Shown here: piece by piece, positions 1 to 64,000 of the stretch | Position numbering within the stretch: the first letter of the stretch is position 1 | How the letters are laid out: every line of letters starts with the position of its first letter | Sequence record: MT833282.1 | Length of the DNA stretch: 64,000 bases | Reading direction: 5' to 3' (one strand) | Origin: Escherichia coli phage vB_EcoM_Shy | Notes under the pieces: model-generated | The model's input: the letters and a program-made list of their open reading frames with translations, nothing else | What the model was told of the DNA's origin: nothing | Database searches by the model: none | Made by a program: the position numbers and the translations under genes

Positions 1-2292
1 ATGACACCCGAAATGTTCAGCCTTTTAAGTTCTGGTGTATATACCTTTAAAGAAAGGGCAGTTATTCGTGAACTGTCATGTAACGCAGTAGATGCTCAGA
101 AAGAAGCTGGAAAAGAGAACATCCCGTTCCATGTGCATTTACCTACTCGTTTTGAGCCTTACTTTGAAGTTCGTGATTTTGGAACTGGATTGACTCATGA
201 TAAAGTTATGAGTTTGTATCTAAACTATGGGGCTTCTACGAAGAATGACTCTAATGACTACATTGGTGCAATGGGTATCGGTTCAAAATCTCCATTTGCA
301 ATTGCTCAGTCATTCACAGTATCTAGCTATGTTGATGGTGTTGTTAATAAGTACTCTGTTTACCTTGAGAATGGTATCCCTCAAGTAACTAAGCTGACCA
401 CCAACCCAACAAAAGAGCCTAATGGTTTAGCTGTACGTGTAGCAGTTGCTGACCATCGTATTTCAAAGTTCTTTGAAGAAGCTGGTCATGTATACTCATA
501 CTTTGCTGTAAAACCAGAAAGTAACATCGAGTATGACGATGTATTAGCAGATATGAATGTCATTGCCCGTGAAGAAGGTGTCTATGATGCCATGATTCAT
601 AAGCAAAGCTGGCGTTCTAGTGGTAACAGGACAGAGTTTAATGTGGTGATGGGTAATATCGCCTATCCAGTTAACATGGAAGCATTACTTGGAGATGATT
701 TCTTCAAAATCTTGCCAGAATTTTTCCGTAGGAGCGTAGACCTTGTAAACATCTACATGCCTATTGGTTCAGTTGCTATTGCAGCTTCTCGTGAAGCATT
801 GCAGATGAATGACACGACAAAAAATGTTATCATCGAGGCTACTAAAAAGATAACTGAAGCAATTACAAAGGATGTTATCAAGAAAGTTAATAGTCAACCT
901 ACACTCATGGATGCTGCACAGGCTTATGCTGAGTTACGCTTGAACTCACGAGAGATGTTTAATGCTGTGTGTCCAAAGCTAGAGTGGGGAGGCGTTAAGC
1001 TTGATTCTCTGGAAGAAGAATTACTAAACATTCGTCGTGGAATTATCTACGCAGAAGACGGCTCAGTTATTTATGAACGTGATGGTAAAGGTAATATTAA
1101 GGTTGATAGGAACGGAAACAACATCCCTAAAGTAGATTATCTTTATAATCCAGTTGCTTATGTTAAGTTCAACTCTTTAGAAAGTAAGATTCGTGCAACA
1201 GCACTTTCCTACACTCAAGAGGCAAGTATGTTCAATATCTTTGGCGCAATGCGCAAAAGCCAAATTGAACAGTTTTTGTTTGTTATCAATGACCGTCGCA
1301 ATAAAAATGGTACTGAGAAGACTGTAGGACGCAACCAAATCTTGCGTGGTGCATGTCGAGACTATGCCAGTGAGTCAAGTCTGTTTCACAGATATAATGG
1401 TATTGTCTTTGTATTCTCTAATGAGAAAGAGCTAGACGACTTAATCAATCTGCACAAACTTGATAAAAGCTTGTTAAAGATTGTGAAGATGTCTGATAAG
1501 GAACATCATTATCAGCGTAAAGAAGCTGTAAGAGGTGTTGTAAAACTTTGGAAAGCTGTTCCAGCAGAAGGTGTAGCTTCATACAAAGAGGTGTCAGAAG
1601 ACTTAGATACGATTGAAGAGCCTCAGCTTTATATTAAGGCAGTAGGCGACACAGTTGATGGCGAATGTTTTTGCTCATCTCCAGAAGATGTAGCTAAGTC
1701 AGTTGCCAATGTCATTGAAAAGACAGTCTATGTTTTCCGAAAAGCAAATTGGAAAAAGATACCAGAAGACTGGATTGAAGTAGATGAGAAGCTCTTGAAC
1801 GATAGCTTAACTGATGTTCACTGGATTAATCATAACAGGTATATGACACGTATCTATATGAATGGTGTCCTCGACCTTACAAGCAGTTGGATTATTGCCA
1901 GAAACTTTACGTTCAATAACAGGAAGATTTCTCGTGGCTATTGCTATTCACGAGACACAAACAAAACTATCTTCTTAGAAGGCAATGAAGATGCTGTTGA
2001 GGCAATGTTTGGTAAAATCCAATACGTTGCTGCACCGTTTGCATACACTTACACTATTAGTCGGTTGCAAACTTTGAAAGAGTGCCTTGACAATGATACA
2101 AAGCTGTACAAGAAAATTAAGAAAGCTGGTGACCGTATGGTCATTAAGGTGACAAACTATCTTTCAAAAAGAAAACAAGAAAACTTCTTGCTTTCTCATT
2201 TAGATTGGAATAAAGTGTCACCCATCGAAGTGAGTAAGTTCTTAGGCTTTGATGTGAAGTGTGTTCCAGAAGGGACTACAATTTACGATTAA
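1..2292 (+). CDS. rIIA: rIIA-like protein (5' end truncated by window edge)
   Basis: 763-aa ORF open from position 1; N-terminal GHKL/HATPase-like motifs (ELSCNAVDA, RDFGTG, SNDYIGAMGIGSKSPF) match the T4 rIIA pattern as I recall it; followed by an rIIB-like gene. Confidence 0.88.
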   Translation: MTPEMFSLLSSGVYTFKERAVIRELSCNAVDAQKEAGKENIPFHVHLPTRFEPYFEVRDFGTGLTHDKVMSLYLNYGASTKNDSNDYIGAMGIGSKSPFAIAQSFTVSSYVDGVVNKYSVYLENGIPQVTKLTTNPTKEPNGLAVRVAVADHRISKFFEEAGHVYSYFAVKPESNIEYDDVLADMNVIAREEGVYDAMIHKQSWRSSGNRTEFNVVMGNIAYPVNMEALLGDDFFKILPEFFRRSVDLVNIYMPIGSVAIAASREALQMNDTTKNVIIEATKKITEAITKDVIKKVNSQPTLMDAAQAYAELRLNSREMFNAVCPKLEWGGVKLDSLEEELLNIRRGIIYAEDGSVIYERDGKGNIKVDRNGNNIPKVDYLYNPVAYVKFNSLESKIRATALSYTQEASMFNIFGAMRKSQIEQFLFVINDRRNKNGTEKTVGRNQILRGACRDYASESSLFHRYNGIVFVFSNEKELDDLINLHKLDKSLLKIVKMSDKEHHYQRKEAVRGVVKLWKAVPAEGVASYKEVSEDLDTIEEPQLYIKAVGDTVDGECFCSSPEDVAKSVANVIEKTVYVFRKANWKKIPEDWIEVDEKLLNDSLTDVHWINHNRYMTRIYMNGVLDLTSSWIIARNFTFNNRKISRGYCYSRDTNKTIFLEGNEDAVEAMFGKIQYVAAPFAYTYTISRLQTLKECLDNDTKLYKKIKKAGDRMVIKVTNYLSKRKQENFLLSHLDWNKVSPIEVSKFLGFDVKCVPEGTTIYD

Positions 2293-2297
2293 AGTGT

Positions 2298-2327
2298 TTG
2301 ACAAGGGGCTTCAAAGCCCCTTAGAAT
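2298..2327 (+). promoter_or_regulatory. sigma70-like promoter (TTGACA-18-TAGAAT) with hairpin GGGGCT/AGCCCC in spacer
   Basis: TTGACA at 2298-2303 and TAGAAT at 2322-2327, about 45 nt upstream of the rIIB start. Confidence 0.5.
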
Positions 2328-2371
2328 AGCCTTACAAAATGATTTATTAACTAACAAGAGAGAGTAATAAG

Positions 2372-3481
2372 ATGACTACTAAAACTAAAGCACAGATTGA
2401 CGCAGAAATTTACAAACTGGTTAAAGAAGGTAAGCTAACTAAAACAGCTATTGCACAGAAGTTCAATACTTCAACCCGTTCAGTTGGTCGTGCTGTAGAG
2501 CGTCATGAAGCAACCTTAAAAGGTAAGAAAAAGGTAGCTTCGACACCAGCTAAGAAGACTTTGAAGCAAGTTGCTAAGACCTTTAAAAAGAAAGCTGACA
2601 AACCAGTTGAAAAGGTCGTTAAAGAGTCTGTACAGAAAGCTCCAGTAAATAAACTGCATGAAGCTATGCAGAAAGATGACAAGATTGAGTACATGATTAC
2701 TGGTGACTCTGTAATTATGACTTACGGTTCAGAATCTGAAATTGTTGAATCTACTCATCCGAACTATCAAGAGATTGTAGTTCATGTTGTGAAAGGTGAG
2801 TTTAAGAAAGCCTTTGAACTGATGAACATTCGTAAGTCTATCGAAAACTTCACTCAGGGTGCTATCACAATCAAAGGTGACAAGTTATTCTACGGTGCTG
2901 TTGAGATGCGTTCTACTCTGGTTGACCGTATCCTTCACATGATGAAGACTGGTGATAAAGGTTTTGAACGACTTGTAATGTTCTTCGAAAAACTGATGGA
3001 AAACCCATCTAAAGATTCTGTAGAACAGCTTTGGGGATTTGTATCTCACCTTGATGTTGAAATTGATGAAGAAGGCTACATCATTGGTTGGAAGAAAGTT
3101 TCTACTCGTGAAGGCAAGCTGGTTGACTCCCACACCTACAAAGTGCCTAATGATTTGGGTAACATTGTAGAAATGCCACGTTGGATGGTTGATAATAACC
3201 GTAACGTAACTTGCTCTCAAGGTCTTCATGTTGGTGCTTGGGATTATGTTCGTTGCTTCTCAGGTGATACAATCCTGAAGGTTCGTGTCCATCCACGAGA
3301 TGTTGTATCTGTTCCGACTGATTACAACGATATGAAGATGCGTTCATCCCGTTATGAAGTTGCAGCAATCGTCGATAATCAACGTAAAGTTCTGAAAGCA
3401 TGGGATGGTAAGACTGAAGCTTTGCATGTCATCGTTGGTACTGCTGGGGAACTCATCTCTCAACGTAAACGTGAAATCTAA
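2372..3481 (+). CDS. rIIB: rIIB-like protein
   Basis: 369-aa ORF directly after rIIA; C-terminal motifs (RSTLVDRIL, ENPSKDSV, TCSQGLHV, VRVHPRDVVSVPTDYNDMKMR) resemble T4 rIIB. Confidence 0.88.
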   Translation: MTTKTKAQIDAEIYKLVKEGKLTKTAIAQKFNTSTRSVGRAVERHEATLKGKKKVASTPAKKTLKQVAKTFKKKADKPVEKVVKESVQKAPVNKLHEAMQKDDKIEYMITGDSVIMTYGSESEIVESTHPNYQEIVVHVVKGEFKKAFELMNIRKSIENFTQGAITIKGDKLFYGAVEMRSTLVDRILHMMKTGDKGFERLVMFFEKLMENPSKDSVEQLWGFVSHLDVEIDEEGYIIGWKKVSTREGKLVDSHTYKVPNDLGNIVEMPRWMVDNNRNVTCSQGLHVGAWDYVRCFSGDTILKVRVHPRDVVSVPTDYNDMKMRSSRYEVAAIVDNQRKVLKAWDGKTEALHVIVGTAGELISQRKREI

Positions 3482-3496
3482 TAAGTAATTTCTTAA

Positions 3497-3521
3497 AAGG
3501 CTGCTTCGGCGGCCTTTTTTA
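3497..3521 (+). terminator. rho-independent terminator
   Basis: hairpin AGGCTGC-TTCG-GCGGCCT followed by TTTTTT, immediately after the rIIB stop. Confidence 0.7.
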
Positions 3522-3522
3522 T

Positions 3523-3550
3523 TTGTATTTTGTGCAGAGTGCTGTATAAT
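3523..3550 (+). promoter_or_regulatory. sigma70-like promoter (TTGTAT-16-TATAAT)
   Basis: perfect -10 TATAAT at 3545-3550 about 30 nt upstream of the 3582 start; TTGTGCAG motif in the spacer. Confidence 0.55.
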
Positions 3551-3581
3551 TGTGGTCACGATAAACTAAACAGGAGAACCA

Positions 3582-4130
3582 ATGAAGAAGTTGATTCTAG
3601 GTTTGTGCTTAATGTTTACAGCACACTTATCTTATGCAGTTGACTGCCCAGAGCTATCAATTAGCCAAAAAGTAAACATGTTAAAAGCTTACCAGTATGG
3701 TGAGAATAATATGGGTAAAGGCTGGGGTATCACTCTAGCTGCTATAGCCTTACAAGAGTCAGAGTTAGGTCTGAAGGTAGAGAATAAAAAGACCCATGAC
3801 TATGGTATTTTCCAGAATCACTTGAAGACTGTTGTAAAGCGTAACAAAATCAGTCCTAATGTGGCTAAAAAGAAACTCTTAAAAGATTTTGACTATGCTG
3901 CAAAGGAAACACACAAAGAGCTTGAGTTTTGGACGAAGGTACATGGTCAACCAAAGTCAAAGAAGACTTTACAAAAAGTTTTAGCATCATATAATGCTGG
4001 GTATTCGTACAGAATCCCTAAAGCTAAGAAATACTCTCAAGATGTCTATAACAATATGAAAGTCATCGCTCAATGTGAATTTGCAACAAACATTTCTAAG
4101 GTAAATCATGAAAAAATTAAGAAAGTCTGA
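3582..4130 (+). CDS. secreted lytic transglycosylase (SLT/GH23-like domain)
   Basis: N-terminal signal peptide MKKLILGLCLMFTAHLSYA; ordered SLT motifs E-S (ALQESELG), GIFQ (GLMQ-like) and YNAG (SYNAGYSY); AGGAG SD. Confidence 0.65.
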   Translation: MKKLILGLCLMFTAHLSYAVDCPELSISQKVNMLKAYQYGENNMGKGWGITLAAIALQESELGLKVENKKTHDYGIFQNHLKTVVKRNKISPNVAKKKLLKDFDYAAKETHKELEFWTKVHGQPKSKKTLQKVLASYNAGYSYRIPKAKKYSQDVYNNMKVIAQCEFATNISKVNHEKIKKV

Positions 4131-4803
4131 TGAAGTACTGTGCCATGCTTACGACTTGCATCCTCATGAGTTAGGTCTTGATTCCTGTGTATGGACTCCA
4201 GAACAGTGCAGAGATTTTGAAGATACTGCAAGAGAAGTTGTATGTTCACTTGAAGAGTTCCACACATCAGAACCAATTGTGAACGTTGTGGACAAAGAGA
4301 CTGGACAATCTATAGGTGTAAGACGTGACAGTTTAGTCATAGTCAATAAAGACCTTGTAGAAAAAGGTAACCTCATCTTAGCAGATATTGATGGTGTTCT
4401 TACAAATTTTAATCACGAAGATTGCTCAACGGAACTGATTGATGGGTCATTTTCACAGTACACTAATTTGCTTGACTCTGTAAGTGCAAAACCAACGTAT
4501 GTTTTCAATATTATTGATGCAATCTCTAATCATGCTGCCATTGGACTCTTGACAGCGAGAGGTGAATCTCAGAGAATACCTACTGAGATGTTTTTAAGGC
4601 ATTACATAGAGCATGATTACATGCTTTTTATGCGTGGTTTTGGAACTAACTCTATAAATGCAGAAAGTTTGAAAGTGAGGATGATTCAGTCTTGCATTCT
4701 TCCTTACTTTAATATAGTATGTTTTATAGAAGATACAGAGAAGAATGTTCAGAAGGTAAACAGAATCCTTCCGCACATTAAAACTATGTTAGTAAAACAT
4801 TGA
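4108..4803 (+). CDS. HAD-superfamily phosphatase-like protein
   Basis: 231-aa ORF with HAD motif I DxDGV (LILADIDGVLTNF); start overlaps upstream gene by 23 nt. Confidence 0.5.
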   Translation: MKKLRKSDEVLCHAYDLHPHELGLDSCVWTPEQCRDFEDTAREVVCSLEEFHTSEPIVNVVDKETGQSIGVRRDSLVIVNKDLVEKGNLILADIDGVLTNFNHEDCSTELIDGSFSQYTNLLDSVSAKPTYVFNIIDAISNHAAIGLLTARGESQRIPTEMFLRHYIEHDYMLFMRGFGTNSINAESLKVRMIQSCILPYFNIVCFIEDTEKNVQKVNRILPHIKTMLVKH

Positions 4804-4813
4804 GAGAAAACTT

Positions 4814-5278
4814 ATGAACAATATCATTACGGTAGCACTGGACGTTACGGCAAACAAATCTGAAGTAGTTCGTAACATTATCAAAAGCAACTTTGAGGGT
4901 AAAATCTTCCGTGCTGTCAATGTAAAAGCAGACGGTAACATCCGAGAGTATCGTGCTCTTCTGAATGTTAAGAAACACGTCAAAGGTGCTGGTTCAACGA
5001 CTGCACACAAAGAAAACCTGATGACTATCTATGATATGGGTATGGCTTCAGAGTTAGGTGCTGAAGGTATCGTTAAAGAAGGTGCTCCGTATCGCTCTTT
5101 CAATCTGGAAACTGCTCTTATGCTTTCCTTTACAAGTGGTTCTAAAACAACTACTTATCTCTTTACTGATGCTGCAACGGTATCTGCTATCAAGGATAGC
5201 ACCGTCAAAGCTGGGGTAGCTGCTGCTGCAAAAGCTTCTTCGATGGCTGCAAATGTCCTTGCTAAAGTCCTCGGTTAA
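4814..5278 (+). CDS. hypothetical protein
   Basis: 154-aa ORF, Ala/Ser-rich C-terminus, followed by a terminator. Confidence 0.5.
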   Translation: MNNIITVALDVTANKSEVVRNIIKSNFEGKIFRAVNVKADGNIREYRALLNVKKHVKGAGSTTAHKENLMTIYDMGMASELGAEGIVKEGAPYRSFNLETALMLSFTSGSKTTTYLFTDAATVSAIKDSTVKAGVAAAAKASSMAANVLAKVLG

Positions 5279-5290
5279 GGTTAAGATACA

Positions 5291-5316
5291 GGCTCCTTCG
5301 GGAGCCTTTTTCATTT
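5291..5316 (+). terminator. rho-independent terminator
   Basis: GGCTCC-TTCG-GGAGCC hairpin followed by TTTTT. Confidence 0.7.
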
Positions 5317-5330
5317 CAGGAGATTGTTAA

Positions 5331-5678
5331 ATGACATTTAAAGAGTTCTGCCAAGCTACTTTCATAATTGTTTTCTTAGTTGGAGCAGGTGTCTGGGGAG
5401 GATACTCTTACAGAGACTACCAAGTTGCTGAAGCTGAGCTAAATAATGAGAGACTAATAAGTGTTGCCAAAGATGCTTATCAGGAAGGTTTAGCCACACT
5501 CAGCACCAATTACAAAAATGATTTGAAAGATGTGCTTGCTAAGAATAAGCACACAAAAGAGGTAATAACATATGAAAAGACTAAGCCAGAGTTTTATAAT
5601 GTTTGTGTTACTGATAATTATGTCAGGGTGTTCAACGAACAAAGTGAACAGTACATTCAAAAACTCCCAAGTAAGTGA
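5331..5678 (+). CDS. i-spanin (Rz-like) candidate
   Basis: 115-aa ORF with single N-terminal TM helix (FIIVFLVGAGVWGG) and charged helical periplasmic domain; AGGAG SD; overlapped by a lipoprotein ORF in another frame. Confidence 0.6.
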   Translation: MTFKEFCQATFIIVFLVGAGVWGGYSYRDYQVAEAELNNERLISVAKDAYQEGLATLSTNYKNDLKDVLAKNKHTKEVITYEKTKPEFYNVCVTDNYVRVFNEQSEQYIQKLPSK

Positions 5679-5841
5679 GAGTGACAAGTACACTCAAGAA
5701 GAGTCAAGATTCACTGTCAAAGGTAATACTGGCAGTGATGTGGCAGCAGCCCTTGAGTTTTATCGTGATGGTTTTTACCAGTGCACAATCAAAGCTAATA
5801 ACCTTATTGACATGATTTTATTAGGGAACAAACAGCAATGA
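5572..5841 (+). CDS. o-spanin (Rz1-like outer-membrane lipoprotein) candidate
   Basis: 89-aa ORF starting inside the i-spanin gene in a different frame; signal peptide with lipobox (IIMSGC). Confidence 0.6.
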   Translation: MKRLSQSFIMFVLLIIMSGCSTNKVNSTFKNSQVSESDKYTQEESRFTVKGNTGSDVAAALEFYRDGFYQCTIKANNLIDMILLGNKQQ

Positions 5842-6107
5842 CAGAGAACGAAGACACTTTCTATGTAGAAGGGTACTTACTGCTACCACGACCAAAAGAA
5901 ACTTATATGCGGGTTGATTTTTCACCAACCATTATGGATAACGTGATGTGCCATATCTTTATGCAAGGTGTCACAGCACAGCTTAAGCATGTTGGTAAAG
6001 AGTGCAAAATAAAGGTTGACACTCATCCAGAAATCAAAGAGAATCACTACACATGGTTCTTACCAGACTCTAAAGAAATCTTAGCAGTTCTTAAAACGAG
6101 GAAGTGA
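5838..6107 (+). CDS. hypothetical protein
   Basis: 89-aa ORF, start overlaps previous stop (ATGA). Confidence 0.45.
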   Translation: MTENEDTFYVEGYLLLPRPKETYMRVDFSPTIMDNVMCHIFMQGVTAQLKHVGKECKIKVDTHPEIKENHYTWFLPDSKEILAVLKTRK

Positions 6108-6436
6108 CTATGCAGATTAATGGAAGAGACTTTGTAGCCGTTTACTACGAGAAAGATAAAGAAGTTGGTGTAGCACAAGTATCTTATGGTAATGGTAAGT
6201 GGTTGTATGGGACAATCGCAGTAGTCGGAACAAGAAGTGATACAAAAACTTTTAAAGACTGTGTTGACCTTCTTGAAGAATCCATCCATAATCATTGGTG
6301 TCTGATATGGATGACTGACAACGAAGTGATAGAACGCTTCAAAAAGATTGGTATCAACATTGATAGCATTGAGCATGTTGACTTGTATGAGCTAACTGAG
6401 AAGGTAAACTATGAAAGTAATACTAGCCAGAGATAA
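6104..6436 (+). CDS. hypothetical protein
   Basis: 110-aa ORF translationally coupled to the upstream gene. Confidence 0.45.
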   Translation: MTMQINGRDFVAVYYEKDKEVGVAQVSYGNGKWLYGTIAVVGTRSDTKTFKDCVDLLEESIHNHWCLIWMTDNEVIERFKKIGINIDSIEHVDLYELTEKVNYESNTSQR

Positions 6437-6638
6437 AAAGACACGGAAACTTATCAGGTCAGCGGTGTTCATTGGACGAAACGAGGTCATCCCATTTACA
6501 GCAAATGATGTGATAGCTTACAGGAAGAACTTAGTATTCACTGACTGTTTACGCGGCTTCATCTCTGAACCATTAGAAGATTTCAAAAGTCGCTGTGGCG
6601 AAGGCATCATCATTCAAGAGGCAATTATTCATGGCTGA
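6411..6638 (+). CDS. hypothetical protein
   Basis: 75-aa ORF in a compact co-directional gene string. Confidence 0.4.
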   Translation: MKVILARDKKTRKLIRSAVFIGRNEVIPFTANDVIAYRKNLVFTDCLRGFISEPLEDFKSRCGEGIIIQEAIIHG

Positions 6639-6831
6639 TTTCTGCAAAGATTGTGCTATCGAAATGTTTGGACGTGATACAGGTGACTTAAAAGGTCTTA
6701 TCACTGAAGATGACTTTAAAGCTGGATATGCAATGCCAGTAATCTGTGAAGGTTGTGGATGTATCTGGGTAGACCACGAAGGACAACGTGTAAAACCTTC
6801 AGAAGATAAAGAATCTTGGGAGAGATGCTAA
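6631..6831 (+). CDS. small zinc-ribbon protein (CxxC...CxxC)
   Basis: ATG at 6631 preceded by AAGAGG SD (the track's upstream start at 6595 is GTG); motifs CKDC and CEGCGC. Confidence 0.45.
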   Translation: MADFCKDCAIEMFGRDTGDLKGLITEDDFKAGYAMPVICEGCGCIWVDHEGQRVKPSEDKESWERC

Positions 6832-7617
6832 ATGGGTATTGTAAAAATTATCAATGGGGATATCTTCTCAGCATTTGATAAAGGTAAGTTTGATATCATT
6901 GGTCACGGTTGCAACTGTATGAACTTAATGGGTGCAGGTATCGCTGACAAGATTTCTAAACTTTACCCAAAAGCATATGAGACTGATACAGAAGTTTATC
7001 TGTATGCAGGAGGTATAGGTCACAAACCCTGTGAAAATTTACTAGGCAATTTCTCTGTAGCACGTTTAGAACAAGGCCGTATAGCTAACCTTTACACTCA
7101 GCTTAAGACTGGTAAAGATGCCCGATATAGTGCTTTAGAGTCATCTTTGAAACAGCTTAACAGATACTGTGAAGTCAATCAGTTGAAGAAAGTTGGGTTA
7201 CCTATGATTGGTGCAGGTATCGGTGGACTAGACCCTCAAGCCGTCACGGTTATCATTAATCAGGTGATGAAGAGTGTAGATGTGTATCTGTATGTCTACG
7301 AAGGAGAGATGTACCACAAGTTACGCTCAGGTTGGAAGAACTACTGTGAACCAGAATACTTTGCAGGTGTAGTAGTGTTCACTGATGATGCAGTTACCCT
7401 CTTCAGACGAAGAAAAGGTAAGATACATCAAAGTAACCCTCCGGTTGAAAAGATGTCTCTAAGTAACGCTCTAGTTACCCACCTGTCGAAGAGCAATCAC
7501 AGAATTGCAGTAACATTTGGCAGTGATGCAGATACATATATCTATGCAAGAACTGATGAGGATGTTGAGGAAATTTTCTCTTCACCGGAAGTAACCTTCT
7601 TAGACGCAAAGAACTAA
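6832..7617 (+). CDS. macro-domain (ADP-ribose-binding/processing) protein
   Basis: 261-aa ORF; N-terminal DIIGHGCNCMNLMGAGIA and downstream GLPMIGAGIGGLDP resemble the two glycine-rich macro-domain motifs. Confidence 0.6.
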   Translation: MGIVKIINGDIFSAFDKGKFDIIGHGCNCMNLMGAGIADKISKLYPKAYETDTEVYLYAGGIGHKPCENLLGNFSVARLEQGRIANLYTQLKTGKDARYSALESSLKQLNRYCEVNQLKKVGLPMIGAGIGGLDPQAVTVIINQVMKSVDVYLYVYEGEMYHKLRSGWKNYCEPEYFAGVVVFTDDAVTLFRRRKGKIHQSNPPVEKMSLSNALVTHLSKSNHRIAVTFGSDADTYIYARTDEDVEEIFSSPEVTFLDAKN

Positions 7618-7682
7618 GAAACTCTGTAGAATATTCACAATAGGTTAAGCCTTTCTTATCTGGTAAATTTTTCAGGTAAGGA

Positions 7683-7890
7683 GGGCTTTTTCATTTCAGG
7701 ATTGTGCAGGTAGAGTTCTGGACAGAAATCTGTAGAGATAATTTTGAACTCCAAAGAGAAAATTCATTTTCAAACTGTGCAGGTAATCTCCAAAGAGCTT
7801 TTTCATTTTCAAAACGTGCAGACCCCGCTCAGGTCGGGCAAGAAAAATCATTTTAGAATTGTGCAGGTAGGTGGGTGCAGGTGGGGATGT
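7683..7890 (+). repeat. array of 4-5 direct repeats TTTCATTTTCA-N-TGTGCAGGTA
   Basis: copies near 7683-7712, 7761-7785, 7801-7823, 7848-7871 and 7872-7886; related TTGTGCAG at 3530 and CTTTTTCATTTCAGGA at 5306. Confidence 0.6.
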
Positions 7891-8045
7891 CGCCATTTCT
7901 CACAAGGCTACCACATCTGGAAATAAAAGTCAACAGAAAAATTTGTAGCGGATTGAAAAATAATTCTTGATTGTAGTTCTGTTTTGTGGTAGTCGCGTGC
8001 GCCCGTTTCATTACAGTTTTTGCAAAAATATTTTTAAAATTCCTA

Positions 8046-8074
8046 TTGACTCTTTGAATATGGTTATCTAATAT
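8046..8074 (+). promoter_or_regulatory. sigma70-like promoter (TTGACT-17-TAATAT)
   Basis: near-consensus hexamers with 17-nt spacer about 50 nt upstream of the 8125 ORF. Confidence 0.55.
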
Positions 8075-8124
8075 TTGCATCAGACGGGCAATCAAGCCCA
8101 CTTCCTAAACTGGAGAATCAAAAA

Positions 8125-8331
8125 ATGCTTTACAGTCGTGAATTGATGGTTACAACTAACGTTAACACAAAGGTAAAACGTTTTTATATGCAAGTGTGCG
8201 GCGCATGGCGTAGAATATCAGAAGCTGATTATTGCAACTATGTAGAAACGGCAATCAATTCTAATTGCTACCTTACGAAGAATACAAAGCGACATATAAA
8301 ACAGACAGCGGTTTACTATTACGATATATAA
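8125..8331 (+). CDS. hypothetical early protein
   Basis: 68-aa ORF, first of a string of small rightward ORFs. Confidence 0.4.
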   Translation: MLYSRELMVTTNVNTKVKRFYMQVCGAWRRISEADYCNYVETAINSNCYLTKNTKRHIKQTAVYYYDI

Positions 8332-8421
8332 AAAGTACTTTACAGGGGGCTTAAAAGCTGATATCTTAAGCCCCAGATAAAGAGCTTTACTTAATTAACC
8401 CTTAAACTAGGAGATTCAAAA
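8332..8421 (+). promoter_or_regulatory. type-A intergenic cassette (9-bp hairpin GGGGCTTAA/TTAAGCCCC at 8346-8374 plus conserved leader CCTTAAACTAGGAGATTCAAAA-ATG)
   Basis: near-identical unit recurs at 8803, 9185, 9788, 11050 and 11849; possible promoter CAGACA-17-TATATA overlaps the upstream stop. Confidence 0.55.
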
Positions 8422-8802
8422 ATGGCTTATCGTGCACCTAAATTCATCAACAAAGACAACTTTCGCAACGCACTGGAGAAGTCACTTGATGAAAATTTTA
8501 AAGGTAACATTATCGTTGTTCACGCATTCAATTTTAAGTATGATGTAAACGGGAATAGAATCAACCATTACACAGCAACCATGTTAGATGGTACGCTATC
8601 AAGTGAAAAAGCTGTACTGAATGCACTTGCAGGACGTGGTAAAAACCTGATAAGATGCGATAAGAGACGTTATCAGGGTGGCGCATATGGTTATGATGAT
8701 GCTGTTTATCATCTTGAAAATATGGGCTATTCAGTGGAAAAAGCTGGAGTGTCTCAAATAATCGGCAGTGACGGCTATGTGACAATTTTCAAAATTAACT
8801 AA
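8422..8802 (+). CDS. hypothetical early protein
   Basis: 126-aa ORF with cassette SD upstream. Confidence 0.5.
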   Translation: MAYRAPKFINKDNFRNALEKSLDENFKGNIIVVHAFNFKYDVNGNRINHYTATMLDGTLSSEKAVLNALAGRGKNLIRCDKRRYQGGAYGYDDAVYHLENMGYSVEKAGVSQIIGSDGYVTIFKIN

Positions 8803-8893
8803 TAAAGTACTTTACAGGGGGCTTATAGTTCGATAAAGTAAGCCCCAGATAAAGAGCTTTACTTAATTAACCCTTAAACTAGGAGATTCAAAA
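8803..8893 (+). promoter_or_regulatory. type-A intergenic cassette (hairpin 8817-8845)
   Basis: GGGGCTTA-13 nt-TAAGCCCC hairpin and conserved SD leader; candidate -35/-10 (TGACAA-17-TAAAGT) overlaps the upstream stop. Confidence 0.5.
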
Positions 8894-9184
8894 ATGGCTA
8901 TTATTAAAAACGTTGTAATTCCTGCAAAAACTCGTGATGACGCTCGCATCATGGCGAAAAAGTTAGGCGGGAAAGTGGTTGACAACGGAAAACAAACTGC
9001 TGTAAGGTGGAACGTGAAGGCGGATAAACAAATGAATTTAAAAAATTCACCAATAAACCTTTTTACATGTGTAAACACTATCGGGAAAACGAATGTATAC
9101 ACTAAAAAGGCATATATCAGACGCATCGCCATGACGTCACCTATTCGCACAATGAGAAGTCATGCAAAGCTGAGAATTAAGTAA
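8894..9184 (+). CDS. hypothetical early protein
   Basis: 96-aa basic ORF with cassette SD. Confidence 0.5.
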   Translation: MAIIKNVVIPAKTRDDARIMAKKLGGKVVDNGKQTAVRWNVKADKQMNLKNSPINLFTCVNTIGKTNVYTKKAYIRRIAMTSPIRTMRSHAKLRIK

Positions 9185-9274
9185 TAGAGTACTTTACAGG
9201 GGGCTTAAAAGCTGATATCTTAAGCCCCAGATAAAGAGCTTTACCACTCAATCCTTAAACTAGGAGATTCAAAA
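9185..9274 (+). promoter_or_regulatory. type-A intergenic cassette (hairpin 9199-9228)
   Basis: same hairpin and leader as 8332-8421. Confidence 0.5.
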
Positions 9275-9787
9275 ATGAAAACTGTAGACGCTACCTTTGA
9301 AGTTGTAAAAGAAAAATTTTCCATCATTTACGAAGCTGTCAATTGCTACGAAGCAAGCCATAATCTTGATAATTGGAAGTTTACAGATGACCATCAAGGC
9401 GGTGTGACTATTAAAAACCCCAACTGTCAGCGTAATGGATTTAAATATGCAATTCCTTTACATTACAGCCTTAAACAGCTTTCAATTGACTATGCAAAAC
9501 AAGGCCGGGAAAATCCATCGAAAGAGGCTTACATCAGCTTACAGAAAGAACTAGAAAGAGATTTAGAGGCTTCAGAATATAACATCGCCGCGAAAGTTGT
9601 AGATGCAAACGGTAGCACGGTTTTAGAGAGTTTTTATATTGGTTATGCTTTCGATTGGTGCTACAGTGACGGCGATGATTTAGATGACAGACTAAAAGAG
9701 GAAGTGAACAACGCAGACGCAGAATCTGAAGTATTAGAACGCTTGGAAGCATTAAAAGATTCAGTGATGAATATCTTTAAGAACTAA
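9275..9787 (+). CDS. hypothetical early protein
   Basis: 170-aa acidic ORF with cassette SD. Confidence 0.5.
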   Translation: MKTVDATFEVVKEKFSIIYEAVNCYEASHNLDNWKFTDDHQGGVTIKNPNCQRNGFKYAIPLHYSLKQLSIDYAKQGRENPSKEAYISLQKELERDLEASEYNIAAKVVDANGSTVLESFYIGYAFDWCYSDGDDLDDRLKEEVNNADAESEVLERLEALKDSVMNIFKN

Positions 9788-9878
9788 ATAGACCTCTTTA
9801 CACGGGGCTAACAAGCGGATATGATAGCCCCAGATAAAGAGATTTATCAAATTAACCCTTAAACTAGGAGATTCAAAA
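9788..9878 (+). promoter_or_regulatory. type-A intergenic cassette (hairpin GGGGCTA/TAGCCCC 9804-9831)
   Basis: stem conserved while loop sequence differs from the other copies. Confidence 0.5.
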
Positions 9879-10175
9879 ATGAAATTATCAAATAAAGTTA
9901 GGGAAAACCTTAGCAAATTACTCAACAAAATTGATTTTATAGAGACATCAAGGAATAGTCATGATGTTATGGAATGGTTACACGGCAAAATAAAAGGCCG
10001 TCGTGTAGTGATTTGCTTATGGAATAGTTGCAGGGAGTATAAAAAGCCTGTATTGCAAATTAATGTTTATGATGATACTTTTAAAAGTCCTGTAAAGTCT
10101 AAAAGCGATTTATTAGAATCCTATGAGATAACTGTAAATGGCAAAGTATCACGTAAAGAGGAAACACCATGTTAA
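9879..10175 (+). CDS. hypothetical early protein
   Basis: 98-aa ORF with cassette SD. Confidence 0.5.
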   Translation: MKLSNKVRENLSKLLNKIDFIETSRNSHDVMEWLHGKIKGRRVVICLWNSCREYKKPVLQINVYDDTFKSPVKSKSDLLESYEITVNGKVSRKEETPC

Positions 10176-10501
10176 TGACTGGTATCACTGCAATCATTGC
10201 CATTTTCGCGCTATATAAGGCATATAAAGCCTATAATCTAGCAAATAAGGCAATCACACAGCAAGTTAGCAATAACCTTGTAGAGAGCTTTCTAGGGCGT
10301 TTAAGTGATGAGCAAATAAAGCGGCTAGAGATGAGCTTCAGATATAAAGCGAAAACCTATCAGATAAGTGACATCTTCAAAGATGATTTCCAGTTAGTTG
10401 ATGATTATAATTCTCTGATAAATGCTTTAAACATCAGTGACTTGAAAGACTATCACGCTGTAATTGTTCAAGAATTGAGCAAACGAAAACAAAGTGTTTG
10501 A
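10169..10501 (+). CDS. hypothetical protein with N-terminal hydrophobic segment
   Basis: 110-aa ORF overlapping the previous gene by 7 nt; N-terminus LMTGITAIIAIFALY looks membrane-associated. Confidence 0.45.
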   Translation: MLMTGITAIIAIFALYKAYKAYNLANKAITQQVSNNLVESFLGRLSDEQIKRLEMSFRYKAKTYQISDIFKDDFQLVDDYNSLINALNISDLKDYHAVIVQELSKRKQSV

Positions 10502-10592
10502 CACTGATTTTTAGATAGGTTAAATTACACATCAACGGGGAGGGGATGACCTTCCCCACTAAATAAAGTCCTTAAACTAGGAGATTCTAAAA
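10498..10592 (+). promoter_or_regulatory. type-B intergenic cassette: promoter TTGACA-17-TAAATT (10498-10526), 5'-UTR hairpin (10537-10557), conserved SD leader
   Basis: -35 overlaps the upstream stop codon; hairpin GGGGAGG/CTTCCCC; same architecture at 11551, 12799, 13362, 13960 and 14290. Confidence 0.6.
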
Positions 10593-10751
10593 ATGTTTTG
10601 TGCAGGTGATAAAGTTGTCTGGAATGATATAGATGACGGTTTATGTACGAAAGTTGTTGTTATCTTAGAAATTGATTATATCACTGGTGTTGCAACTGTA
10701 GCAGATAATGATATAATCTTTGATGTCTTAATTAGTGAACTGTCAAAATAA
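10593..10751 (+). CDS. small hypothetical protein (52 aa)
   Basis: ATG 9 nt after AGGAG of the conserved leader; below the ORF-track size cut-off; translated by eye. Confidence 0.4.
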   Translation: MFCAGDKVVWNDIDDGLCTKVVVILEIDYITGVATVADNDIIFDVLISELSK

Positions 10752-10777
10752 AGTCCTTAAACTAGGAGATTCAAAAA

Positions 10778-11049
10778 TGTACACTACTAACAACGGTCGC
10801 ACCTTAAACGTAACCCTACGCCACTATGTGAACGGTGTAATGCACTTCGAGGATTTACAAGCTGAACAGCACATTTTGGATTGGCAACTTGCAGGATTCC
10901 AAAAAACTGCTACCGGATACGGGAAAAAGATTCCAACTAGCTGGAAAGTATACTACGAAGGCCGTTTGCGTAGAATTTATCAAGATGTATGCGGCAATAG
11001 TGCATCAAGTTACATCATAGTAAAAGGCAAAAAGCTGCATTTAGCATAA
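10778..11049 (+). CDS. hypothetical early protein
   Basis: start re-assigned to the ATG after the conserved leader (AGGAGATTCAAAA-ATG); the track ORF 10735-11049 begins upstream inside the leader. Confidence 0.5.
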
Positions 11050-11134
11050 AGTACTTTACAAGGGGCTTATAGTTCGATAAAGTAAGCCCCAGATAAAGAG
11101 CTTTATCACTCAATCCTAAATTGGAGATTCTAAA
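11050..11134 (+). promoter_or_regulatory. type-A intergenic cassette (hairpin 11062-11090)
   Basis: GGGGCTTA-TAGTTCGATAAAG-TAAGCCCC plus leader variant AATTGGAGATTCTAAA-ATG. Confidence 0.5.
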
Positions 11135-11539
11135 ATGGCTATTAATAACCGTGAGTTATCAATCTTAAAAGCACGTTTGACCGTTAATCGGATTAATGTT
11201 ATTACATCATCAGCACCGGATGAGACATTGCACAACATTATCGGGAAGATTCAAAGTGTTATCTTAGACGTTGAAAACGTAAAAAACTCACTGGCTGACG
11301 TTGCAGCAGGTATCACGCTAGACGGTGCACAATATGAAATGGCTGACATGTTAGGCAAATCTAAGGTAATGAATAAAGAGTTAGACTTGAAAATGTTTAG
11401 ATTTGCTGTTAAAGTGTGGCTATCTGTCGAGTATGACGCAAATTTTGCAATCGCTGACTTTTTCGCAACATGGTTGCAACGTAATTTAACAAATCATGAT
11501 TTCCGTGATGTCTGTGATGCAATTTATGCGGAACTCTAA
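11135..11539 (+). CDS. hypothetical early protein
   Basis: 134-aa ORF with cassette leader. Confidence 0.5.
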   Translation: MAINNRELSILKARLTVNRINVITSSAPDETLHNIIGKIQSVILDVENVKNSLADVAAGITLDGAQYEMADMLGKSKVMNKELDLKMFRFAVKVWLSVEYDANFAIADFFATWLQRNLTNHDFRDVCDAIYAEL

Positions 11540-11550
11540 AAAAAAAACTG

Positions 11551-11644
11551 TTGACACTGATTTTTAGATATATTAAATTACGCATTAACGGGGAGGGAAT
11601 GAACTTCCCCACTAAGTAAAGTCCTTAAACTAGGAGATTCTAAA
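11551..11644 (+). promoter_or_regulatory. type-B intergenic cassette: promoter TTGACA-17-TAAATT (11551-11579), hairpin 11590-11610
   Basis: near-identical to the 10498 copy. Confidence 0.6.
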
Positions 11645-11848
11645 ATGGCTATTATTAACGGCTTAACCATTGAAACAACACACATCAAAGACATTAAAGT
11701 TGGTGATGTAGTCCTTTCCCACGGCGTAGAGAAAACTGTTACTGCAAAGGATATTAAAGAGGATTCTTTCATGGGTAGGACTCTCTTCGGTGATTCTTAT
11801 TGCTTGGGTTATCTTGCAGTTTTAAAAGTTGTCAAAAATAACCGTTAA
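11645..11848 (+). CDS. hypothetical early protein
   Basis: 67-aa ORF with cassette leader. Confidence 0.45.
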   Translation: MAIINGLTIETTHIKDIKVGDVVLSHGVEKTVTAKDIKEDSFMGRTLFGDSYCLGYLAVLKVVKNNR

Positions 11849-11940
11849 AGTACTTTACAAGGGGCTTATAGTTCGATAAAGTAAGCCCCAGATAAAGAGC
11901 TTTACCACTCAATCAAGTCCTTAAACTAGGAGATTCAAAA
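11849..11940 (+). promoter_or_regulatory. type-A intergenic cassette (hairpin 11861-11889)
   Basis: same hairpin and leader as the 11050 copy. Confidence 0.5.
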
Positions 11941-12504
11941 ATGAAATGCTATCACGGCACTACTCTGAAAAACTTTGTAAACCTGCTGAATGGTGGCGAC
12001 AAGCCTGAAGGAATCTGGAACTGCTCCTACATGGATGATTGTTTCTACGTTTACCCAATGAACAAGGTTATCAAAACGGAATGTCTGGAAGATGAGGAAG
12101 ATTCTTATATCCGTGAACGCTGCATTCAAAGCGCCTTAGAGTCTGGACTTATTACGGCAGCTTTCCAAATGGAAACGCAGGAAGTGATTGTTATCGAAAT
12201 GGATATCCCAGAGGAAGAACTTGAGGACGATTATTCTTGTGACAACATGAGCGAAATTGCCAGCTTTACCGGATACTTTGATAAGAATTGGATTATCGGT
12301 ATACACTCGACGAAATTTAGTGCGATGTATGCGCCTTTCTTTGTACCGGATACAACTAACCGTAATTTAGGATATATTGACGATGATTTGTTAAGTATGG
12401 CGAAAATTGTACAGAATAACGGTGATAGTTCCGTGTTTTGTGACCTACTTGATAAAATCACGGCAAACATCACAGAACGCAATTTAAAAGACTTTTTAGG
12501 TTAA
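11941..12504 (+). CDS. hypothetical early protein
   Basis: 187-aa acidic ORF with cassette leader. Confidence 0.5.
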   Translation: MKCYHGTTLKNFVNLLNGGDKPEGIWNCSYMDDCFYVYPMNKVIKTECLEDEEDSYIRERCIQSALESGLITAAFQMETQEVIVIEMDIPEEELEDDYSCDNMSEIASFTGYFDKNWIIGIHSTKFSAMYAPFFVPDTTNRNLGYIDDDLLSMAKIVQNNGDSSVFCDLLDKITANITERNLKDFLG

Positions 12505-12567
12505 TCAGTACAAAGACACCAACTTCCAACTTAAGGCCCGTACAGGGCCATTTAGAGGGCTTCAATC

Positions 12568-12801
12568 ATGCTTACAACCATTTACCTCATCCTTTCCATT
12601 TGTAATGGTCATTCATGCGATTTTAAAGGGCTTGAGGAGTTTACAGGGAGTAAAGAAAATGTTATTCATGCCTGTCAGATAGCAAGGCAAGACTATCCCG
12701 CCAGTGATGATATACAATGTTACTTTAAGACAGAAGATAATGACGGCGTTTATTTTGATAGCGTAGACGGTCAATATGAAATTATCATTGAAAAAGACTA
12801 G
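12568..12801 (+). CDS. hypothetical small protein with hydrophobic N-terminus
   Basis: 77-aa ORF; N-terminus MLTTIYLILSICNG resembles a signal or anchor. Confidence 0.4.
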   Translation: MLTTIYLILSICNGHSCDFKGLEEFTGSKENVIHACQIARQDYPASDDIQCYFKTEDNDGVYFDSVDGQYEIIIEKD

Positions 12802-12890
12802 ACAAGCCTGATAAAAGTCTGTAAATTGTCAATCAACGGGAGGTAATAACCCCCCCACTAAGTAAAGTCCTTAAACTAGGAGATTCAAAA
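12799..12890 (+). promoter_or_regulatory. type-B intergenic cassette: promoter TAGACA-17-TAAATT (12799-12827) plus leader
   Basis: -10 TAAATT overlaps the upstream stop codon; weaker GGGAGG/CCCCC hairpin. Confidence 0.5.
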
Positions 12891-13232
12891 ATGGCTTATG
12901 TAACCGTAATTACCGATAAAGCTGGCTCATCTTGGTCAACTCAAGTCAGTGATAAGATGTCACCTATGCAGTGCCTAAAATACTTTGAGCAATGGAACAA
13001 AGGCGAGGATGTCAGCCCCTTTCAAGTAATGCAGATTATCCATACAGATAACGAAGGGAATAAAACTGTTTTGAATAGTGAGTACTACGCAACCCGATTT
13101 GAAACGAGATGTAAAGCAATGAAGCTTTTGCGTGAGTCTGGTTATTCTCATATTGCCTCACTAATCTGGAATGACCTGCTAAAAAATCAGCGTATCAGCT
13201 ATGTAAAACCTGAAAAAATATTCATCAGTTAA
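12891..13232 (+). CDS. hypothetical early protein
   Basis: 113-aa ORF with cassette leader. Confidence 0.5.
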   Translation: MAYVTVITDKAGSSWSTQVSDKMSPMQCLKYFEQWNKGEDVSPFQVMQIIHTDNEGNKTVLNSEYYATRFETRCKAMKLLRESGYSHIASLIWNDLLKNQRISYVKPEKIFIS

Positions 13233-13264
13233 TCAATAACTTACAAAAAACTTTTTAAAAAGCA

Positions 13265-13293
13265 TTGACAATACCCCTTGACATTGGTAAATT
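13265..13293 (+). promoter_or_regulatory. orphan promoter TTGACA-17-TAAATT with no ORF immediately downstream
   Basis: consensus -35 twice (13265, 13278) and TAAATT at 13288; next start codon is 160 nt away behind a second promoter. Confidence 0.45.
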
Positions 13294-13361
13294 TGTTCGA
13301 GGGGGTTTATCTAAAAGGGATTAACTTAAAAGATTCTTTATAGATAAGCTTAAAAAATTGC

Positions 13362-13454
13362 TTGCAATCAGATATCAAAACAAGTAAATTACTAATCAAC
13401 GGGAGGTAATAACCTCCCCACTAAGTAAAGTCCTTAAACTAGGAGATTCAAAAA
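13362..13454 (+). promoter_or_regulatory. type-B intergenic cassette: promoter TTGCAA-17-TAAATT (13362-13390), hairpin GGGAGG-TAATAA-CCTCCC (13401-13418)
   Basis: hairpin stem differs from other copies by compensatory changes. Confidence 0.55.
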
Positions 13455-13985
13455 ATGAACAAGTTCAAAGCTATAAACTTCATTCGTTCAAATAGTGTTA
13501 TGTCAAAGCCTGTTAAAGACACCTATGAATTTCGTTGCAATGGGGTGCATTTTGCAACCATCACCAAATCAGAAAACGGAGCTTATTACATCCATCGCCG
13601 TAATGTTGCAACCGTTGTTGTCTCTCATTTTATGCAAGCTGTCGCGGAACTTCTCCCGATGTTTTTAGGGCTTTACTTGGATGAGTGTAAAAACGTTCAC
13701 AATCACGTTAAAAACCTTTTAAACAGCTATAAAATGGCTTATGAACGTTCTATCAAGTCATTGAACAAGTTTTACAACGCACCTGAAAACACTGTGTCAA
13801 TAGCCTATGGTGTAAGCGGTGAAATGGTAAACTTATCCAATGTGGAAGAAATCAAGCTGCATGATTTACGCCCTAACGGTTACGCTAAAACCATCGGTGA
13901 AGGTTTAACTTTCAATATCAAGAACTTAGAAAAAACTTTAAAAGATATTGAAAAAGATATTGACGAGACAATCAAAAGTCTGTAA
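13455..13985 (+). CDS. hypothetical early protein
   Basis: 176-aa ORF with cassette leader. Confidence 0.5.
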   Translation: MNKFKAINFIRSNSVMSKPVKDTYEFRCNGVHFATITKSENGAYYIHRRNVATVVVSHFMQAVAELLPMFLGLYLDECKNVHNHVKNLLNSYKMAYERSIKSLNKFYNAPENTVSIAYGVSGEMVNLSNVEEIKLHDLRPNGYAKTIGEGLTFNIKNLEKTLKDIEKDIDETIKSL

Positions 13986-14051
13986 ATTGTCAATCAACGG
14001 GGAGGGAATGACCTTCCCCACTAAGTAAAGTCCTAAACTGGAGTTATCAAG
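13960..14051 (+). promoter_or_regulatory. type-B intergenic cassette: promoter TTGACG-17-TAAATT (13960-13988), hairpin 13999-14019
   Basis: -10 overlaps the stop codon of the upstream gene. Confidence 0.55.
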
Positions 14052-14315
14052 ATGGAAAACGTCGAACTGACCACACTTTTACAAATTGCAACCGACAAAG
14101 AGGATGTAGCATTATTCCACCGTATCGAAAGTGATTTGTTCAATGGTGAAATCATTAAAGAATCTTACGAAGTGGTCGGATTCAAAGATGGTAAATCATT
14201 TGGATTCTTTGACCTCGACAAAGGCAACGCTATTACAAAGTATGATGTTTTATCTTGTGAGATTCTGACAAAATACAACGAAAAAAGACTTGCAACATAC
14301 GCCAACATGCAGTAA
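14052..14315 (+). CDS. hypothetical early protein
   Basis: 87-aa ORF with SD GGAG. Confidence 0.45.
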   Translation: MENVELTTLLQIATDKEDVALFHRIESDLFNGEIIKESYEVVGFKDGKSFGFFDLDKGNAITKYDVLSCEILTKYNEKRLATYANMQ

Positions 14316-14380
14316 ATTACTAATCAACGGGAGGGATGACCTCCCTACTAAATAAAGTCCTTAAACTAGGAGATTCTAAA
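14290..14380 (+). promoter_or_regulatory. type-B intergenic cassette: promoter TTGCAA-17-TAAATT (14290-14318), hairpin GGGAGG/CCTCCC (14329-14346)
   Basis: same architecture as the other type-B copies. Confidence 0.55.
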
Positions 14381-14629
14381 ATGGCAACTATCCGCGCAAT
14401 TGTAAATTCTTATGGCTGCTACACTCTGGACGTTAAATTTGATATAGGTGGGACCGATGAGTGTTTCGAACTGGTGAAAACAGTCATTAAACAAGTTATC
14501 CCAGACTATAACCCTACTGATGACTTCTGGAAAGATGCAGTAAAAGAGGCGTTGAACGATGAATATCATTACCATTATTGGGGTGATTTGATTGTCTCCC
14601 TGTACTACAATAAACAAGGTTGCAACTAA
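14381..14629 (+). CDS. hypothetical early protein
   Basis: start re-assigned to the ATG after the conserved leader; the track ORF 14336-14629 starts inside the leader. Confidence 0.5.
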   Translation: MATIRAIVNSYGCYTLDVKFDIGGTDECFELVKTVIKQVIPDYNPTDDFWKDAVKEALNDEYHYHYWGDLIVSLYYNKQGCN

Positions 14630-14667
14630 TCGGCGCAACGGGGCTAAATAGCCCCAGATACCTTTAC

Positions 14668-14715
14668 AGCCCCTTTATATTGATTCGATAGAATCTATCT
14701 CATAGGGGCTTTTTT
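14668..14715 (+). terminator. rho-independent terminator closing the rightward early block
   Basis: long hairpin AGCCCCT...AGGGGCT enclosing palindrome GATAGAATCTATC, followed by TTTTTT. Confidence 0.6.
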
Positions 14716-16304
14716 ACGTCTTATCGAATACCTGTACAACCCTTTCCCTTTCCTTTCCAGAATCTATCCCACTGATTCGATAGTGATTCAGGTAATGAAT
14801 TACCTTCATAGAATCTATCTCATACCTTAAAAGCAATAACTCTATAGCTTACTCTATAGCCCCTTATCAAATCAACTTAAATATAAGCCCATAACCCGAA
14901 AGGGAAGGGCAACCATTTAAACGCTCTATAAAGCCCTATAACAGCCTTATCAACCTAACTTAAGGGATTGCATTACCTCACCCTTAAAATCCCTTTATAA
15001 AGCTTCCCAGAGCCTTAAAAGAATCTTATAAGGGTGTAAGCTTTATTATCTCGTTAGCTATCTTGTGAATGGTTAAACAACCCCTTGATAGTAACTGAAA
15101 AGTATGTTATAGGGGCTATAAAGTTACTTTGAAGTAGTTTAAAAGTTACTTAAAAGTTACGTAAATGCTAGCCCCCTTAACATTTTCTTAACAATTTCTT
15201 AACAAACCCTACATAGTTATGCTCTTAAGGCACTTGTTAGCAACTTGTTAGCCCCTTGTTAAATCTCTGTTAAAACCACGTAAAAGCCTTGTAAGAGTCT
15301 TTGGCATAGCCTTGAAAGCTTCTGTAAAGCCCTATAAATAGCTTTCTGTATAGTTGGGGTGTAATTACTAGAAAGAGACTAAAAAGAGCTTATAAGGAGC
15401 TATAAAGGGCTTTTAAGAGGGCTATTTAAAGAGTCACTAAGAGGGAAAGGGAACGATAAGAAAAGAGATAGTGACCATGTTAATAGCTTGTTAAAAAGAT
15501 TAAACACTTGTTAGGAACTTGTTAATTATCTTAACAAAATAACTCTTTAAAATTAACTTGTTAGCTCTTGTTAGTCATCTGTTAAGACTCTGTAAAGACT
15601 ATGCAGCAACTGTTAAGAAACTGTTAAGTTCTTGTTAGTTCTGTTAAGAATCTGTTAAGACCTCTGAAGAGATGTTAAGAAGATGTAGTAACTGTTAAGA
15701 GATTGTTAAGGATATTTTAAAATTCTGCAAAGGGGATGTTACAGGGATGTTAAGGGCTACCAAGCAGATATACATCTTCTACAGATATTTTTGAGTTCCT
15801 TCAAAGACCCTAAAAAATGACTTGATAGTCCTATTTTATAAAAATTTTAAAATTCTGAATAATTACCTATACAGTCTTTTAAAAATACAGGCATAAACAG
15901 GCTTATAAGATACCTTGTTAGTACCGTGTTAGACCTTGTGAGATAAGGTCTGTAAAGATATTCCTGTTAAGTTTGTTAAAACAGTCTATATAGAGGCTTA
16001 GTAATACCTAGTGAACACCTATAGAGGGTAACATAGCTGACATAGAGATTAAGGGGTGTATAGGAGCTTCTAAGAGGCTATAGAGAGATGGTTAAGGTGA
16101 TTGTATAGGTTGTTAAGAATGCTTGTTAGAAGAGTGTTTAGAAGGGCTATACAGAGGGGCTATTAAGACCACTAGATAGATACTAAGATACTATATAGTA
16201 CTATATAACTATATAGAGAGTAAGCTTAAGAAGGTTGTTAAGAAGGTTAGATATTTTATTCACATATGATGGTGACCCAGAGGTTGGGACAACCGATAAA
16301 ATTT
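14716..16304. repeat. 1.6-kb ORF-free repeat-dense region between convergent transcription units
   Basis: no ORF of 60 aa or more in any frame per the supplied track; several families of short repeats (CTATAAAG, AAAGTTAC, CTATATA, TTAAGAGGG, GGGCTA..TAGCCC palindromes). Confidence 0.7.
15186..15755. repeat. dense array of more than 20 short direct repeats with core TGTTA(A/G) (CTTGTTAG / CTGTTAAGA)
   Basis: e.g. ACTTGTTAGCAACTTGTTAGCCCCTTGTTAAATCTCTGTTAAAA and AACTGTTAAGAAACTGTTAAGTTCTTGTTAGTTCTGTTAAGAATCTGTTAAGA; spacing about 8-12 bp. Confidence 0.7.
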
Positions 16305-16335
16305 TATAAAAATTAAAAAGCCCCCAATTAAGGAG
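16305..16335 (-). terminator. putative terminator for the leftward block
   Basis: minus-strand hairpin CCTCC-TTAATT-GGGGG followed by CTTTTT, just downstream of the minus-strand gene ending at 16350. Confidence 0.4.
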
Positions 16336-16349
16336 GCTCTTAAGATATT

Positions 16350-16943
16350 TTAAATCAGTGTTTCCAGAACTGTCTTCAGTGATGACTTGGTTGTCTGATA
16401 AAAATGAGTGAATCCATTGTTGTTATCGAATACCTGCATCATGATATCATCTCCCTTGATTGGGTACACTCGGATATCATAGTGAAAACCATTAAAGACA
16501 CAAGAACCATTACAGAATGCACTAAAGTCATTCACTGAGATGTACTCTTCATGCCCTGTGATTTTTATACAGACACCTTTACTCGGTCTCTTAGGGTTGA
16601 TATCTTCCATCACAGACATATTCTGTCCACCAAGAGACACCATAGTGACCACTTTACGGTTCTTCTGTCTGAAGTACATCTTAACTTTCTGCAAAGTGTC
16701 TTCATAGAACGGATAAGACTTCTCTACAAAGATTCCTTCAAGTGGCTCTTTACCATTTTCAACTTCTCTGTTATGCCGTACTGCAAAGATAATTTGTTCA
16801 AACCAGTCAAGATTTTCTTCGGATAGTGCTTCTCGAATATCATTCCAGTCAAGGACTAGGTAGTTGCCTTCAACTTCTTTTAAGTTATCTTTTTCCATAT
16901 CTATCACACCATTATCGTAAAACTTGGTAATCTGGTACTGCAA
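16350..16943 (-). CDS. hypothetical protein
   Basis: 197-aa ORF; no confident motif. Confidence 0.5.
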   Translation of the reverse strand: MQYQITKFYDNGVIDMEKDNLKEVEGNYLVLDWNDIREALSEENLDWFEQIIFAVRHNREVENGKEPLEGIFVEKSYPFYEDTLQKVKMYFRQKNRKVVTMVSLGGQNMSVMEDINPKRPSKGVCIKITGHEEYISVNDFSAFCNGSCVFNGFHYDIRVYPIKGDDIMMQVFDNNNGFTHFYQTTKSSLKTVLETLI

Positions 16944-17376
16944 ACTTGTTGTTGTTGTTCTTAATGAGGTCTTCTTCTGTTACTAAAAATGTAAGACCAC
17001 ACAAGTGTGTATATCTGCTATCATACTCAAATATTTTAAGTAAGTATTTACCATCGTGATAAACAGATTCTACTACACCTTTTGCAACAATCTTTCCAGT
17101 CTTGAAATCTTTAAGAGGGTATACATTACCAACTTTAGGAACTGTTTTCATCTCAGGTTCTTTTAGCTTCTCACCAGCTTCTACATCACCTAGTAAGTGA
17201 GAACTATCAAAAGCTACATGTTGCATATAAGCTTCTGAGCATTCCCAGATAAAGCAACTTACAAGAACCTTAGCAGCATGTCTTGAACAATTCAGCTTAT
17301 CACAAATCTCTTTGTACATTTCATCTTTAGTTGAGTTGTCAAGCATTGCTTTTTGGACTACTTCTTTAATTTTCAT
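16912..17376 (-). CDS. hypothetical protein
   Basis: 154-aa ORF in the leftward gene string. Confidence 0.5.
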   Translation of the reverse strand: MKIKEVVQKAMLDNSTKDEMYKEICDKLNCSRHAAKVLVSCFIWECSEAYMQHVAFDSSHLLGDVEAGEKLKEPEMKTVPKVGNVYPLKDFKTGKIVAKGVVESVYHDGKYLLKIFEYDSRYTHLCGLTFLVTEEDLIKNNNNKFAVPDYQVLR

Positions 17377-17794
17377 AAGCTCTCCGAATAACCATATTAA
17401 GCATCTCTAAAGTCAGCTTTCCAGATTCTAAATGTGGCACAATAAGTTTTAAAGCTTTTTCAACATCATGCACAACATCTATTATACCTTCTGCATAGGC
17501 TTCTACAAGGATATCTTTTACATTTTGTGATTTACCTTTTTGTGGTATCACTAGACGCATATCAAACTCATTTGCTTGGGGATGGTTCTTACCTTGCCAA
17601 TAACCATCTTTGTTAAAGCTGATGTAGTCACCGTGGTAAAAGTGTACACCATTAGCTTTAAACTTCTCCAGCACAAGGCATTGAATTGGGTATTCAGTAT
17701 TCCACTCCCTGACTCCTATAACCTTCACTGTTGCGATGTACTCCTGTGTTTTTGCATCTATGATGTCAAGTTCTTGACCAACTATGATTTGCAT
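17366..17794 (-). CDS. hypothetical protein
   Basis: 142-aa ORF. Confidence 0.5.
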   Translation of the reverse strand: MQIIVGQELDIIDAKTQEYIATVKVIGVREWNTEYPIQCLVLEKFKANGVHFYHGDYISFNKDGYWQGKNHPQANEFDMRLVIPQKGKSQNVKDILVEAYAEGIIDVVHDVEKALKLIVPHLESGKLTLEMLNMVIRRAYEN

Positions 17795-17848
17795 ATTCGC
17801 TACCTTCTAAGTTTCTACAAAGGGGCTATCAAGTAACCCCTCAAGTTA

Positions 17849-18073
17849 CTACTCAGGCTTTTCAGTCTTCTTATCGGATTTCTTACTAGTCTTCTTCTCA
17901 GCTTTCTGCTCAGGTTCCTTCTCAGAAGTTGCCTTGATAACCATGTCAAGAAGCTCTGATAGGTCACTCTTCAGCAGAGTAACAGGCTGCTCATTGTAGA
18001 AGTTTTTGTCAAGATAAACTTTGAACTCTTCTATAGATGGAAATCCAAAAATTGGTACAGGTGTCTTAATCAT
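17849..18073 (-). CDS. hypothetical small protein with Lys/Glu-rich C-terminal tail
   Basis: 74-aa ORF. Confidence 0.4.
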   Translation of the reverse strand: MIKTPVPIFGFPSIEEFKVYLDKNFYNEQPVTLLKSDLSELLDMVIKATSEKEPEQKAEKKTSKKSDKKTEKPE

Positions 18074-18149
18074 TACTTAGTTTCTCCATAGGCATCTTTT
18101 AAGATTGCCTTGTTAATCATTTCAGCGATTGCAAAACGAACACATACAG

Positions 18150-18683
18150 CTATAATTGTAGGTTGCATTCTTTACTTACCTCTTCAAGTTTAACCTCAGA
18201 GTCCTTAAGTCGTTTCTTATGAACTCTGAATCTCATTAGTGCGATGATGATACCAACTAAAGGAACAGCATACAAGTACCAAACATCATATACCTTTGTA
18301 GTAATCTGTGTAATGGTCAAATCTTGAGCTATGGAACTGATTGCTGATACTGCCAGTAATGTTGCTAAGAAAAATGCCAGTACCATTACTGTACTTAAAC
18401 AACCTCTGGCATGGTGTTCATGCTTAATACACTTATTCTTTTCGTCAACGACCCTGTTGTAGTCATTTGTAAAGTCTCTGTAGAAAGCTTTCAAGTATTC
18501 TTTATTGTAGCCTTCAAAGCAACCTGTACCGTACCAATAATCACCACCAAAATGTGCTATGATACCAGTATCTCCGTTTGGTTTAGTTACTCTCAAAGAA
18601 GTATGATGACGAGTATCTTGATAGTCTATTTTGTATCTTTCTTCGTAAATCATTTTCCAATCCCTCTCAATCGTTTGTTCCAC
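18150..18683 (-). CDS. membrane protein (two predicted TM helices in C-terminal half)
   Basis: 177-aa ORF; hydrophobic segments VMVLAFFLATLLAVSAISSIA and LYAVPLVGIIIALM. Confidence 0.5.
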   Translation of the reverse strand: MEQTIERDWKMIYEERYKIDYQDTRHHTSLRVTKPNGDTGIIAHFGGDYWYGTGCFEGYNKEYLKAFYRDFTNDYNRVVDEKNKCIKHEHHARGCLSTVMVLAFFLATLLAVSAISSIAQDLTITQITTKVYDVWYLYAVPLVGIIIALMRFRVHKKRLKDSEVKLEEVSKECNLQL

Positions 18684-18868
18684 TCAAGGTCAACAAGTCT
18701 TTGTAGGACTTTCCCTCTAGGTGTTACACCTTTTAAATCTGCATCGTAGCAATGGTAAAAGTCACCTTCAGCATGTTTACCGCAACATTTTCTGATGTTC
18801 TGACTTCTACGATACTGCTCTAATAGGGATAGTCTGTAGTAATCTTCAACTGTAGTTAACTTTTTCAT
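18650..18868 (-). CDS. hypothetical small protein
   Basis: 72-aa ORF overlapping neighbours at both ends. Confidence 0.35.
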   Translation of the reverse strand: MKKLTTVEDYYRLSLLEQYRRSQNIRKCCGKHAEGDFYHCYDADLKGVTPRGKVLQRLVDLEWNKRLRGIGK

Positions 18869-19410
18869 TCTTTCACCATAGCATTTCTGAACTGACGTTG
18901 AGTTTCTCTTGTAATTTCATCTGGAGTAAACCCTGCTTTCAGCATATCCCTGAAAAGAACTTCTAAGTGATTCTTTTCAATAATGTAAATTGCATTCTGC
19001 ACAGATGTTTTAAGTTCCTTCAGGTCACTGCTAATTTCTTCGCACTTGTTGACAATATCTGTATCAACTTTCTTAAAGACTGGCATGGTATATCTACGAC
19101 CACCATTAGCAGCATCCATGAAAAATTTAAAAGATTCCTCAGAGTCCTTTAAAGCAATCCCGATAAAGTTCTTGTAAGCACCTGTGAAAGCTAAAGACTC
19201 AATCTCAGCAGTTGAGTATACAGTTCCTGCACACAGTCTTGCGGAGGTACTAAATGTGTGGTTTGGTGTTATGTCAAAGTCTAAGTTCTTCAGTGGTCGA
19301 AAATAAACTGTGCCAGTATGTGAGACATGTGTTACAACAGCCTCCACACTCTTTGAAGGGTTCTGTTTAACATACAAAATAATTTTATCGTGTTCTTTCA
19401 CTTTAGGCAT
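18865..19410 (-). CDS. hypothetical protein
   Basis: 181-aa ORF. Confidence 0.5.
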   Translation of the reverse strand: MPKVKEHDKIILYVKQNPSKSVEAVVTHVSHTGTVYFRPLKNLDFDITPNHTFSTSARLCAGTVYSTAEIESLAFTGAYKNFIGIALKDSEESFKFFMDAANGGRRYTMPVFKKVDTDIVNKCEEISSDLKELKTSVQNAIYIIEKNHLEVLFRDMLKAGFTPDEITRETQRQFRNAMVKE

Positions 19411-19482
19411 ATCTATTCTCCAGAAACTAAAAAGGGAACTACCTCTCGATAGCTCCCATCATAGTTAATATTGTATATTCGG

Positions 19483-20064
19483 TCAAGAGTATTTTTTAGG
19501 CAGTAATGCGCTACGCTTGTTACTCTCTTCACTCAATAGTGCGATAAATTCATCACCTTTCCCTTTCCACGGACTGAATGTAGGGATGTGCTCTCTGATA
19601 GCCTCAATCACTGTTTTCAGGGCATTGTTCTTTAACCACCAATCAGACACTGCCGAAGCTACGATGTAGTAAGCACCATCATCTGTGAAGATTGGCTCAG
19701 AGATACATGGTGAAATCATAGTGGTAATGATAGAGCCATTATTCATGTAGTATGTTCTTTTTTCAACCTTGTCAAGCAGTTTATGAAGGTCTGCAAAGAG
19801 ACTTACCACCTCTTTATGGTCAATATCTTTTTCAAGATTTGCCCTGTATTTCAATAGTGCAGCATCAACCTCTTTATCATTGAATTTGAAGTATTGGACT
19901 TCTTCATTCACACATACACTGATATTGTTGGTGTTTATCGTCAATTTGCACAGTTTGACTGGAGAGTTGATGTTGGTCTGGAAAAGTGCTACACAGCCTT
20001 CTACATTTCCGAAATGTTTTACTAGTGTAACTTCTGGTTGAATGTGCTCATGCTCTTCTGACAT
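19483..20064 (-). CDS. hypothetical protein
   Basis: 193-aa ORF. Confidence 0.5.
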   Translation of the reverse strand: MSEEHEHIQPEVTLVKHFGNVEGCVALFQTNINSPVKLCKLTINTNNISVCVNEEVQYFKFNDKEVDAALLKYRANLEKDIDHKEVVSLFADLHKLLDKVEKRTYYMNNGSIITTMISPCISEPIFTDDGAYYIVASAVSDWWLKNNALKTVIEAIREHIPTFSPWKGKGDEFIALLSEESNKRSALLPKKYS

Positions 20065-20408
20065 TACAGTTTCCTCATTAAATACTTTTTAAGTTGTGTG
20101 TTAGGTTTCTCAAAAACTTCTATAGAAGATATCTTGACAGATTCACCACGCATACCTGTGTGTTTGAATATGTAGTACTCCAACATACCTATGTATTTTG
20201 CTGGTAAGTCATACTTGACGTACACCGTTACAGAATCTTCAAATTCAACAACCTTTGTACCATCTTTGTAGTTAAACTCTTTAGGATGGTTGTAATTGTC
20301 GATGTCGTACATTAAAAAGAGTCTTTTACGCTGCATATCTAGCTTATTTGTCAAAGACTCTTTGATATCTGAAAAGTTTTTATAGACTATGACATGGAGC
20401 TTACTCAT
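20064..20408 (-). CDS. hypothetical protein
   Basis: 114-aa ORF, coupled to neighbours. Confidence 0.45.
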   Translation of the reverse strand: MSKLHVIVYKNFSDIKESLTNKLDMQRKRLFLMYDIDNYNHPKEFNYKDGTKVVEFEDSVTVYVKYDLPAKYIGMLEYYIFKHTGMRGESVKISSIEVFEKPNTQLKKYLMRKL

Positions 20409-20694
20409 CGTTAAACTCTCTGACGAAGAAATAGTTGACTTTGTTATTACCTACCATAAGGTCAAAGCAGGTATTCTCAAAAGGCTTGTTGTAGGCATCA
20501 TATGAAGTGTACGTATCAGCTACTTGTTTAGTGTTAAGCTTTTTACTTGATGGATTTAAGAGGCCACCATACAGTTTCTTGATAGCCTCTTCTACAACAG
20601 ACCAGATGATTTCGTCAGTAATTTCTTCGTACAGGTCAAGTTCACGCTCTAGTGAGAAGTCACAAATAGGGAAAATAACCTGTACTTTACTCAT
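20401..20694 (-). CDS. hypothetical protein
   Basis: 97-aa ORF. Confidence 0.45.
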   Translation of the reverse strand: MSKVQVIFPICDFSLERELDLYEEITDEIIWSVVEEAIKKLYGGLLNPSSKKLNTKQVADTYTSYDAYNKPFENTCFDLMVGNNKVNYFFVREFNDE

Positions 20695-21089
20695 TAACGA
20701 ATAACCTGTGTGACTTGAATTGCTTCAGTTACGGACAAATCACCTACTTTCTCTTCTTTGATAAAAGTGAAGGTGAGTTCAACAGGTTCTTCCTCTTCTT
20801 GCTCAACTGGAATGCCGTTAAGCTCATCAAAGATTGATTGAGTTGTCCAGTCTTCTCCACCATCTGGGTAGTGGATTGCGTAAAGTGGAAACTCTAAATT
20901 ATACCAAGCAAAAACAGGGCAACCATCTGCATCATCTCGACATCTGTGGAGATATGTGTTTGTGCCTTCAAAATGCAAATGGAGATTACCATTCTTCTCA
21001 AAGAGAATAGCATCTTGCAGGTCTAGTTCCTCATTTTCGCTGTAACGGCTGACATCAACTTTAACGTGAATATGACTGTTATTATTCAT
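20694..21089 (-). CDS. hypothetical protein
   Basis: 131-aa acidic ORF. Confidence 0.45.
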   Translation of the reverse strand: MNNNSHIHVKVDVSRYSENEELDLQDAILFEKNGNLHLHFEGTNTYLHRCRDDADGCPVFAWYNLEFPLYAIHYPDGGEDWTTQSIFDELNGIPVEQEEEEPVELTFTFIKEEKVGDLSVTEAIQVTQVIR

Positions 21090-21480
21090 AAAAACCTCTC
21101 TCTGCTTGTTCGATTTTTGCTCTTAAAATTTCACAATGTTGAAAATGGTAGTTAGCTTCTTGTTCATGTGTTGCTAACTGCCTTTCAAGAACAGTTTTAT
21201 AATAACCTGCAAGTTGCTCTTTTGTCAACGGGTGTTCTGAAATAATATCAAGTCCACTTTCGCCAAGAGGGTTGAATTGTCCATACTCATTGACATTGTA
21301 AGTCTCAAACTTGAACAGGCCATTGTTCACAGACTCAATAGGCGACAGTTCAACAAGCTCTACAGTAAACCGTGTATACACCTTGTCGCCTCTTGAAACC
21401 ACATTATTTCCGACAATGCGTACAAGCGAACCATTACGTGTGTACTTAAAAGTCCCAAAGTCACTAGCCCAAAGCTTCAT
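21082..21480 (-). CDS. hypothetical protein
   Basis: 132-aa ORF. Confidence 0.45.
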   Translation of the reverse strand: MKLWASDFGTFKYTRNGSLVRIVGNNVVSRGDKVYTRFTVELVELSPIESVNNGLFKFETYNVNEYGQFNPLGESGLDIISEHPLTKEQLAGYYKTVLERQLATHEQEANYHFQHCEILRAKIEQAERGFYE

Positions 21481-21531
21481 ATTTTTCTCCTTATAAAATA
21501 AAAAAGGCTCCCGAAGGAGCCTATGAAGATA

Positions 21532-21996
21532 TTACTTTGGGTATACACTGTCAAGATAAATGTCAGCTTCCATTCTACGTCTGTTTTTCAGACCATTTGA
21601 AGTGACCTTCTTACCTTTGACTGTAACCTTGTTCCACCACTGCATAGCTTCTGCACAACCTACCTTGTTACCAGCATTGTGGCGCTTGATAAATGTAGAA
21701 TCCTGCATAGCTGTGATACCGATGTTGTATGTTTCACTTACAAGTGCATCGAACTCATTCTGAGAAGTTGGAGCCTTGATAGCTTTATTCACTGCTGCAA
21801 CAAACTTCTCAACATCTGCGAGAAGATACTGTTCAGCTTGTTCAGCCGTGATTTTCATACCCATCTTAACAGGTTTTCCGTCAATACGGATTGTACCATA
21901 CCCAATTGTTGGGATTCCGGCAGAGTCTTCGTAAGCCTCTAACTTCAGACCTTCAAAGAACTTAATAGCTTCTAAACCTTTTCTTGAGAGTTGCAT
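21532..21996 (-). CDS. endolysin, T4-lysozyme-like (GH24 muramidase)
   Basis: 154-aa ORF; N-terminal EGLKLEAYEDSAGIPTIGYG resembles the T4 lysozyme catalytic region (E..., D, T); NAGN/ETYNIG downstream. Confidence 0.85.
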   Translation of the reverse strand: MQLSRKGLEAIKFFEGLKLEAYEDSAGIPTIGYGTIRIDGKPVKMGMKITAEQAEQYLLADVEKFVAAVNKAIKAPTSQNEFDALVSETYNIGITAMQDSTFIKRHNAGNKVGCAEAMQWWNKVTVKGKKVTSNGLKNRRRMEADIYLDSVYPK

Positions 21997-23381
21997 TATG
22001 CCTCCCCTGCTGGGTTAACTGTAACTGTTGCCGCATTAGATGTTACAGAGCCACCTGCACCAGTCACTACACAAGTGTAGCTTCCTGCATCAGCAGCAGT
22101 TGCACCTTCTTTGGTGTAAGTTGCAGTCGTTGCGTCTGGGATAACTTCCTCACCTTTCTTCCACTGGTAACCTGTTGCACCAGTTGCCACAACATTCAGC
22201 GTTAAGGTCTCACCTTCAGTGATTTCTTGATTGACTGGTTGTTGAGTGATGACTGGAAGAGCATTAACGGTAACAGTTGCAGCATTAGATGTTACTGTTG
22301 TACCACCTGCACCAGTAACTACACAGGTATATGAACCAGCATCGGCAGGGTCTGCTTTAGCTTTCGTGTAAGTTGCACCAGTTGCGCTAGGGATGTTCAC
22401 GTTGTCTTTCTTCCATTGATAACCTGTTGCACCTGTGGCCTCAATACTCAGCGTCAAACTGCCACCTTCATTGACTACTTGGTTAGTTGGCTGCTTGGTA
22501 ATAACTGGCAAAGCATTTACCGTGACAGTTGCAGGGTTAGAAGTAACAGAACCTCCAGCACCAGTTACAACGCAAGTGTAAGAACCTGCATCTGCTGGAA
22601 GCGCACCAGATTTGCTATAGTTAGCATTTGTAGCTGATGGGATGTCAGAGCCATCTTTCTTCCATTGGTAGCCTGTTGCACCTGTTGCAGTAACTGATAA
22701 TTCAATGTTTCCACCTTCATTAATGGTCTGGCTAGAAGGTTGCTGTGTAATCACAGGTAGTGCGTTAACAGTAACCGTTGCCGCATCTGAGGTAACACTT
22801 GTCCCCGCCTCTCCAGATACAACACAAGTGTATGAGCCAGCGTCAGAAGGAACTACAGATTGTTTTGTATAAGTTTCAGATGTGGCACTGGAGATATCCT
22901 CACCATCCTTCTTCCATTGATAACCAGTGGCATTAGTTGCGAGAACGCTTAGGGTAAGTGTTCCACCCTCATTGACTGTTTGGTTTGTCGGTTGCTGAGT
23001 AATTACTGGTGGCTTAATAGCATCCTTCAGCTTAGCATTCAACATTGAAAATGGCTTAACTCTTGCCAACCATTCACAATACACCGTGTCAACGTCTTTA
23101 CCATTGATAATTGCATATTGTAAATCCATGAAGAAGTCAGAAGTTCTCATTTGAGCACCGACGCTGTAAAGCAAATCATCACTAAAAGGAACTTTGTAGT
23201 CTGGTTTGTAGTCAAACTTCTTAACTTCTGCGATATCAGCTTCAGGCCAATATGAGCTATAGGTGAGTGGTAAAATAGCTTCTTGATATGTTCTAAAATC
23301 ATATCTCTTACCAGCCTTTACATTTGCGATGAAGCCCTTCACAAATTCTTTGAAGTCTGGGTAAGTCTTTGCTTTAATCAT
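21996..23381 (-). CDS. Ig-like-domain repeat protein (four tandem Ig-like modules), possibly virion decoration or adhesin
   Basis: 461-aa ORF; about 200-aa N-domain then four repeats of about 90 aa (ALPVITQQP...ATGATGYQWKKDG...DAGSYTCVVTGAGG...ATVTVN), also visible as about 270-bp DNA repeats. Confidence 0.6.
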   Translation of the reverse strand: MIKAKTYPDFKEFVKGFIANVKAGKRYDFRTYQEAILPLTYSSYWPEADIAEVKKFDYKPDYKVPFSDDLLYSVGAQMRTSDFFMDLQYAIINGKDVDTVYCEWLARVKPFSMLNAKLKDAIKPPVITQQPTNQTVNEGGTLTLSVLATNATGYQWKKDGEDISSATSETYTKQSVVPSDAGSYTCVVSGEAGTSVTSDAATVTVNALPVITQQPSSQTINEGGNIELSVTATGATGYQWKKDGSDIPSATNANYSKSGALPADAGSYTCVVTGAGGSVTSNPATVTVNALPVITKQPTNQVVNEGGSLTLSIEATGATGYQWKKDNVNIPSATGATYTKAKADPADAGSYTCVVTGAGGTTVTSNAATVTVNALPVITQQPVNQEITEGETLTLNVVATGATGYQWKKGEEVIPDATTATYTKEGATAADAGSYTCVVTGAGGSVTSNAATVTVNPAGEA

Positions 23382-23749
23382 TTCTTTTTAGCCTCTAAAC
23401 GTGCGTTTAATCTAAAATAGCCTTTATGTTGTGGAGACACATCACCAACAACGATACCTTCAACTTTATAACCTTTACCGATTACATACTGGATATCCAT
23501 AAGAAATGTACCAAGTCCTACAATGTGGAACATTGGATATAATAACTTATCTGAATCTGGGAGATTAATATCTGGGTTGTAGGTAGGTTGTTTACTAGTA
23601 GGTGTAATATCTTCTTCAGGCCATTTACTTAGTCTCCATGTCAAAGGTGTTGGGATAACATCATTAAGATTGTACCTCCCACCATTCTCCACGGAATGGA
23701 TATAGGATTGTAGGAAGCAATAAAAGTCTTTTGCACTCTTAGCTTTCAT
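23378..23749 (-). CDS. paralogue of the N-terminal domain of the Ig-repeat protein
   Basis: 123-aa ORF aligning to the first about 120 aa of the 461-aa neighbour (MKAK..DF..F......V..G.RY...WPE.DI..Y.PD..P.SD.LLY...F.MD.QY.I..G). Confidence 0.5.
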   Translation of the reverse strand: MKAKSAKDFYCFLQSYIHSVENGGRYNLNDVIPTPLTWRLSKWPEEDITPTSKQPTYNPDINLPDSDKLLYPMFHIVGLGTFLMDIQYVIGKGYKVEGIVVGDVSPQHKGYFRLNARLEAKKK

Positions 23750-23796
23750 TAAATATCCTTATAAATAGATAAAGGGGCATTAGCCCCTGTTTATAC

Positions 23797-24387
23797 TTAA
23801 GCTTTGGTCTTAAGTAGGTTCTTAAGTTTTTTGAGATTCATGCTCTCGTCAAACTTAAAACCAAATCCATTGACATAATCAATGAACTCGGATTTCTTAC
23901 TAAGTGATAGCGCGTAACTCATATCAAAGTTATTACTTGTTTCTGCGTCTGGACTAGAGTTCACATCAAATGAAATTTCTGTAGGCTCTTGCTTGCTACT
24001 TCTCATATTATCAATTAATAGGCATGTATAGTTCGCTGGATAGAAGTTTGCACTACCATCAACATACCCATACTTATTGTTGTGAATAAGGTTTGAAAAT
24101 ACCTTAAGAAATGTTTCTGAGTCGTGGCATACAAGTTTGAATTGGCTGCATTCTCCAAGAGCCACTAAAGAATAAGGGCTTTCACTATCAATGTCGTAGT
24201 TTGGATTTGATGTTGTAACCGTCACACGCATCAAGTTATTAGCAATAGTCTTCTGCTTGAAAGAATTTGGGACATAGTGAAGACCTCTATCACACTGATT
24301 AACTAACTCTTTAAGTAGGTCGTTTGCATATGGTGAATTAATTGATACAGAGCCATCACTATTATAGTTAAAACTTACTGTTAACAT
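23797..24387 (-). CDS. hypothetical protein
   Basis: 196-aa ORF. Confidence 0.5.
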   Translation of the reverse strand: MLTVSFNYNSDGSVSINSPYANDLLKELVNQCDRGLHYVPNSFKQKTIANNLMRVTVTTSNPNYDIDSESPYSLVALGECSQFKLVCHDSETFLKVFSNLIHNNKYGYVDGSANFYPANYTCLLIDNMRSSKQEPTEISFDVNSSPDAETSNNFDMSYALSLSKKSEFIDYVNGFGFKFDESMNLKKLKNLLKTKA

Positions 24388-24614
24388 TTTTCAGTTCTCC
24401 TGCGATTTATGATTTTGCTGCAATAGAGAAACGAAGTAAACTCACTGGAAGAAACCATTAAGTGTTGTTCACTAGATTGAGCCATTGCCCTGAAATACAT
24501 TCCAGTCAAAGCATCGTAGTGACTATTCTTTCCAATTGAGGTTATATAGCCATGACTCTTTGCAGTTTTATATAAATCTATAATATCTGCGATTTCTAAT
24601 TGGGAACTACACAT
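24381..24614 (-). CDS. hypothetical small protein
   Basis: 77-aa ORF. Confidence 0.35.
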   Translation of the reverse strand: MCSSQLEIADIIDLYKTAKSHGYITSIGKNSHYDALTGMYFRAMAQSSEQHLMVSSSEFTSFLYCSKIINRRRTEKC

Positions 24615-25006
24615 AGATAATCCTCTTGTCTTCTGTAATTTTGAAAGAACAGGTACAGACCAATTTCAGAGGATGAATAGTAGAGTAACTCTACCCTTTT
24701 TGATTCCTTACAGTGATTGGTATTTTTACCTTTCTTCGGGTTGTTTGATTTTCTCATTAAGTCTCCTTTGTAGAACAAGGCAGACCTACAGCTTTAAGTA
24801 AGATGGTACAGTAATCCATACAACAAGTCAAGAACTATTGCAAGTTAAAAAAGTTGTTGACAAAGTACTTGACAAGGTGTAGGCTTATAAATACTTAGAA
24901 GATAACTTAAAAGGTTCCTCTAAAAAGGCTATTTAAACAGATATCTTTCTGGATATCTATCTTTTATCTTAAAAGCCTTTTAAGAGGTCTTATAAGAGGC
25001 ATACCA

Positions 25007-25378
25007 ATGAAAAACAGAACAAACAAAGGCCAGTTTAAAAAAGGCCAGTCTGGAAACCCATCTGGAAGACCAAAAGGCTCTCGTAACAAAAGCTCACTTG
25101 TAAAAGCTCAACTGACCATTGATAATTCTGCTGAGTTTGCTGCAAAGTTGTTTGAAGCGATTGTTACAAGGGACGCTGCTAAGCTTGCAGAGTTCGGGTT
25201 AAACACAGATGACGTAACCATCAAGAGCATGATTGAGGTCGGTAAAACCATCTTTACTCACTCAGCAGGTGAGATGAAAGCACTTGCAGCAGACACTAAG
25301 AAGACTCCTGATAATGGTGGTCAGTCACAGACAGATAACAAACCAACGTTCTCTGCTGTAGCGACTCTCAAAAAATAA
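25007..25378 (+). CDS. hypothetical protein with N-terminal basic GQSGNPSGRPKG motif
   Basis: 123-aa ORF with AAGAGG SD; this motif is common in small phage proteins near packaging genes; function unknown. Confidence 0.5.
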   Translation: MKNRTNKGQFKKGQSGNPSGRPKGSRNKSSLVKAQLTIDNSAEFAAKLFEAIVTRDAAKLAEFGLNTDDVTIKSMIEVGKTIFTHSAGEMKALAADTKKTPDNGGQSQTDNKPTFSAVATLKK

Positions 25379-25459
25379 TTTTAAAAGGTGTTGACAGACT
25401 CTACAAAGTTGCTCTAAAGTCTGTCACATCAAACAACAAATGAGAGAAGAGAGTAAAAT

Positions 25460-26875
25460 ATGAGCGAATTATTTAAACATGCGCACCTTCATGCAGGTCG
25501 AACTGAAAATGGTGCTGTAAACCATACTTCATCAATGTCTGCTTTGGTAGACTTCTACAAAGCCGCTGGCTCAAGCCGTAGCAATGTAGAAATCTTACCA
25601 GACCTGTTCTACAAAGCTTTGCGTGAGGATGTTGATGTTGCAGTTCGTATTTTACTGCATATGCGAGATGTACGAGAAGGTATGGGTGAGCGTAAAGCTT
25701 TCCGAACTGTTTTACTTCAAGCAATTGAAGATAAAGTTTTAGAACCTACACAGGTTCTTCGCATTATGGATAAGATTGCAGAACTCGGTCGTTTTGATGA
25801 CTTCAAAATCTTCGTAGGTACTCGTTTTGAGACAGATGCCTTCAAACATTTAGAAGCAGCATTACTAGACCCTGCAACAGCAGGTTTAGCGGCTAAGTGG
25901 TTACCACGAGTAAAACCACGCCACAAACAGTTTGTAAAACGTTTCTGTAAGTTTGCAAACTTAAGTGAGAAGGAGTATCGCACACTGTTATCTGCACTGT
26001 CTGATACGGTTGAGCAAAAAATCTCTGCTAATGAGTTTGGTAAGATTGACTACAGTAAGGTTCCTTCGCTAGCTGCTGCACGTTACCAAAAACTCTTTAA
26101 CCGTAAAGATGGGGAACGTTACAAAGCTTACATCGAGTCACTCTCAAAAGGTGAGGCTAAGATTAACGCTGGTGCTGTTTACCCATATGATGTGATTAAA
26201 TCTATCAAGTATGGTAATGCAGACGTTGCTAATGAGCAGTGGAAAGCACTACCAAACTGGATGGCAGAAGGTGAAAACATCTTGTGTATGACTGATGTTT
26301 CAAGTTCAATGTCTTGGGTGAATCTTGGTTCAATCACTGCCCTTGATATTGGTGTATCACTTGCCTTGTATGTAGCAGAACGTAATACTGGTTGCTTTAA
26401 AGATGAGTTAATGGTCTATTCAACAAGCCCTCATTTCATTGAACTGAGTGGTGATTTACGAAACCGTCATCGTCAGGTAATGCGTCATGTTGAATATGGT
26501 TCAACTAACTTACAAGCAGCTTTTGACCGTATTCTTGAGGTAGGCAAGAGAAACAACTTGACTCAGAAAGATATGCCAAGTAAGCTTATTATCTTCTCTG
26601 ATATGGAGTTTAATCAGGTTGATGGTGCAAATGGTCGTACAAACTTTGAAGCAATTCAGAGTAAGTACAAAAAAGCTGGATACGAAATGCCACAACTAGT
26701 ATTCTGGTACTTAGCAAACCGTAATGGTACTTGCGAAGTATCTGTTAAGGATAATGGTGTAGCAATGGTATCAGGGTTCTCTCCAGCCACTTTAAAAGCT
26801 CTGCTTGGTGGTGAGAAGTTTGACCCAATCAGCGTAATGCTCAAAGCAGTAATGATTGACCGTTACATCTGGTAA
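25460..26875 (+). CDS. vWA-domain protein, TROVE/Ro60-like
   Basis: 471-aa ORF; helical N-region then vWA domain with MIDAS-like DxSxS (ILCMTDVSSSM), GST, IIFSDMEF and C-terminal SGFSPATL, resembling my recollection of the Ro60 vWA region; sits immediately upstream of the tRNA array. Confidence 0.55.
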   Translation: MSELFKHAHLHAGRTENGAVNHTSSMSALVDFYKAAGSSRSNVEILPDLFYKALREDVDVAVRILLHMRDVREGMGERKAFRTVLLQAIEDKVLEPTQVLRIMDKIAELGRFDDFKIFVGTRFETDAFKHLEAALLDPATAGLAAKWLPRVKPRHKQFVKRFCKFANLSEKEYRTLLSALSDTVEQKISANEFGKIDYSKVPSLAAARYQKLFNRKDGERYKAYIESLSKGEAKINAGAVYPYDVIKSIKYGNADVANEQWKALPNWMAEGENILCMTDVSSSMSWVNLGSITALDIGVSLALYVAERNTGCFKDELMVYSTSPHFIELSGDLRNRHRQVMRHVEYGSTNLQAAFDRILEVGKRNNLTQKDMPSKLIIFSDMEFNQVDGANGRTNFEAIQSKYKKAGYEMPQLVFWYLANRNGTCEVSVKDNGVAMVSGFSPATLKALLGGEKFDPISVMLKAVMIDRYIW

Positions 26876-26894
26876 AAAGTTTCAAAAAGGGTAT

Positions 26895-26922
26895 TGACAA
26901 TGTGTTTGATACCCTTTAATAT
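26895..26922 (+). promoter_or_regulatory. promoter TTGACA-16-TAATAT embedded in 8-bp inverted repeat AAGGGTAT/ATACCCTT
   Basis: promoter hexamers upstream of the tRNA array; palindrome arms flank the -35 and spacer (operator-like). Confidence 0.5.
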
Positions 26923-26984
26923 GTTCTACATAGAAACGAAATGAGAGCTTTTCTAAGATACTGAAAAATATTTTAAAAAAGTTC

Positions 26985-27014
26985 TTGACAACCACTAAAA
27001 AATAATGTTAAAGT
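26985..27014 (+). promoter_or_regulatory. promoter TTGACA-18-TAAAGT with inverted repeat AACCACT/AGTGGTT
   Basis: second promoter about 30 nt upstream of the first tRNA. Confidence 0.45.
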
Positions 27015-27040
27015 GGTTACATAGAGTTTGAAAAGTTTAT

Positions 27041-27117
27041 CTCTGTTTAGCTCAGCTTGGTAGAGCGTTCCGTTTGGGGCGGTAAGGTCGGAGGTTCAAG
27101 TCCTCCAACAGAGACCA
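27041..27117 (+). tRNA. tRNA-Pro (anticodon UGG)
   Basis: hand-folded cloverleaf: acceptor CTCTGTT/AACAGAG, D-arm GCTC..GAGC, anticodon loop TTTGGGG, T-arm GGAGG-TTCAAGT-CCTCC, CCA encoded. Confidence 0.7.
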
Positions 27118-27124
27118 AATTAAT

Positions 27125-27202
27125 GTTCCAGTAGACAAAATGGTAAAGTCACCACTCTTTCAAAGTGGATATTTGAGGGTTCAAATCCCTTCTGGAACGC
27201 CA
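27125..27202 (+). tRNA. tRNA-Glu (anticodon UUC)
   Basis: acceptor GTTCCAG/CTGGAAC, anticodon stem-loop CCACT-CTTTCAA-AGTGG, T-loop TTCAAAT. Confidence 0.7.
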
Positions 27203-27209
27203 GTTTTGA

Positions 27210-27282
27210 CAGAAGACCAATTACAGCAAGTTTAATCTTATTCATCTGACACGAAATCGGACAAAGAAGAGATTTGGTCTGG
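27210..27282 (+). ncRNA. structured spacer element A (CAGAAGACC...TwCAGCAA...GGTCTGG family)
   Basis: conserved 5' CAGAAGACCAATTACAGCAA and 3' TTGGTCTGG forming a 7-bp helix (AGACCAA/TTGGTCT); occupies the whole tRNA-Glu/tRNA-Met spacer. Confidence 0.45.
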
Positions 27283-27293
27283 TCATTAAGAAT

Positions 27294-27370
27294 TGCGGGT
27301 ATAGAGAAAGGGCGTCTCACATGTCTCATTAGCATGGTATCGGCAGGTTCGACTCCTGCACCCGCCTCCA
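27294..27370 (+). tRNA. tRNA-Met-like (anticodon CAU)
   Basis: anticodon stem-loop CATGT-CTCATTA-GCATG, T-arm GCAGG-TTCGACT-CCTGC, acceptor with mismatched first pair; Met versus Ile(CAU) not decidable by eye. Confidence 0.55.
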
Positions 27371-27376
27371 ATTTTG

Positions 27377-27436
27377 CAGAAGACCGTATTCAGCAACAAA
27401 CTACTTTTTGCGGATAAAAGAAAAAACACGGTCTGG
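27377..27436 (+). ncRNA. structured spacer element B (same family)
   Basis: CAGAAGACCGTATTCAGCAA ... ACGGTCTGG; helix AGACCGT/ACGGTCT shows compensatory changes relative to element A. Confidence 0.45.
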
Positions 27437-27447
27437 CAATGTATTAA

Positions 27448-27524
27448 GGTTAGGAAGCACATAAGGTATGTGCGGTCGCCTGTTAAGCGAATGGCACAGG
27501 GTTCGAATCCCTGACTAACCGCCA
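27448..27524 (+). tRNA. tRNA-Asn (anticodon GUU)
   Basis: D-arm GCAC..GTGC, anticodon loop CTGTTAA, T-arm CAGGG-TTCGAAT-CCCTG, CCA encoded. Confidence 0.7.
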
Positions 27525-27595
27525 AATTTAGGAGAGAAGCGATTGCTCACCGATTTGTAAGGTGCAAGTCCTTAGCCTGAATAGAATAATAAAAT

Positions 27596-27683
27596 GTGTC
27601 GTTATCCCGTAGATGGTAGCGGTGGGGACTGTAAATCCCTTGTCATTGAGACTCGGTAGGTTCGACTCCTACACGGCACACCA
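27596..27683 (+). tRNA. tRNA-Tyr (anticodon GUA), long variable arm
   Basis: acceptor GTGTCGT/ACGGCAC, anticodon loop CTGTAAA, 88 nt with extended variable arm, T-loop TTCGACT. Confidence 0.65.
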
Positions 27684-27689
27684 AATAAA

Positions 27690-27767
27690 GGTTATGTAGT
27701 TTAATCTGGTTAAAATACTCCCCTGTCACGGGAGATGATGAGGGTTCAAATCCCTTCGTAACCGCCA
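27690..27767 (+). tRNA. tRNA-Asp (anticodon GUC)
   Basis: acceptor GGTTATG/CGTAACC, anticodon stem-loop CTCCC-CTGTCAC-GGGAG, T-loop TTCAAAT. Confidence 0.7.
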
Positions 27768-27853
27768 AATTATAATAAGTATTTCAAAATGATGTTTGAG
27801 AGGGCTATTTAGCCCCTCCCTTAAAGAGTTCTTACGAGTATTCTTTAAAGGAG

Positions 27854-27926
27854 CAGAAGACCAAATTCAGCAAGAACGTATGAAATTTCAAGCCAATTTA
27901 ATTTTGAAAATTTAAACTTGGTCTGG
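27854..27926 (+). ncRNA. structured spacer element C (same family)
   Basis: CAGAAGACCAAATTCAGCAA ... CTTGGTCTGG, 7-bp helix AGACCAA/TTGGTCT. Confidence 0.45.
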
Positions 27927-27939
27927 CTCAACAAATTTA

Positions 27940-28071
27940 CAGAAGACCGTTTACAGCAAAACTTAAACAATCTATTTCTCCGGTAAAGAAAAGGCGAAGG
28001 TTCGATTCCTTCACTCGGCAGATGTCGAGTTGGTGTAATGGTAGCACTTAAGATGATAAACAATGGTCTGG
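27940..28071 (+). ncRNA. structured element D with circularly permuted tRNA-like domain (Y-RNA-like candidate)
   Basis: 5' CAGAAGACCGTTTACAGCAA and 3' CAATGGTCTGG helix enclose T-arm (GAAGG-TTCGATT-CCTTC, 27996-28012), closed acceptor-like hairpin (ACTCGGC-AGAT-GTCGAGT, 28013-28030) and D-arm (GTGT-AATGGTA-GCAC, 28033-28047); order is T-arm, acceptor, D-arm. Confidence 0.5.
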
Positions 28072-28072
28072 T

Positions 28073-28209
28073 AATTATCTTTGTAGATAAGTTATTAAGC
28101 TTCCCTGTGAGTATGCGACCACAAAGGTGAAAGGGTAGATTCTAGATTTAACCCGAAAAGACACATCGCTACAGACCTTAAGCAAGTCTGGGTAGCTTAT
28201 CTACAAAGA
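28073..28209 (+). ncRNA. long hairpin element E (18-bp perfect inverted repeat enclosing about 100 nt)
   Basis: ATTATCTTTGTAGATAAG (28073-28090) is the exact reverse complement of CTTATCTACAAAGATAAT (28192-28209); interior contains CAGACC..GTCTGG hairpin. Confidence 0.45.
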
Positions 28210-28218
28210 TAATTTAAT

Positions 28219-28294
28219 GGAAGTGTAGCAGAATGGTGATGCGGCAGACTTTTAATCTGACAGGCGATGGGTTCGAATCCCTCCACTTCTACCA
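28219..28294 (+). tRNA. tRNA-Lys (anticodon UUU)
   Basis: acceptor GGAAGTG/CACTTCT, anticodon loop CTTTTAA, T-loop TTCGAAT with weak T-stem; CCA encoded. Confidence 0.6.
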
Positions 28295-28298
28295 ATAT

Positions 28299-28375
28299 GG
28301 TTCAGTCGCAGATAAGGTAATGCAGGGGTTTCATAAGCCCTATGAATGTGGGTTCGATTCCCATCTGAACCTCCA
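28299..28375 (+). tRNA. tRNA with anticodon CAU (Met or Ile-lysidine type)
   Basis: acceptor GGTTCAG/CTGAACC, anticodon loop TTCATAA, T-arm GTGGG-TTCGATT-CCCAT. Confidence 0.6.
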
Positions 28376-28376
28376 A

Positions 28377-28452
28377 GCTGGTATAGTTAAGAAGGTTATA
28401 ACACTCCCCTGATAAGGGAATATCGGTGGTTCGATTCCACCTACCAGTACCA
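28377..28452 (+). tRNA. tRNA-Ile (anticodon GAU)
   Basis: anticodon loop CTGATAA, T-arm GGTGG-TTCGATT-CCACC, acceptor GCTGGTA/TACCAGT. Confidence 0.65.
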
Positions 28453-28476
28453 ATCTCAATAAAGTTGTTGACATTA

Positions 28477-28505
28477 AGATGTGACCACTTTATAGTAACT
28501 AAAAT
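28477..28505 (+). promoter_or_regulatory. sigma70-like promoter TTGACA-17-TATAGT inside the tRNA array
   Basis: consensus -35 and good -10; downstream 280 nt has no tRNA and no credible ORF. Confidence 0.5.
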
Positions 28506-28787
28506 ACTTCATAATATGTATAATTCAAACACCAATACATGAGCGTTAGACGTAACACAATGTGGGGAAATTTGTTGTACATATTCTGAATAGTTTTCGT
28601 TGCGTAGCGTCTATTTTGCAAATTTAAAATAAATGCAAACGACAATGTTTTCTGGCAGTAGCTTGATAGGCTAAACACCAGTGAGGTCTTCCAATCCCTC
28701 ATCAAAGAATTTGGCGTACTCGCCCACGGTATGATTAATAAGGTGGGCATCTTTAAGGGCTTTCTAAGAGAGCCTTTAAAGATTAAT

Positions 28788-28864
28788 GCACCCTTAGTTC
28801 AATTGGATAGAGCAACGGTCTTCTAAATCGTTAGTTACAGGTTCGAATCCTGTAGGGTGTGCCA
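28788..28864 (+). tRNA. tRNA-Arg (anticodon UCU)
   Basis: anticodon stem-loop ACGGT-CTTCTAA-ATCGT, T-arm ACAGG-TTCGAAT-CCTGT, acceptor GCACCCT/AGGGTGT. Confidence 0.65.
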
Positions 28865-29006
28865 AATAGTTAGCAGATTGCTTAGACGACCTTATCGGGT
28901 CTCCGTGTAAGGAGGTGGTCTGTATCTCATGTTTTCCAGAACATGTAAATAATCTGAGAAGGGGCTTTACAGTGTTGCGAAAATACGGTAAGCTTCGAAT
29001 TATAGT

Positions 29007-29089
29007 GTGGGACGATGTTAAGACTCTAAGGCATGAGCAACGGCCTCCAAAACCGTTTCAAAGGGGTTCAACTCCTCCGTCCCATGCCA
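29007..29089 (+). tRNA. atypical tRNA-like gene, possibly tRNA-Trp (anticodon CCA)
   Basis: acceptor GTGGGAC/GTCCCAT and T-arm AGGGG-TTCAACT-CCTCC fold well; anticodon loop CTCCAAA; D region is enlarged (83 nt total) so the call is tentative. Confidence 0.4.
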
Positions 29090-29102
29090 AAGTCTTATTA
29101 GG

Positions 29103-29190
29103 GGTAGGTAGCGGCTAATGGTAGCCAAACTGTCTTGAAAACAGTTGCCACTGTAGAGATACGGTGAGGGTTCGACTCCTTTACTTACCG
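29103..29190 (+). tRNA. tRNA-Ser (anticodon UGA), long variable arm
   Basis: anticodon stem-loop ACTGT-CTTGAAA-ACAGT, long variable arm, T-loop TTCGACT, acceptor GGTAGGT/ACTTACC. Confidence 0.65.
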
Positions 29191-29348
29191 CCTAATAAGA
29201 TTTTACACCGTCCATGCTTGCTCGCATTTTCGGTTTATCCCTCGTGTATTGTCGTACACACTGATAAAGCACCTAGTAGGTGTCACGGAGAAGAGATAAT
29301 ATCAAGCTCTCCAAAGGTTCTAGTCACCGGATTAAACAAGACTATGCA

Positions 29349-29370
29349 AAGACCTATTTAGGTCTTTTTA
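29349..29370 (+). terminator. rho-independent terminator-like hairpin within the tRNA array
   Basis: AAGACC-TATTTA-GGTCTT followed by TTTTT. Confidence 0.45.
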
Positions 29371-29448
29371 GAGGGCTTCTAAGGTTATTACAGCTTGTTG
29401 TGGAACCTTGTTGCTTAGGTTCTTAGAAGTTCTCTAAAAAGATTTAAT

Positions 29449-29526
29449 GGGAGATTGACGGTAATTGGTAAACCTACCATCCTTAGAAGTTGGTGTTTGA
29501 GGGTTCGAATCCCTTGTCTCCTACCA
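29449..29526 (+). tRNA. tRNA with Leu-type anticodon UAG, short variable arm (tentative Leu)
   Basis: acceptor GGGAGAT/GTCTCCT (two G-U pairs), anticodon loop CTTAGAA, T-arm GAGGG-TTCGAAT-CCCTT, A73, CCA encoded. Confidence 0.5.
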
Positions 29527-29533
29527 AATTAAT

Positions 29534-29609
29534 GCAGGTGTAGCAAAATGGTTATGCGGCTGACTCTTAATCAGTAAGACGATGGGTTCGAATCCCTCCA
29601 CCTGTACCA
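29534..29609 (+). tRNA. tRNA-Lys (anticodon CUU)
   Basis: paralogue of the 28219 tRNA; anticodon stem-loop CTGA-CTCTTAA-TCAG; same unusual T-stem. Confidence 0.6.
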
Positions 29610-29615
29610 AGCATT

Positions 29616-29692
29616 GGGGTCATAGTTTATATGGTTAAAATTCGAGTTTTGCAAACTTGGGAACTGAGTTCAATTCTCAGTGACTCCACCAA
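29616..29692 (+). tRNA. tRNA-Ala (anticodon UGC)
   Basis: acceptor GGGGTCA/TGACTCC with G3-U70, anticodon loop TTTGCAA, T-arm CTGAG-TTCAATT-CTCAG. Confidence 0.7.
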
Positions 29693-29698
29693 TTAGCG

Positions 29699-29773
29699 CA
29701 TCCATAGTTTAAACGGGAAAATTACAGTCTTCCAAACTGAGGTTGAGGGTTCGATTCCCTCTGGATGCTCCAA
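29699..29773 (+). tRNA. tRNA-Gly (anticodon UCC)
   Basis: acceptor GCATCCA/TGGATGC, anticodon loop CTTCCAA, T-arm GAGGG-TTCGATT-CCCTC. Confidence 0.7.
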
Positions 29774-29780
29774 ATTAATG

Positions 29781-29856
29781 CTCCTATCGTATAATTGGCT
29801 ATTACAGTTGCCTTGTAAGCAACTTATCAGGGTTCGAATCCTTGTGGGAGCACCAA
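29781..29856 (+). tRNA. tRNA-Thr (anticodon UGU)
   Basis: anticodon stem-loop GTTGC-CTTGTAA-GCAAC, T-loop TTCGAAT, acceptor GCTCCTA/TGGGAGC. Confidence 0.7.
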
Positions 29857-29951
29857 TTCAGAGGTCAAGTGAAAGACCGCTTTGAGTCAACTGAAGACCG
29901 TAACAAATTCCACGGAGTTGAGTTAGCGGCACAACTTCAGACCTCTTTCAT

Positions 29952-30026
29952 ACTCGCTTAGTTTATATGGTAAAACATCACCCTTACAAGATGAAGAAAA
30001 AGGTTCAAGTCCTTTAGTGAGTACCA
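29952..30026 (+). tRNA. tRNA-Val (anticodon UAC)
   Basis: anticodon loop CTTACAA, T-arm AAAGG-TTCAAGT-CCTTT, acceptor ACTCGCT/AGTGAGT. Confidence 0.6.
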
Positions 30027-30027
30027 T

Positions 30028-30105
30028 GTTCCAGTATCCCAATTGGCAGAGGATGCAAGCTCAAACCTTGTACTAGTGACGGTTCGAATCCGTCTTGGAA
30101 CACCA
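30028..30105 (+). tRNA. tRNA with Leu-type anticodon CAA, short variable arm (tentative Leu)
   Basis: acceptor GTTCCAG/TTGGAAC, anticodon stem-loop GCAAG-CTCAAAC-CTTGT, T-arm GACGG-TTCGAAT-CCGTC, A73. Confidence 0.5.
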
Positions 30106-30110
30106 ATTTT

Positions 30111-30186
30111 GCAGGATTAGTTCAAATGGATAGAGCAACAGTTTACGAAGCTGTTAATAGGGGTTCGAATCCCTTATCCTGCGCCA
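30111..30186 (+). tRNA. tRNA-Arg (anticodon ACG)
   Basis: acceptor GCAGGAT/ATCCTGC, anticodon stem-loop ACAGT-TTACGAA-GCTGT, T-loop TTCGAAT. Confidence 0.7.
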
Positions 30187-30205
30187 ATTTAAAGAGGCTA
30201 TTTAG

Positions 30206-30763
30206 ATGAGATATTTGAAGTATGCTTCATGGATTTTCTTAGCTTTGTTAGAGCCATTTGCAGCAATCTTAGCAGTTATCTTAGCACCTTTCGTAGTTCC
30301 ATTTTACAGTGAGAAGAAAGGACACTTACCTTTCGGATTTAGATGGATGGAGACATATGACAACCCTATTGATGGTGATGAAGGTCATATCGAACGATGG
30401 GCTAAGATTAGAAAGATTGGTAAGCTAGGTGTCTATATGCAGAGAGTCGGATGGCTCTGGAGAAACAAAGCTTATAACTTCTCCTACCATGTGTTAGGAA
30501 GAGATGTAAAAGATGTTACTAAGTGGAAAGGTAATATCAACGTAAGTTCTAACCCTAAAGATAATCAGACAGGTTATCTCCTAATGTGGAACAGTAATGC
30601 TTGGGGATTATTCGCTTTTATCCCATCAATTAAAGTCTTTGGTAAACAATTCTACTGGAGAATTTATGTTGGGTGGAAACTTAAAAGTGTTGTCCCAGAA
30701 GAAAGAGCATTCTCAAGGGAAAGAGTTATGTTGGCATTCTTTATTCATCCACTGAGAAAGTAA
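30206..30763 (+). CDS. membrane protein embedded in the tRNA array
   Basis: 185-aa ORF with AAAGAGG SD; N-terminal TM helix (WIFLALLEPFAAILAVILAPFVV), aromatic-rich. Confidence 0.5.
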   Translation: MRYLKYASWIFLALLEPFAAILAVILAPFVVPFYSEKKGHLPFGFRWMETYDNPIDGDEGHIERWAKIRKIGKLGVYMQRVGWLWRNKAYNFSYHVLGRDVKDVTKWKGNINVSSNPKDNQTGYLLMWNSNAWGLFAFIPSIKVFGKQFYWRIYVGWKLKSVVPEERAFSRERVMLAFFIHPLRK

Positions 30764-30771
30764 AGATTTAA

Positions 30772-30847
30772 AGGGGATTAGTTTACAAGGTTAAAACCTC
30801 GGTCTTTGAAATCGAAGAAGTTGGTTCAATTCCAACATCCCCCGCCA
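30772..30847 (+). tRNA. tRNA-Gln (anticodon UUG)
   Basis: anticodon stem-loop TCGGT-CTTTGAA-ATCGA, T-arm GTTGG-TTCAATT-CCAAC. Confidence 0.6.
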
Positions 30848-30849
30848 AT

Positions 30850-30926
30850 GCTCCATTACTCCAATTGGCAGAGGCCAGACTTAAAATCTGTGTTATGTAT
30901 CGGTTCGAATCCGATATGGAGTACCA
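30850..30926 (+). tRNA. tRNA with Leu-type anticodon UAA, short variable arm (tentative Leu)
   Basis: anticodon loop CTTAAAA, T-arm ATCGG-TTCGAAT-CCGAT, acceptor GCTCCAT/ATGGAGT, A73. Confidence 0.5.
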
Positions 30927-30931
30927 AATTT

Positions 30932-31007
30932 AGCGGTATAGCATAACTGGCAATGCAGCAGTCTCTGAAGCTGTCTTATTAAGGTTCAAATCCTTATGCC
31001 GCTGCCA
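30932..31007 (+). tRNA. tRNA-Gln (anticodon CUG)
   Basis: anticodon stem-loop GCAGT-CTCTGAA-GCTGT, T-loop TTCAAAT, acceptor AGCGGTA/TGCCGCT. Confidence 0.55.
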
Positions 31008-31038
31008 CTTCTAAGGATTCTTACGAGAGTCCTTAAAT

Positions 31039-31114
31039 GTGGCCTTATCATAAACGGTAATGACCCATGCTGTGAACATGGTCTATACGGGTTCAAATCC
31101 CGTAGGTCACCCCA
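31039..31114 (+). tRNA. tRNA-His (anticodon GUG)
   Basis: anticodon stem-loop CCATG-CTGTGAA-CATGG, T-arm ACGGG-TTCAAAT-CCCGT, acceptor GTGGCCT/AGGTCAC. Confidence 0.7.
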
Positions 31115-31119
31115 ATTTA

Positions 31120-31194
31120 TAGTCCAAGTAGCTTATATGGTTAAAGCGCGTGTCTGAAAAACATGAGAAGAGGGTTCAAATCCCACTGGACTAC
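31120..31194 (+). tRNA. tRNA-Phe (anticodon GAA)
   Basis: acceptor TAGTCCA/TGGACTA, anticodon loop CTGAAAA, T-loop TTCAAAT. Confidence 0.6.
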
Positions 31195-31212
31195 CAATTT
31201 CAAAGGTGCTTA

Positions 31213-31947
31213 ATGAAAGAGATGACAGAACAAGGTAAGGAGATTTTTAGTCTCTTAAAAACCGGTAGAGGGTTTTCTAATCCCCTTATTACTGGTGCAG
31301 CAGTTCTCGGTGGAACCGTAGCTGCCTCTACATCACTTGTAAGCTCTATTAGCTCTGTAACAGACCCTACAATAAAGGATAAACTTGTTGCTGCTGGACT
31401 TACAACAGTTCTGCTTAACAGCTTTACAACGAGTCTGACAAGCACTACATCGACTACTAAAACGCTGACAGATTATGGTCAAAAGTCTATTGATGAGTTT
31501 TCATCACGTATGCAGGTAGCAAAAGGATATTCCAATGTTATGGGTGCAGCAGGAGAACAAGTCGGTTGTACGCCATTTAGTGGTATTATGGGCGTTGCTA
31601 CAGAGTATGGTCAAAAAGCTATTGATACGATTAACAGTGCATTAGACGGTGTTAATGATGTATTAAGTGACTTACAAGACGCTATTGACAAAGGTCTTGA
31701 TACTATTTCTGATTTAGCTAACCAAGCTGTTAGTAAGATTAATGAAGGTATCTCGAAGATTACAGCTTATGCAGATGAAGTTGTGCAGATGATTGAAGAA
31801 GAAGCTGCCCTTATTGCAGAGTACCTTAAAACGAATATCAATGGGTTCTTAGCAGGTATCTTACCAGACTGGTTTGATGATGCTTGTAAAACTGGTGTAA
31901 TTGATACTATTGCAACACCAGAAATGAAGAACGCATTACAGAAATAA
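31213..31947 (+). CDS. hypothetical Ser/Thr-rich protein
   Basis: start re-assigned to ATG 31213 (the track start at 31150 lies inside tRNA-Phe); low-complexity S/T-rich centre; stop 1 nt before tRNA-Ser. Confidence 0.5.
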   Translation: MKEMTEQGKEIFSLLKTGRGFSNPLITGAAVLGGTVAASTSLVSSISSVTDPTIKDKLVAAGLTTVLLNSFTTSLTSTTSTTKTLTDYGQKSIDEFSSRMQVAKGYSNVMGAAGEQVGCTPFSGIMGVATEYGQKAIDTINSALDGVNDVLSDLQDAIDKGLDTISDLANQAVSKINEGISKITAYADEVVQMIEEEAALIAEYLKTNINGFLAGILPDWFDDACKTGVIDTIATPEMKNALQK

Positions 31948-31948
31948 T

Positions 31949-32041
31949 GGAAGATTAACCCTAAAAGGTAAGGGAGCAGTTTGCTAAACTGCCAGTAGCT
32001 GAGAAATCGGTGTACCAGTTCAAGTCTGGTATCTTCCTCCA
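31949..32041 (+). tRNA. tRNA-Ser (anticodon GCU), long variable arm
   Basis: acceptor GGAAGAT/ATCTTCC, anticodon stem-loop GCAGT-TTGCTAA-ACTGC, long variable arm, T-arm ACCAG-TTCAAGT-CTGGT. Confidence 0.75.
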
Positions 32042-32045
32042 ATTT

Positions 32046-32121
32046 GAATCCGTGACAGAAATGGCTATGTACCTGTCTGCAAAACAGGTTTATAAGGGTT
32101 CGAGTCCCTTCGGATTCTCCA
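32046..32121 (+). tRNA. tRNA-Cys (anticodon GCA)
   Basis: acceptor GAATCCG/CGGATTC, anticodon stem-loop CCTGT-CTGCAAA-ACAGG, T-arm AAGGG-TTCGAGT-CCCTT. Confidence 0.75.
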
Positions 32122-32158
32122 AGTTATTTTACTCTCTCTCAATTAAAATAATAATAAT

Positions 32159-32218
32159 GCCCTGCTATAAGTATTCTTCCTTTCGCTACCGAAGAGTATT
32201 TTTAGACAGGGCTTTTTT
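32159..32218 (+). terminator. rho-independent terminator after the tRNA array
   Basis: GC-rich stem GCCCTG...CAGGGC with nested hairpin, followed by TTTTTT. Confidence 0.65.
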
Positions 32219-32283
32219 ACAGAGTTATACTTTATAAGAAGACTTATACAGTATGTCTCTGACGTACATTGTGGTTTCTCCTT

Positions 32284-32307
32284 GACGGTCTCTGTACCGT
32301 CTTTTTT
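32284..32307 (+). terminator. second tandem terminator
   Basis: GACGG-TCTCTGTA-CCGTC followed by TTTTTT. Confidence 0.6.
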
Positions 32308-32343
32308 AAGGAGAAACATGGTTAATTATTTGGAGAAAACATA

Positions 32344-32544
32344 ATGAGCGAGACCGTTTATAAAGAACTTTATGAAGCTAATAAGAAGCTAGAATTTATG
32401 CAGAATACTATCATGGCAATTGCAGATAGATTGTCTGTAGCAACAGGTATTGATATCAAAGAAGCCTCTATGGATGCACTTCTTGATGCTGTTGATGCAA
32501 AGTTCGAAGTTAAGAAAGAAGAGACTGCTACAGACTCTGAATAA
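32344..32544 (+). CDS. small acidic protein upstream of large terminase (possible small terminase subunit)
   Basis: 66-aa ORF immediately before TerL; assignment by position only. Confidence 0.3.
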   Translation: MSETVYKELYEANKKLEFMQNTIMAIADRLSVATGIDIKEASMDALLDAVDAKFEVKKEETATDSE

Positions 32545-32565
32545 TTCTATTTGCGGAGGTGCTTA

Positions 32566-34167
32566 ATGGACTTAAATGCTGTTAAGCAGAAGCGAGTGGA
32601 AGATGTTAGGAAAGTCCTAGCTGGAGAGTTGGGGCTTTCTGATGAAGTAAAAGAAATTATCAAATCATTCGGTAAAGACCCCTCTAAATTCCTTCCAACT
32701 CAAATTCTGACTTTATTAAGATACACACCAGACCAAGTTAGACTTATCTTCAAATTGATGACTGATAAGAACTATGTAGCCCCTCAGCCGGGTTCTCAAG
32801 AGGTCTTTTTAAATACTAATGCTGACTTGGTTCTCTATGGTGGTGCTGCTGGTGCTGGTAAAACTGCTGCATTGTTAATGGACTCTTTAAGATTTATTGA
32901 AGACCCTAACTATAACGCTGTATATTTCCGTAGAAATACAACACAGTTACAAGGTGGTTTATGGCCTGCTGCAAAGAAACTATTTGGTAAGTTTGGTGGG
33001 GTTCCTCACGAGCAGAAGATGACTATCACATTCCCTTCTGGGGCAACTATCAAGTTCACCTACCTAGAACTTGAAAAGCACGCTGAAGGTCATCAGGGTA
33101 TTGAATACTCAGCTATCTACTTTGATGAAGGTACACACTTCTCTGCTTCACAGATTTCATACCTACAGACCCGTCTACGTTCTGGTGCTGAAGGTGACTC
33201 ATACATGAAGATTTCTATGAACCCAGATAGAGACCACTTCATTTATGATTGGGTAGAACCCTTCTTAGATGAAGAAGGTTACCCAGACCCTGAGAAGTGC
33301 GGTCGTATTCGTTGGTATGTTATGAATGATGGTGTGATGGTTTCTGATTGGGAAAGAGACAAGATTCTTGAAATGTTCCCTCTTGAGATTCCTCAGACAT
33401 ACACCTTCATCTCTGGTACGATTGATGATAACCCAATTCTTGACTTCTTAGAACCTAAATATCGTGGTAAGTTGGAAAACAACACACCTGTAAACGTTGC
33501 AAGACTTCGTTTCGGTAACTGGAAGGCTCGTGCAGAAGGTTCAAACTATTGGCAAAGACAATGGTGTGAGATTGTTGATTCACTCCCAGAAGATGTGTTT
33601 GATGTCAGAGCATGGGACTTAGCAGCAACTTTACCATCTGAGATTAACCCTAATCCAGACTGGACAGCGGGTGTTAAGATGGGTAAATCTAAAAAAGACG
33701 GTTGCTATTATATCATTGATGTAGTAAGATTTAGAGATAGACCCTCTGGAGTCGAAACACAAATTAATTTGACTGCTGAAAGTGACGGTAAGCGAACTGG
33801 TATTTTTATCCCTCAAGACCCAGGCGCTGCTGGTAAATCCTATGCAACATCCCTCATCAGGAAACTTGCCGAGAAAGGTTATCGCGCAAGAGCTAAACCA
33901 ACAAATAAAGATAAAGTTACCCGCTTTGCGGGATTTTCTGCTGCTTCTGAAGCTGGACTTGTAAAAGTCTTGAGAGGTAGCTGGAACGAAGCTTACTTCC
34001 AAGAACTTGAAGGTTTTTGTGGTGATGGCAAAACTAAAGATGACCAAGTGGATGCTACCAGTGATGCTTTCAACAGTCTTAATGAAGTTAAATTATTCAA
34101 GCCACCATCAATGGGTGCTCACACAGACTTAGTGAGAGGAAACCCATACGAGGGGCTTAGACGTTGA
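32566..34167 (+). CDS. terL: terminase large subunit
   Basis: Walker A VLYGGAAGAGKTAALL and Walker B-like IYFDEGTHF; start set to ATG 32566 after GGAGG SD (the track start 32551 is TTG). Confidence 0.9.
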   Translation: MDLNAVKQKRVEDVRKVLAGELGLSDEVKEIIKSFGKDPSKFLPTQILTLLRYTPDQVRLIFKLMTDKNYVAPQPGSQEVFLNTNADLVLYGGAAGAGKTAALLMDSLRFIEDPNYNAVYFRRNTTQLQGGLWPAAKKLFGKFGGVPHEQKMTITFPSGATIKFTYLELEKHAEGHQGIEYSAIYFDEGTHFSASQISYLQTRLRSGAEGDSYMKISMNPDRDHFIYDWVEPFLDEEGYPDPEKCGRIRWYVMNDGVMVSDWERDKILEMFPLEIPQTYTFISGTIDDNPILDFLEPKYRGKLENNTPVNVARLRFGNWKARAEGSNYWQRQWCEIVDSLPEDVFDVRAWDLAATLPSEINPNPDWTAGVKMGKSKKDGCYYIIDVVRFRDRPSGVETQINLTAESDGKRTGIFIPQDPGAAGKSYATSLIRKLAEKGYRARAKPTNKDKVTRFAGFSAASEAGLVKVLRGSWNEAYFQELEGFCGDGKTKDDQVDATSDAFNSLNEVKLFKPPSMGAHTDLVRGNPYEGLRR

Positions 34168-34183
34168 TAGCTAGGTGAGAAGA

Positions 34184-35650
34184 ATGGCAGAAATTACAGA
34201 AACACAAGAAAGCTTACCACCATTTAGAATGGGTGAAGTAGGCTCTTTGGGTCTGAAGGTTAAGAATGGTAGAATCTATGAAGAACCTCGTCAGGCACTA
34301 AGGTTCCCTGAAAGTATTAAAACTTTCCAATTAATGATGCGTGACCCTGCTGTAGCAGCATCTGTAAATATTATTAAGATGTTTGTCAGAAAAGTCAACT
34401 GGAGATTCGTACCTCCAAAGGGAAAAGAGCAAGACCCTAAAATGCTTGAAAGAGCAGACTTCTTTAATTCTTTAATGGATGACATGGAGCATGATTGGGC
34501 AGATTTTATTAACTCTGTAATGTCATTCTGCACTTATGGGTTCTGTGTTAACGAAAAGGTTTATAAGAAACGTCAGGGTAAAAAAGGAAAGTATCAGTCA
34601 AAATTTGATGATGGTCTAATTGGGTGGGCTAAATTACCAATCAGAAATCAATCAACGCTTGATAAGTGGTATTTTGACGAAGACTTTAGAAAAGTTACTG
34701 GTGTTAGACAAAATCTAAGAAATGTTTCACATATTGCTGGAGCAATTAATCTTGGGGAAAGACCACTAACAAGAAAACTTCCACGAGCTAAATTCATGCT
34801 GTTTAAGTATGATGATGAGTATGGTAACCCAGAAGGTCGTTCACCATTACTTAATGCTTATGTACCGTGGAAGTATAAAGTACAGATTGAAGAGTATGAA
34901 GCTGTTGGTGTTTCAAGAGACTTAGTAGGTATGCCAAAGATTGGTTTACCACCAGATTATCTGGATGAAAATGCAGAACCTGAAAAGAAAGCTTTCGTAC
35001 AATACTGCAAAACTGTTGTTAATGATATGATTGCTAACGACAGAGCAGGTTTAATCTGGCCTAGATATATCGACCCAGATACTAAAGAGGATATTTTTGA
35101 GTTCTCATTAGTTTCTAGACAGGGTGCTAAAGCGTATGACACAGGTTCTATCATTGACAGATATTCCAAGCAGATTATGATGGCATTTATGTCAGATGTT
35201 CTTGCTATGGGCCAATCAAAATATGGTTCATTCTCTCTTGCAGATTCTAAGACAAGCTTATTAGCAATGTCAGTAGATATTCTGCTGAAGCAAATTAAGA
35301 ACGTAATTAACCGTGACTTAGTTGCACAGACTTATGCTCTTAATATGTGGGATGATGAAGAACATGTACAAATCACATATGATGATATCGAAACTCCAGA
35401 CCTTGAAGCAATTGGTTCTTATATTCAGAAGACTGTTGCAGTAGGTGCTTTGGAAGTTGACAAAGAGCTATCTAATAAACTTAGAGAGCATATTGGTCTT
35501 CCTCCTGCTGATGAGTCTCAGCCAGTATCTGAAAAGCTTTCTCCAAATAGCCAAAGCCGTTCAGGAGATGGTTATAAGACCGCTGGAGAAGGTACTGCAA
35601 AGACACCTTCAGCGAAAGACCCAAGCACAGCAAATAAGGCAAATAAATAA
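34184..35650 (+). CDS. portal protein (probable)
   Basis: about 490-aa ORF immediately after TerL in the canonical order; start set to ATG 34184 (track start is GTG). Confidence 0.6.
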   Translation: MAEITETQESLPPFRMGEVGSLGLKVKNGRIYEEPRQALRFPESIKTFQLMMRDPAVAASVNIIKMFVRKVNWRFVPPKGKEQDPKMLERADFFNSLMDDMEHDWADFINSVMSFCTYGFCVNEKVYKKRQGKKGKYQSKFDDGLIGWAKLPIRNQSTLDKWYFDEDFRKVTGVRQNLRNVSHIAGAINLGERPLTRKLPRAKFMLFKYDDEYGNPEGRSPLLNAYVPWKYKVQIEEYEAVGVSRDLVGMPKIGLPPDYLDENAEPEKKAFVQYCKTVVNDMIANDRAGLIWPRYIDPDTKEDIFEFSLVSRQGAKAYDTGSIIDRYSKQIMMAFMSDVLAMGQSKYGSFSLADSKTSLLAMSVDILLKQIKNVINRDLVAQTYALNMWDDEEHVQITYDDIETPDLEAIGSYIQKTVAVGALEVDKELSNKLREHIGLPPADESQPVSEKLSPNSQSRSGDGYKTAGEGTAKTPSAKDPSTANKANK

Positions 35651-36150
35651 TGGCTGAAGTTATCTCTATTTCAAATGCTACACGAGTGCATTCGTATAGA
35701 GGTGTCCTTATCATTACTGATAAGCTATCTGTAGAGGCTGGCTCAAGGGTCAGTCTTTCAGGTTATGTTAGTGATGGTGGAATCTCTGACGTTTTCACTA
35801 TTTGTAGGTTACTTGATGCACCAATGAGTGGAAAACCGTTTATTTCAGGAAATTGTAGTGAAATTGTTAAAATTCCATTTGACAGTTCATGCCTTTTGGG
35901 TGTAAAGTTATATAACTGCGAGAATAAACGTATCAATGTTAATAGCATTGAAGCCGCTTTCATTACCCTCGACACTGCATTTCAATCTCCAATGACAGTT
36001 AATAAAGAAACAAACAGACTTGAATACATTTTTTCACAAAATGATTACAAAGTACTTGTCAAAGGTAAAGTATATGATATGATTGTAAATGTGGTAGATG
36101 AATCTGGTAACCATTCAACAGTCCTTAAACAAAAAGTAAGGTTTAATTAA
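35650..36150 (+). CDS. hypothetical protein
   Basis: 166-aa ORF coupled to the portal gene. Confidence 0.45.
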   Translation: MAEVISISNATRVHSYRGVLIITDKLSVEAGSRVSLSGYVSDGGISDVFTICRLLDAPMSGKPFISGNCSEIVKIPFDSSCLLGVKLYNCENKRINVNSIEAAFITLDTAFQSPMTVNKETNRLEYIFSQNDYKVLVKGKVYDMIVNVVDESGNHSTVLKQKVRFN

Positions 36151-36482
36151 TGGGAACATTAACTATTGATGGTAAGAATAAAATCCTCGCCACGCTAACC
36201 CCAACGACTATTATTTTACACAATGTAGACCCAACGGCAGACCCTACAGCAAATAAGGTTACTCAGCCAGTGGCTATTTATTTTTCTGAACCGGATAATG
36301 GCTTAATTGCCTCAGAAGACACAGTTAATATTACTGTTCCAGCTTCTGCAACGGTCTCACACTATAGCTTGTGGGATGCTAACGATAAATGCGTGGCAAC
36401 TGGTGCTCTTAGCAAACCTCAATTCTTTGCTGAAGAAGGTATCTATGTTATCTCTTCAGTCTCTGTAGATTTAAACAAATAG
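36150..36482 (+). CDS. hypothetical protein
   Basis: 110-aa ORF. Confidence 0.45.
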   Translation: MGTLTIDGKNKILATLTPTTIILHNVDPTADPTANKVTQPVAIYFSEPDNGLIASEDTVNITVPASATVSHYSLWDANDKCVATGALSKPQFFAEEGIYVISSVSVDLNK

Positions 36483-36493
36483 GGTGAGTAAAA

Positions 36494-37840
36494 ATGAGTT
36501 CGAATATCTTCAGACTTGCTGATAGATTATTCAACCAACCTTTACTAGCCACTGAATCATTAGCTCACTCAGCAGCAACTTATGTGAATAACAGATTGCT
36601 GGGTGATGTCCAAGCAGCAGTAAACTTTGATAACCCAAAAGGTGATGCAAGAAGTCTTTTAAAAGTAAAAGATGACATTGCTATTATCCCTATTATGGGT
36701 GGTTTAACTCATCGTATGACATTCATTGATGCAATGTGTACAGGTGGTCTAAGCTCTTATGAAGGTTTACGTAGAGGCTTTGACGAAGCTTTAGCAGATG
36801 AGTCAATCAAGACTATTGTTCTGCATATTGATTCTGGTGGTGGTGAAGCTTCAGGTTGCTTTGAATTAGCACGTCACATTATGGCTTCAAGAGGCCAAAA
36901 GAAAATTATTGCTTATGTAGATGAGTTCGCTTGTTCCGCTGCATATGCCCTTGCATCTTCTGCTGAAGAAATTATTGCATCACCAGATGCAGATGTTGGT
37001 TCTATTGGTGTAATCATGGTTCATCAGGAATTAACTAAGGCATTTGAAAAGAATGGCGTAACAATTAACGTCATCAAAGCTGGTGAGTTTAAAGGTATGG
37101 GTTCGCCATTCCAAGCACTTTCAGAAGAAAGCAAAGAAAGACTTCAAAAGAGAATTAATGATACCTACGCAACCTTTACAGGTTTTGTAGCTGAATCTCG
37201 TAATCTCTCTGAAGAAGCTGTAAAGAATACTGAGGCGAATGTTTATTCTGCTCAGGAAGCTCTTGAACTTGGTTTAATTAATTCAATCATGTCTCAAGAT
37301 GATTTCTTAAATTACTTACAAGGTTCTGAAGAGGCTCCTGTAAGTTTAAACGTTAACAATTCAGGTGAAGAAATGACTGAACAAGAAAAGCAAGAACTAG
37401 AAGCTTTGCGTCTTCAGGTTGCTCAAATGAAAGCTAAAGAACAGGAAGCTGCTTTGTCAGATTTGACTAATAAGATTTCTGCTTCTGCTGAAGCTTTTGG
37501 ATTTGATGCAAAAGAAGCTGCAACGACTATTTTAGGTGCTGGTCTTGATAACCCTCTGAGCGTTCTGTTTATGAATGCTATGGAAGGTGCTAACCAGAAA
37601 CTTAATGAAACTATCGCGTCCCATGCTTCTGCAATGGAAGAAAAAGAATCAGAAATTACCAAGCTGAAAGAAACTGCTGGTGCTGTTCTTGAACATTCCA
37701 ACGCTATGGAAGAAGTGGGTAATGACGGCGAAGCTGATTTAGTTGAAGAAGAAAAAGAACCAGCTAAGAATGCTTCCGAAGACACCGCTGAACAACGCAA
37801 ACTGGCTCTCCAGAATGCTCTAAAATCTCTTATCAAATAA
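36494..37840 (+). CDS. prohead protease (S49/ClpP-like) with C-terminal coiled-coil scaffold-like domain
   Basis: S49 peptidase-like core (IVLHIDSGGGEASG, FACSAAYALASSAEEI, GSIGVIM) followed by about 170 aa of E/K/A-rich helical sequence. Confidence 0.8.
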   Translation: MSSNIFRLADRLFNQPLLATESLAHSAATYVNNRLLGDVQAAVNFDNPKGDARSLLKVKDDIAIIPIMGGLTHRMTFIDAMCTGGLSSYEGLRRGFDEALADESIKTIVLHIDSGGGEASGCFELARHIMASRGQKKIIAYVDEFACSAAYALASSAEEIIASPDADVGSIGVIMVHQELTKAFEKNGVTINVIKAGEFKGMGSPFQALSEESKERLQKRINDTYATFTGFVAESRNLSEEAVKNTEANVYSAQEALELGLINSIMSQDDFLNYLQGSEEAPVSLNVNNSGEEMTEQEKQELEALRLQVAQMKAKEQEAALSDLTNKISASAEAFGFDAKEAATTILGAGLDNPLSVLFMNAMEGANQKLNETIASHASAMEEKESEITKLKETAGAVLEHSNAMEEVGNDGEADLVEEEKEPAKNASEDTAEQRKLALQNALKSLIK

Positions 37841-37851
37841 GGAACACAATA

Positions 37852-38229
37852 ATGGCATATCAAGGTTTTACTAAGTTAGGTAAAAGAGAACCTCTGAATG
37901 ATATCATTCTTTGGGAACAGGTTACCCCAACAGGCCACTCTCGTAAAGAGTACACCCCACAGGCATCTACAGAATATCGTGTAGGTGATGTTCTGAAGGC
38001 AGACGGTACTAAAGTTACAGCAGGGCAAGAAGCTCAGGCTGATTCGGTATGTATCGTTAACTTCTATGCAGACCTGCAACTGTCTTACCACGGTCAGTTG
38101 AAAGTTGTTGGTATTTACCGCGACGCAGAACTAAAAGACCTGCTTACTCTTGAGTCAGGTGTTGATGCTGCCGCAGTCAAGACAGCTCTGGCTGCTAAAG
38201 GTATCGATTTCGTACCAACTGGCCTGTAA
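37852..38229 (+). CDS. head decoration-like protein (lambda gpD position)
   Basis: 125-aa ORF between protease and major capsid gene; assignment by position and size. Confidence 0.4.
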   Translation: MAYQGFTKLGKREPLNDIILWEQVTPTGHSRKEYTPQASTEYRVGDVLKADGTKVTAGQEAQADSVCIVNFYADLQLSYHGQLKVVGIYRDAELKDLLTLESGVDAAAVKTALAAKGIDFVPTGL

Positions 38230-38262
38230 TAACAATAATAAGACATTCTGGAGAATTTTACA

Positions 38263-39369
38263 ATGTTGACTAATTCTGAAAAAAGCAGATTTTTCCTTGC
38301 TGACCTGACTGGTGAAGTCCAGTCTATCCCAAATACTTATGGGTATATTTCCAACTTAGGTCTGTTCCGTTCAGCACCAATCACCCAAACTACTTTCCTT
38401 ATGGATTTGACTGATTGGGATGTTAGCTTGCTTGATGCGGTAGACCGTGATAGCCGTAAAGCAGAGACTAGCGCACCTGAGCGTGTTCGTCAAATCAGCT
38501 TCCCAATGATGTACTTCAAAGAAGTTGAAAGCATTACTCCTGATGAAATTCAGGGTGTACGTCAGCCAGGCACTGCAAACGAACTGACTACTGAAGCTGT
38601 AGTACGTGCTAAGAAGCTGATGAAGATTCGTACCAAGTTCGATATTACTCGTGAGTTCCTGTTTATGCAAGCTCTGAAGGGTAAAGTTGTTGATGCTCGT
38701 GGTACTCTGTATGCTGACCTGTACAAGCAGTTCGACGTTGAGAAGAAGACTGTTTACTTCGACCTTGACAACCCTAATGCTGACATCGACGCTTCTATTG
38801 AAGAACTGCGTATGCACATGGAAGACGAAGCTAAGACTGGCACTGTAATCAACGGTGAAGAAATTCACGTAGTTGTTGACCGTGTATTCTTCAGCAAGCT
38901 GACTAAACACCCTAAGATTCGTGATGCCTATCTTGCACAGCAGACCCCACTGGCTTGGCAACAGATTACTGGTTCTCTGAGAACTGGTGGTACTGACGGC
39001 GTTCAGGCTCACATGAACACTTTCTACTACGGTGGTGTTAAGTTTGTCCAGTACAACGGTAAGTTCAAAGACAAGCGTGGTAAGGTTCATACTCTGGTGA
39101 GCATTGATGGTGCTGGTGCAGAGGTTGGTGTAGGACACGCTTTCCCTAACGTTTCTATGCTGGGTGAAGCAAACAACATCTTCGAAGTGGCTTATGGCCC
39201 ATGCCCTAAGATGGGTTACGCAAATACACTTGGTCAGGAACTGTATGTATTCGAATACGAAAAAGACCGTGATGAAGGTATTGACTTCGAAGCTCACTCT
39301 TACATGCTGCCATACTGTACTCGTCCTCAGTTGCTGGTAGACGTTCGTTCTGACGCTAAAGACGAATAA
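38263..39369 (+). CDS. major capsid protein
   Basis: 368-aa ORF in the lambda C-D-E-like order after protease and decoration gene. Confidence 0.7.
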   Translation: MLTNSEKSRFFLADLTGEVQSIPNTYGYISNLGLFRSAPITQTTFLMDLTDWDVSLLDAVDRDSRKAETSAPERVRQISFPMMYFKEVESITPDEIQGVRQPGTANELTTEAVVRAKKLMKIRTKFDITREFLFMQALKGKVVDARGTLYADLYKQFDVEKKTVYFDLDNPNADIDASIEELRMHMEDEAKTGTVINGEEIHVVVDRVFFSKLTKHPKIRDAYLAQQTPLAWQQITGSLRTGGTDGVQAHMNTFYYGGVKFVQYNGKFKDKRGKVHTLVSIDGAGAEVGVGHAFPNVSMLGEANNIFEVAYGPCPKMGYANTLGQELYVFEYEKDRDEGIDFEAHSYMLPYCTRPQLLVDVRSDAKDE

Positions 39370-39390
39370 TATTCTTAAGGAGGGTTATGA

Positions 39391-39840
39391 ATGTGTTATA
39401 CAGGCGACCCAGCCAATAACCCTCTTGATAGAGTAAGAATCCTCTGCACAGACACCAATAATGATGAAATTCTTATTGAACAGTCTGTGCTAGAGTGGTT
39501 CTATCTAGAATCTGGAAAGGATGAAAAGAAAGCAGCCATCAAAGCTCTTAAATATTTACTCTTTCAAGTAGCCAAGATGGGAGATGAGAAGGTTGGTGGT
39601 GTTTATTTACGTAACTCTTCCAGATTCAAATCTCTGAAAGCTGTTTATGATGACCTTGTTAAAAGCTCTGTTTCAGGACTACCCTATGCAGGTGGTATTA
39701 ACCAGTGCGATATTGATATGCGTCGTCAGAATCCTTGCTCTGTCAAGAAATACACAGAATATGGTGATGCTGCCAGATACGAAGGCAGAGATTACTGCAA
39801 CCGTGTTAATGGCGTATTTATTATCGAGCGAGATGAATAA
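39391..39840 (+). CDS. head-tail connector or head completion protein (putative)
   Basis: 149-aa ORF after the major capsid gene; by position. Confidence 0.35.
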   Translation: MCYTGDPANNPLDRVRILCTDTNNDEILIEQSVLEWFYLESGKDEKKAAIKALKYLLFQVAKMGDEKVGGVYLRNSSRFKSLKAVYDDLVKSSVSGLPYAGGINQCDIDMRRQNPCSVKKYTEYGDAARYEGRDYCNRVNGVFIIERDE

Positions 39841-40322
39841 TGGTTAAAAGGGTTATTCACCCCGCTAGAGCAAAATTAGTCGGGGCTATGAAGAACTTGC
39901 AAACGGCTAATGCTCAAGTTGGGTATTTTCAAGAACAAGGTCAACATAGCTCTGGTTTTTCTTATCCTGCTTTAATGTATTTGCAAGAAGTTATTGGGGT
40001 TCCCTCAGCTTCTGGTAAAGTATATCGTAGGTTGTTTGAAATCACTATGATGCTAAACAGACAGACCTTGTTAGAGCAGACTAAGAAGAATCTATATAAG
40101 CAACTTAGCAGTCTCAACACAGACCCTTCAAATACCTTAGAAGCATTTGCAAAGAATGCTCAAAAGGCAATTAAAAGAGGTTTTGGTAATTCTGCTATCC
40201 TCCCTCCTAACGCACCTTCCACAGTCAAGAAAAAAGGCTTTAATGCACCTCTTGTTGAGACAGGTGACTTAAGGGATAACCTTGCTTATAAAATTTCTAC
40301 TAAGAAGGGTATTAAAAAATGA
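39840..40322 (+). CDS. head-tail joining protein (putative)
   Basis: 160-aa ORF, coupled. Confidence 0.35.
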   Translation: MVKRVIHPARAKLVGAMKNLQTANAQVGYFQEQGQHSSGFSYPALMYLQEVIGVPSASGKVYRRLFEITMMLNRQTLLEQTKKNLYKQLSSLNTDPSNTLEAFAKNAQKAIKRGFGNSAILPPNAPSTVKKKGFNAPLVETGDLRDNLAYKISTKKGIKK

Positions 40323-40720
40323 GACTCTTAAACAGACACAGCTTTGTAGTAAAGCGCAAAGCCTCTGAAGATGGTTATTACAATGATGATGGTGATTGGG
40401 TAGCTTCACAAGATATTGTAGAGGTTAACTGTAAAGGTAATATCCAGCCATATATCAAAGGTTCTGTAAAGAATGGTACACAGATTGCTTTACCGGAAGG
40501 TATCAGACTTACCGATACAAGAATCCTGTATACTACATATAAACTTAGAACTTCAGATGATGTAGAGTGGAATGAGTCTGACATTGTTATGATTGATGGT
40601 CATGAGTATGAAGTATTTATGACTATGGATTGGTCACAGCAATTAGCCCATACGTCCCATTATGAATATATCATTATTAGAAGGGATAAAATGAATGCAG
40701 TTAGAAACAGCAGAACTTGA
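40319..40720 (+). CDS. tail completion or neck protein (putative)
   Basis: 133-aa ORF, coupled. Confidence 0.35.
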   Translation: MRLLNRHSFVVKRKASEDGYYNDDGDWVASQDIVEVNCKGNIQPYIKGSVKNGTQIALPEGIRLTDTRILYTTYKLRTSDDVEWNESDIVMIDGHEYEVFMTMDWSQQLAHTSHYEYIIIRRDKMNAVRNSRT

Positions 40721-41294
40721 AAAAGGTCTAGTTAGAACCTTAGTGGATGTTATTGGTCACAGACTAGCTCGTGATAAAAATAATAGACCAAATGTAATTA
40801 GAGCTTACCCTTCTGATAACTCAAATGACAAAGGTTTAAAACCTGACCAGCCATTTATTACCGTATATTGTCAAGACGCTGCAACACCTTATGGTTGGGT
40901 TCTTGATAAGTTTGTTGAGGATGATGTAGTTTGCTACAGAATTGCTTTTCAGATTCCAGTATTAATTACGGTAAATGGTAAAGGTGCTCACAGTATTATG
41001 CTTGAGCTTAAACAACGATTAGAGATGAGTTCAGTCAGAGATTTAATTCTTGAAGAGACAGGAGCTACAGTTTTAGACACTGGAGCTATCCCAAATGACT
41101 ACACTTATCTTAATACAGATTTCGAAAATTCTGCACCTCTTGTTGTAACTCTTGTAAAAAATTCAGTCCTGAAAGATGAACGTGGAAGTATTATTGAGCG
41201 TGTCATTGTTGATGGTGAATTAGTTTACGAAGAAGGACAAGAGCCACCAGAATATACTATCCATCTAGATGTAGACTCCAAAGGGGTAAAATAA
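40695..41294 (+). CDS. neck or tail terminator protein (putative)
   Basis: 199-aa ORF, coupled. Confidence 0.35.
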   Translation: MQLETAELEKGLVRTLVDVIGHRLARDKNNRPNVIRAYPSDNSNDKGLKPDQPFITVYCQDAATPYGWVLDKFVEDDVVCYRIAFQIPVLITVNGKGAHSIMLELKQRLEMSSVRDLILEETGATVLDTGAIPNDYTYLNTDFENSAPLVVTLVKNSVLKDERGSIIERVIVDGELVYEEGQEPPEYTIHLDVDSKGVK

Positions 41295-42647
41295 ATGTGG
41301 AATCCAATTGTTAATGTAGATATTACATTGAACACCGCAGGAACTACAAGAGAAGGTTTTGGGCTGCCACTATTTTTAGCTTCAACAGATAACTTTGAAG
41401 AAAGAGTCCGTGGTTACACTTCCTTAACTGAAGTTGCTGAAGATTTCGATGAAAATTCTGCTGCATATAAGGCTGCTAAACAACTTTGGAGTCAGACTCC
41501 TAAAGTAACTCAGCTTTATATTGGTAGACGTGCTATGCAGTACACTGTATCAATTCCTGATGAGGTTACTGAGAGCACCGACTATTCTTTAACTGTAGCT
41601 GTGAGCGGTGGAGTTTCTCAGCCATTCCAGTACACTTCACAGTCAGAAGATACTGCTGAGAAGGTGCTACAGCAGCTTAAAACTCAGATTGAAGCAGAAC
41701 CTTCTGTAAAAGACCTTGTTACTGTCAATGTAACTGGTGCTGGCGGTTCAGCAACAATGGTAATCACCAAAGCTGGTGTCAACGACTTCGTGAAGGTTAC
41801 TACTACAGCACAAACAGTGTCAATTGCAAGCACAACTGCTGACACAGCATCGACTGCTCTGGCAGCTATTGAAGCGTATTCAACTGACTGGTATTTCATT
41901 GCAGCAGAAGACAGAACTCAACAGTTTGTCTTAGCAATGGCTTCTGAGATTCAAGCTCGTAAGAAGATTTTCTTTACAGCTAACTCTGATGTAGCAGCAC
42001 TGCAAGGTACAGAATTAGCCAGTGCAAATGACGTTCCAGCACAACTTGCTAAGAATAAGTACACTCGTACAGTTTGCTTGTGGCATCACACAGCAGCAGA
42101 AGACTACCCAGAAATGGCTTATATTGCTTATGGTGCTCCGTATGATGCAGGTTCAATTGCTTGGGGTAACGCACAGCTAACTGGTGTAGCTGCTTCTCTA
42201 CAGCCATCTAATCAGAGACCTCTGACAAGTATTCAGAAGTCAGCTTTAGATGCACGTCACTGTAACTTTATTGACCTTGATGGTGGTGTTCCAGTGGTTC
42301 GTAGAGGGATTACTTCTGGTGGGGAATGGATTGATATCATCCGTGGTGTTGACTGGTTAGAATCAGACCTGAAAACTTCTCTGAGAGACTTGCTAATTAA
42401 CCAGAAGGGTGGTAAGATTACTTATGATGATACTGGTATTACCCGTATTCGTCAAGTCATTGAAACCTCTCTGCAAAGAGCAGTCAACAGAAACTTCCTG
42501 TCATCTTACACAGTTAATGTTCCTAAAGCCTCTCAAGTTGCTTTGGCAGACAAGAAAGCTCGTATCCTGAAAGATGTTACCTTCGCAGGTATCTTAGCAG
42601 GGGCTATCTTGGATGTTGACTTGAAAGGTACAGTGGCTTACGAATAA
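41295..42647 (+). CDS. tail sheath (or major tail) protein
   Basis: 450-aa ORF first in the tail module, followed by a 148-aa tube-sized ORF, two small ORFs and the tape measure. Confidence 0.55.
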   Translation: MWNPIVNVDITLNTAGTTREGFGLPLFLASTDNFEERVRGYTSLTEVAEDFDENSAAYKAAKQLWSQTPKVTQLYIGRRAMQYTVSIPDEVTESTDYSLTVAVSGGVSQPFQYTSQSEDTAEKVLQQLKTQIEAEPSVKDLVTVNVTGAGGSATMVITKAGVNDFVKVTTTAQTVSIASTTADTASTALAAIEAYSTDWYFIAAEDRTQQFVLAMASEIQARKKIFFTANSDVAALQGTELASANDVPAQLAKNKYTRTVCLWHHTAAEDYPEMAYIAYGAPYDAGSIAWGNAQLTGVAASLQPSNQRPLTSIQKSALDARHCNFIDLDGGVPVVRRGITSGGEWIDIIRGVDWLESDLKTSLRDLLINQKGGKITYDDTGITRIRQVIETSLQRAVNRNFLSSYTVNVPKASQVALADKKARILKDVTFAGILAGAILDVDLKGTVAYE

Positions 42648-42662
42648 TAGAGGTAAATTGGA

Positions 42663-43109
42663 ATGGCTATGTATCAGCAATATTCCCCTAAAGACGTTGT
42701 GTGTAGCTGGAATGGTATTGCCATTGAAGGCTTTGCCCCAGATTCATTCTTACGTCTACAGAGAACATCACCACTTGTGACACCAGTTGTAGGTGCAGGT
42801 GGTCAGGTTGCTCTGACAAGAAATGCAGACAAGACAGGTACTATTGAGATTGAGCTAATGCAGACTTCTCTCTCTAATCAGATGCTTTCTGCAATTCAAG
42901 CTAAACAAGACAATATGGAACTTGAAGAAGATATCTCTTCTAACTTCGTAATCTACGACCCATCAGGCTCTGTTCTGGCAACTGGTATTAATGCTTGGTT
43001 GCAGGAATTACCACAGATTGAACTTGGTCGTGACCAGAACTCTAAAACTTGGATTTTTGGTTGTGAGAAGCTAGACTATACTTCTACAATTCCAGCGTCA
43101 AGTGTTTAA
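42663..43109 (+). CDS. tail tube protein (putative)
   Basis: 148-aa ORF after the sheath candidate, followed by a terminator. Confidence 0.5.
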   Translation: MAMYQQYSPKDVVCSWNGIAIEGFAPDSFLRLQRTSPLVTPVVGAGGQVALTRNADKTGTIEIELMQTSLSNQMLSAIQAKQDNMELEEDISSNFVIYDPSGSVLATGINAWLQELPQIELGRDQNSKTWIFGCEKLDYTSTIPASSV

Positions 43110-43119
43110 TAAATCCTAT

Positions 43120-43152
43120 AAGGGGGAGACTTTAAAAGGTCTTCCCCTTTTT
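43120..43152 (+). terminator. rho-independent terminator after the tube gene
   Basis: GGGGGAGAC...GTCTTCCCC hairpin followed by TTTTTT. Confidence 0.6.
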
Positions 43153-43181
43153 TGTTTCTTTTAAAGTATTAAGGAATCACA

Positions 43182-43580
43182 ATGAAAACAGAATCTAGAG
43201 TAATTAATGGTAAGAAAGTAAATATCGTTCTGCTTGGGGCAAGAGATGGTATTAAGATGTCTATGAAGTTGGGTAAAATTGTTGTTCCAACCTTTGCACA
43301 GATGCTGTCAAGCCTGACTGATAAAGATAAGAAAGAAGCTCCAATGGTTCCATTTAAAGAACTTGTTGAAGCTTGTTTTGACAGAATTGAAGAAATTAAC
43401 CTTGAAGAAATGGCTACCATGTTATTTCAAGGGGCAACTGTTGATGACTTCCCACTTAATATTGATACATACTTCCAAGCAAACTACGGTGAATTTATTG
43501 ATTACTTAGCATTTGCGCTGGAGGCAAACTTCGGAAGTTTTTTCGAAGCAAGCATTTTCAAAAGCCTAACTTCTCAGTAA
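43182..43580 (+). CDS. tail assembly chaperone (putative)
   Basis: 132-aa acidic ORF immediately upstream of the tape measure. Confidence 0.45.
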   Translation: MKTESRVINGKKVNIVLLGARDGIKMSMKLGKIVVPTFAQMLSSLTDKDKKEAPMVPFKELVEACFDRIEEINLEEMATMLFQGATVDDFPLNIDTYFQANYGEFIDYLAFALEANFGSFFEASIFKSLTSQ

Positions 43581-43582
43581 AC

Positions 43583-43821
43583 ATGGGTAATACTCTACAG
43601 ACACCACTGACTGATGCTGCTGTAGAGGCAACCTATGAAGAAGCAGACGAGATGAAATTTGTGCTTGCTATTTATGGTATGGAAGGGTGTAAAGAAACAC
43701 TTGACCAACTCTTTGCTATGACATTCTCTGATTTATTATCATTGAGACAATTTCTTGAGATTCAGAGGTCGTATAAAGAGGAAATTGCTTACAACGAACT
43801 TAGAAGAGCAGGAAAAATGTA

Positions 43822-43822
<1 letters not shown>
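43583..43822 (+). CDS. tail assembly chaperone partner (putative)
   Basis: 79-aa ORF between chaperone and tape measure. Confidence 0.4.
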
Positions 43823-49206
<5,384 letters not shown>

Positions 49207-49207
<1 letters not shown>

Positions 49208-50676
49208 TGGCAGGATTAACTACAACAGGATTACAAACTCTAAGATATCAGGAGATTTTTGATAATATCAAATCAAGACTTCTTAGAGACATTTCACCAA
49301 ACCTTGACGTTTCTGAAGATAGTCAATTAGGTCTCTTCCTAGCTTCAATTGCAAGGTCTTTAGCAGATACTCATGAGATTCTATCAGAAGTCTATGACGG
49401 TGGAACAATTGACAAGGCCGAAGGCTTTAACCTTGATGATATTACCGCTTTAAACGCTGTATATAGGTATGTTGCACAGGCAACAAGAGGTCAGGTGGAG
49501 TTTACTGGAACCACTGGTGCTACTATTCCTTCAACAACAAGATTAAGAAGTACTGCCGGAAACATCTTTTACCCAGTTAACAACATTACACTTACCCCAT
49601 CATATTGTGTTGAAGCTGTCCTTGAAGTTAACTCTTTACGAACTGATGCAGATTATGTTATTATTATTGATAACGTCATTTTCTCATATAAACCAACCTC
49701 ATCAGACACAATCACCACACTTCTAACAAAATTAGCAGAAGCTATTAATGGTGGTATTGTAGCAAAGGCAGAAGTCATTAATGATGGAGCATCATTGAGA
49801 GTCTATAAAGATGAGGGTGATATCATTGCCAGAACAAACCCTATGGTTGTCACTGCGACAACATTTCTGACCTTTACAAAAATTACAACTATTTCAGATG
49901 TAGTAGCTGAAGAGGTGGGTGCTACCCCTGCTTTGGCTGGTACACTTATTGAGATTGAGACAACTGTTGATGGTCTTGACAGTATTTATAACAGGTATGA
50001 CTTAACAACTGGTAGAAATGAAGAAACTGACACAGAACTTAGACAGAGATATTTAGAATCCTTAGCAGTTACTGGTGTAGGAACTTTGGATGCAATTGTA
50101 GCTGCTGTTAAAAGAGTTCAAGGTGTCTCAGATGCTTCAGGTGTTGAAAATGATACTGAAGAGACAAACTCAGAAGGTCTTCCACCAAAATCTTTTAAGA
50201 TTGTTGTAGTTGGTGGTCAAAATGATAATGTCGCTCAGGCAATCTGGGATACAAAGCCTGCTGGTATTAGGGCTTATGGCTCAATTTTTGGTACAGCCCA
50301 TGATTTAGGTGGTTTGGCACATAATATTTATTTCAGCAGACCAACACCAAAATACGCATTTGTTAAGGTGTCTTACTCACTATATGATGAAGAAAGCTTG
50401 ACAATCCCTGAAGAGGATATCAGAGACAGCATTGTACAAGGTATTAATGCCTACGGAAGAACTCTTAAGGTTGGTAATGACGTTATCCCTAACAGAATCT
50501 ATGGACATATCTATGACGTAATTAAAGGTATTGAGATTAATGAAGTCAAGGTGGCATTATCAAACAGTCAATCAGTTCCACCTAGTGACGGACAATATAC
50601 TACAGCAAGAATTACTGTTGACGGTGACCAATATACTGTTTGGGAAAGCAGCCAGTATACCATCACTAAGGAGTAA
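49207..50676 (+). CDS. baseplate J-like protein (putative)
   Basis: 489-aa ORF in the baseplate string. Confidence 0.4.
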
Positions 50677-50678
50677 TA

Positions 50679-51533
50679 ATGTTTGAAAAGATTGATAGTG
50701 TTTATTACAAAACACTTGATGAACGAACTGTAACACAGTTTAAAGATAAGTTTATCTACACAAGTATCTTGAAAGCAATCACCGATGAGTTACAAACATT
50801 AGAGGATGTTTGCTGGCAGATGCACACAGAGAGAAATATTAGGACGTCAGTAGGCCAACAACTTGATAATATTGGCTCACTGATTAAAGTTCCTAGACCT
50901 TTAGGTGCTGATGATGAAACATATAGAGCTATGCTTTATATCCAAATCTTCCTAAGACGCTCTGACACTACTCCAACATTCTTGCAAAAAGCAATTATGA
51001 CACTGTATGGTGCAACTTTCTCTCAGATTTTTGAGCATATTACTCCTAAGACTGGTGGTATCGTTATCCGTATCAACACTAGGAAAAGCGTTCTAGATGC
51101 TGCATATACACTGTCAAAGATTTCTGCAACAACTACTGGCTCCGCTGTTATCTTAAGAGATGTTACTTTAAAGGGAACTGCTTGGACACCTGTAGAGGTT
51201 GCTGATTCATCACTTGCTATTGTTGATGATAAAGAGAACTGGTTTGTAACTGATGCTAACAGAGGTCTTGTCACAAATAACACTGGTGGCTCTCTGGAGT
51301 CCAACCTAGTAGGGAGCCTTGCAGATGCTGGTGTTATTGATGGTTACTTTAAGGTTGACAGAACAGCAAACTCACAGAGCGATGATTATATGACTGTAGA
51401 TAGGTCTAATAATAGCGGCTATTTCATCGTTGGTAAAGAAGCTATTGCAGGTGGTGCATACGGAATCATGGCTGAGGTTGCACAAATTGTCAAAGGCAGA
51501 AAAGATAAATCACAACAAGAAGGAAATTCTTAA
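50679..51533 (+). CDS. baseplate or tail-fibre-attachment protein (putative)
   Basis: 284-aa ORF before the tail fibre genes. Confidence 0.35.
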
Positions 51534-51835
51534 TGGCAGTTTTAAATTGGTCTACAAATGAAGTGGATACTGATGGTAATCAGTTAAAAGTTTTACCACC
51601 ACCGGAAATTCAAGAGACAGGTCTTTTAAAGGGTGAGCCTATGGGTAGACAGTGGTTCAACTATATTATCAACTACCTGCTGAATAAAGTAAACGGCACT
51701 GTCGGTGAAGTTCGCTCATATGCAACTGAGCAACCAGATTTAGTGGCTAATGGCTGGAATCTGATTAAGTCTGAGACAGGGACTGCATCAACAAGTACAA
51801 GAAACCTTTACACATATGAATATGTAGGAGCTTAA
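51533..51835 (+). CDS. hypothetical tail protein
   Basis: 100-aa ORF, coupled. Confidence 0.35.
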
Positions 51836-51837
51836 TA

Positions 51838-53013
51838 ATGGCAGTAGGTGAAATTCAAATTAGTGCCTTGCCACAAGCGGCCTTACCAATTGATTTGAGT
51901 GATATCTTCCACCTTAAGCAAGGTGTTGAGGATAAAAGATGTACGCTTGAACAGTTGTTAGCACCTCACGCATCTTTGAGGAATAACCCTCATGGTGTAA
52001 CTAAATCGCAAGTTGGCCTTGATAATGTTATTAACTCTCTTCAATTAGTTGCAGCTAATAACTTGTCAGATATTGTAAATGTTGCTGAGGCAAGAGCAAA
52101 TCTACAAATTATGTCGTCAGAGGAAGTGAATAACTTAATCCAGCAACATATCGACGACAAAAGTAACCCACACAATACAACGAAAGCACAGGTAGGGTTA
52201 AGTAATGTTCAGAACTGGACAACATCCAACCTGTACAATGAAGATGCTGATAAATATGCTACCGCGAGAGCAGTGAATAATCTATACAAAGCTATCCAAG
52301 CATCATATCCAGTGGGGACTATTCATCTGTCTGTTAACTCTGCTAACCCATCCACTTACTTGCTTTGTGGAGGTACTTGGGAGTTGGTTTCTAAAGGTAG
52401 GGCGCTTGTTGGTTATGATACAGAAGCTAGACCTGTTGGTTCAACGTTCGGTTCTCAGACTGTAGCATTAACAAATAATAATTTACCAGCACACACCCAC
52501 TCTATCTATTTAACAGGTGGTGGTCACACACACTCTGCAAGCGTATCTATCTCTAGTTTTGATTATGGTTCAAAAAGTACATCAACTTTTGATTACGGTA
52601 CAAAAACGACTAATAGTGCTGGTGCTCACACTCACACGTTTAGCGGCACGACAAGTAATGATGGTAACCATAACCATAGAGTACCACTGAGAGGTAATGA
52701 TAGAAGTGGGGGGGATGCTATTACTGCATCTGCTTATGCTGGGGTTAATAATAATACGTATACTGATTTAGCAGGTGCTCACACCCATAGCTTCTCAGGC
52801 ACAACTGCATCATCTGGTGCTCATAGCCATACTGTTGCAATTGGTGCTCATAGCCACACTGTTAATATTGGTTCACACAGTCATACGGGTACTGTTACTG
52901 TCTCTAACTCTGAACATACACACTCAGGAACATCTGGTTCTGTTGGTGGTGGTCAAGCTTTCAGTGTTGAGCAGCCATCTTTTGTCGTATATGTATGGCA
53001 GAGAACAGCTTAA
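51838..53013 (+). CDS. tail fibre protein with C-terminal HxH-repeat domain
   Basis: 391-aa ORF; C-terminal repeated GAHTH/GAHSH/GSHSH motifs and SFDYG(S/T)K(S/T)T repeats shared with the following larger fibre gene. Confidence 0.7.
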   Translation: MAVGEIQISALPQAALPIDLSDIFHLKQGVEDKRCTLEQLLAPHASLRNNPHGVTKSQVGLDNVINSLQLVAANNLSDIVNVAEARANLQIMSSEEVNNLIQQHIDDKSNPHNTTKAQVGLSNVQNWTTSNLYNEDADKYATARAVNNLYKAIQASYPVGTIHLSVNSANPSTYLLCGGTWELVSKGRALVGYDTEARPVGSTFGSQTVALTNNNLPAHTHSIYLTGGGHTHSASVSISSFDYGSKSTSTFDYGTKTTNSAGAHTHTFSGTTSNDGNHNHRVPLRGNDRSGGDAITASAYAGVNNNTYTDLAGAHTHSFSGTTASSGAHSHTVAIGAHSHTVNIGSHSHTGTVTVSNSEHTHSGTSGSVGGGQAFSVEQPSFVVYVWQRTA

Positions 53014-53021
53014 TTTCTTTA

Positions 53022-53045
53022 CAGGGGCTTTGTAGCCCCTTTTAA
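53022..53045 (+). terminator. weak terminator-like hairpin
   Basis: AGGGGCT-TTGT-AGCCCCT followed by a short T-run. Confidence 0.35.
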
Positions 53046-53059
53046 GAGGAAAATTTATA

Positions 53060-55429
53060 ATGGCAGATTACAAATTGAGTCAATTAAACTCAATCGACAC
53101 AATTCGTTCAGAAGACCTATTGCACATCAGAGTTAAGAAAAGACCTGAAATGTTGGGTGACGAAGACCGTAGAATGACCTATCAAGACTTCTTAGCTTCC
53201 TTCAAACTAGAAAGGTTTGTTCAGATTGCTGGGAGTACTATGGTTGGGGATTTAGGTATTGTCAAGTTACTTTACGGTGGCAAGGCTGTATTTGACCCAA
53301 CAGATTCTTCTGAGATTACTATTGGGGATATTTTAAAGACTTTTAAAATTAACTCAAATGGTCTTAAACTCACTATTGCAGATGCTTCAAGGTCGGCAAC
53401 TGTTTATCATACTTTGAATAAACCAAGCCCTAATGAACTTGGTATGAGAACTAATGAAGAGAATGATGCAAGATATGCAAGGCTTGCTGTCACAAATAAC
53501 TTCAGCATTAGGCAAGCAATCGTAACTGATGGTGAGCAGTTAACTCTTAAGAAGGCAACCAATGCAGGTGCTTCATATATTCAAGGTAGAGATGCTAATA
53601 ACCAGCAAACTTGGTATGTTGGACAGGGAAATGCAAACAGCACTAATGTTTATTTGTACAATCATGCTACTGGTGCAATGTTAACCCTTGATGCAACAGC
53701 AGCATTTAATAAGTCACTTAGAATCACTGGACAAGTTCAACCTTCAGATTTCTCTAACTTAGATGCTAGATACTTCACTCAGACAGTTGCTAATCAGAGA
53801 TTTGCACAGTTAGCTGGTAATAACACTTTTACAGGTGCTAATACATTTAGGACTATGAGTATTATCTCAAATGCTGCTGCTATCACACTACAATGTGCAT
53901 CAGCAAATGAATCCCTGTATCTACTTGCAAAAGATTATCAAGGTGGTAACTTATGGTATGTTGGTAAAGGTAGCTCAGGTGATGGTGTAACTATCTACAA
54001 CTATACCACTAACACCTCTTTGGTCTTAGATGCTGCTGGAGTATCAGCAAATAAAAATGTCAGAATCACTGGTCAAGTTCAACCTTCTGATTGGGCTAAT
54101 ATTGACTCTAGATACATTCCAGCAGGGACTTTGAGTAACCTTGCTAAACTGAGTGATGTGAATACTTTTAGGTCTGCGCAAGTTATTAAACAGAATGGTC
54201 CAGTGTTGCAGCTAAGGAATACTATTCAGGACAGGGAGCTATATATCTCTGCTCATAATGCTGATGATGTTAGAAAGTGGTACATCGGTAACGGGGATGC
54301 TAACCCAGCAAGGCTTATTATCCACAACGACAGAACTGCAACTACGATTTATATGCAAGACGATTTCTTGCTGAATAAAACAGTTAGAATCACTGGTCAA
54401 GTTCAACCTTCAGATTTCTCTAACTTAGATGCTAGATATTATACGCAATCTGTTGCGAACTCTAGGTACATGCTTGCTGTATCTACTGGTTCTGGTACAG
54501 AGGTTGGTGATGGAGATGGTATTGCTTGGAATGCTAGAACTGGTTTGTATAATGTTACAGGGAAATCTGGCGGTTCAACACAACTGGTTTATCAGATGTT
54601 TATCGGTGGTGGTTCAACACCAACTGCACAGTTGAAGTTTAGCTACGGGAATGGTGGTATTTCGTACAGGACAGCACGAGATGGGTATGGTTTTGAGAAG
54701 GCATGGGCTAAAATCTATACAGACCAAGATAAACCAACACCTTCAGATATTGGTGCATACACTAAAGCAGAAACTGACCAGAAGATTGCAGAAGCAATTA
54801 GTGACTCTACAGACCTGAATAAAATCTATCCAGTAGGTATTGTAACGTGGTTTAACAGTAATGTTAACCCTAATACAGCACTTCCTGGGTTAACTTGGAC
54901 GTACCTGAACAATGGTGTTGGCAGAACTATTAGAATTGCAGCAGCAAATGGTTCAGATGTTGCTACAACTGGTGGTTCAGACTCTGTAACGTTATCTGTT
55001 GGTAACTTACCTTCACACACGCATAGTTTCTCTGCTACCACTTCATCATTTGATTATGGTACTAAGACGACAAATACGACTGGCAACCATGCTCACAATA
55101 GAGGTAACATGGAAATTTCTGGTGTGGTTGGTTGGTTCAGAAGTGATAGCAGTGCATTCTACACTGCGAGCGGTGCGTTTCAGATGGGTAGTTCTCAGGC
55201 TTCACATGGCTTCACAGGCTCTAACTTCACTTACGGTGCTGCTGCTGATTTCCACGCGTCAAGAACTTGGACAGGTGTAACCAACACAACAGGTAACCAC
55301 AGCCACACTGTTGGTATTGGTGCTCACAGCCACACAGTTAGCGGTAACACTGGTGGTACAGGTTCTGGTTCAGCATTTAGTGTTACTAACCAGTTCTACA
55401 AGTTAATGGCTTGGGTAAGGACTGCTTAA
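53060..55429 (+). CDS. large tail fibre protein (three internal repeats, C-terminal HxH domain)
   Basis: 789-aa ORF; triplicated segment (R)ITGQVQPSD(F/W)(S/A)N(L/I)D(A/S)RY; C-terminal HTHSFSATTSSFDYGTKTTN...GNHSHTVGIGAHSHTV paralogous to the previous gene. Confidence 0.75.
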   Translation: MADYKLSQLNSIDTIRSEDLLHIRVKKRPEMLGDEDRRMTYQDFLASFKLERFVQIAGSTMVGDLGIVKLLYGGKAVFDPTDSSEITIGDILKTFKINSNGLKLTIADASRSATVYHTLNKPSPNELGMRTNEENDARYARLAVTNNFSIRQAIVTDGEQLTLKKATNAGASYIQGRDANNQQTWYVGQGNANSTNVYLYNHATGAMLTLDATAAFNKSLRITGQVQPSDFSNLDARYFTQTVANQRFAQLAGNNTFTGANTFRTMSIISNAAAITLQCASANESLYLLAKDYQGGNLWYVGKGSSGDGVTIYNYTTNTSLVLDAAGVSANKNVRITGQVQPSDWANIDSRYIPAGTLSNLAKLSDVNTFRSAQVIKQNGPVLQLRNTIQDRELYISAHNADDVRKWYIGNGDANPARLIIHNDRTATTIYMQDDFLLNKTVRITGQVQPSDFSNLDARYYTQSVANSRYMLAVSTGSGTEVGDGDGIAWNARTGLYNVTGKSGGSTQLVYQMFIGGGSTPTAQLKFSYGNGGISYRTARDGYGFEKAWAKIYTDQDKPTPSDIGAYTKAETDQKIAEAISDSTDLNKIYPVGIVTWFNSNVNPNTALPGLTWTYLNNGVGRTIRIAAANGSDVATTGGSDSVTLSVGNLPSHTHSFSATTSSFDYGTKTTNTTGNHAHNRGNMEISGVVGWFRSDSSAFYTASGAFQMGSSQASHGFTGSNFTYGAAADFHASRTWTGVTNTTGNHSHTVGIGAHSHTVSGNTGGTGSGSAFSVTNQFYKLMAWVRTA

Positions 55430-55508
55430 TCCCTTGTTGACTGATTGTTAAGATGGTGTTAATATTCTTTATGGGTATTCTCACCATCTTGGCTGATGAG
55501 GTGATTAA

Positions 55509-55706
55509 ATGCCTACAATCCTAGCAATTCTTCTAAAAAATCTAGGTAGCTTCTTCTGGAAACTCATTTTATCCCTTCTAAGTGAATACATGATTGAGAA
55601 AGTGTTCTTTAGGCTTGCAAGATACCTTGCGAGTAAAACAGACACACCTATTGATGATGAGTTCGTAGATAACTTAGAAAAAGCTTTTAAGGGGGAGAAT
55701 AAATGA
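55509..55706 (+). CDS. small membrane protein
   Basis: 65-aa ORF with N-terminal hydrophobic segment (ILAILLKNLGSFFWKLILSLL). Confidence 0.4.
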   Translation: MPTILAILLKNLGSFFWKLILSLLSEYMIEKVFFRLARYLASKTDTPIDDEFVDNLEKAFKGENK

Positions 55707-56074
55707 AGTGGCTAGAGGAAGCTTTTAAAAATAATATTGGTGCAATTGTAGTTGGTATTTTTAGTGTTATTGGGATGTATACCACCATGCAAGTTTCGGA
55801 TGGTAAACAAGAAGTGTCTATCACAACAAAGTTACAGCAGTTAGATAATTATTCCAAAAGTAATTATTCAGCTATTCGTGATTTACAGTCTGATATGAGG
55901 CTGCTTCAGCTAGGGATGGAGAACCAGAAAGTCCAGTTAGAGAATGTTAAGGGTGAGAACGCAAAACTTACCAAAACTCTTGATAAATTCTCTGATAGTG
56001 TGAACAATCTGGCTCAATCAGTATCAGCCCTCCAAGCTATTACTGAGAAGAACACAAAGAATACTGAAAAGTAA
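55703..56074 (+). CDS. membrane-anchored coiled-coil protein
   Basis: 123-aa ORF with N-terminal TM (IGAIVVGIFSVIGMY) and heptad-like C-terminus. Confidence 0.45.
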   Translation: MKWLEEAFKNNIGAIVVGIFSVIGMYTTMQVSDGKQEVSITTKLQQLDNYSKSNYSAIRDLQSDMRLLQLGMENQKVQLENVKGENAKLTKTLDKFSDSVNNLAQSVSALQAITEKNTKNTEK

Positions 56075-56081
56075 AGTTTAA

Positions 56082-56107
56082 GGCTCCTTTTTACGGGAGC
56101 CTTTTTT
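56082..56107 (+). terminator. rho-independent terminator between convergent operons
   Basis: GGCTCC-TTTTTACG-GGAGCC followed by TTTTTT. Confidence 0.7.
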
Positions 56108-56110
56108 GTT

Positions 56111-57010
56111 TTACTTACCGACTGATAATGGTGCTTCAATCTTTCCTGCATGTTGGTAGTTGTTAATACCACCAATAAAGTCACTTGCAGTGAGATGTTT
56201 TAAGTCACTTAAAGTGTTAAGTGGGATACCAATCTCAAAAGTAGGTGCATGAAACTCTTCATTATTCATCAGTTCATAAACCTGCTTCATATGATTCTGA
56301 TAAATCTGAGTATCTCCAAAGACACCTATCAAGTACCGTGGAGTGTATCCAGTCATCTTGCAAAGAACTTCCAGAATAAAACCGTAAGATGCAATATTAA
56401 ACGGAAGTCCTAAAAAGGTGTCTACTGAACGCTGATACCATTGTAAGTCAACTTCACCCTCGTTAGTAATATAAATCTGAAACAGAACATGACAAGGTGC
56501 TAGAGCCATTGAGTTTGCTGCAATATCTGCTGCATTCCAAGCATTAACAAGCATGTAACGGTCTGTGATATCACCCTTCATCTTTGTTACTAAGGTCTCT
56601 AACTGGTCTACAACACAACCATTATGACCTTCAAAGTTTCTCCACTGAACCCCGTAGATTCTCCCACCTGCATCTTCTAACCAATCTTGTTCAGAAGAAT
56701 AATTAGAGCTTAACCAGCGTTTAAAATCATCTGACCAGATAGTCCAGCGTTCTCCGTCATTTTCACCCCAAGTACGATAACGAAGTTCACCAAGCTTATT
56801 CTCGCCATTCAGGAACCATAAAGCCTCCCCAATAACTTGCCGTGTAAACACCTGTTTAGATGTTAAAAGCGGGAAACCAGTTCGCATATCAAAACGAAAC
56901 TGAGGTGGAGCAAATGCAGAGATAACATCTCCAGTTCGTGTAGTACGCAGTTCACCAACTGATAAAACATGGTTCAGGATATTTTTATAACTTGTATCTG
57001 CTTGTGACAT
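56111..57010 (-). CDS. td: thymidylate synthase
   Basis: 299-aa ORF with ThyA signatures (active-site region LAPCHVLFQIY, DTFLGLPFNIASYG). Confidence 0.93.
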   Translation of the reverse strand: MSQADTSYKNILNHVLSVGELRTTRTGDVISAFAPPQFRFDMRTGFPLLTSKQVFTRQVIGEALWFLNGENKLGELRYRTWGENDGERWTIWSDDFKRWLSSNYSSEQDWLEDAGGRIYGVQWRNFEGHNGCVVDQLETLVTKMKGDITDRYMLVNAWNAADIAANSMALAPCHVLFQIYITNEGEVDLQWYQRSVDTFLGLPFNIASYGFILEVLCKMTGYTPRYLIGVFGDTQIYQNHMKQVYELMNNEEFHAPTFEIGIPLNTLSDLKHLTASDFIGGINNYQHAGKIEAPLSVGK

Positions 57011-57011
57011 A

Positions 57012-57557
57012 TCAAAAGTGTCCTTTTACTTGTGGTGTATAGATATCAAAAGTTGCTTTCCCATCTGCTGATGGTCTTGACTGAATCTTAGCAAAAATTT
57101 TACGGTCATGCAACTTATCAAAGAAGTTCTCAAAAGGTAGGTACACAGTTGCCTTTTCAGTCACTTCATGGAAAACTGTATGAAACACTACATCAGCATA
57201 CGGTAAAGCACTGACAAGGATACCTGCACCACCAATTACGAAAACATCCTCTTCAATATTACTGTCAAGATACTTTAAAAATGCTCCAAAAGAGTCTTGA
57301 TGAGCTTTAGCAAACATAACATCATCTTTACTAAAGTCTATACCGTAATAAGGCACAGAGTTTGTTAAGATAAGGTTTTCACGTTCAGGTAAAGGATTAC
57401 TTCCCAGAGTCTTGAAAGTCTCGTTACCCATTATCACTAAGTTGTCTTTAGTGAGTCTCTTAAACTCTTGCATATCCTCTTTATGTCTAGGCCACGGCAT
57501 ACCAGTTGGAGTACCAAACTCCCCATTTTCACCACTTGCAAAGATTAATTTAATCAT
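57012..57557 (-). CDS. frd: dihydrofolate reductase
   Basis: 181-aa ORF; DHFR motifs (GMPWPRHKEDMQEF, VIMGNETFKTL, VIGGAGILVSALPYADVV); adjacent to td. Confidence 0.88.
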   Translation of the reverse strand: MIKLIFASGENGEFGTPTGMPWPRHKEDMQEFKRLTKDNLVIMGNETFKTLGSNPLPERENLILTNSVPYYGIDFSKDDVMFAKAHQDSFGAFLKYLDSNIEEDVFVIGGAGILVSALPYADVVFHTVFHEVTEKATVYLPFENFFDKLHDRKIFAKIQSRPSADGKATFDIYTPQVKGHF

Positions 57558-57814
57558 TTTGTAAACCCTCTCTTAATGAACCAGTTGATAACAGTCTTCA
57601 CAGCTTTATTGCTATGATAGATTAAGTGTGGTGTGGGCTGGTATGAACCATAAGCCCAGAAAGCAATGATTTCACTACACCCTGTACACCTTGTACTCTC
57701 TTCAGCAATATGACCGTTGACTATTTCACTCACCTCGCCCTGTAAGTCTGTACATCCACAATGTGGACAACGGATAGGTGTTCCATCAGACTCATAGCAG
57801 TGTTCAATTTTCAT
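57554..57814 (-). CDS. small zinc-ribbon protein
   Basis: 86-aa ORF with CPHCGC ... CTGC; start overlaps the frd end. Confidence 0.45.
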   Translation of the reverse strand: MKIEHCYESDGTPIRCPHCGCTDLQGEVSEIVNGHIAEESTRCTGCSEIIAFWAYGSYQPTPHLIYHSNKAVKTVINWFIKRGFTK

Positions 57815-58330
57815 TTATTTAACCTCAAAAACTGGCTCAAGAGCCAATATAAAGTCTACACAGTCATCTTCTTCATCCAGAATACCATCAAAGTTCTTAG
57901 GAACGAAGTCGAAGAGGCTCATAACAAAGCAGTCAGAAGTAACCCTAATAGTGCCTCCCATATTCTCTACAGTCAACACTGTACGACTTTCTTTTACCTC
58001 TCGCAGAAGATTACTCACAAAGTCATCTAAGAAGTACTTCATCAGTGACTTAAAACCTTTAGGATAATCTGTACCAGAGTATGTTTCAATCTGAGGTACA
58101 AGCTTAACATTTATACTAGTCTTTGCTAAGAACGTGCTAGAGAACATACTATCAGGTAACTTACAAACAGTCTTTCCAGTACCTTCATGTTCAATCTCAA
58201 CAAAACCAGCTTCGTCGCCACATGTAACTATTTTAAAAGATGCTTCATTCTCATACTGTGAAGCCATAAACTTTTTAAGCATTTCCTTAAGGAAATCTGC
58301 ATGAGCATCTTGTAAGTAGATATCAATCAT
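57815..58330 (-). CDS. hypothetical protein
   Basis: 171-aa ORF. Confidence 0.5.
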   Translation of the reverse strand: MIDIYLQDAHADFLKEMLKKFMASQYENEASFKIVTCGDEAGFVEIEHEGTGKTVCKLPDSMFSSTFLAKTSINVKLVPQIETYSGTDYPKGFKSLMKYFLDDFVSNLLREVKESRTVLTVENMGGTIRVTSDCFVMSLFDFVPKNFDGILDEEDDCVDFILALEPVFEVK

Positions 58331-58343
58331 AGTTAATCACCTA

Positions 58344-58703
58344 TTATGGGAACAGACACTTGATGTCATCATTTTTGAAAACGAAACTTGTGTAGTTGTG
58401 ACCATCAACATCCAGCCAAACCGCCTGAACATCGACACCATCAAGATTGTGGTAAAGCTCTTTGATGAAGTGGTCTTTCACAATCTGGCTGCTAGTGGTT
58501 TCCAGCTTAATGTTTGAGATTGCTGAACCTACAGCCATATAACCCATGACACGTTTCTTCTCAGTATGCTTAATCTTACCATCTTTGTAAGCCATAATGA
58601 GATTGGAGAGAATCTTTACACCATAATACTTTTCAAGGTGAGTAGGTGCACCATAAAAGCCTAATGCGAAGTTTTCAGAGTGGATAATGTTTTCACGTTT
58701 CAT
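58344..58703 (-). CDS. hypothetical protein
   Basis: 119-aa ORF. Confidence 0.5.
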   Translation of the reverse strand: MKRENIIHSENFALGFYGAPTHLEKYYGVKILSNLIMAYKDGKIKHTEKKRVMGYMAVGSAISNIKLETTSSQIVKDHFIKELYHNLDGVDVQAVWLDVDGHNYTSFVFKNDDIKCLFP

Positions 58704-58704
58704 A

Positions 58705-59034
58705 TTAATCTGCCAACCTTAAATTAAAATTAACACCAAATTTTTCACATACTTCCAACATAAACTCGAGAGAGACATTACCAGTGAGGTTGATTATGTT
58801 GGATACACGAGCCTGAGAGATACCACAAATTTTAGCAACTTGCTCTTGAGAAAGACCTCTGGATTTAATCTCTCTCTTAAAACGATGTGCAACGAAATCT
58901 CTCATTTCGTCTACATCCATTGGACAAATATAACTCTCCATTTCAGCTTCTCTGTCAGCCTCCCAATCATCTTGTGGAGCATAAGGGTCAAAAACCTCAT
59001 TCATCTTTCTTCTTCCGTTTACGTGAAGTGTCAA
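58705..59034 (-). CDS. HTH (XRE-like) DNA-binding protein
   Basis: C-terminal helix-turn-helix-like segment LSQEQVAKICGISQARVSNII. Confidence 0.55.
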   Translation of the reverse strand: MTLHVNGRRKMNEVFDPYAPQDDWEADREAEMESYICPMDVDEMRDFVAHRFKREIKSRGLSQEQVAKICGISQARVSNIINLTGNVSLEFMLEVCEKFGVNFNLRLAD

Positions 59035-59209
59035 TCAATGAATCTATGTTTGTAGCCCTAACCTTTTCACGTTCATCGTTAAGATAATCATCAAGAGCCT
59101 TCTCAATCTGTGAATCATCTTGACAGATAACTGTAAAGACTGTAAAGCCGTCTGTATCATCAATTATCTTACCATAACCGCTTCTGGGATGTAACTTTTT
59201 AAGAGCCAT
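58997..59209 (-). CDS. hypothetical small protein
   Basis: 70-aa ORF overlapping the HTH gene start region; one of the two starts may be misassigned. Confidence 0.35.
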   Translation of the reverse strand: MALKKLHPRSGYGKIIDDTDGFTVFTVICQDDSQIEKALDDYLNDEREKVRATNIDSLIDTSRKRKKKDE

Positions 59210-59210
59210 A

Positions 59211-59594
59211 TCAAATACCTGTGCAGCTTCTGTTTTCTAAGAAATACTCAACACCATACATAGCTTTTTGCATCAAATCTTCTTTAAACTGAATACGATG
59301 ATTAAGCATAGCCTGTACATCAATATCATCATGGTGCTTTTCTTTAATATTTGCAGATTGCAGGAAATACTCTCCAAGAACACGATACTGATAGTCAGTT
59401 ACCTTGTCAGTCATCTCTGTTAAAGACTCTTCAGAGATTGGTTTAAGTAACTCACCATTAGCCAAAGCAACACCTTTAACAATCTGACAAGTGTCTTCTG
59501 GAACACCTGATAAGTCCACATTTGGAAGTTCTGTTGCATTGACTGGTAAATTCATTGCCATAACCATTGCAGCAGCTAGTAAAATCTTTTTCAT
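59211..59594 (-). CDS. secreted or periplasmic protein
   Basis: 127-aa ORF with signal peptide MKKILLAAAMVMAMNLPVNA. Confidence 0.5.
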   Translation of the reverse strand: MKKILLAAAMVMAMNLPVNATELPNVDLSGVPEDTCQIVKGVALANGELLKPISEESLTEMTDKVTDYQYRVLGEYFLQSANIKEKHHDDIDVQAMLNHRIQFKEDLMQKAMYGVEYFLENRSCTGI

Positions 59595-59639
59595 AATGAC
59601 CTCAAAGTTATATTAAATTTTGTATTACATTGAGTATAA

Positions 59640-59686
59640 AAATAAGCTATAACACCTGACTTGTCAACAGATTTTATAGCTTATTT
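59640..59686 (-). promoter_or_regulatory. promoter (minus strand TTGACA) flanked by a perfect 12-bp inverted repeat AAATAAGCTATA/TATAGCTTATTT (operator-like)
   Basis: arms at 59640-59651 and 59675-59686; minus-strand TTGACA lies between them, upstream of the 59211-59594 gene. Confidence 0.5.
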
Positions 59687-59699
59687 GGCAGATTTTTTA

Positions 59700-60110
59700 T
59701 AAGGCTACTGCCATCCTTCCATACCAAACCCTACCGAACAGAACCATGCTTTGCCATACTGGACAACACCTGACCAGACATCACTTAAAAACCCTTTTCA
59801 AAGACTCTTAAGTGATGTAATCGAATTTTAATGTAGCTCCGATTAACTACCCATACCTTGCATTACTTCACCAAACCGTACATTACTTCACCAAACCATA
59901 CATTACCAGACCATGCCACACCTGTCCAAACTCAACCTCATTAAAAGACCCTCTTTAAAGACCTTTTAATAAGGTAAGTCTCATTTTAATGTAGCTGAGA
60001 CTAACTACCCATACCAGACCCTACCTTACCAAACCAGACCTCACCCTACCCCACCATACCGTATACTACCTCATTAAAAGACCCTGTTTAAAGACCTTTT
60101 AAAAAGGAGC
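59700..60110. repeat. G-poor (C/A/T-rich) intergenic module, copy 1
   Basis: tandem 21-bp units CATTACTTCACCAAACC(G/A)TA, ACC-rich tracts, two copies of the hairpin motif ending TAACTACCCATACC (59819-59857, 59978-60015) and TTAAAAGACCCT(C/G)TTTAAAGACCTTTTAA; related copy at 61250-61560. Confidence 0.65.
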
Positions 60111-60134
60111 CTCCGAAGAGGCTACCCAGTCAAC

Positions 60135-60575
60135 TTAGAAAGGTTTTCTGCGTTGCTTGTTAATGTTAGCTTTCATAGCAGCTAAATGGTTTTGCTGTTC
60201 AATCAGTCGTGAACGTTCTTGATGGCTAAGTGCCATAGTGTTCACATTCTCAATCGCTTGAGTAGCTTGCTTTAAAGCACGACCAATCTTACCAGACATT
60301 TTACGTTTTGCAATAGTTGCTTGATGCTTAGGTTCGACAACACGATAACCAACACCCATTGAAGCAACCAGATAAATCTTCTCTTCTTTAAGAAGCTTCT
60401 CAATAAACTTCTCAAGTCGGTTTAGACGTGTAAGTGCATAAGCCTTCATTTCATCTTCGTACTTAACAATGTCGCCTTGATAAGTTGGCTTCACAATACC
60501 TAAGAAGGTGTCCATCTCAGAATGTGATACAGTGTCACCGTAACTAAACTTTGCTGCTAATGCTTTTGTATTCAT
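60135..60575 (-). CDS. hypothetical protein
   Basis: 146-aa basic ORF between the two G-poor modules. Confidence 0.5.
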   Translation of the reverse strand: MNTKALAAKFSYGDTVSHSEMDTFLGIVKPTYQGDIVKYEDEMKAYALTRLNRLEKFIEKLLKEEKIYLVASMGVGYRVVEPKHQATIAKRKMSGKIGRALKQATQAIENVNTMALSHQERSRLIEQQNHLAAMKANINKQRRKPF

Positions 60576-60577
60576 AA

Positions 60578-61183
<606 letters not shown>

Positions 61184-61249
61184 TTAGTTGATTGTTAAGT
61201 TGTTTGTAAAGAACCCTCAACAGAAGACTCTTTAGAAACTTGGTAGATT

Positions 61250-61560
61250 TTTAACGTGGCTACTACCATCCACCCATACCGTGCCACACCACACCGGACT
61301 ATACCATGCCCAACCCTACTACACCAGACCTTATTAAAAAACCCTCTTAAAGACCTTTTAAAAAGGTAAGTCTCATTTTAATGTAGCTGAGACTAACTAC
61401 CCATACCTTACCGCACCGGACATTACCGGACCGCACATCACCGCACCAAACCAAACATCACATTACCTGACCTCACCGCGCCTTACCATACCTCACTTAA
61501 AAACCCTCTTAGAAGACCCTTAAGTGATGCTGGTGAGTACCCGTTGGTTTATGCTGCTCA
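61250..61560. repeat. G-poor (C/A/T-rich) intergenic module, copy 2
   Basis: shares AAAGACCTTTTAAAAAGGTAAGTCTCATTTTAATGTAGCTGAGACTAACTACCCATACC (hairpin 61370-61393) and ACC-rich CACCGCACC tracts with copy 1. Confidence 0.65.
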
Positions 61561-61594
61561 GTATACTCACCAAATTTTCTATGTCAACAACTTT

Positions 61595-62734
61595 TTATTC
61601 GTAGTCTCGAATAACTAACCCAACAGGGAACTGTAAAGAACCTTTACGAGTCATCTTCTGGAACTGAACCGTCAAAGGTTTCCCGATAAACTCTTCAGGA
61701 TGTTCAGCAAGATACTGTTTCTTCTCATGAGTAGTCTTCCATGAGACATCTACAAAGACGTTAGGAAGAGTCTCTACAACGAACTTGCCATGACCACGCT
61801 TATCAGTCTTTACACCAGTCACTTTAAACTCTTCAGTGTGCATCTTCTTGTGCTTAATCAAGAAGTATGAACGGTGACAACACTCATAGAAGGAGTCTTC
61901 AGAGATTGAACGGTACATTGCACCTTCAAACTTAGCTTCAACCCACTTATCATGAGCTTCATCAAACTCTTCCCAAGAATTTACACGACGAGACTTAACA
62001 GGGATAACTTTACAGCCATCTCTAAAGTCATTCAATGGTGAAGTCTCAATAATATCTCTACGCTCAGGCCACGTCTTAGTACTGTCACAGATATCATACC
62101 AGTAAAACTTGAGCAAGTGTCTGTCAGGATTGTCTTCATTTTTAATCATAGAGACAATATCTTCTAAGTCCCATCCATGAGCATAAATCTCACCATCAAA
62201 CTCATCAACATCTTTGTGGAGCCTTAACATTGCCATAATGTCAGGTATTAGCTCAGTAGGGATTTTATAAACAGTATTCTCACGAGAGTATGCTGTAAAT
62301 ACACTACCAATGCTTAAGTGCCTTGAAATCCTACAACGGACACCATCAAGTTTCGGTTGAGCATCAGCAGGAAATTTCAAATACTTTGCATGGCTAACCT
62401 TTGCAGCATCATGAGCAAGCTGTACACCTACCTTCTCAGTGTTCTGTGCAGACTCTTTTGTGTAAGCATAACCTTTACGGTCAACCTGCTTTTTATACTT
62501 AGCAGCAACTTCAAAGAGAGCTTGCTGTTCAGCATTACGCTCATTCTTTTTACCGATGTTTTTAGGTTCTGCTGTATACTCTTCAAACATCATCTTGCCA
62601 TTTTCTTTACCGTAGGTTGTAATAACTTTGTCACCTACAGCAACGCATGACCAGACGTTAAAAGAGCCGTCTTTATTTTGTTTGTACAGTATTGTCATTT
62701 TATTCCTCTGAGTGATACCAAGTATTGCAAGCAT
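61595..62734 (-). CDS. ATP-dependent DNA ligase (probable)
   Basis: 379-aa ORF with nucleotidyltransferase motif I KLDGVR (adenylation lysine). Confidence 0.7.
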   Translation of the reverse strand: MLAILGITQRNKMTILYKQNKDGSFNVWSCVAVGDKVITTYGKENGKMMFEEYTAEPKNIGKKNERNAEQQALFEVAAKYKKQVDRKGYAYTKESAQNTEKVGVQLAHDAAKVSHAKYLKFPADAQPKLDGVRCRISRHLSIGSVFTAYSRENTVYKIPTELIPDIMAMLRLHKDVDEFDGEIYAHGWDLEDIVSMIKNEDNPDRHLLKFYWYDICDSTKTWPERRDIIETSPLNDFRDGCKVIPVKSRRVNSWEEFDEAHDKWVEAKFEGAMYRSISEDSFYECCHRSYFLIKHKKMHTEEFKVTGVKTDKRGHGKFVVETLPNVFVDVSWKTTHEKKQYLAEHPEEFIGKPLTVQFQKMTRKGSLQFPVGLVIRDYE

Positions 62735-62891
62735 TACATGCGTAAAGCTCTAAGTCATTTTTATCTGGTTTATGAAAACAGTTTGCTCCGCAGTGGCAAC
62801 GAAACGGCTTTCCACCAACTGTCAGGATGAAGGATTGAACCTTTCCATCAGGAGTTCGTACAGCATTTTTATGCTTATCTTCTTTACTCAT
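62700..62891 (-). CDS. small zinc-finger protein
   Basis: 63-aa ORF with CHCGANCFH ... CNACNTWYH. Confidence 0.4.
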   Translation of the reverse strand: MSKEDKHKNAVRTPDGKVQSFILTVGGKPFRCHCGANCFHKPDKNDLELYACNACNTWYHSEE

Positions 62892-63047
62892 TTGTGCTCT
62901 TACCTTTGTCAGATTTCATATAGGACATGTTACTATTCCTTTTAATAAAATGTACAACGCATTTTGGTGTATCTTTTGCATCTTTGATGTGCAACCTTTC
63001 GAAGCTGTGTACTGTGAAGATTGCATCTGTCATTGTTTGCTTAGTTT

Positions 63048-63353
63048 TCATTTTCTCTTACCACCAATCTCTACGTCAATAACTTGAACATCACCAGCAA
63101 CATCAAACTTATGAATGACACTTTCCACAGTGTAAGTCCAACCATCAATATGAACCAATTCACCTTCTCGTGGGACGATTGGGTTACGTTGAGCTACGGT
63201 TGTAGTGGAGTGAACAACATCATAACAGTAGATATAGTTTACTAAGGCTTCCATCTTGAAAACCTCACTCAATAACAGTAGTGTGTGATTGGCCATTTTT
63301 GCCATAGCTATAAGATGTTGTTGTTTGAGAATTTGGACATCTGACAACAACAA
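63048..63353 (-). CDS. hypothetical protein
   Basis: 101-aa ORF. Confidence 0.4.
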   Translation of the reverse strand: MLLSDVQILKQQHLIAMAKMANHTLLLLSEVFKMEALVNYIYCYDVVHSTTTVAQRNPIVPREGELVHIDGWTYTVESVIHKFDVAGDVQVIDVEIGGKRK

Positions 63354-63525
63354 TATCTCTGCTTATGGCATCACCATGTAACTTATAGACTTTGCAATCT
63401 TGCATCTCTGGTGGGAGGCTATAAGAAGCGTTTTTGTCCTCGTAAGAGGGATTACAGCCAGATAGAAAGATAACACTAAGCACAATTACTGCTTTCCACA
63501 TAATACTTCTCCTATTACTGTTCAC
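63265..63525 (-). CDS. lipoprotein (putative)
   Basis: 86-aa ORF with signal peptide and lipobox (VIFLSGC); its 3' end overlaps the 63048-63353 ORF in another frame, so one start may be wrong. Confidence 0.45.
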   Translation of the reverse strand: MNSNRRSIMWKAVIVLSVIFLSGCNPSYEDKNASYSLPPEMQDCKVYKLHGDAISRDIVVVRCPNSQTTTSYSYGKNGQSHTTVIE

Positions 63526-63670
63526 GATGTTCTACTTCTCTGTACGTTCGTCGATAGTTTATAATAAGCTGTGCTAACTCGTTGCTTTTAACATCTGAAC
63601 GTAGAAGTTGCCAATCAAAACCTTTGCCGACTCTTCCATATAAACTAAAGAATTTTACTTTGCGTTTCAT
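63515..63670 (-). CDS. small hypothetical protein (51 aa)
   Basis: below the track cut-off; preceded on the minus strand by GAGTATTGGAGATACCAAA-ATG, the same leader as the next gene. Confidence 0.3.
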   Translation of the reverse strand: MKRKVKFFSLYGRVGKGFDWQLLRSDVKSNELAQLIINYRRTYREVEHREQ

Positions 63671-63687
63671 TTTGGTATCTCCAATAC

Positions 63688-63915
63688 TCAGATGTCAATG
63701 CTAATACGTTCACCTTTAAGGACTCCTGTACGGTCCCTTGCAATCTTACCGTCAACAATAAGAATATGCGCAGACCTTAAAGACTCACTATTAAAACCTT
63801 TTACGAACTTGCTGGGCATCACCACAATAAGCATCTCTTGAATCAGCTCTGGAGTATAGCAATTGTCGTGAAGTTGCTGAATAACGTCTGAAAGTGTCAT
63901 TTTTGATGTCTCCAA
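63688..63915 (-). CDS. hypothetical protein
   Basis: 75-aa ORF preceded on the minus strand by GAGTATTGGAGACATCAAAA-ATG. Confidence 0.45.
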   Translation of the reverse strand: METSKMTLSDVIQQLHDNCYTPELIQEMLIVVMPSKFVKGFNSESLRSAHILIVDGKIARDRTGVLKGERISIDI

Positions 63916-64000
63916 TACTCAATATCAATAAGTTCTTGTGCAATGCTTTTCAGATTACCTTTCAAGAAAACCTTCTCAGAACCTGAAAGAGATGAATTGT

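Follow-up and report, generated by a model that had tools for sequence, protein, structure and literature searches.

The window, the whole stretch of 64,000 nucleotides that was analysed, is collinear with the genome of Salmonella phage Felix O1, with identical coordinates and 93.7% nucleotide identity over positions 1–6100. A database search returned 258 matching Felixounavirus records, and by these matches the window is assigned to a Felix O1-type myovirus (Felixounavirus) of Salmonella and E. coli. Four open reading frames (ORFs) were examined, at 3582–4130 (182 aa), 4108–4803 (231 aa), 5331–5678 (115 aa) and 5572–5841 (89 aa). They were found exactly where the initial annotation had placed its genes, as was the ORF of the distant endolysin. 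The features considered below are the following:

3495..3518, plus strand: intrinsic terminator after rIIB (10-bp stem with 5 GC pairs, T-run)
3582..4130, plus strand: predicted exported lytic transglycosylase of GH23/SLT fold, homolog of T4 Vs.1 (Felix O1 ORF3), from profiles, motifs, an AF2 model and homology
4108..4803, plus strand: predicted HAD-type phosphatase, homolog of the 3'-phosphatase domain of T4 Pnkp (PseT), from the DIDGV motif at residues 93–97 and hhalign
4814..5278, plus strand: conserved protein of 154 aa, function unassigned (Felix O1 ORF5, PHROG 2267), closing the SLT transcription unit
5290..5307, plus strand: intrinsic terminator between the SLT and spanin units; the start codon of the i-spanin lies 23 nt downstream
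5331..5678, plus strand: i-spanin (Felix O1 ORF6), with an N-terminal transmembrane domain (TMD, about residues 6–24) and periplasmic Cys92
5572..5841, plus strand: o-spanin (Felix O1 ORF7), with lipobox IMSGC (Cys20), Ser at +2 and Cys71
21532..21996, minus strand: soluble GH24 endolysin (Felix O1 gp35; PF00959, E = 2.5e-40)
30206..30763, plus strand: holin candidate of 185 aa inside a tRNA cluster, with a single long N-terminal hydrophobic segment (residues 6–36)

All four ORFs are kept as ORFs across four Ounavirinae lineages. The SLT gene differs from that of Felix O1 at about 19 nucleotides with only one amino-acid change, which together with the conservation of the ORFs indicates that the genes are under purifying selection and are not chance ORFs. 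Similarly, the product of 4814–5278 has 100% amino-acid identity to Felix O1 ORF5 against a nucleotide divergence of 2.2%. The terminator at 3495–3518 divides rIIA-rIIB from the SLT unit, and a perfect TATAAT lies downstream of it at 3545–3550. In the record of Citrobacter phage Mijalis, terminators are annotated at both equivalent places, after rIIB and before the i-spanin gene. The element TTTCATTT..TGTGCAG was considered as a genome-wide promoter element and rejected, as it was not enriched (5 matches vs 2.1 expected) and its copies were local only. A search of NCBIfam gave no match above its cutoffs.

The 182-aa protein had been described as a signal-peptide SLT-domain protein, and its motifs, its modelled fold and a heuristic signal-peptide assignment all agree with that description. 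On its own it scored 19.2 bits against Pfam SLT (PF01464), below the gathering cutoff of 21.3, and 14 of 14 aligned family members matched the same model at E ≤ 0.01 (best 8e-12); judged by these profile scores it is a divergent member of Pfam SLT rather than a non-member. The motif set of GH23 family 1 (Glu-Ser, GxxQ, (A/S)YNxG and a downstream Tyr) is present in full. The catalytic Glu is E59, which like Q78 is unchanged in all 14 homologs compared, the most distant at 30% identity; G63, Y137, N138, G140 and Y151 are also invariant among these homologs, and S60 and G75 nearly so (≥90%). The ES and YNxG motifs recur in T4 Vs.1 and in the homologs from SFP10, a Hafnia phage and an Erwinia phage. 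The AF2 model (pLDDT 84) has the goose-lysozyme-like all-alpha catalytic fold and resembles lytic transglycosylases and g-type lysozymes, at modest Foldseek E-values (2.6e-3 at best). When the PDB was searched with a profile of the family, EtgA ranked first; the direct PDB search with the protein sequence gave no match, and profile and fold searches alone were informative. Identity to EtgA (EPEC T3SS) and to E. coli MltE/EmtA, Slt70, MltC and MltF, all of GH23 family 1, is only 13–20%. Unlike secretion-system enzymes such as EtgA, the phage protein has no associated secretion machine, and it is soluble whereas MltE is a lipoprotein. An Asp in the beta-hairpin region aligns with the GH23 family-1 enzymes but is not kept across the phage family.

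By our own heuristic, residues 1–19 form a signal peptide laid out as MKK / LILGLCLMFTAHL / SYA↓VD, with a basic n-region, a 13-residue h-region and the SYA↓VD site. The same heuristic found a signal-peptide pattern with AxA-type sites in 18 of 18 relatives, T4 Vs.1 included, and no match to a lipobox pattern was found in the SLT protein. Cys22 and Cys165, which co-occur in most members of the family, are a probable disulfide pair. With a cleavable Sec signal peptide, the protein, about 18.6 kDa when mature, would be released into the periplasm of its infected host, where the disulfide would probably stabilise it. Glu59 would serve as the single acid/base catalyst of a family-1 GH23 lytic transglycosylase, cleaving the MurNAc-GlcNAc linkage and leaving 1,6-anhydroMurNAc ends.

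The next gene (4108–4803) shares 23 nt with the SLT gene. Its reading as a HAD-like phosphatase is supported by the DIDGV motif and by homology to the Pnkp domain: hhalign aligned it with PseT residues 153–289 (92.2%, E = 5.8e-7) with the motifs in register, and it matches PHROGs 415, 505 and 3970; a direct PDB sequence search gave no match. T4 PseT carries a kinase domain, whereas the protein encoded here has the phosphatase domain only: its N-terminal 80 residues gave no alignment to the PseT kinase domain, and a search of the protein for a kinase P-loop/Walker A motif found none. The public annotation of this ORF as a polynucleotide kinase was rejected on the same grounds, the kinase domain being absent with no Walker A. 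The protein is a predicted Pnkp-type 3'-phosphatase, unrelated to lysis.

The remaining two ORFs form a spanin pair. The i-spanin matches PHROG 1152, 'Rz-like spanin' (4.8e-42); residues 6–24 are its sole hydrophobic segment, and its single periplasmic cysteine, Cys92, is invariant in four Ounavirinae lineages. A single-sequence AF2 model places helices over residues 27–71, with a mean pLDDT of only 50. The o-spanin begins with a lipoprotein signal, MKRLSQSFIMFVLLIIMSGC↓ST, and its Cys20, Ser21, Thr22 and Cys71 are invariant in the four lineages; it is annotated as an o-spanin in Mushroom, Mijalis and warpig. The two genes overlap by 107 nt in different frames, and the o-spanin gene extends 163 nt beyond the i-spanin stop, a layout also found in Mijalis, the Hafnia phage and the Erwinia phage. 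The pair had been called embedded. The TMD, the lipobox and the PHROG match bear out a spanin pair at 5331–5841, but the genes are of the overlapped two-component class, not the embedded one, since the o-spanin outruns the i-spanin. Consistently, the spanins of Felix01, FO1a and UAB_phi87 were placed in the overlapped class by Kongari 2018 (PMC6139136), and the invariant Cys92 and Cys71 agree with the rule described there, by which a pair has one or more periplasmic Cys to form disulfides between its subunits.

This pair would work like lambda Rz/Rz1. An N-terminal TMD would hold the i-spanin in the inner membrane, and the o-spanin, carrying lipid on Cys20, would be directed to the outer membrane by virtue of Ser at +2. 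Joined across the periplasm in a complex, with one periplasmic Cys from each partner providing covalent stabilisation, they would fuse the membranes after the endolysin has removed the peptidoglycan. The likeness to Rz/Rz1 lies in an N-terminal-TMD i-spanin, an out-of-frame lipoprotein o-spanin and periplasmic Cys. The differences are that the lambda genes are embedded and these overlapped, that Rz1 is proline-rich whereas the mature o-spanin here is proline-free, and that one periplasmic Cys per subunit sets the present pair apart from lambda Rz/Rz1.

The endolysin gene lies 15.7 kb from the spanin genes on the minus strand, in agreement with the earlier description of a T4-lysozyme-like endolysin about 16 kb away on the opposite strand. 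Besides its PF00959 match, the protein shows the E-8-D-5-T motif as FEGLKLEAYEDSAGIPT and similarity to T4 E (BLASTP, 1e-5); an N-terminal TMD or SAR domain was sought in it and none was found. No holin was found near either the spanin locus or the endolysin locus within the window, as had been noted before. The nearest membrane-protein ORFs are 10169–10501, 18150–18683 and 30206–30763. The product of the last, our holin candidate, matches only DUF7338 and PHROG 2143, both of unassigned function, and shows no similarity to T4 T by BLASTP; the homolog in phage Mushroom is labelled 'holin' on topology grounds. The ORFs at 10169–10501, 18150–18683 and 55703–56074 are further holin candidates, and five different ones have been listed for Felix O1 (Whichard 2010).

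The lysis genes would accordingly occupy three loci or more, a dispersal like that of T4, with a GH24 endolysin, an overlapped spanin pair and a putative holin elsewhere. The initial annotation regarded this split arrangement as unusual, but Felix O1 has been described in just this state and was reported to lack a holin-lysin cassette (Whichard 2010). T4 is scattered likewise, its endolysin gene e lying at 66.5 kb, its spanin genes pseT.2/.3 at 135 kb and its holin gene t at 160 kb. Kongari 2018 (PMC6139136) agrees. The likeness to T4 goes further: the two phages share rIIA/rIIB, Vs.1-like and Tk.4-like macro genes, and each has its spanin pair no more than about 0.5 kb from a gene for a Pnkp-type phosphatase. 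In contrast, the gene order relative to the phosphatase is inverted between them, and the T4 spanin genes are 'separated' where those of the window are overlapped. BLASTP showed no similarity of the i-spanin to T4 PseT.3 or of the o-spanin to T4 PseT.2; since T4 T is also without similarity to the holin candidate here, the parallel is one of organisation and not of homology of these genes. For Felix O1, the literature and GenBank already record these genes, how they are dispersed and which class the spanins belong to, and the gene arrangement itself is ordinary and, as originally framed, of little consequence.

The SLT protein is clearly similar to T4 Vs.1 (NP_049725, with the UniProt-style name 'uncharacterized 20.7 kDa protein in vs-regB intergenic region'), at 32% identity over 174 aa (BLASTP, E = 2e-16; hhalign, 99.7%, E = 4e-26), and both proteins match PHROG 600 (1e-57 for the SLT protein and 2.1e-68 for Vs.1). 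The two are alike in length (182 and 181 aa), in the signal peptide and in the QES, FQN and SYNxG motifs, but Vs.1 lacks the Cys22/Cys165 pair. T4 vs.1 sits between vs and regB, whereas the SLT gene adjoins rIIB and the spanin genes. With tblastn, the Vs.1 family was found in 1,898 phage records, among which three myovirus groups are represented. A second, secreted muralytic enzyme is not the unusual feature it had been taken for, given its T4 homolog and this spread. The family has no linkage to lysis genes in T4 or Ackermannviridae. Literature searches for a function of Vs.1, within the library covered, returned no paper assigning one and no experiment on any Vs.1-family protein.

The labels in circulation for the 182-aa protein are 'RegB-like endoribonuclease', 'lysin' and 'hypothetical'. 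The first would make it a cytoplasmic enzyme, and it stands in the record of Mushroom (KP143762; 'endoribonuclease, T4 RegB-like') and in a few T4-like records; as 'Endoribonuclease RegB' or 'putative endoribonuclease' it is found on the homologs of slur11 and KaAlpha. BLASTP against T4 RegB gave E = 19, i.e. no similarity, and the strong similarity is instead to vs.1, the gene adjoining regB; a GH23 fold and a signal peptide also speak against this identity, which sequence and fold rule out and to which we give a negligible chance. The Felix O1 record describes its homolog as '20.7 KD protein in vs-regB intergenic region', and it is to this UniProt-style name ('...in vs-regB intergenic region') that the RegB label, since propagated to several records, can be traced. 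The protein is better annotated as a Vs.1-family exported lytic transglycosylase.

In Felix O1, RT-PCR assigned the transcripts of ORF3 (SLT), ORF4, ORF6 (i-spanin) and lysin ORF35 to one and the same 25-min class, and ORF3 was absent from the virion proteome. The description of the locus as an early region is true only loosely, in view of these transcript classes. They also bear on the earlier suggestion that the transglycosylase may act at infection, which is disfavoured by the 25-min class, the Sec signal peptide and the absence from the virion. Virion transglycosylases that open the peptidoglycan for DNA entry are common among phages, and T4 Vs.1 weakly matches the PHROGs 'lytic tail protein' and 'internal virion protein with endolysin domain', matches that are explained by the shared SLT domain and nothing more. 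Against such an infection-stage role stand the N-terminal Sec signal, the missing ORF3 in the structural proteome and the position of the gene within the rII/non-structural block; moreover, the cryo-EM paper on the Felixounavirus Bas63 refers to transglycosylase domains in a single place, in connection with bacteriocin hub proteins of C. difficile, and to lysozyme nowhere. We consider this role highly improbable. The SLT gene is only 1.2 kb upstream of the spanin genes throughout Ounavirinae, and this proximity, with a transcript maximum in the class shared with lysin and i-spanin, leaves room for a direct contribution, as a second, holin-independent secretory endolysin aiding lysis with the spanins; the muralytic fold, intact catalytic motifs and Sec signal would suit such an enzyme. 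However, a terminator separates the SLT unit from the spanins, and the family is unlinked to lysis genes in T4 and Ackermannviridae. T4 e mutants fail to lyse although vs.1 is intact, so a Vs.1-type enzyme is insufficient for lysis, and the periplasmic lytic transglycosylases of E. coli (Slt/Mlt) are normally tolerated without lysis. On balance a second endolysin seems improbable.

The enzyme might instead act in superinfection exclusion, in resistance to lysis from without or in another non-lysis periplasmic function, for example on the length or ends of glycan strands. Its predicted export before lysis and its position next to rIIA/rIIB in Ounavirinae point in this direction, as does the wide conservation of a family whose genes in T4 and Ackermannviridae are located away from the lysis loci. 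On the other side, we know of no exclusion protein with an SLT-type fold, and the timing is middle, not immediate-early; a role of this kind is rather unlikely. The most likely role of the SLT protein, as read from its sequence and context, is accessory peptidoglycan remodelling from mid-infection, as neither a lysin nor a virion enzyme; it would be the ortholog of T4 Vs.1 and lie outside the core lysis pathway. We hold with good confidence the account as a whole, that is, dispersed lysis genes, an overlapped spanin pair, an accessory Vs.1-type transglycosylase and a HAD phosphatase not concerned with lysis.

The Vs.1 family, present even in the best-studied phage, T4, lends itself to a cheap and clearly delimited study by knockout or expression. 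As a tentative extension, the Vs.1-type enzymes conserved in Felix O1-like, T4-like and Vi1-like myoviruses may serve an undescribed non-lytic periplasmic function. If that were true, the enzyme may pre-condition the sacculus from mid-infection for the spanin complexes or for rapid lysis, or alternatively may alter the peptidoglycan so that superinfecting phages are excluded, and the rIIB-SLT-phosphatase-spanin synteny kept across the Ounavirinae would be a trace of that link.

The first 6.1 kb of the window align collinearly with the Felix O1 RefSeq: genes have the same coordinates in both, and 93.7% of nucleotides are identical; the window ORFs are therefore the Felix O1 ORFs, and the window endolysin is Felix O1 gp35. 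Every ORF proposed in the initial annotation was present. The coordinates common to both genomes are:

3582-4130, + strand, ORF3, SLT protein (182 aa)
4108-4803, ORF4, phosphatase
5331-5678, ORF6, i-spanin
5572-5841, ORF7, o-spanin

The stretch 3000-7000 matched 258 phage records, nearly all Felixounavirus (top match Salmonella phage ph2-2, 97.8%). The SLT gene differs from that of Felix O1 by ~19 nucleotides and one amino acid, and ORF5 by zero amino acids. The block order rIIA-rIIB-SLT-phosphatase-...-spanins-...-macro protein is kept in three other phages: Citrobacter phage Mijalis (Mooglevirus), a Hafnia phage (unclassified Ounavirinae) and an Erwinia Kolesnikvirus. Judged from sequence, the ORFs of the SLT/spanin block are real genes.

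The SLT protein is homologous to T4 Vs.1; it has a GH23 fold and a conserved Sec signal, and its catalytic motifs are intact. Alone it scored 19.2 bits, just under the Pfam SLT threshold of 21.3, and a PDB search with its sequence directly gave no match. Twenty-one homologs were retrieved, of which 14 (lowest identity 30%) were aligned; all 14 matched Pfam SLT (best 8e-12). E59, G63, Q78, Y137, N138, G140 and Y151 were invariant in this alignment and S60 and G75 nearly so, the conserved columns belonging to the family-1 lytic transglycosylase motifs Glu-Ser, GxxQ and (S/A)YNxG. When the PDB was searched with the family profile, EtgA ranked first (E=2.5e-4); this lytic transglycosylase belongs to the EPEC type III system and is exported by Sec. 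Goose-type lysozymes were the next muralytic folds.

Comparison of the predicted (AF2) fold of the SLT protein with known structures
MltF, 13.2
Slt70, 11.7
MltC, 11.6
g-type lysozyme, 11.5
MltE, 11.0
EtgA, 10.3

The N-terminus reads MKK / LILGLCLMFTAHL / SYA|VD, corresponding to the n-, h- and c-regions of a predicted cleavable Sec signal (heuristic call), and a search of it for a lipobox found none. This type of N-terminal signal was seen in 18/18 relatives examined, mostly with a textbook AxA site. Most family members pair a Cys just past the predicted cleavage site with a Cys near the C-terminus, a sequence pattern that would fit the expected periplasmic disulfide. The protein was correctly described at the outset as a signal-peptide SLT-domain protein.

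Public labels for SLT homologs conflict: 'endoribonuclease, T4 RegB-like' in Mushroom (KP143762), 'putative lysin' in warpig, and also 'hypothetical'. Identity as RegB was rejected, similarity to T4 RegB being absent (E=19). The SLT protein matched T4 Vs.1 with E=2e-16 (32% identity across 174 aa) and by hhalign with 99.7% and E=4e-26, and PHROG 600 contains both. In T4, vs.1 adjoins regB. In the Felix O1 RefSeq (NC_005282), ORF3 has a note reading 'hypothetical 20.7 KD protein in vs-regB intergenic region'. Databases formerly used this name for T4 Vs.1; the original annotators therefore already saw the homology. The 'RegB' label very probably arose by misreading the '...vs-regB intergenic region' name; T4 Vs.1 homologs mislabeled 'RegB endoribonuclease' also include those of slur11 (LN881734) and KaAlpha (MN013084). 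By tblastn, the family is present in 1,898/50,697 phage records, among Ounavirinae, Vi1-like Ackermannviridae and T4-like phages, the last infecting Escherichia, Klebsiella, Acinetobacter, Aeromonas and Vibrio; in T4 and SFP10 the gene lies away from the lysis genes. With 1,898 carriers, T4 included, the view that a second muralytic enzyme is unusual is not supported.

The product of 4108-4803 was rightly called a HAD-like phosphatase. A profile of four ORF4 orthologs aligned to residues 153-289 of T4 PseT (Pnkp), its 3'-phosphatase domain, with 92% probability (E=5.8e-7); DIDGVL of ORF4 aligned with DVDGTL of PseT, and later HAD motifs were also in register. A Walker A motif was sought in the ORF4 protein and was absent, and its N-terminal 80 residues did not match the PseT kinase domain. 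The usual GenBank label 'polynucleotide kinase' overstates its function. A Pnkp-type phosphatase gene lies within ~0.5 kb of the spanin pair both in Felix O1-type phages and in T4 (window 4108-5841 versus T4 134002-135781), but in T4 the gene order is inverted and the spanins lack sequence similarity to those of the window; the proximity could be coincidental or go back to an ancestral linkage in which the spanins were later replaced.

The i-spanin has a single N-terminal TMD (residues 6-24) and matches PHROG 1152 'Rz-like spanin' (4.8e-42). The o-spanin has a good Shine-Dalgarno and a basic n-region, and Ser-Thr comes directly after its lipobox, IMSGC. Its lipobox Cys, Ser21, Thr22 and Cys71, and Cys92 of the i-spanin, are invariant in four Ounavirinae lineages (31-82% identity). 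Structure prediction for the i-spanin periplasmic domain, aimed at helicity, gave a low-confidence model. The o-spanin gene overlaps the last 107 nt of the i-spanin gene in a different reading frame and ends 163 nt beyond the i-spanin stop, so that the spanin pair stands as proposed while its architecture is 'overlapped' rather than 'embedded'. Kongari et al. (2018) placed Felix01, FO1a and UAB_phi87 in the overlapped two-component class, and several GenBank records already annotate the pair as i-/o-spanin. Every defining feature at the sequence level was found, and by analogy the pair would work as Rz/Rz1 do. In the Hafnia phage SarahDanielle record, the i-spanin is misnamed 'o-spanin' and the o-spanin CDS as annotated (6619-6819) begins downstream of the true start and has no lipobox; the correct ORF is 6523-6819 (MKRQSF...LLMSMSGC, with lipobox).

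Matches to PF00959 (2.5e-40) and PHROG 7 identify the endolysin unambiguously as a GH24 phage lysozyme. No TMD was found in it, and a holin is therefore needed. As initially noted, it lies far from the spanins (15.7 kb) on the opposite strand, and no holin is evident nearby: a hydrophobic-segment scan of all plausible ORFs found no membrane protein beside either locus. Other genes of interest are:

30206-30763, + strand, counterpart of the 185-aa ORF among tRNA genes named 'holin' by the Mushroom curators; sole protein gene within the tRNA cluster 27041-32121 (26 tRNA genes)
55703-56074, + strand, 123-aa protein with N-terminal TMD and coiled-coil-like C-terminal part, directly 3' of the tail-fibre genes
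18150-18683, - strand, 177-aa small membrane protein with two C-terminal TMDs
10169-10501, + strand, 110-aa small membrane protein with N-terminal signal-anchor-like segment
63265-63525, - strand, 86-aa predicted lipoprotein distinct from the o-spanin (lipobox FLSGC, Asn at +2, PHROG 902)
21996-23381, - strand, 461-aa protein with four tandem Ig-like repeats, directly upstream of the endolysin, whose start codon overlaps its stop

The product of 30206-30763 has one long hydrophobic segment, is unrelated to T4 T and belongs by family only to DUF7338/PHROG 2143. The name 'holin' lacks family-level support, and five other candidates for Felix O1 were put forward by Whichard et al., so that this ORF is an unproven candidate. 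By position, 55703-56074 should be one of those five, gp79 (ORF79, 5-min RT-PCR class); it weakly matches an 'Rz-like spanin' PHROG (E=0.0097). Either 18150-18683 or 10169-10501 could be a holin or antiholin, and the predicted lipoprotein at 63265-63525 may serve superinfection exclusion or have another role in the envelope. By position, 21996-23381 is the virion protein Felix O1 gp36; its Mushroom counterpart is named 'tail protein'.

The split arrangement, initially considered unusual, is already documented for Felix O1, and in another Felixounavirus the lysozyme is gp111, the holin gp79 and the spanins gp28/gp29 (PMC7925395). T4 lysis genes are likewise scattered (e at 66.5 kb, pseT.2/pseT.3 at 135 kb, t at 160 kb), the spanin genes being remote from t and e (Kongari et al.). 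Dispersed lysis genes are typical for large virulent myoviruses of this kind.

Three strong intrinsic terminators were found:

3495-3518, after rIIB
5290-5307, after ORF5, 23 nt ahead of the i-spanin start
7647-7688, after the macro gene

The Mijalis curators placed terminators at the same sites as the first two. An SLT-phosphatase-ORF5 unit and a spanin unit are therefore separable, and a perfect TATAAT precedes the SLT start by 31 nt. An identical 15-mer, TTTTTCATTTCAGGA, occurs at 5307-5321, where it supplies the i-spanin ribosome-binding site, and at 7687-7701; both copies are entered by the T-tracts of the adjoining terminators and may be a duplicated terminator/RBS module. Within the noncoding gap 7618-8126, four loose tandem ~40-nt units with TTTCATTTTCA..TGTGCAGGTA span 7690-7870, and a variant, TTTGTATTTTGTGCAG, is found a little 5' of the TATAAT preceding the SLT gene; genome-wide the motif showed no enrichment (5 matches versus 2.1 expected). 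The macro-domain gene (6832-7617, + strand, PF01661) corresponds to Felix O1 ORF13, annotated '17.5 KD protein in tk-vs intergenic region', which we take to be T4 Tk.4; several genes may therefore be common to the rII-proximal block and T4 tk-vs-regB.

By end-point RT-PCR, a coarse method for timing classes, Felix O1 ORFs 1, 3, 4, 6 and lysin ORF35 reached their maximum at 25 min, and the maximum of ORFs 2 and 5 came at 10 min (PMC3185647, Table 3). Since ORF3 and ORF6 share the class of the lysin, SLT and i-spanin timing is 'middle', not immediate-early. ORF3 was absent among proteins identified from purified Felix O1 virions, and in the Bas63 cryo-EM paper transglycosylase domains come up a single time, for C. 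difficile bacteriocin hub proteins, and lysozyme never. Together with the signal peptide, these argue against the suggested action at infection, and a role at DNA entry is disfavoured.

Non-virion status and middle timing are carried over from Felix O1 ORF3, which shares 99.5% identity with the SLT protein. The protein would be exported, cut after Ala19 and disulfide-bonded, and would act as a lytic transglycosylase on glycan strands in the infected-cell periplasm. That it serves as the lysin is unlikely: a canonical GH24 endolysin is encoded elsewhere in the genome, in T4 loss of e alone blocks lysis despite the presence of vs.1, and periplasmic lytic transglycosylases are normally tolerated by cells. 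Its role may be auxiliary sacculus weakening, remodelling in prolonged infection or exclusion; a literature search for Vs.1 function found no paper. The SLT protein, phosphatase, spanins and gene layout are all covered already by the records and literature on Felix O1 and T4. What deserves attention is the annotation error naming some Vs.1 family members RegB, and the family itself, uncharacterised yet very widespread.

What the first reader, a model, noticed from the sequence alone, without database searches (positions are those of the whole stretch)
6832..7617. Macro-domain protein in the early region: candidate anti-defence enzyme
The N-terminal 150 residues carry both glycine-rich macro-domain motifs (GHGCNCMNLMGAGIA and GLPMIGAGIGGLDP). 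Macro domains bind or hydrolyse ADP-ribose adducts, so a phage early macro-domain protein could reverse ADP-ribosylation imposed by host toxin or defence systems (for example DarT-type DNA ADP-ribosylation) or process ADP-ribose-derived signals. The extra 100-aa C-terminal region is not explained.
Basis: partly seen in the sequence, partly recalled or inferred. Interest (0 to 1): 0.6.

Follow-up and report, generated by a model that had tools for sequence, protein, structure and literature searches.

The report
Phage macrodomain enzyme with orphan tail
This Felix O1-like phage gene encodes a real ADP-ribose-removing (macrodomain) enzyme of a family recently shown in other phages to defeat bacterial ADP-ribose/NAD-based immunity, fused to a small fast-evolving domain of unknown role found only in this phage subfamily.

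Summary
Observation confirmed: ORF 6832-7617 (+) encodes 261 aa, and both quoted Gly-rich motifs are present. Residues 1-157 are a macrodomain (Pfam 32.1 bits against a cutoff of 22; AF2 pLDDT 86; the top fold hits are DarG and TARG1). The window is a Felixounavirus, and the gene is Bas63 gene 95, annotated "putative phosphatase". The macro part belongs to one phage family with two validated members: T4 Tk.4/AdfM (anti-DarTG2, genetic evidence) and Vibrio phage Gary Adpp (an ADPR-1''-phosphate phosphatase that feeds NARP1 against aRES). The catalytic Lys of DarG/TARG1 is replaced by an invariant Gln90, positioned by Asn28. This is the pair that is essential in SCO6735, which cleaves ADP-ribosyl-thymidine on DNA. 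Pocket residues match T4 AdfM better than Adpp, and the gene is not in the NARP1 operon. My best guess is therefore reversal of DarT2-type DNA ADP-ribosylation (about 0.45). The main rival is an Adpp-like role supporting the phage's NARP1 (about 0.25). The C-terminal ~105 aa fold as a separate beta-rich domain with no relatives outside this fusion. It is unrelated to the DarG C-terminal domain, is under weaker purifying selection, and is replaced by an unrelated extension in Kolesnikvirus. The gene is dispensable on lab hosts. This is a new variant of a known kind, of moderate interest.

The parts
6832..7617 (+). Complete gene (261 aa + stop). It is the orthologue of Bas63 gene 95 / Felix O1 p025, annotated 'putative phosphatase'.
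   Evidence: ORF list and sequence. 95.9% nt identity to bas63_0095. 99.6% aa identity to SME50_071.
6832..7302 (+). Macrodomain (residues 1-157). ALC1-like class (TARG1/DarG/SCO6735), phage Poa1p-like/AdfM/Adpp family.
   Evidence: Pfam 32.1 bits. PDB profile hits to TARG1 and DarG. AF2 model plus Foldseek. BLAST bits to T4 AdfM 81, JG004 NARP1-linked macro 76, Gary Adpp 53. dN/dS 0.01-0.06 within the genus.
6901..6945 (+). Gly-rich loop 1, GHGCNCMNLMGAGIA (residues 24-38). It contains the invariant Asn28 (nt 6913-6915), which is equivalent to SCO6735 Asn27 and DarG Asn22.
   Evidence: Alignment. The SCO6735 N27S mutant is nearly inactive (PMC9411070).
7087..7101 (+). NLYTQ motif (residues 86-90). 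The invariant Gln90 (nt 7099-7101) sits in the column of the catalytic Lys80 of DarG and Lys84 of TARG1, and equals the essential Gln85 of SCO6735.
   Evidence: Alignments. SCO6735 Q85A abolishes ADPr-T-DNA hydrolysis. T4 AdfM and Gary Adpp also carry Gln here.
7195..7236 (+). Gly-rich loop 2, GLPMIGAGIGGLDP (residues 122-135), the diphosphate-binding loop. The 'GAGIGG' form is shared with T4 AdfM; the Adpp group has 'GCGLAGG'.
   Evidence: Alignment.
7303..7614 (+). C-terminal orphan domain (residues 158-261): a linker helix, six beta-strands and a terminal helix. Conserved residues are P174, G179 and Y236.
7647..7688 (+). Terminator-like hairpin (17-pair stem followed by a T-run), 30 nt after the stop codon. 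It marks the likely end of the transcription unit.
5290..5307 (+). Upstream terminator-like hairpin. It marks the start of the packed co-oriented block 5331-7617 (i-spanin, o-spanin, four small unknown ORFs, then the macro gene).

Best explanation
The gene encodes a catalytically competent ADP-ribose C1''-hydrolase (macrodomain) that the phage uses as an accessory counter-defence enzyme. The ADP-ribose moiety would bind in the cleft formed by the two Gly-rich loops. Asn28 positions Gln90, which holds the distal ribose so that water cleaves whatever is attached at C1''. The most likely physiological substrate is ADP-ribosyl-thymidine placed on single-stranded phage DNA by DarT2 toxins of host DarTG2 systems. 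Removing it would restore replication and packaging, as in T4 Tk.4/AdfM. A secondary ADPR-1''-phosphate phosphatase activity is plausible for this enzyme class. Shown here: the fold, family membership, conservation of the catalytic pair, strong purifying selection, and dispensability on defence-poor lab hosts. Inferred: the substrate, the anti-DarT2 role and early expression. The appended C-terminal domain is a functional but fast-evolving lineage-specific module. It is most likely a protein-interaction or targeting adaptor rather than a nucleic-acid binder.
For: Fold and family.
The closest functionally characterised homologue by score is T4 Tk.4 (34% identity, 81 bits), named AdfM and required for T4 growth on DarTG2 hosts.
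The only NCBIfam and PADLOC hits are DarG models, over the macro part.
N28 and Q90 are invariant in 19 homologues and map onto SCO6735 N27 and Q85, both needed for ADPr-T-DNA hydrolysis.
At pocket-proximal positions 26/89/130/131 the protein reads G/T/I/G like T4 AdfM. The NARP1-linked Adpp group reads Q,V / G,A / L / A.
The gene is about 14-15 genes and about 7.8-9.6 kb from NARP1 and is separated from it by terminators.
Its closest single-domain relatives are not NARP1-adjacent.
DarTG2 occurs in E. coli inside a type I R-M defence locus.
Macro-domain dN/dS is 0.01-0.06.
Bas63 gene 95 is dispensable on lab strains (beta +0.6 to +1.1), like the NARP1 genes.
Against: There is no experiment on this protein or on any Ounavirinae orthologue.
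T4 Tk.4's activity is supported genetically only; its biochemistry is not shown.
In the tree the two-domain proteins form their own clade. They are not nested in the T4 group, and bit scores to T4 AdfM (81) and to a NARP1-linked macro (JG004, 76) are close.
Every phage carrying the fusion also carries Namat/NARP1 upstream, which would also fit an Adpp-like role.
The four-position signature rests on few sequences, and one NARP1-linked macro (phiAbaA1) is intermediate.
PhageMaP found no condition in which gene 95 matters, and DarTG2 does not appear in its main text.
Confidence: 0.45

Rival explanations
1. Adpp-like role. The enzyme is an ADPR-1''-phosphate phosphatase that converts the product of RES-type NAD+ phosphorolysis (aRES) into ADPR. 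The phage's own NARP1 (Adps + Namat) can then rebuild NAD+. This would be a dispersed, non-operonic NARP1-AP.
For: It is homologous to the biochemically validated Vibrio phage Gary Adpp (27% identity, E 1e-12) and to other NARP1-operon macros (JG004 30%, 76 bits). The same Asn/Gln and loop motifs are present. Bas63 genes 79-80 are the proven NARP1. Namat lies upstream of the macro fusion in every relative examined, including those at 33-43% identity. aRES systems come from E. coli, Klebsiella and Enterobacter, which are hosts of this phage group. The historical annotation is 'phosphatase / Poa1p-like'. Poa1p is a fold match with TM 0.49.
Against: It lies outside the NARP1 operon, whereas Adpp was defined as lying within two genes of it. 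Here it is about 14-15 genes away, beyond terminators. Similarity to Gary Adpp is lower than to T4 AdfM. Pocket positions 26/89/130/131 differ from the Adpp group. The co-occurrence with NARP1 could simply be Ounavirinae backbone synteny. T4 has the homologue without any reported NARP1 link.
Confidence: 0.25
2. The enzyme erases ADP-ribose from another macromolecule, RNA or protein. One example is countering mRNA ADP-ribosylation by CmdT-type toxins or protein MARylation by host ARTs. Another is resetting marks made by a phage ART.
For: ALC1-like macrodomains such as TARG1 and SCO6735 also act on protein substrates. An mRNA-ADP-ribosylating defence, CmdTAC, exists in E. coli (PMC11618068, listed). 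The macro domain of the Felixounavirus/Mooglevirus proteins is basic (pI 8.6-9.3).
Against: No ART, sirtuin or other writer is annotated in Bas63, and none is adjacent to the gene. No homologue has been shown to counter such systems. This reading is less parsimonious than the two validated family functions.
Confidence: 0.12
3. The protein is a non-catalytic ADP-ribose-derivative binder (a sponge) or a degrader of Thoeris-type signals (gcADPR, His-ADPR). It would act on immune signalling rather than on damage.
For: Aravind and colleagues argued that most phage macro domains target small ADPr derivatives (PMC9503650). Macro domains can bind His-ADPR, as ThsA does.
Against: The catalytic Asn/Gln pair is invariant under very strong purifying selection. 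Both characterised family members act enzymatically on other substrates. There is no evidence for signal binding in this family.
Confidence: 0.06
4. RNA-repair housekeeping: removal of ADPR-1''-P produced by a Tpt1/KptA-type 2'-phosphotransferase during tRNA repair. The link would be to the nearby polynucleotide kinase.
For: A PNK/HAD_PNKP gene lies about 2 kb upstream, and this synteny is conserved. Poa1p has this role in yeast.
Against: No Tpt1/KptA, 2H phosphoesterase or RNA ligase is annotated in Bas63. T4-type PNK/ligase repair produces no 2'-phosphate.
Confidence: 0.04

Closest known systems
T4 Tk.4 = AdfM (anti-DarT factor, macrodomain; Q-type)
   Same: It belongs to the same phage macro family: 34% identity over residues 3-157, with identical HGCNC...MGxG, NLYTQ and IGAGIG motifs. 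It is a non-essential accessory gene in a region of small ORFs.
   Different: T4 AdfM is a bare 155-aa macrodomain. This protein has about 12 extra residues between helix 1 and strand 3 and a ~105-aa C-terminal domain. The C-terminal domain shows no similarity to T4's downstream Tk.3. The two-domain proteins form a separate clade. No phenotype is known for it.
Adpp of NARP1-AP (Vibrio phage Gary KNV71_gp137)
   Same: Same family and the same Asn/Gln catalytic pair. The phage also encodes NARP1.
   Different: Identity is lower (27%). The loop-2 form differs (GCGLAGG against GAGIGG), as do positions 26 and 89. Adpp sits between Adps and Namat, whereas this gene is about 8-10 kb away. Adpp has no C-terminal domain.
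DarG2 antitoxin (Mtb/Thermus DarG, PDB 5M3I/5M3E; E. coli DarG2)
   Same: It is the top structural neighbour and the only NCBIfam/PADLOC model hit. The overall layout is also 'macrodomain + second domain'.
   Different: The catalytic Lys80 is replaced by Gln90. The score is 47.6 bits against a 250-bit cutoff. The C-terminal domain is unrelated to DarG's helical DarT-binding domain (hhalign 0.16%). There is no adjacent DarT.
SCO6735 (Streptomyces coelicolor, PDB 5E3B) and TARG1/OARD1
   Same: Same ALC1-like class. SCO6735 shares the Gln-for-Lys active site with a supporting Asn, and it hydrolyses ADPr-thymidine on DNA. TARG1 is the best PDB sequence hit.
   Different: These are cellular proteins. 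SCO6735 has a longer basic mobile loop. TARG1 uses a Lys84/Asp125 dyad that is absent here (Q90, G131).
PhiKZ gp104 'AdfM' (chimallivirus DarG2-like macro; K-type)
   Same: It is a phage macrodomain that removes DarT2 ADP-ribose from DNA, with biochemical proof (PMC13309987).
   Different: It belongs to a different lineage that retains the DarG-type Lys (N23/K78). It is imported into the phage nucleus. It shares the name AdfM with T4 Tk.4 but is not orthologous to it.

Membership tests
Macro domain superfamily (Pfam PF01661) | Profile score above the curated gathering threshold | tested here: met
   32.1 bits against a cutoff of 22, residues 25-141 covering profile positions 2-117 of 118
Macro domain superfamily (Pfam PF01661) | Three-layer alpha/beta/alpha macro fold with two Gly-rich ADP-ribose-binding loops | tested here: met
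   AF2 pLDDT 86. 220 PDB matches at E<=0.001; the 50 listed are macrodomains or serine hydrolases designed on macro scaffolds. The loops are at residues 24-38 and 122-135.
ALC1-like class, TARG1/DarG type | Catalytic lysine after the beta-strand 'xxxTK' (DarG K80 / TARG1 K84) | tested here: not met
   The column holds an invariant Gln90. TARG1 Asp125 aligns to Gly131.
ALC1-like class, SCO6735/ALC1 type (Gln active site) | Gln at the K80/K84 position, positioned by an Asn in loop 1 | tested here: met
   Q90 = SCO6735 Q85 and N28 = SCO6735 N27. Both are invariant in 19 homologues, and both residues are essential in SCO6735.
DarG antitoxin (NCBIfam NF048014 equivalog) | Full-length match above the 250-bit cutoff, including the C-terminal DarT-interacting domain | tested here: not met
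   47.6 bits, with only model positions 4-153 of 338 matched. hhalign of the C-terminal domain against the E. coli DarG2 C-terminal domain gives probability 0.16%.
DarG antitoxin (NCBIfam NF048014 equivalog) | Encoded next to a DarT (DUF4433) toxin gene | tested here: not met
   The neighbours have no Pfam match and belong to function-unknown PHROGs. The Bas63 annotation shows none.
Phage AdfM (T4 Tk.4 type) | Sequence homology and a shared active-site motif set with T4 Tk.4 | tested here: met
   34% identity, E 1.4e-23, 81 bits. The HGCNC / NLYTQ / IGAGIG motifs are identical.
Phage AdfM (T4 Tk.4 type) | Required for phage growth on DarTG2-expressing hosts; removes ADPr from thymidine in DNA | not testable with these tools
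   This needs gene-95 deletion plaque assays and an in vitro de-ADP-ribosylation assay. No published data were found for Ounavirinae.
Adpp / NARP1-AP | Macro gene located within the Adps-Namat operon (within two genes) | tested here: not met
   In Bas63 it lies 15 genes and about 9.6 kb downstream of the start of Namat. In SME50 it lies about 7.8 kb past the end of Namat. NARP1 lies outside the window.
Adpp / NARP1-AP | Homology to the validated Adpp (Vibrio phage Gary) | tested here: met
   27% identity, E 1.2e-12, 52.8 bits. It differs at pocket-proximal positions 26/89/130/131.
Adpp / NARP1-AP | ADPR-1''-phosphate phosphatase activity | not testable with these tools
   This needs an LC-MS assay on purified protein.
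Poa1p-like (yeast ADPR-1''-P phosphatase, PDB 6LFQ) | Full-length sequence/profile similarity to Poa1p | tested here: inconclusive
   Only the N-terminal ~60 residues align by sequence (E 6e-5). The fold match has TM 0.49 and ranks 23, behind DarG and TARG1.

The most novel reading that the evidence does not exclude
The C-terminal module may be a lineage-specific, rapidly evolving 'second warhead' or targeting adaptor. It might bind and block a host immune protein such as DarT2, or tether the hydrolase to phage replication/ssDNA machinery. That would make the protein a non-homologous functional analogue of the two-layer DarG antitoxin (enzyme plus stoichiometric inhibitor). Replacement by an unrelated ~106-aa extension in Kolesnikvirus, with the macro core kept, would then reflect arms-race module swapping. 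A related possibility is that the same enzyme serves both anti-DarT2 and NARP1-feeding (ADPR-1''-P) roles in one phage.
Probability: 0.15. Interest if true: 0.65.

Novelty: new variant of a known kind. Interest (0 to 1): 0.4.

Why it matters
Phage macrodomains have only just been tied to specific counter-defence roles: AdfM against DarTG2 and Adpp against aRES. This gene is the sole macrodomain of a large, therapeutically used phage group, the Felix O1-like Ounavirinae, with about 250 sequenced genomes. That group also carries the prototype NARP1. It is therefore a clean, genetically tractable test case, because Bas63 knockouts are routine. The question it can answer is whether one Gln-type macro enzyme handles DNA-linked ADP-ribose, ADPR-1''-phosphate, or both. 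The orphan C-terminal domain is conserved as a fold, evolves quickly and is swapped in one genus. It is a lead to a possibly new protein-interaction layer in anti-defence enzymes. If the answer is simply 'another AdfM', the finding is useful annotation rather than new biology.

Tried and rejected
1. C-terminal domain related to T4 Tk.3, the gene downstream of tk.4: BLASTP gives no alignment.
2. C-terminal domain homologous to DarG2's DarT-binding domain: hhalign probability 0.16%. The DarG tail looks helical from its sequence (my reading), while this domain is beta-rich.
4. Beta-propeller/PQQ-like hits (BamB, P0037 and long multi-stretch proteins): generic beta-meander similarity, judged spurious.
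5. P0032 and P0038 as stand-alone C-terminal domains: these are truncated ORF calls of the same fusion.
6. Nucleic-acid-binding C-terminal domain: net charge varies from -5 to +4, so there is no conserved basic character.
7. AFDB fold search: the library was unavailable, so BFVD was used instead. It returned only the SUSP2 orthologue.
8. Discrimination of AdfM from Adpp by the PADLOC/NCBIfam DarG models: all three proteins score alike.
9. Functional partner among the co-transcribed neighbours: all belong to function-unknown PHROGs.
10. Published phenotype: PhageMaP shows only dispensability and does not mention DarTG in its main text. The HIDEN-SEQ, AdfN and aRES papers contain no Felixounavirus data. 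The Thoeris/Migulavirinae preprint concerns the ThsA macro domain, not phage macros.
11. Transcriptome evidence for early expression: none found.

Full report
**What is there.** The window is a Felix O1-like myovirus (Felixounavirus, Ounavirinae). Bases 6000-8500 match about 250 phage records and are 97% identical to Escherichia phages CRP22, P54 and SME50. The ORF 6832-7617 (+) encodes 261 aa. It is the orthologue of Bas63/JohannRWettstein gene 95, annotated 'putative phosphatase'.

**The macro assignment is solid.**
- Pfam Macro scores above its gathering threshold.
- PHROG 335 matches the full length.
- A 19-sequence family profile hits TARG1 (3.8e-11) and the DarG macrodomains (3.5e-9, 1.5e-7) among PDB sequences.
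- The AlphaFold2 model (pLDDT 86, pTM 0.86) retrieves Thermus DarG, TARG1 and Mtb DarG as its best PDB folds. Poa1p and the viral macrodomains follow close behind.

**Which macro family.** tblastn against phage genomes finds 2804 records. Only 257 cover at least 80% of the protein. The rest align to residues ~3-160 only, including T4 Tk.4 and its T-even relatives at about 34% identity.

Two members of this phage family now have experimentally supported roles.
- T4 Tk.4 was named AdfM because transposon insertions and a clean knockout sensitise T4 specifically to DarTG2 (bioRxiv 10.1101/2025.11.20.689424).
- A macro protein encoded between Adps and Namat in Vibrio phage Gary (Adpp) converts ADPR-1''-phosphate, the product of the aRES NAD+ phosphorylase, into ADPR so that NARP1 can rebuild NAD+ (bioRxiv 10.64898/2026.01.28.702374). 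Its sequence is in Table S1 of that paper.

A separate paper uses the name AdfM for PhiKZ gp104. That protein is a DarG-like macro that keeps the catalytic lysine and is biochemically proven to remove T-linked ADP-ribose (PMC13309987). It belongs to a different lineage.

**Active site.** In alignments with verified sequences of Mtb DarG (identical to 5M3I), TARG1, SCO6735, T4 AdfM and Gary Adpp, the catalytic Lys80/Lys84 column is an invariant Gln (Q90). This holds here and in every phage family member. It is not a sign of inactivity. In SCO6735, the equivalent Gln85 is essential for hydrolysis of ADP-ribosyl-thymidine on DNA, and the Asn27 that positions it is nearly as important (PMC9411070). 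Asn27 maps to the invariant N28. The macro domain is under very strong purifying selection, with dN/dS 0.01-0.06 within the genus. I therefore regard it as a working C1''-hydrolase of the Gln type.

**Which substrate.** Sequence cannot settle this, but several weak lines point the same way.
- BLAST scores are 81 bits to T4 AdfM, 76 to a Pakpunavirus NARP1-linked macro and 53 to Gary Adpp.
- At four pocket-proximal positions (26, 89, 130, 131) the protein matches T4 AdfM (G, T, I, G), not the NARP1-linked group.
- The gene is not in the NARP1 operon. In Bas63 and SME50 it lies about 8-10 kb and 14-15 genes downstream, beyond terminator-like hairpins.
- Its closest single-domain relatives are not NARP1-adjacent either.
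- DarTG2 is present in E. coli, embedded in a type I R-M locus.

Against this, the two-domain proteins form their own clade. Every genome carrying them also carries Namat upstream, even at 33-43% identity. Bas63 genes 79-80 are the prototype NARP1. An Adpp-like role, or a dual role, therefore remains a serious rival. NARP1 itself is not in this window, which begins 75 nt into rIIA.

**The C-terminal ~105 residues.** They fold as a separate unit: a linker helix, six strands and a terminal helix.
- An exhaustive HMM scan of 1.84 billion representative proteins finds only the same macro fusions.
- The domain is unrelated to T4 Tk.3 and to the DarT-binding domain of E. coli DarG2.
- Its net charge is not conserved, which argues against a nucleic-acid-binding role.
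- It is never disrupted and is under purifying selection, but a much weaker one than the macro core (dN/dS 0.12-0.66).

The fusion is a hallmark of Ounavirinae: Felixounavirus, Mooglevirus, Suspvirus, Si3-like phages and metagenomic relatives. In Kolesnikvirus the macro core is kept (43% identity) with an extension of similar length that shows no detectable similarity. A fixed enzyme with a variable appended module is what one would expect of an adaptor that contacts a variable partner. That reading is inference only.

**Context and phenotype.** The gene is the last of a tightly packed block (5331-7617) that starts with the spanin pair and is bounded by terminator-like hairpins. Its neighbours are all of unknown function. 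The larger neighbourhood (Namat, rIIA, rIIB, PNK, spanins) resembles the T4 early/middle region, but I found no transcript data. No ART, Tpt1, RNA ligase, Nudix or NADAR is annotated in Bas63. This weakens the 'self-ART eraser' and 'RNA-repair by-product' rivals. In the PhageMaP screen, Bas63 gene 95 has positive beta values, like other dispensable accessory genes including NARP1. That fits a conditional counter-defence gene.

**Verdict.** The protein is a member of a now-known kind of phage anti-defence macrodomain, in a new two-domain architecture. The best-supported mechanism is reversal of DarT2-type ADP-ribosylation of thymidine in phage DNA (about 0.45). An Adpp-like ADPR-1''-P phosphatase role feeding NARP1 is the main rival (about 0.25). 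The function of the C-terminal domain is unknown. Interest is moderate (0.4): the biology is largely anticipated by 2025-2026 work, but the gene offers a clean, tractable test of substrate specificity and an unexplored appended domain.

Noticed in passing
window 8314-14383: A ~50-100-nt intergenic cassette is repeated at least 9 times. It consists of a TTTACA promoter-like box, a GC hairpin (GGGGGCTTA...TAAGCCCC) and an invariant RBS (TAAACTAGGAGATTCAAAAATG). Each copy lies directly upstream of a small + strand ORF, giving an array of single-gene expression units just downstream of the macro gene.
   Followed up: partly
L016 10998-11780 (Erwinia phage vEam_PM_6, Kolesnikvirus): The orthologous 'phosphatase' keeps the macro core (43% identity). 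Its ~106-aa C-terminal extension has no detectable similarity to the Felixounavirus-type C-terminal domain (hhalign probability 0.06%). This suggests module replacement or extreme divergence.
   Followed up: partly
literature: The name AdfM is used for two non-orthologous phage macrodomains. T4 Tk.4 has a Gln-type active site and genetic evidence. PhiKZ gp104 has a Lys-type, DarG-like active site and biochemical evidence. This invites annotation confusion.
   Followed up: yes
window 7618-8124: There is a ~500-nt gap after the macro gene with only short minus-strand ORFs (7696-7896, 7853-8101). Small minus-strand genes are annotated here in Bas63. In several relatives the 2.5-kb query spans 2.8-3.7 kb in 2-4 pieces, which implies indels or insertions in this neighbourhood.
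   Followed up: no
L017 2064-2555 (phage SME50): An HNH homing endonuclease gene sits between Adps and Namat, splitting the two-gene NARP1 operon in the closest relative of this window.
   Followed up: no
window 22051-23048: Four tandem ~250-nt repeats (61-76% identical), probably repeated domains of a coding sequence. The Bas63 orthologous region encodes an immunoglobulin-like domain protein.
   Followed up: no
window 59728-61529: Several copies of an 85-117-nt ACC-rich repeat ending in TTAAAAGACCCTCTTTAAAGACC, in two clusters about 1.3 kb apart. Its nature is unknown.
   Followed up: no
window 28211-28295 and 29526-29610: Two 85%-identical ~85-nt copies with a tRNA-like T-arm (GGTTCGAATCCC), presumably paralogous tRNA genes in the phage tRNA array.
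   Followed up: no
L006 (E. coli pSTEC1012_1, 848-2568): An E. coli DarT (DUF4433)-DarG2 pair is inserted between the hsdS and hsdR genes of a type I restriction-modification system, an example of a defence-island context for DarTG2.
   Followed up: no
L014 7252-10820 (metagenomic phage contig): A single-domain relative of this macro protein lies two genes upstream of a reverse transcriptase (RVT_1) followed by an 875-aa HATPase_c-like protein on an 87-kb phage-like contig.
   Followed up: no

Follow-up and report, generated by a model that had tools for sequence, protein, structure and literature searches.

The question raised by this locus is what a cluster of short direct repeats does in a gene-free gap between two blocks of phage genes. 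The window that we analysed is a 64,000-nucleotide stretch of Escherichia coli phage vB_EcoM_Shy (MT833282.1), which sequence comparison places among the Felix O1-like myoviruses (Ounavirinae, genus Felixounavirus); its positions 7000-8600 share 99.5% identity with Escherichia phage SME50 and are matched by 248 phage records. Phages of this kind are in wide use for Salmonella typing, biocontrol and therapy, and the Felix O1 genome paper describes the temporal control of their transcription as not known (PMC3185647). A literature search for Felixounavirus transcriptomes or transcription-start maps gave nothing usable. The original prediction for this locus took the repeats to be either multiple binding sites for a regulator or a set of tandem non-canonical promoters.

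The gene-free gap and the repeated unit

The array sits in a gap of 507 nt without genes (7618-8124). On its 5' side lie the co-oriented genes for rIIA, rIIB, a polynucleotide kinase, the spanins and a macro-domain 'phosphatase' (6832-7617), and on its 3' side about 16 small genes of unknown function (8125 to ~14,630), many of them with sigma-70-like promoters ahead of them. The intrinsic terminator of the rIIA-to-macro-domain block was found by a terminator scan at 7647-7688 on the plus strand (17 pairs, a loop of 8 and the tail TTTCATTTCA) and is also annotated in the wV8 and ASO1B records; its T-tail leads straight into the first copy of the repeat. The first early promoter of sigma-70 type, TTGACT-17-TAATAT (8046-8074, plus strand), was found by a promoter scan, is annotated in ASO1B and lies about 175 nt 3' of the last copy.

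A repeat search returned a four-copy family at 7682, 7755, 7794 and 7839, with spacings of 73, 39 and 45, and together with a zero-mismatch pattern search it confirmed that the repeats lie just after the macro-domain gene and before the 8046 promoter. The consensus unit is a tract of A4-5 or T4, then T(C/T)ATTT, seven variable bases and GTGCA, usually followed by GGTA. All copies are co-oriented, and counted from the first base of TCATTT they start at 7691, 7764, 7803 and 7848. The four to five copies first reported come down to four full ones, the supposed fifth (7875-7882) being GTGCAGGT only, without TCATTT, and lineage-specific. Similarly, the periodic arrangement stands as a set of direct repeats but not as a strict tandem array, and TRF makes no call here; the spacers between the units are of unequal length.

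Individual sites were scored with a PWM built from relatives. Copy 1 (7687-7712, 44.9 bits) reads TTTT-TCATTT-CAGGATT-GTGCA-GGTA, with its two words at 7691-7696 and 7704-7708, where TCATTT is 0.986 and GTGCA 1.0 conserved. Copy 2 (7759-7785, 39.0 bits) reads AAAAT-TCATTT-TCAAACT-GTGCA-GGTA (words at 7764-7769 and 7777-7781), copy 3 (7799-7821, 38.9 bits) reads TTTT-TCATTT-TCAAAAC-GTGCA-G (7803-7808 and 7816-7820), and copy 4 (7843-7869, 37.4 bits) reads AAAAA-TCATTT-TAGAATT-GTGCA-GGTA (7848-7853 and 7861-7865), all on the plus strand. Copy 3 is without the GGTA extension and the 6 nt that follow it are only 0.645 conserved; copy 4 is the one that blastn still aligns to Erwinia phage phiEa21-4. 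TCATTT and GTGCA are different, non-palindromic words that stand exactly 7 nt apart, with their centres about one helical turn from each other. Upstream of these words, copies 1 and 3 have a T4 tract and copies 2 and 4 an A4-5 tract, and the two kinds of tract change places between genera. The 3' extension is GGTA in the window's genus and TAG in Kolesnikvirus.

Other conserved pieces lie between and beyond the copies. A conserved CTCCAAAGAG box is found 5' of copy 2 (7749-7758, plus strand) and a second one 5' of copy 3 (7788-7797, plus strand); they form a repeat family with near-invariant columns, and the box occurs in Moogle and SUSP2 as well. The array is followed by a hypervariable tract (7872-7925, plus strand, conservation 0.675), which is G-rich in the window and has a C-rich counterpart (CCCCTCTCCCCCTCTTACTCCCC) in most relatives. 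After this comes a second near-invariant non-coding block (7929-7971, plus strand), which the conservation string gives as AAAAGTCAA.AGAAAAATTTGTAG.G.A.TGAAAAATAATTCTTGA and which is present in Moogle, SUSP2 and Si3, and then the 8046 promoter. This block might be bound by a protein as well, or it might form the 5' portion of a weak promoter (TTGATT-17-TAGTCG).

Two related single copies had been placed at 3530 and 5306. The one at 3530 proved to be a full site, TTATTT-GTATTTT-GTGCA, and is the fifth strict match in the window (3519-3536, plus strand), directly 3' of the rIIB terminator hairpin found by the terminator scan (3495-3518, plus strand). Between the end of this solitary site and a perfect TATAAT (3545-3550) there are 8 nt. 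The TATAAT belongs to a promoter without a canonical -35, and the motif occupies about -38 to -21, in place of the -35 element. The site itself and its geometry of terminator, motif, 8 nt and TATAAT without a -35 are kept in Felixounavirus and Mooglevirus, with a different linker in Mooglevirus; no solitary promoter site was found within the 5.8 kb examined in Kolesnikvirus. The copy at 5306 did not hold up in the same way. It is merely a TCATTT half-site (5311-5316, plus strand, no strict match) in the tail of the 5290-5307 terminator, running into the ribosome-binding site of the gene at 5331. A start in the T-tail of an intrinsic terminator is common to copy 1, the half-site at 5311 and the solitary site. 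The idea that an autoregulating binder is encoded just 3' of the solitary site was rejected, as the gene there gives only a weak SLT-transglycosylase match.

Rarity, conservation and tolerance of insertions

The motif is rare. In the 64 kb of the window, TCATTTYMR-N4-GTGCAG is matched with no mismatch only at 7691, 7764, 7803 and 7848, all other matches having 2-3 mismatches. The strict pattern T(C/T)ATTT-N7-GTGCA has five matches in the window, all on the plus strand (the site at 3519 and the four of the array), and UAB_Phi87, searched over its complete 87-kb genome, has the same five sites. When the strict pattern was searched for in 300 block-shuffles, 266 had no match, 33 had one and a single shuffle had two, a mean of about 0.12. 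The PWM gives the sites 36-47 bits (37-45 for the four copies of the window) versus 14 for the next best match, which is the level of the shuffles, and there is no PWM site of at least 15 bits outside the array in the rest of the 87-kb genome. Two side results belong here. GTGCAGGT is in excess outside the array, where its seven sites are Gly-Ala-Gly codons within genes, and TATAGAG, which follows copies 1 and 4 in relatives, was rejected as a promoter-like word for want of any genome-wide enrichment.

Alignments of the gap were obtained with 288 phage records, of which Erwinia phage phiEa21-4 and its relatives are the most distant; in these, only query positions 146-248, the array core, can be aligned. 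phiEa21-4 (Kolesnikvirus) has four copies, TTTTTCATTTTcAAtTTGTGCATAG, at spacings of 37/37/39, Moogle has four at 75/41/45 and SUSP2 four at 73/39/45, while Si3 has three. Throughout Felixounavirus, Suspvirus and Mooglevirus the four copies keep a constant order and orientation with spacings of 73-77, 39-41 and 43-45, and no opposite-strand sites were found in the relatives examined. The array can be followed even further, to an 88-kb IMG/VR contig (L066) that retains the synteny of kinase, macro gene, array and early genes. This contig has no blastn similarity to the window at E <= 1e-3 and its syntenic proteins are 46-56% identical in matched blocks; it carries five copies of AAAWTCATTTTAAAAACGTGCATAGG. 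Two-copy matches in bacterial genomes (54) and JGI metagenomes (43) were set aside as chance matches within other repeats, because no locus among them has two or more PWM-passing sites.

To calculate conservation, 23 distinct sequences representing three genera were aligned. TCATTT reaches 0.986-1.0 and GTGCA 0.99-1.0, with 0.83-0.90 for the 7-nt linker; in the same alignment the third codon positions of the macro gene are at 0.82 and the post-array tract is at 0.675. The array, which codes for no protein, exceeds the early genes beside it in conservation and is under strong purifying selection on its primary sequence. It is also the most strongly conserved non-coding sequence that we found at the junction of the rII-to-macro and early host-takeover regions. 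The original prediction had proposed a motif search across related phages; this search was run and the repeats are conserved, so refutation on the ground of non-conservation fails.

The effect of interrupting the array can be judged from PhageMaP, a barcode-insertion screen of Bas63 in which the barcodes were placed at Cas9 cut sites (doi 10.1101/2024.10.10.617714). The Bas63 region is 97.3% identical to the window, and its 'gene 96' (bas63_0096), a spurious ORF on the minus strand, is equivalent to window 7696-7851 and so lies exactly over the four copies. The insertion scores of 'gene 96', which are per-gene composites, were +0.24 to +0.98 in all conditions retrieved; neighbouring non-essential genes scored similarly, compared to about -1.3 for the DNA polymerase and about -2 for the ligase (doi 10.1101/2024.10.10.617714). 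Given that these insertions are tolerated, the uninterrupted array is dispensable for lytic growth in laboratory hosts, which fits a modulatory element. An insertion between sites would leave all four array sites intact. The 7929-7971 block is overlain by 'gene 97' of Bas63, for which the screen gives no values.

Competing explanations

Several other readings have to be weighed, starting with those that place the function in a protein, an RNA or a promoter. ORFs of 50-66 aa are open across the array and are annotated in SME50, wV8, Bas63, Moogle and UAB_Phi87, which could point to small protein-coding genes. However, the GenBank records annotate opposite strands, no frame is conserved between genera and the length of the array changes modulo 3 (175, 173, 179, 131, 204). 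Two short words conserved in each copy, with linker and spacers that vary, are the opposite of a codon-like pattern and equally of the neutral pattern expected from leftovers of local duplication, and the motif is kept in L066 despite the lack of blastn similarity; we find both readings barely credible. The ORFs of about 60 aa merely translate the repeats, as was originally supposed, and the small ORFs called over the array in many GenBank records are spurious annotation. An element that acts in the transcript could be a small RNA, an RNA sponge for a protein, or a signal for termination or antitermination. It would suit the terminator U-tails in which copy 1, the site at 3519 and the half-site at 5311 start, as well as the co-orientation of every site with transcription. 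Folding does not bear this out, with z-scores of +1.10 and -0.10 and no excess stability on either strand, an alifold consensus of -4.7 kcal/mol in which the covariation term is unfavourable (+1.24), and no relevant Rfam match even at E <= 10; the interchange of A-tracts and T-tracts upstream of the core also speaks against it. Little RNA is expected over the array because a strong terminator precedes it and no promoter lies inside it, and we consider an RNA-level element very improbable. The tandem promoters of the original prediction, in which each unit would serve a phage-modified RNA polymerase with the motif as activator box, are decidedly improbable as well. In their favour, the motif of the solitary site stands where a perfect TATAAT should have its -35, and its distance from the TATAAT is kept in two genera; this layout is like that of the MotA box in T4 middle promoters. 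In addition, a TAnnnT follows the motif in copies 1 (TAGAGT) and 2 (TAATCT). But these two hexamers are 6 nt nearer the motif than the TATAAT at 3545, copies 3 and 4 are without a -10-like hexamer, the Kolesnikvirus 3' extension (TAG...) gives no -10, and a sigma-70 scan of 7400-8400 gives only the promoters at 8046 and 8339 and none in 7683-7890. The motif is not a promoter class because it is absent elsewhere in the 87-kb genome, and with no sigma-70-like promoter and no -10 at a fixed distance, only the site at 3519 stands in a promoter. Reading the array as sigma-70, sigma-E, sigma-54 or sigma-32 promoters was rejected on a negative scan, and a sigma-E-like GAACTC...TCAAA picked out by eye was dropped for its spacing of 18 rather than 16 and its lack of conservation. 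To the consensus sequences of the host factors IHF, Fis, CRP, OmpR, the MarA/SoxS/Rob marbox and NtrC, the array seems to bear only partial resemblance, none of it convincing.

The position of the array relative to the genome ends bears on a further set of readings. UAB_Phi87 has an experimentally determined terminal repeat of 608 bp and Bal31-sensitive SpeI fragments of 4322 and 2819 bp (PMC4837284). On its circular SpeI map only the 6568-bp fragment 13014-19582 fits these end fragments, and the array is outside it; the ECP2307 record has identical ends of ~592 bp that map to window 15,171-15,761. The full SpeI map and the ECP2307 terminal repeat reject the array as a genome terminus, pac or cos, and locate the physical genome ends 7.5 kb away, in a different repeat field. 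A terminus was nevertheless tempting, as several IMG/VR contigs end 300-415 bp past the macro gene and the SpeI site 19582 plus 2819 bp falls exactly on the macro stop codon. The contig breaks, which are in or shortly after the hypervariable tract, are probably assembly breakpoints.

Measured from the mapped terminal repeat, the array is 7.9-8.1 kb, or ~9% of the genome, inside one end, with the whole early-gene string between. By analogy with T5, the repeats might therefore be sites for host DnaA or another host protein that border the DNA entering first and that mark or pause entry or titrate a factor. The injection-stop region of T5 lies at 7.9% of its genome (doi 10.1101/866236). The T5 'repeat region 3' (iss) resembles the array as a conserved non-coding cluster at the inner border of the earliest module, 8-9% from the end and likewise more conserved than the neighbouring early genes, and its nine DRD repeats (TGTGCAAATCCGACA) also have a TGTGCA core, co-orientation and irregular spacing. 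Beyond TGTGCA, however, there is no homology, and no PWM site of at least 8 bits is found in 5950-10500 of the T5 record. The T5 region lies within and just beyond a 10-kb terminal repeat and has inverted repeats, palindromes and paired DnaA boxes 3 bp apart that are tandem and near-consensus, unlike the array sites; a repeat search found no comparable inverted repeats in the array. The early genes are transcribed towards the end, opposite to T5, the PHROG matches of the early proteins are all function-unknown with none labelled A1 or A2 (a comparison of labels only), and we found no report of two-step entry in these phages. The likeness to DnaA boxes is uneven. TTWTNCACA is matched at 8/9 by each of the four copies of Kolesnikvirus (background 0.12%) and at 6-8/9 in L066, but at 5-7/9 in the window's genus, SUSP2 and Moogle, and 6.6% of random 9-mers reach 6 or more. 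Compared to the DnaA clusters of oriC, datA and DARS, the GTGCA half of Kolesnikvirus reads CTATGCACA in reverse complement and one L066 copy differs only at the degenerate fifth position (CTATCCACG), whereas Felixounavirus, Suspvirus and Mooglevirus keep just the TGCAC core, the conserved TCATTT half has no DnaA counterpart and a spacing of ~40 nt contrasts with closely packed DnaA arrays. Bacterial genomes are without such an array, and the Bas63 insertions are tolerated. Host-protein sites of this kind seem unlikely to us, and it is quite unlikely that a terminal early module of ~8 kb has the array as its inner limit, where it would serve as a host-factor stop or pause for stepwise entry or as a titration site. 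If true, this would mean a T5-like two-step infection in a T5-unrelated myovirus subfamily, built from a different repeat. Origin iterons, to which a phage initiator or host DnaA would bind in order to open A+T-rich DNA, with the site in the 3545 promoter being autoregulatory, seem possible, though still unlikely. Like the O-binding repeats of the lambda ori, P1 oriR/incA, F and R6K, the array has four to five co-oriented, asymmetric sites of ~20 bp gathered at a single locus in each genome, strong promoters and A+T-rich DNA on its 3' side and an extra site in a promoter that recalls Rep autoregulation, and the DnaA-box likeness of the GTGCA half in Kolesnikvirus and L066 would suit an origin too. 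Unlike in iterons, the spacing is long, irregular (37-77 nt) and out of helical phase, with a 2-nt drift between genera. No initiator gene was recognised nearby, Pfam and PHROGs giving no Rep or initiator family among 16 downstream and 9 upstream-operon proteins and the first gene of the 3545-promoter operon giving only its weak SLT-transglycosylase match. The GC skew is unchanged at the array, and insertions within it are tolerated in Bas63. This last result does not by itself count an origin out, because a phage that can initiate replication in several or redundant ways, as T4 does, can do without one of its origins.

A putative cluster of protein sites at a transcription-unit boundary

The reading that we prefer is that the four co-oriented sites are bound by one protein and form an operator or insulator at a transcription-unit boundary. 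We put the probability of this reading as a whole at roughly 0.4, and its parts are of different strength. Judged from the sequence and its conservation, the array is very likely a set of clustered sites at which one sequence-specific protein binds duplex DNA. Docking sites for a DNA-binding protein are the most likely explanation because the repeats are near-unchanged across the subfamily, and the invariant halves 7 nt apart, the free linker and the single locus per genome favour the multiple regulator sites of the original prediction. With a fixed gap of 7 nt and centres about one turn apart, one protein could touch two successive major grooves. A-tracts and T-tracts are equivalent in duplex DNA, where they give a narrow minor groove, so their swap would be neutral for duplex shape and not for RNA or a single strand, which makes recognition of double-stranded DNA the simplest interpretation. 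The unequal and unphased spacing with its 2-nt drift points to sites that are bound independently of each other rather than to a rigid complex in helical phase.

We infer protein binding, double-stranded DNA recognition and a transcriptional role, and it is the last of these that we hold only tentatively. A role at transcription-unit boundaries is favoured because of the terminator-linked placement, the geometry of the solitary promoter, the lack of phase in the spacing and the growth of Bas63 with the array interrupted. Bound to the solitary site, the protein would take the -35 position after the rIIB terminator, and the site would act as operator or activator box for the 3545 promoter. The four-site cluster would insulate or modulate the junction between the rII-to-macro block and the early module, as a roadblock, a regulatory sink or a nucleation site. 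Against this boundary model, the nearest strong promoter lies 175-360 nt 3' of the cluster, a long way for direct control. The candidate binder could be encoded by the phage or by the host. Pfam and PHROGs gave no DNA-binding family among the 16 proteins of the early string and the 9 of the upstream operon. Just one regulator could be recognised in the window, an XRE-type HTH protein (58705-59034, minus strand) of a class that usually binds palindromes.

Comparison with phage operator and activator clusters (lambda OL/OR, phi29 p4 and the T4 MotA box at -30) shows how far the likeness goes. The array shares with them its short words at a fixed internal spacing, one site that replaces the -35 before a perfect -10, and a cluster placed between two transcription units. 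It differs in that the four-site cluster overlaps no recognisable promoter, that a single promoter carries the motif and that the sites of the array are direct and asymmetric, not palindromic. By this analogy the array would be of a familiar kind, a direct-repeat cluster of protein sites in a phage control region. What is new is the motif, its conservation across the subfamily and its position, and we found no earlier description of the array. The Felix O1 genome paper lists direct repeats other than this one (PMC3185647), and the wV8 record annotates nine repeat classes without the array among them; its 'DR_6' was considered and rejected, being a promoter-region repeat at ~8100.

The array can readily be manipulated in Bas63. 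Naming the protein that binds it would provide a first handle on regulation in this subfamily, or else on its choice of origin or the entry of its DNA.

Physical genome ends and the terminal repeat field

At its far end, the early-gene string gives way to a 1.6-kb repeat field without genes (window 14,700-16,300), which holds TGTTAA/TGTTAG units by the dozen, often with a period of 11 nt, as well as CTATAGAG-type words. The record of the relative ECP2307 has identical ends of about 592 bp that map to window 15,171-15,761, and the restriction data of a second relative, UAB_Phi87, are consistent with ends at this same position. From this agreement, the terminal repeat and the physical genome ends lie at window about 15,171-15,761.

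The UAB_Phi87 record (JN225449.1) also has matching ends, as its last 542 bp repeat its first 542 bp, which are in the tRNA region. This identity reflects an overlap in the assembly and does not correspond to the published 608-bp terminal repeat. Replacing the overlap by the published repeat (87,603 - 542 + 608) gives 87,669, which is the published genome size. Added together, the end fragments as published fall 35 bp short of the prediction from the record.

For T5, the nine copies of 'direct repeat D' (AY587007.1 9672-10409, or 3723-4460 of our T5 locus L140) read TGTGCAAATCCGACA. The first 9 bases of its reverse complement, ATTTGCACA, agree by eye with the DnaA-box consensus at 8/9 positions, a match for which we found no mention in the available portion of the T5 paper (doi 10.1101/866236).

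From the array to the early promoter

Directly 3' of the motif array is a hypervariable tract at window 7872-7925, with counterparts in other phages or contigs at L005 1210-1260, L006 1265-1310, L007 1085-1125 and L004 1650-1680. In most relatives its + strand is rich in C and poor in G over about 45 nt, whereas in the lineage of this window that strand is G-rich. The C-rich form is Rho-utilisation-like and has a G-quadruplex-type run on its opposite strand. Four metagenome-assembled IMG/VR contigs (L023, L024, L025 and L031; three of about 89 kb and one of 51.6 kb) have an end that lies 300-415 bp 3' of the macro gene, which is in the hypervariable tract or shortly past it. These ends most likely reflect a break in the assembly graph between co-occurring strains and not a biological end.

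A second non-coding block (window 7929-7971) also lies 3' of the array, ahead of the early promoter (8046). It is almost invariant (AAAAGTCAA.AGAAAAATTTGTAG.G.A.TGAAAAATAATTCTTGA) and is still partly recognisable in the Erwinia phage phiEa21-4 as GTCAAGCGATTTTTT. The annotated 'gene 97' of the close relative Bas63, which spans this block, is without data in the insertion screen; this could mean either that a guide RNA was absent or that viable insertions were.

In many relatives, JH2, mio, P54 and OPT-SAL01 among them, window 7000-8600 is matched in two pieces whose span is about 2.24 kb rather than 1.6 kb, and thus these relatives have about 640 bp inserted. The insertion is outside the gap 7618-8124, which itself matches in one piece, and it probably represents either an additional small gene or an insert of the homing-endonuclease type. 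The Felix O1-like region described here is also present in GU169904.1, labelled Staphylococcus phage SA1 (88% identity), and MG065664.1, labelled Campylobacter phage A132 (96.5% identity), which look like contaminated or mislabelled records.

The motif beyond the array

Downstream of the solitary motif copy is a perfect TATAAT (window 3545-3550) without a canonical -35, heading the operon that includes genes for an SLT-like protein, a polynucleotide kinase, the spanins and the macro-domain protein. We regard it as a candidate factor-dependent promoter. Among the + strand intrinsic terminators of the first 8 kb, the three strongest (3495-3524, 5290-5316 and 7647-7696) have in common a TTTT-T(C/T)ATTT tail that is absent from the good terminators on the other strand. 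The motif half TCATTT may therefore also serve as a terminator tail, or may have arisen from such a tail.

The divergent 88-kb relative L066 (IMG/VR contig 3300045988_063805) has five motif copies, and at about 5360-5800 of its reverse complement they are followed at once by A+T-rich DNA in which TTAACA repeats recur with a period of 11, of the same kind as those filling the terminal repeat field of the window. The motif array and the period-11 repeats are adjacent in L066, whereas in the window they stand on either side of the early module.

Follow-up and report, generated by a model that had tools for sequence, protein, structure and literature searches.

The regulatory units analysed here closely resemble the PeSLs (promoter-early stem-loops) of T4-type phages. 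The PeSL promoters of T4 and PST were reported to take the form TTTACW-N17-TAYWAT, and a binding protein specific for GGGG…CCCC was raised as a speculation by the PeSL authors. Our units display a similar order of parts: the stop codon of the upstream gene, a predicted host sigma70 promoter, a G/C-rich stem-loop, a fixed SD leader and the ATG. For phage Felix O1, RT-PCR data are available, in which the homologues of our genes g06, g11, g15 and g16 peak 5 min after infection and those of g07, g10 and g18 were assigned to 25 min, not 5 min, although these were crude end-point assays.

The window, a stretch of 64,000 nucleotides, belongs to a Felixounavirus and is 96 % identical to phage SME50. 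At 8.0-14.4 kb it contains 16 ORFan genes (g03-g18), all on the plus strand and with a terminator on either side (Table 1). This stretch is the hyperplastic array of early genes in a Felix O1-like phage, in which, nearly throughout, each small ORFan gene has a composite control cassette of ~90 bp. The left terminator, the counterpart of t13 of Felix O1, closes the upstream operon after a macro-domain gene (6832-7617). The right one has the stem AGCCCCU…AGGGGCU followed by U6, and the annotation of the relatives also has a terminator at this boundary.

Table 1. Features of the early-gene array. All start sites are predictions from hexamer spacing; dG in kcal/mol.
Feature	Interval	Strand	-35; -10	Predicted start	Hairpin or stem-loop	SD	ATG	Fold, basis and remarks
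Left boundary, intrinsic terminator	7647..7693	+			17-bp stem and T-run			dG -24.4, z -6.8
g03, diverged B-like, first cassette	8046..8127	+	TTGACT-17-TAATAT 8046-8074		weak, GGGC/GCCC 8086-8099		8125	leader CCTAAACTGGAGAATC
g04, Type A	8332..8424	+	TTTACA 8339-8344; TATCTT 8362-8367	about 8374-8376	composite 8332-8388; inner hairpin 8346-8374	8409-8413	8422	dG -23.4, z -3.3
g05, Type A	8804..8896	+	8811-8816; TAAAGT 8834-8839	near 8846-8848	composite 8804-8860	8881-8885	8894	dG -24.8, z -3.2
g06, Type A	9186..9277	+	9193-9198; TATCTT 9216-9221	near 9228-9230	composite 9186-9242	9262-9266	9275	dG -25.6, z -3.4
g07, Type A variant	9788..9881	+	9797-9802; TATGAT 9820-9825	near 9832-9834	inner hairpin GGGGCTA/TAGCCCC 9804-9831		9879	dG -25.1, z -4.8
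g09, Type B	10498..10595	+	TTGACA 10498-10503; TAAATT 10521-10526	about 10533-10535	10537-10557	10579-10583	10593	sigma70 scan, fold
g10, leader only	10690..10779	+					10777	leader AAAGTCCTTAAACTAGGAGATTC
g11, Type A	11048..11137	+	11055-11060; TAAAGT 11078-11083	near 11090-11092	composite 11048-11104		11135	dG -24.3, z -4.0; variant leader CCTAAATTGGAGATTC
g12, Type B	11551..11647	+	TTGACA 11551-11556; 11574-11579	near 11586-11588	11590-11610	11632-11636	11645	
g13, Type A	11847..11943	+	11854-11859; TAAAGT 11877-11882	near 11889-11891	composite 11847-11903		11941	dG -25.6, z -4.2; A/B hybrid leader (…CACTCAATCAAGTCCTTAAAC…)
g14, third intergenic type	12535..12570	+			GGCCC-GUACA-GGGCC 12535-12549	GAGGG	12568	
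g15, Type B	12799..12893	+	TAGACA 12799-12804; 12822-12827	near 12834-12836	12838-12856		12891	hairpin dG -7.5
g16, long intergenic region ending in Type B	13265..13457	+	TTGCAA 13362-13367; 13385-13390	near 13397-13399	13401-13419		13455	z -4.3
g17, Type B	13960..14054	+	TTGACG 13960-13965 (in g16); TAAATT 13983-13988	near 13995-13997	13999-14019		14052	variant leader CCTAAACTGGAGTTATC
g18, Type B	14290..14383	+	TTGCAA 14290-14295; TAAATT 14313-14318	near 14325-14327	14329-14346	14368-14372	14381	
Right boundary	14640..14716	+			hairpin GGGGCUAAAUAGCCCC 14640-14655, then AGATACCTTTACA, then large-loop intrinsic terminator 14668-14716			dG -32, z -4.1

An earlier note on this DNA had described two types of reiterated cassette before about twelve small genes and a common SD leader, and both claims stand. 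A full cassette precedes 12 of the 16 genes, six of them with Type A and six with Type B. The 18-nt leader CCTTAAACTAGGAGATTC is present in 11 exact copies, all on the plus strand and within 8400-14376, against 0.06 copies expected in shuffled sequence, and the variant CCTAAA(C/T)TGGAG serves three more genes, g03 (8104), g11 (11115) and g17 (about 14033). The hallmarks of Type A (TAAGCCCCAGATAAAGAG) and Type B (CCCCACTAAGTAAAGTCC) occur six times each in the window, and neither was found outside the array on either strand of the 64 kb. The cassette repeats are thus confirmed as real and far above chance. Type A was located at 1411 places in 287 phage records and Type B at 1207 places in 239; the matches listed are Ounavirinae, except for a handful of records with odd names.

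The remaining four genes have a diverged B-like cassette (g03), the leader only (g10), a different hairpin with an SD (g14) or an overlap with the upstream gene (g08). The suggestion that each gene is an independent unit appears to hold for most genes, with a sigma70-type promoter for each of the 12 and an extra promoter-like site for g03. In phage AYO145A the g03 promoter is joined to a canonical Type B hairpin upstream of g04. The reading frames of g07 and g08 (10169-10501) overlap, and g08 lacks a cassette. The stop codon of g09 (10749-10751) directly abuts the shared leader of g10, the g09 unit being flanked on both sides by direct repeats of the leader, and g09 itself contains a promoter-like TTGCAA-16-TATAAT preceded by a TG (10690-10717). 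No promoter-like site was found at the g14 junction (12535..12570), where Mordin and SUSP1 have another hairpin, AGCCCC/GGGGCU.

The Type B promoter combines a TTGACA-like -35, a 17-nt spacer and TAAATT. Four of its six copies reach at least 9/12 in the sigma70 scan, in a common register, and the other two read TTGCAA-17-TAAATT. The -10 hexamer had been thought to overlap the upstream stop codon; this is the case in two of the six copies (13983, with the TAA of g16, and 14313, with the stop of g17), whereas in two the stop is inside the -35 (the TGA of g08 at 10499 and the TAG of g14 at 12799) and in two the promoter is fully intergenic. The proposed order of promoter and then hairpin was borne out, the first paired base lying 10-11 nt past the -10 in 39/39 variants from the window and its relatives. 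Transcription would start about 7-8 nt past the -10, and the hairpin of 6-8 bp would begin at about +3/+4 (~3 nt in) of its own RNA. A stem-loop at the 5' terminus shields E. coli mRNA from 5'-end-dependent decay; since the Type B hairpin is predicted at the extreme 5' end of its own transcript, a role in 5'-UTR stability appears reasonable. The plus strand gives the more stable hairpin in 26 variants and the other strand in 12 (Wilcoxon p = 0.0009), with a mean shuffle z of -4.7. Preservation of the stem by compensatory changes is only partly visible in the window, where paired indels, G.U pairs and one A.C mismatch (in the degenerate g15 copy) prevail, but clear stem replacement emerges once the relatives are added, with 18 distinct stems among the 39 variants. 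The long region before g16, which is kept in Mordin and SUSP1, contains an extra TTGACA-17-TAAATT (13265-13293) within a CCCC…GGGG hairpin (13274-13304), and a 45-nt hairpin (13305-13349) between this promoter-like site and the Type B cassette. For g18 the true start is the ATG that follows the SD at 14381, and not ATG 14336, which is in frame but lies in the hairpin loop.

Type A had been described as a 9-bp hairpin with variable loops, and its promoter had been missed. The sequence TTTACA-17-TAnnnT is, however, present in 6/6 copies of the window, all of which score at least 9/12 in the sigma70 scan in a common register. The hairpin does exist, but it is only the tip of a three-helix stem-loop of ~57 nt, and the "variable loop" holds the -10. 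AAAGU/GCUUU forms the outer helix and CUUUA/UAAAG the middle one, whose 5' strand spans most of the -35 hexamer, and the inner helix has 9 bp and the -10 inside its loop; in g07 the outer helix has a different sequence, AUAGA.CCUCUUUA paired with UAAAGAG.AUUUAU. The six composite folds range from -23.4 to -25.6 kcal/mol (z -3.2 to -4.8), and identical helices were obtained independently with RNAalifold. Among 31 distinct variants from 13 genomes and four genera, T1 and A2 of the -10 are invariant and T6 is kept in at least 90 %, while positions 3-5 and the remaining loop vary (TATCTT, TAAAGT, TATGAT, TAAGAT, TAGGAT, TAGAGT, TACAGT, TAGTAT, TAATCT).

The pairing itself is conserved in Type A, with 94.2 % of cells paired compared to 33-55 % when the partners are slid. 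Double changes from G-C to U-A are seen in 7 sequences for pair 7-57 and, for pair 20-44, in 4 sequences from Erwinia phage; these covariation events are few and phylogenetically clustered, the shuffle control ignores relatedness, and the middle helix, being invariant, yields no covariation evidence. U.G pairs are found at 8-56 in 35/42 and at 22-42 in 20/42 sequences, where the opposite strand would have mismatches. Together with the few double changes, the G.U pairs suggest that the structures form in RNA of the plus strand.

The cassettes also appear, from the comparison of genomes, to be the sites of crossover at which genes were gained or lost, an aspect absent from the earlier note. All gene presence/absence differences among ten arrays are bounded by cassettes, and in six gain/loss events the phage without the gene has one cassette, which agrees with the left-hand cassette in its 5' part and with the right-hand one in its 3' part, the switch point being within shared sequence. 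Gene g09 is missing in 5/10 relatives, with the junction within the leader, and g17 in 4/10, each with a chimeric cassette; three genome-private variants are common to paralogous cassettes. Since paralogous cassettes are ~85 % identical over ~90 bp, they are also substrates for homologous recombination, which may delete, insert or swap cassette-plus-gene modules. Pervasive concerted evolution was not detected (within-genome paralogs 85.3 % versus between-genome non-orthologs 84.6 %), and orthologous cassettes are 91.3 % identical compared to 91.0 % for the flanking coding sequence. Gene order is collinear in 10/10 arrays, in which only loss or gain in place was seen and no movement of genes to new sites. 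Selection against gene-breaking indels would likewise leave breakpoints between genes.

We consider it probable that the array consists of PeSL-like cassettes with a 5' hairpin in Type B and a read-through structure in Type A, the cassettes doubling as recombination substrates. The model proposed before placed both hairpin types in the 5' UTR of their own gene, controlling stability, processing or translation. It fits Type B as predicted above, and every hairpin is situated just upstream of the fixed SD leader. In Type A, however, the sole conserved promoter-like element has its -10 in the loop and its predicted start where the stem ends on the 3' side, so that the hairpin would fall outside the 5' UTR of its own gene; upstream of AAAGTACTTTACA there is only the variable 3' end of the preceding gene, and hence no conserved promoter farther upstream. 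As a whole this model is unlikely. A transcript from the Type A promoter would begin too late to include the 5' strand of any of the three helices, and only read-through RNA from upstream could form the structure. In such RNA it may affect the upstream message, either attenuating read-through or providing a processing site and a hairpin that protects the 3' end, or both; neighbouring units would thereby be insulated. No U-tract follows the Type A or Type B hairpins and the terminator scan gave no terminator within the array, so the canonical rule predicts neither termination nor attenuation. As a special case of this reading, the Type A stem-loop may be an RNase III site like those between the T7 early genes, a cut in the 3x3 internal loop releasing monocistronic messages from read-through RNA; the upstream message would keep a 3' hairpin and the downstream 5' end would be nearly identical to that from the embedded promoter. 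The Type A architecture (lower helix 5+5(6) bp, 3x3 internal loop, upper helix 9 bp, dG -23 to -26 kcal/mol) is comparable to that of T7 R0.5 under the same folding (lower 8 bp, internal loop, upper 10 bp, dG -24.4, z -3.4), and both are reiterated between early genes. The T7 sites nevertheless have no sequence similarity to Type A, whose upper stem, unlike theirs, has four consecutive G-C pairs by the internal loop and an 11-nt loop, and the Type B hairpins are too short for RNase III. We regard such processing as possible but doubtful.

The inverted repeats could instead act in DNA, as operators at which a dimeric protein of phage or host origin would repress the early promoters, or as cruciform or recombinase targets. 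The Type A palindrome covers the promoter from the -35 to about +10, as a classic operator would; in most copies TAAAGTACTTTA, which lies over the -35, is perfectly palindromic, and the binding protein imagined for PeSLs would be in line with this role. About half of the variants, however, have U.G or G.U in the stem, which breaks the DNA symmetry and is tolerated on the plus strand only. The strand bias of the Type B stems and their location downstream of the predicted start speak in the same direction, and the g07 variant is non-palindromic at the -35 yet complementary to the downstream box. Stems are, moreover, replaced between genera with the pairing kept (GGGGC/GCCCC, GGTGT/GCACC, GAGGGG/CCCCTC), which is unexpected for a conserved protein site and makes action in DNA improbable. 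A picture of the cassettes as selfish or neutral repeats, spread by recombination as scars or miniature mobile elements and devoid of a regulatory role, is very hard to believe, even if they are reiterated and coincide with gain/loss junctions: all copies point the same way and keep a constant register relative to the stop and start codons, precisely the sigma70-critical positions are conserved, pairing is kept across four genera, orthologous cassettes are conserved as much as adjacent coding sequence, and both the rest of the window and the opposite strand are free of copies.

The cassettes of Felix O1-like phages thus share their parts and stem-loop positions with the T4-type PeSLs, but they occur in a different subfamily, the Ounavirinae, and have no sequence homology to them. 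The pattern of a cassette coupled to a small gene, known from T4-like phages, is here found in the Ounavirinae.

The window derives from a Felix O1-like myovirus of the genus Felixounavirus, subfamily Ounavirinae; its 8000-15000 segment is 96 % identical to Escherichia phage SME50 and matches 256 phage records, the names of which nearly all refer to Escherichia, Salmonella, Shigella or Citrobacter hosts or to Felixounavirus. Sixteen small genes (g03-g18) form here a one-strand array of 6.4 kb bounded by terminators on both sides. None of the 16 encoded proteins has a known function, as no Pfam family scored above the cut-off and the PHROG matches were all of 'unknown function'. According to end-point RT-PCR in phage Felix O1, the homologues of g06, g11, g15 and g16 peak 5 min post infection; 25 min is the time assigned to those of g07, g10 and g18.

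The reiterated intergenic cassettes (about 90 bp each) that the earlier note claimed for this array are real: the repeat counts are far above those of shuffled sequences and are confined to the array. The 18-nt leader CCTTAAACTAGGAGATTC is present in 11 exact copies, all on the + strand and within 8400-14376, compared to 0.06 in the shuffles. The hallmarks of Type A (a TTTACA-17-TAnnnT promoter within a stem-loop) and of Type B (a TTGACA-like promoter followed by a hairpin) were found six times each, and nowhere else in the 64 kb when both strands were scanned. The intergenic listing likewise yields six Type A cassettes (preceding g04, g05, g06, g07, g11 and g13) and six Type B cassettes (preceding g09, g12, g15, g16, g17 and g18), so that the 6.4-kb array holds 12 full cassettes plus two partial ones, with none in the rest of the 64 kb. 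The remaining junctions comprise a diverged B-like first cassette before g03, a leader alone before g10, a different hairpin with a Shine-Dalgarno (SD) sequence before g14 and the overlap of g07 with g08. In all 12 cassettes an (A/T)GGAG SD sequence lies 8-9 nt upstream of the ATG. The promoter pattern was matched 17 times against 0.99 expected, a purely descriptive figure since the pattern was derived from these same copies. An Rfam search of 7500-15500 with E up to 1 matched no known RNA family.

Positions of the features discussed, in coordinates of the whole window
Feature	Position	Description
Gene directly upstream of the array	6832-7617	'phosphatase' in the annotation of relatives; Pfam Macro domain match, E = 1.2e-7
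Left boundary	7647-7693	intrinsic terminator
TTTTCATTTTCAAnnTGTGCAGGTA repeats	7690-7900	four to five copies, ~40-45-bp spacing
First early promoter	8046	
Leader hairpins over the SD	10562-10592 and 10745-10776	UCCU/AGGA, -1 to -2.4 kcal/mol
Structured segment before g16	13233-13361	whole segment z -4.3; kept in Mordin and phiSUSP1
Extra promoter before g16	13265-13293	TTGACA-17-TAAATT
Hairpin around the extra promoter	13274-13304	CCCC…GGGG
Second hairpin before g16	13305-13349	45 nt
Right boundary	14640-14716	hairpin + terminator
Tandem units	22015-23048	four ~250-nt repeats; 61-76 % identity with the reference copy across 142 nt
tRNA gene cluster	27041-32121	26 genes, + strand
ACC-rich repeats	59600-60110 and 61200-61600	several families, ~85-117 nt, e.g. 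ACCAAACCATACATTACCAGACC…AAAAGACCCTCTTTAAAGACC

The surroundings of the array contain further elements. The Macro domain matched by the gene directly upstream is an ADP-ribose-binding domain. The TTTTCATTTTCAAnnTGTGCAGGTA copies sit in a 430-bp non-coding gap between the left terminator and the first early promoter, and Erwinia phage Panisse has the motif four times in the corresponding location (~2600-2850 of its sequence), which makes it conserved across genera; these repeats could be iterons or binding sites of a regulator. At the right boundary the hairpin GGGGCUAAAUAGCCCC is followed by AGATACCTTTACA, in which Type A-like pieces occur in a different order, and then by an intrinsic terminator, missed by the consensus scan because its large loop exceeds 8 nt. 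Farther away, the tandem units are probably repeated domains in a minus-strand structural gene, the ACC-rich repeats lie between minus-strand genes as a reiterated non-coding element unrelated to the cassettes, and the tRNA cluster may be set beside the 22 tRNA genes reported for Felix O1.

In Type B the promoter (TTGACA, TTGACG, TTGCAA or TAGACA, 17 nt, TAAATT) is followed by a hairpin of 6-8 bp with the stem GGGGAGGG/CCUUCCCC, located 10-11 nt 3' of the -10 hexamer. The proposal that this hairpin stands at the start of its own transcript fits the sequences, given a start predicted from the spacing. We compared 39 distinct variants, which came from 12 of the 13 genomes, the Erwinia phage having yielded none. 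They form 18 different stems, and their first paired base follows the -10 hexamer at 10 nt in 36 variants and at 11 nt in three. The plus strand folds better than its complement in 26 variants versus 12 (Wilcoxon p = 0.0009), and the mean z-score against shuffles is -4.7. Given a predicted start 7-8 nt past the -10 hexamer, the hairpin would begin approximately 3 nt into the RNA, at about +3/+4. Emory, Bouvet and Belasco are said to have found in 1992 that a stem-loop at such a 5'-terminal position protects an E. coli message. The suggestion that the -10 hexamer of Type B overlaps the upstream stop codon holds for two copies; another two have the stop within the -35 hexamer, and two promoters are fully intergenic.

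Two structural observations were made beside the hairpins of the cassettes themselves. The long intergenic region before g16 carries an extra promoter of Type B form within a hairpin of its own, directly followed by a second hairpin, and the whole segment could represent a structured leader or a small RNA. The fixed leader, for its part, is capable of folding into a weak hairpin over the SD sequence; a paired insertion distinguishes its alleles CCTT…AGG and CCT…GG, and leaders of the Erwinia phage show a U-A to C-G change. This thermodynamically marginal structure may be a translational element, and its low stability led us to set it aside as an explanation for the constancy of the leader.

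The anatomy of Type A differs substantially from what was initially described, namely a 9-bp hairpin with variable loops in the 5' UTR of the downstream gene. The consensus scan placed TTTACA-17-TAnnnT in the same register in all six copies, with the second hexamer inside the 'variable loop', so that the loop holds the -10 hexamer of Type A's own predicted promoter, which had been overlooked. Our sample comprised 55 copies from the window and nine Felixounavirus relatives, and further copies came from Citrobacter phage Mordin (Mooglevirus), phiSUSP1 (Suspvirus) and Erwinia phage Panisse (Kolesnikvirus). Over 31 distinct cores, T1 and A2 of the hexamer are invariant and T6 is conserved in at least 90 %, while no constraint is seen at positions 3-5 or in the other loop columns; judged from the sequences, this is the conservation pattern of a putative sigma70 -10 element and not of a hairpin loop. 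In the copy whose -10 hexamer ends at 8367 the predicted start, ~8374-8376, coincides with the 3' edge of the stem. The stem is therefore upstream of the predicted start, and the hairpin cannot belong to the 5' UTR made from its own promoter.

Folding of whole intergenic regions revealed that the 9 bp are only the tip of a stem-loop of ~57 nt with three helices. The outer helix is AAAGU/GCUUU. In the middle helix (CUUUA/UAAAG) the greater part of the -35 hexamer is covered by the 5' strand, and the 3' strand consists of the strictly conserved AGATAAAGAG box; above this helix lie a 3x3 internal loop, the 9-bp inner helix and an 11-nt loop with the -10 hexamer, the inner stem GGGGCUUAA/UUAAGCCCC covering the spacer and the -10. 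The folds have energies of -23.4 to -25.6 kcal/mol and z-scores of -3.2 to -4.8, and RNAalifold predicted the same three helices from 42 distinct sequences. In the alignment 94.2 % of the cells are paired, a share that drops to 33-55 % once the partner is shifted by 1-3 columns. Double changes from G-C to U-A were found at pair 7-57 (seven sequences) and at pair 20-44 (four sequences, from the Erwinia phage only), and U.G pairs occupy 8-56 in 35 of 42 sequences and 22-42 in 20 of 42, positions at which the opposite strand would have A.C mismatches. There is modest covariation, confined to few lineages; the middle helix, which never varies, contributes none of it, and a 5' strand fixed by the promoter would explain why its partner box is invariant. 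In phage Mordin two Type A promoter/stem-loop units stand in tandem (~4131-4273 of its sequence) with no gene between them, an 'empty cassette' that looks like the footprint of a deletion or of an unfinished insertion.

The comparison of ten arrays connects the cassettes with changes in gene content. The gene maps are strictly collinear, with presence/absence differences for g03, g04-05, g06, g09, g12-14 and g17, and every such difference has cassettes at both boundaries. Three-way alignments demonstrated that in the phage lacking the gene the single cassette is chimeric, its 5' part corresponding to the left and its 3' part to the right cassette of the gene carrier, with the switch point inside shared sequence and mostly between the hairpin and the SD. 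Six such events were recognized: g17 (twice), g06, g09, g12-14 and g04-05. In the window, g09 has direct repeats of the leader on both flanks and contains a promoter-like site for g10, the gene preceded by a leader only. Pervasive concerted evolution within a genome was rejected, paralogous cassettes being 85.3 % identical and non-orthologous cassettes of different genomes 84.6 %. Orthologous cassettes are 91.3 % identical, tracking the coding sequence next to them (91.0 %). Local conversion is indicated only by three variants that are private to a genome and common to its paralogs.

The anatomy and conservation of the cassettes, the plus-strand-specific pairing and the chimeric junctions lead us to regard it as quite probable that, overall, each cassette is an early unit for the host polymerase that combines an insulating or stabilising RNA hairpin with a site of homologous recombination. 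From these features, which the sequences show, we infer active promoters, the positions of the starts and an influence of the hairpins on RNA. The Type B hairpin would protect the 5' end of its own message, and Type A would act on read-through RNA arriving from the upstream gene, by attenuation and/or by processing and protection of the 3' end; both types would serve as homologous recombination sites for cassette-wise loss and gain of genes. Some of the data stand against this explanation. The Type A hairpins are stable, yet no U-tract follows them or those of Type B, covariation events are few, and the gene order of the ten arrays gives no sign of relocation of genes or their reinsertion elsewhere.

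The same lack of a U-tract (the 3' flanks are AGAUAAAGAG in Type A and ACUAAGUAAAG in Type B) rules against canonical terminators, as does the terminator scan, whose matches were at the array boundaries only and none within the array. A palindromic DNA operator would require symmetry, but roughly half of the variants lose it through T.G or G.T in the stem, and the stem sequences are replaced between genera with their complementarity kept. The TAAAGTACTTTA box over the -35 hexamer of Type A and the TAAAGAGCTTTA box ~47 bp downstream first suggested an operator as well; the two boxes, however, remain complementary to each other in the g07 variant as well, although neither of them is a palindrome there, and the G.U pairs are strand-specific. 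Both the operator and the pure-repeat alternatives fit the data poorly. A middle promoter of the T4 MotA type may be read in the Type A leader (GCTTTA, 11-13 nt, TAAACT) but was rejected: its start would fall past the SD, TAAACT is also present in Type B without the box, and polymerase-modifying proteins were not found by the authors of the Felix O1 genome paper (PMC3185647).

A more far-reaching alternative considers Type A as a bifunctional DNA/RNA module and the cassettes as actively exchanged among co-infecting Ounavirinae, and this joint reading appears to us improbable. The module would be a promoter in the DNA, and in read-through RNA the same bases would fold into a three-helix site of the RNase III type, with pairing between the conserved downstream box and the transcribed -35 region. 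Cleavage and initiation at the promoter would give an identical mRNA 5' end and hence one defined message per gene, whichever way it is transcribed. Exchange would proceed as mini-circles or via a hairpin-binding protein. If true, this would make the array a phage counterpart of the integron cassette array.

Under our preferred explanation, a host-polymerase unit combined with a recombination site, an architecture in which each accessory gene has its own promoter, hairpin and ribosome-binding module that also serves for recombination would not be peculiar to T4-like phages; a subfamily of large virulent phages unrelated to them would have evolved or retained it. The Ounavirinae are widely used in Salmonella and E. 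coli typing and biocontrol. The analysis offers a transcription map with 13 predicted early promoters and predicted start coordinates, and the cassettes account for the gene-content differences seen here between otherwise near-identical therapeutic phages. The ~90-bp modules could provide ready-made insulated expression units as well as safe insertion or deletion points, which may be of use in the annotation and engineering of Felix O1-like biocontrol phages.

These elements have been partly noticed before. Lehman et al. reportedly described in 2009 a dispersed conserved terminator in phage PhiEa21-4, which, being a canonical terminator, is a different element from the cassettes. In the Felix O1 genome paper (PMC3185647) the core of Type A and the promoter of Type B are listed merely as direct repeats of 57 bp and 39 bp, without a reading as promoter, structure or recombination site, and the organisation and timing of Felix O1 transcription are stated to be unknown. 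The wV8 paper is silent on promoters and repeats, the AYO145A record has only two of the promoters annotated, and in the Mordin record the leader is marked as an unexplained 14-nt repeat. Our literature search revealed no description of the cassettes as promoter/stem-loop modules, no start-site or transcriptome study of the genus and no paper linking Felix O1-like phages with the promoter-early stem-loops (PeSLs) of T4-type phages.

Among the known systems, phage T7 has RNase III processing sites (R0.3, R0.5, R1, R1.1 and R1.3) that separate its early genes. They resemble our elements as reiterated intercistronic stem-loops in an early region read by the host polymerase. Folded likewise, R0.5 has a lower helix of 8 bp, an internal loop and an upper helix of 10 bp (dG -24.4, z -3.4), which is the architecture and the energy range of Type A. 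The T7 sites, however, are not wrapped around a per-gene promoter, the loop and stem details differ, and Type A has no sequence similarity to them. The form of such a site, an irregular helix of ~20 bp between early cistrons, is seen in Type A only and not in the 6-8-bp stems of Type B. The 5'-terminal stabilisers of E. coli and phage mRNAs, such as that of the ompA 5' UTR, tolerate a few unpaired 5' nucleotides. The Type B hairpin, about 3 nt from the predicted 5' end and so within this tolerance, would resemble these, with the difference that it would occur within read-through RNA as well; Type A, with its stem upstream of the predicted start, does not fit. The PeSL paper also discusses the promoter-gene-terminator units known as morons in lambdoid phages. 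These, too, are autonomous and insulated expression modules for accessory genes, but they are single insertions with unrelated control sequences and not arrays with one common recombinable cassette.

The closest likeness is to the PeSLs themselves (Arbiol et al. 2010, PMC2839356; Comeau et al. 2014, PMC4122927), which their authors claimed for T4-like phages only. Both are reiterated intergenic cassettes clustered in hyperplastic regions of small ORFans, with the upstream stop in AT-rich sequence (here within or beside the hexamers), a sigma70-type promoter with a 17-nt spacer (here at the sequence level), SD and ATG at the 3' end, and indels among relatives whose crossovers fall 3' of the -10 and before the ATG. 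Strong measured promoter activity, a stem-loop that terminates or attenuates incoming transcription, and mini-circles that arise by recombination of adjacent elements and are then packaged are further marks of PeSLs. The T4/PST PeSL promoter TTTACW-N17-TAYWAT has the same -35 form as Type A. The GGGG…CCCC stem-loop with G-T pairs, which in PeSLs lies between the two hexamers, over the -10 or 3' to it, is found here over the -10 in Type A and downstream of it in Type B. The differences concern the phages that carry the elements (T4-like versus Ounavirinae), the ~57-nt three-helix form of Type A with an RNA copy of the -35 region pairing with a conserved downstream box, the Type B hairpin, which follows the predicted start and in PeSLs stands just before it, and the gene order, which is collinear here, with relocation not seen. 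By blastn with both cassettes no sequence similarity to T4-type PeSLs was detected; Type A was found in 287 records at 1411 places and Type B in 239 records at 1207 places, the matches listed being Ounavirinae save for a few oddly named, unchecked records, and all relatives fetched and inspected belonged to this subfamily. Because the subfamily is different and the listed matches are Ounavirinae, the cassettes are, as far as sequence comparison can tell, an analogue of PeSLs in another lineage and not a homologue. They are a real and well-defined regulatory architecture of the PeSL kind in another subfamily and not a categorically new one. A bifunctional DNA/RNA module of the sort considered for Type A is not described for PeSLs, and what would distinguish the present cassettes from them is a Type A promoter embedded in a three-helix stem-loop that, according to the folding model, only read-through RNA could form.
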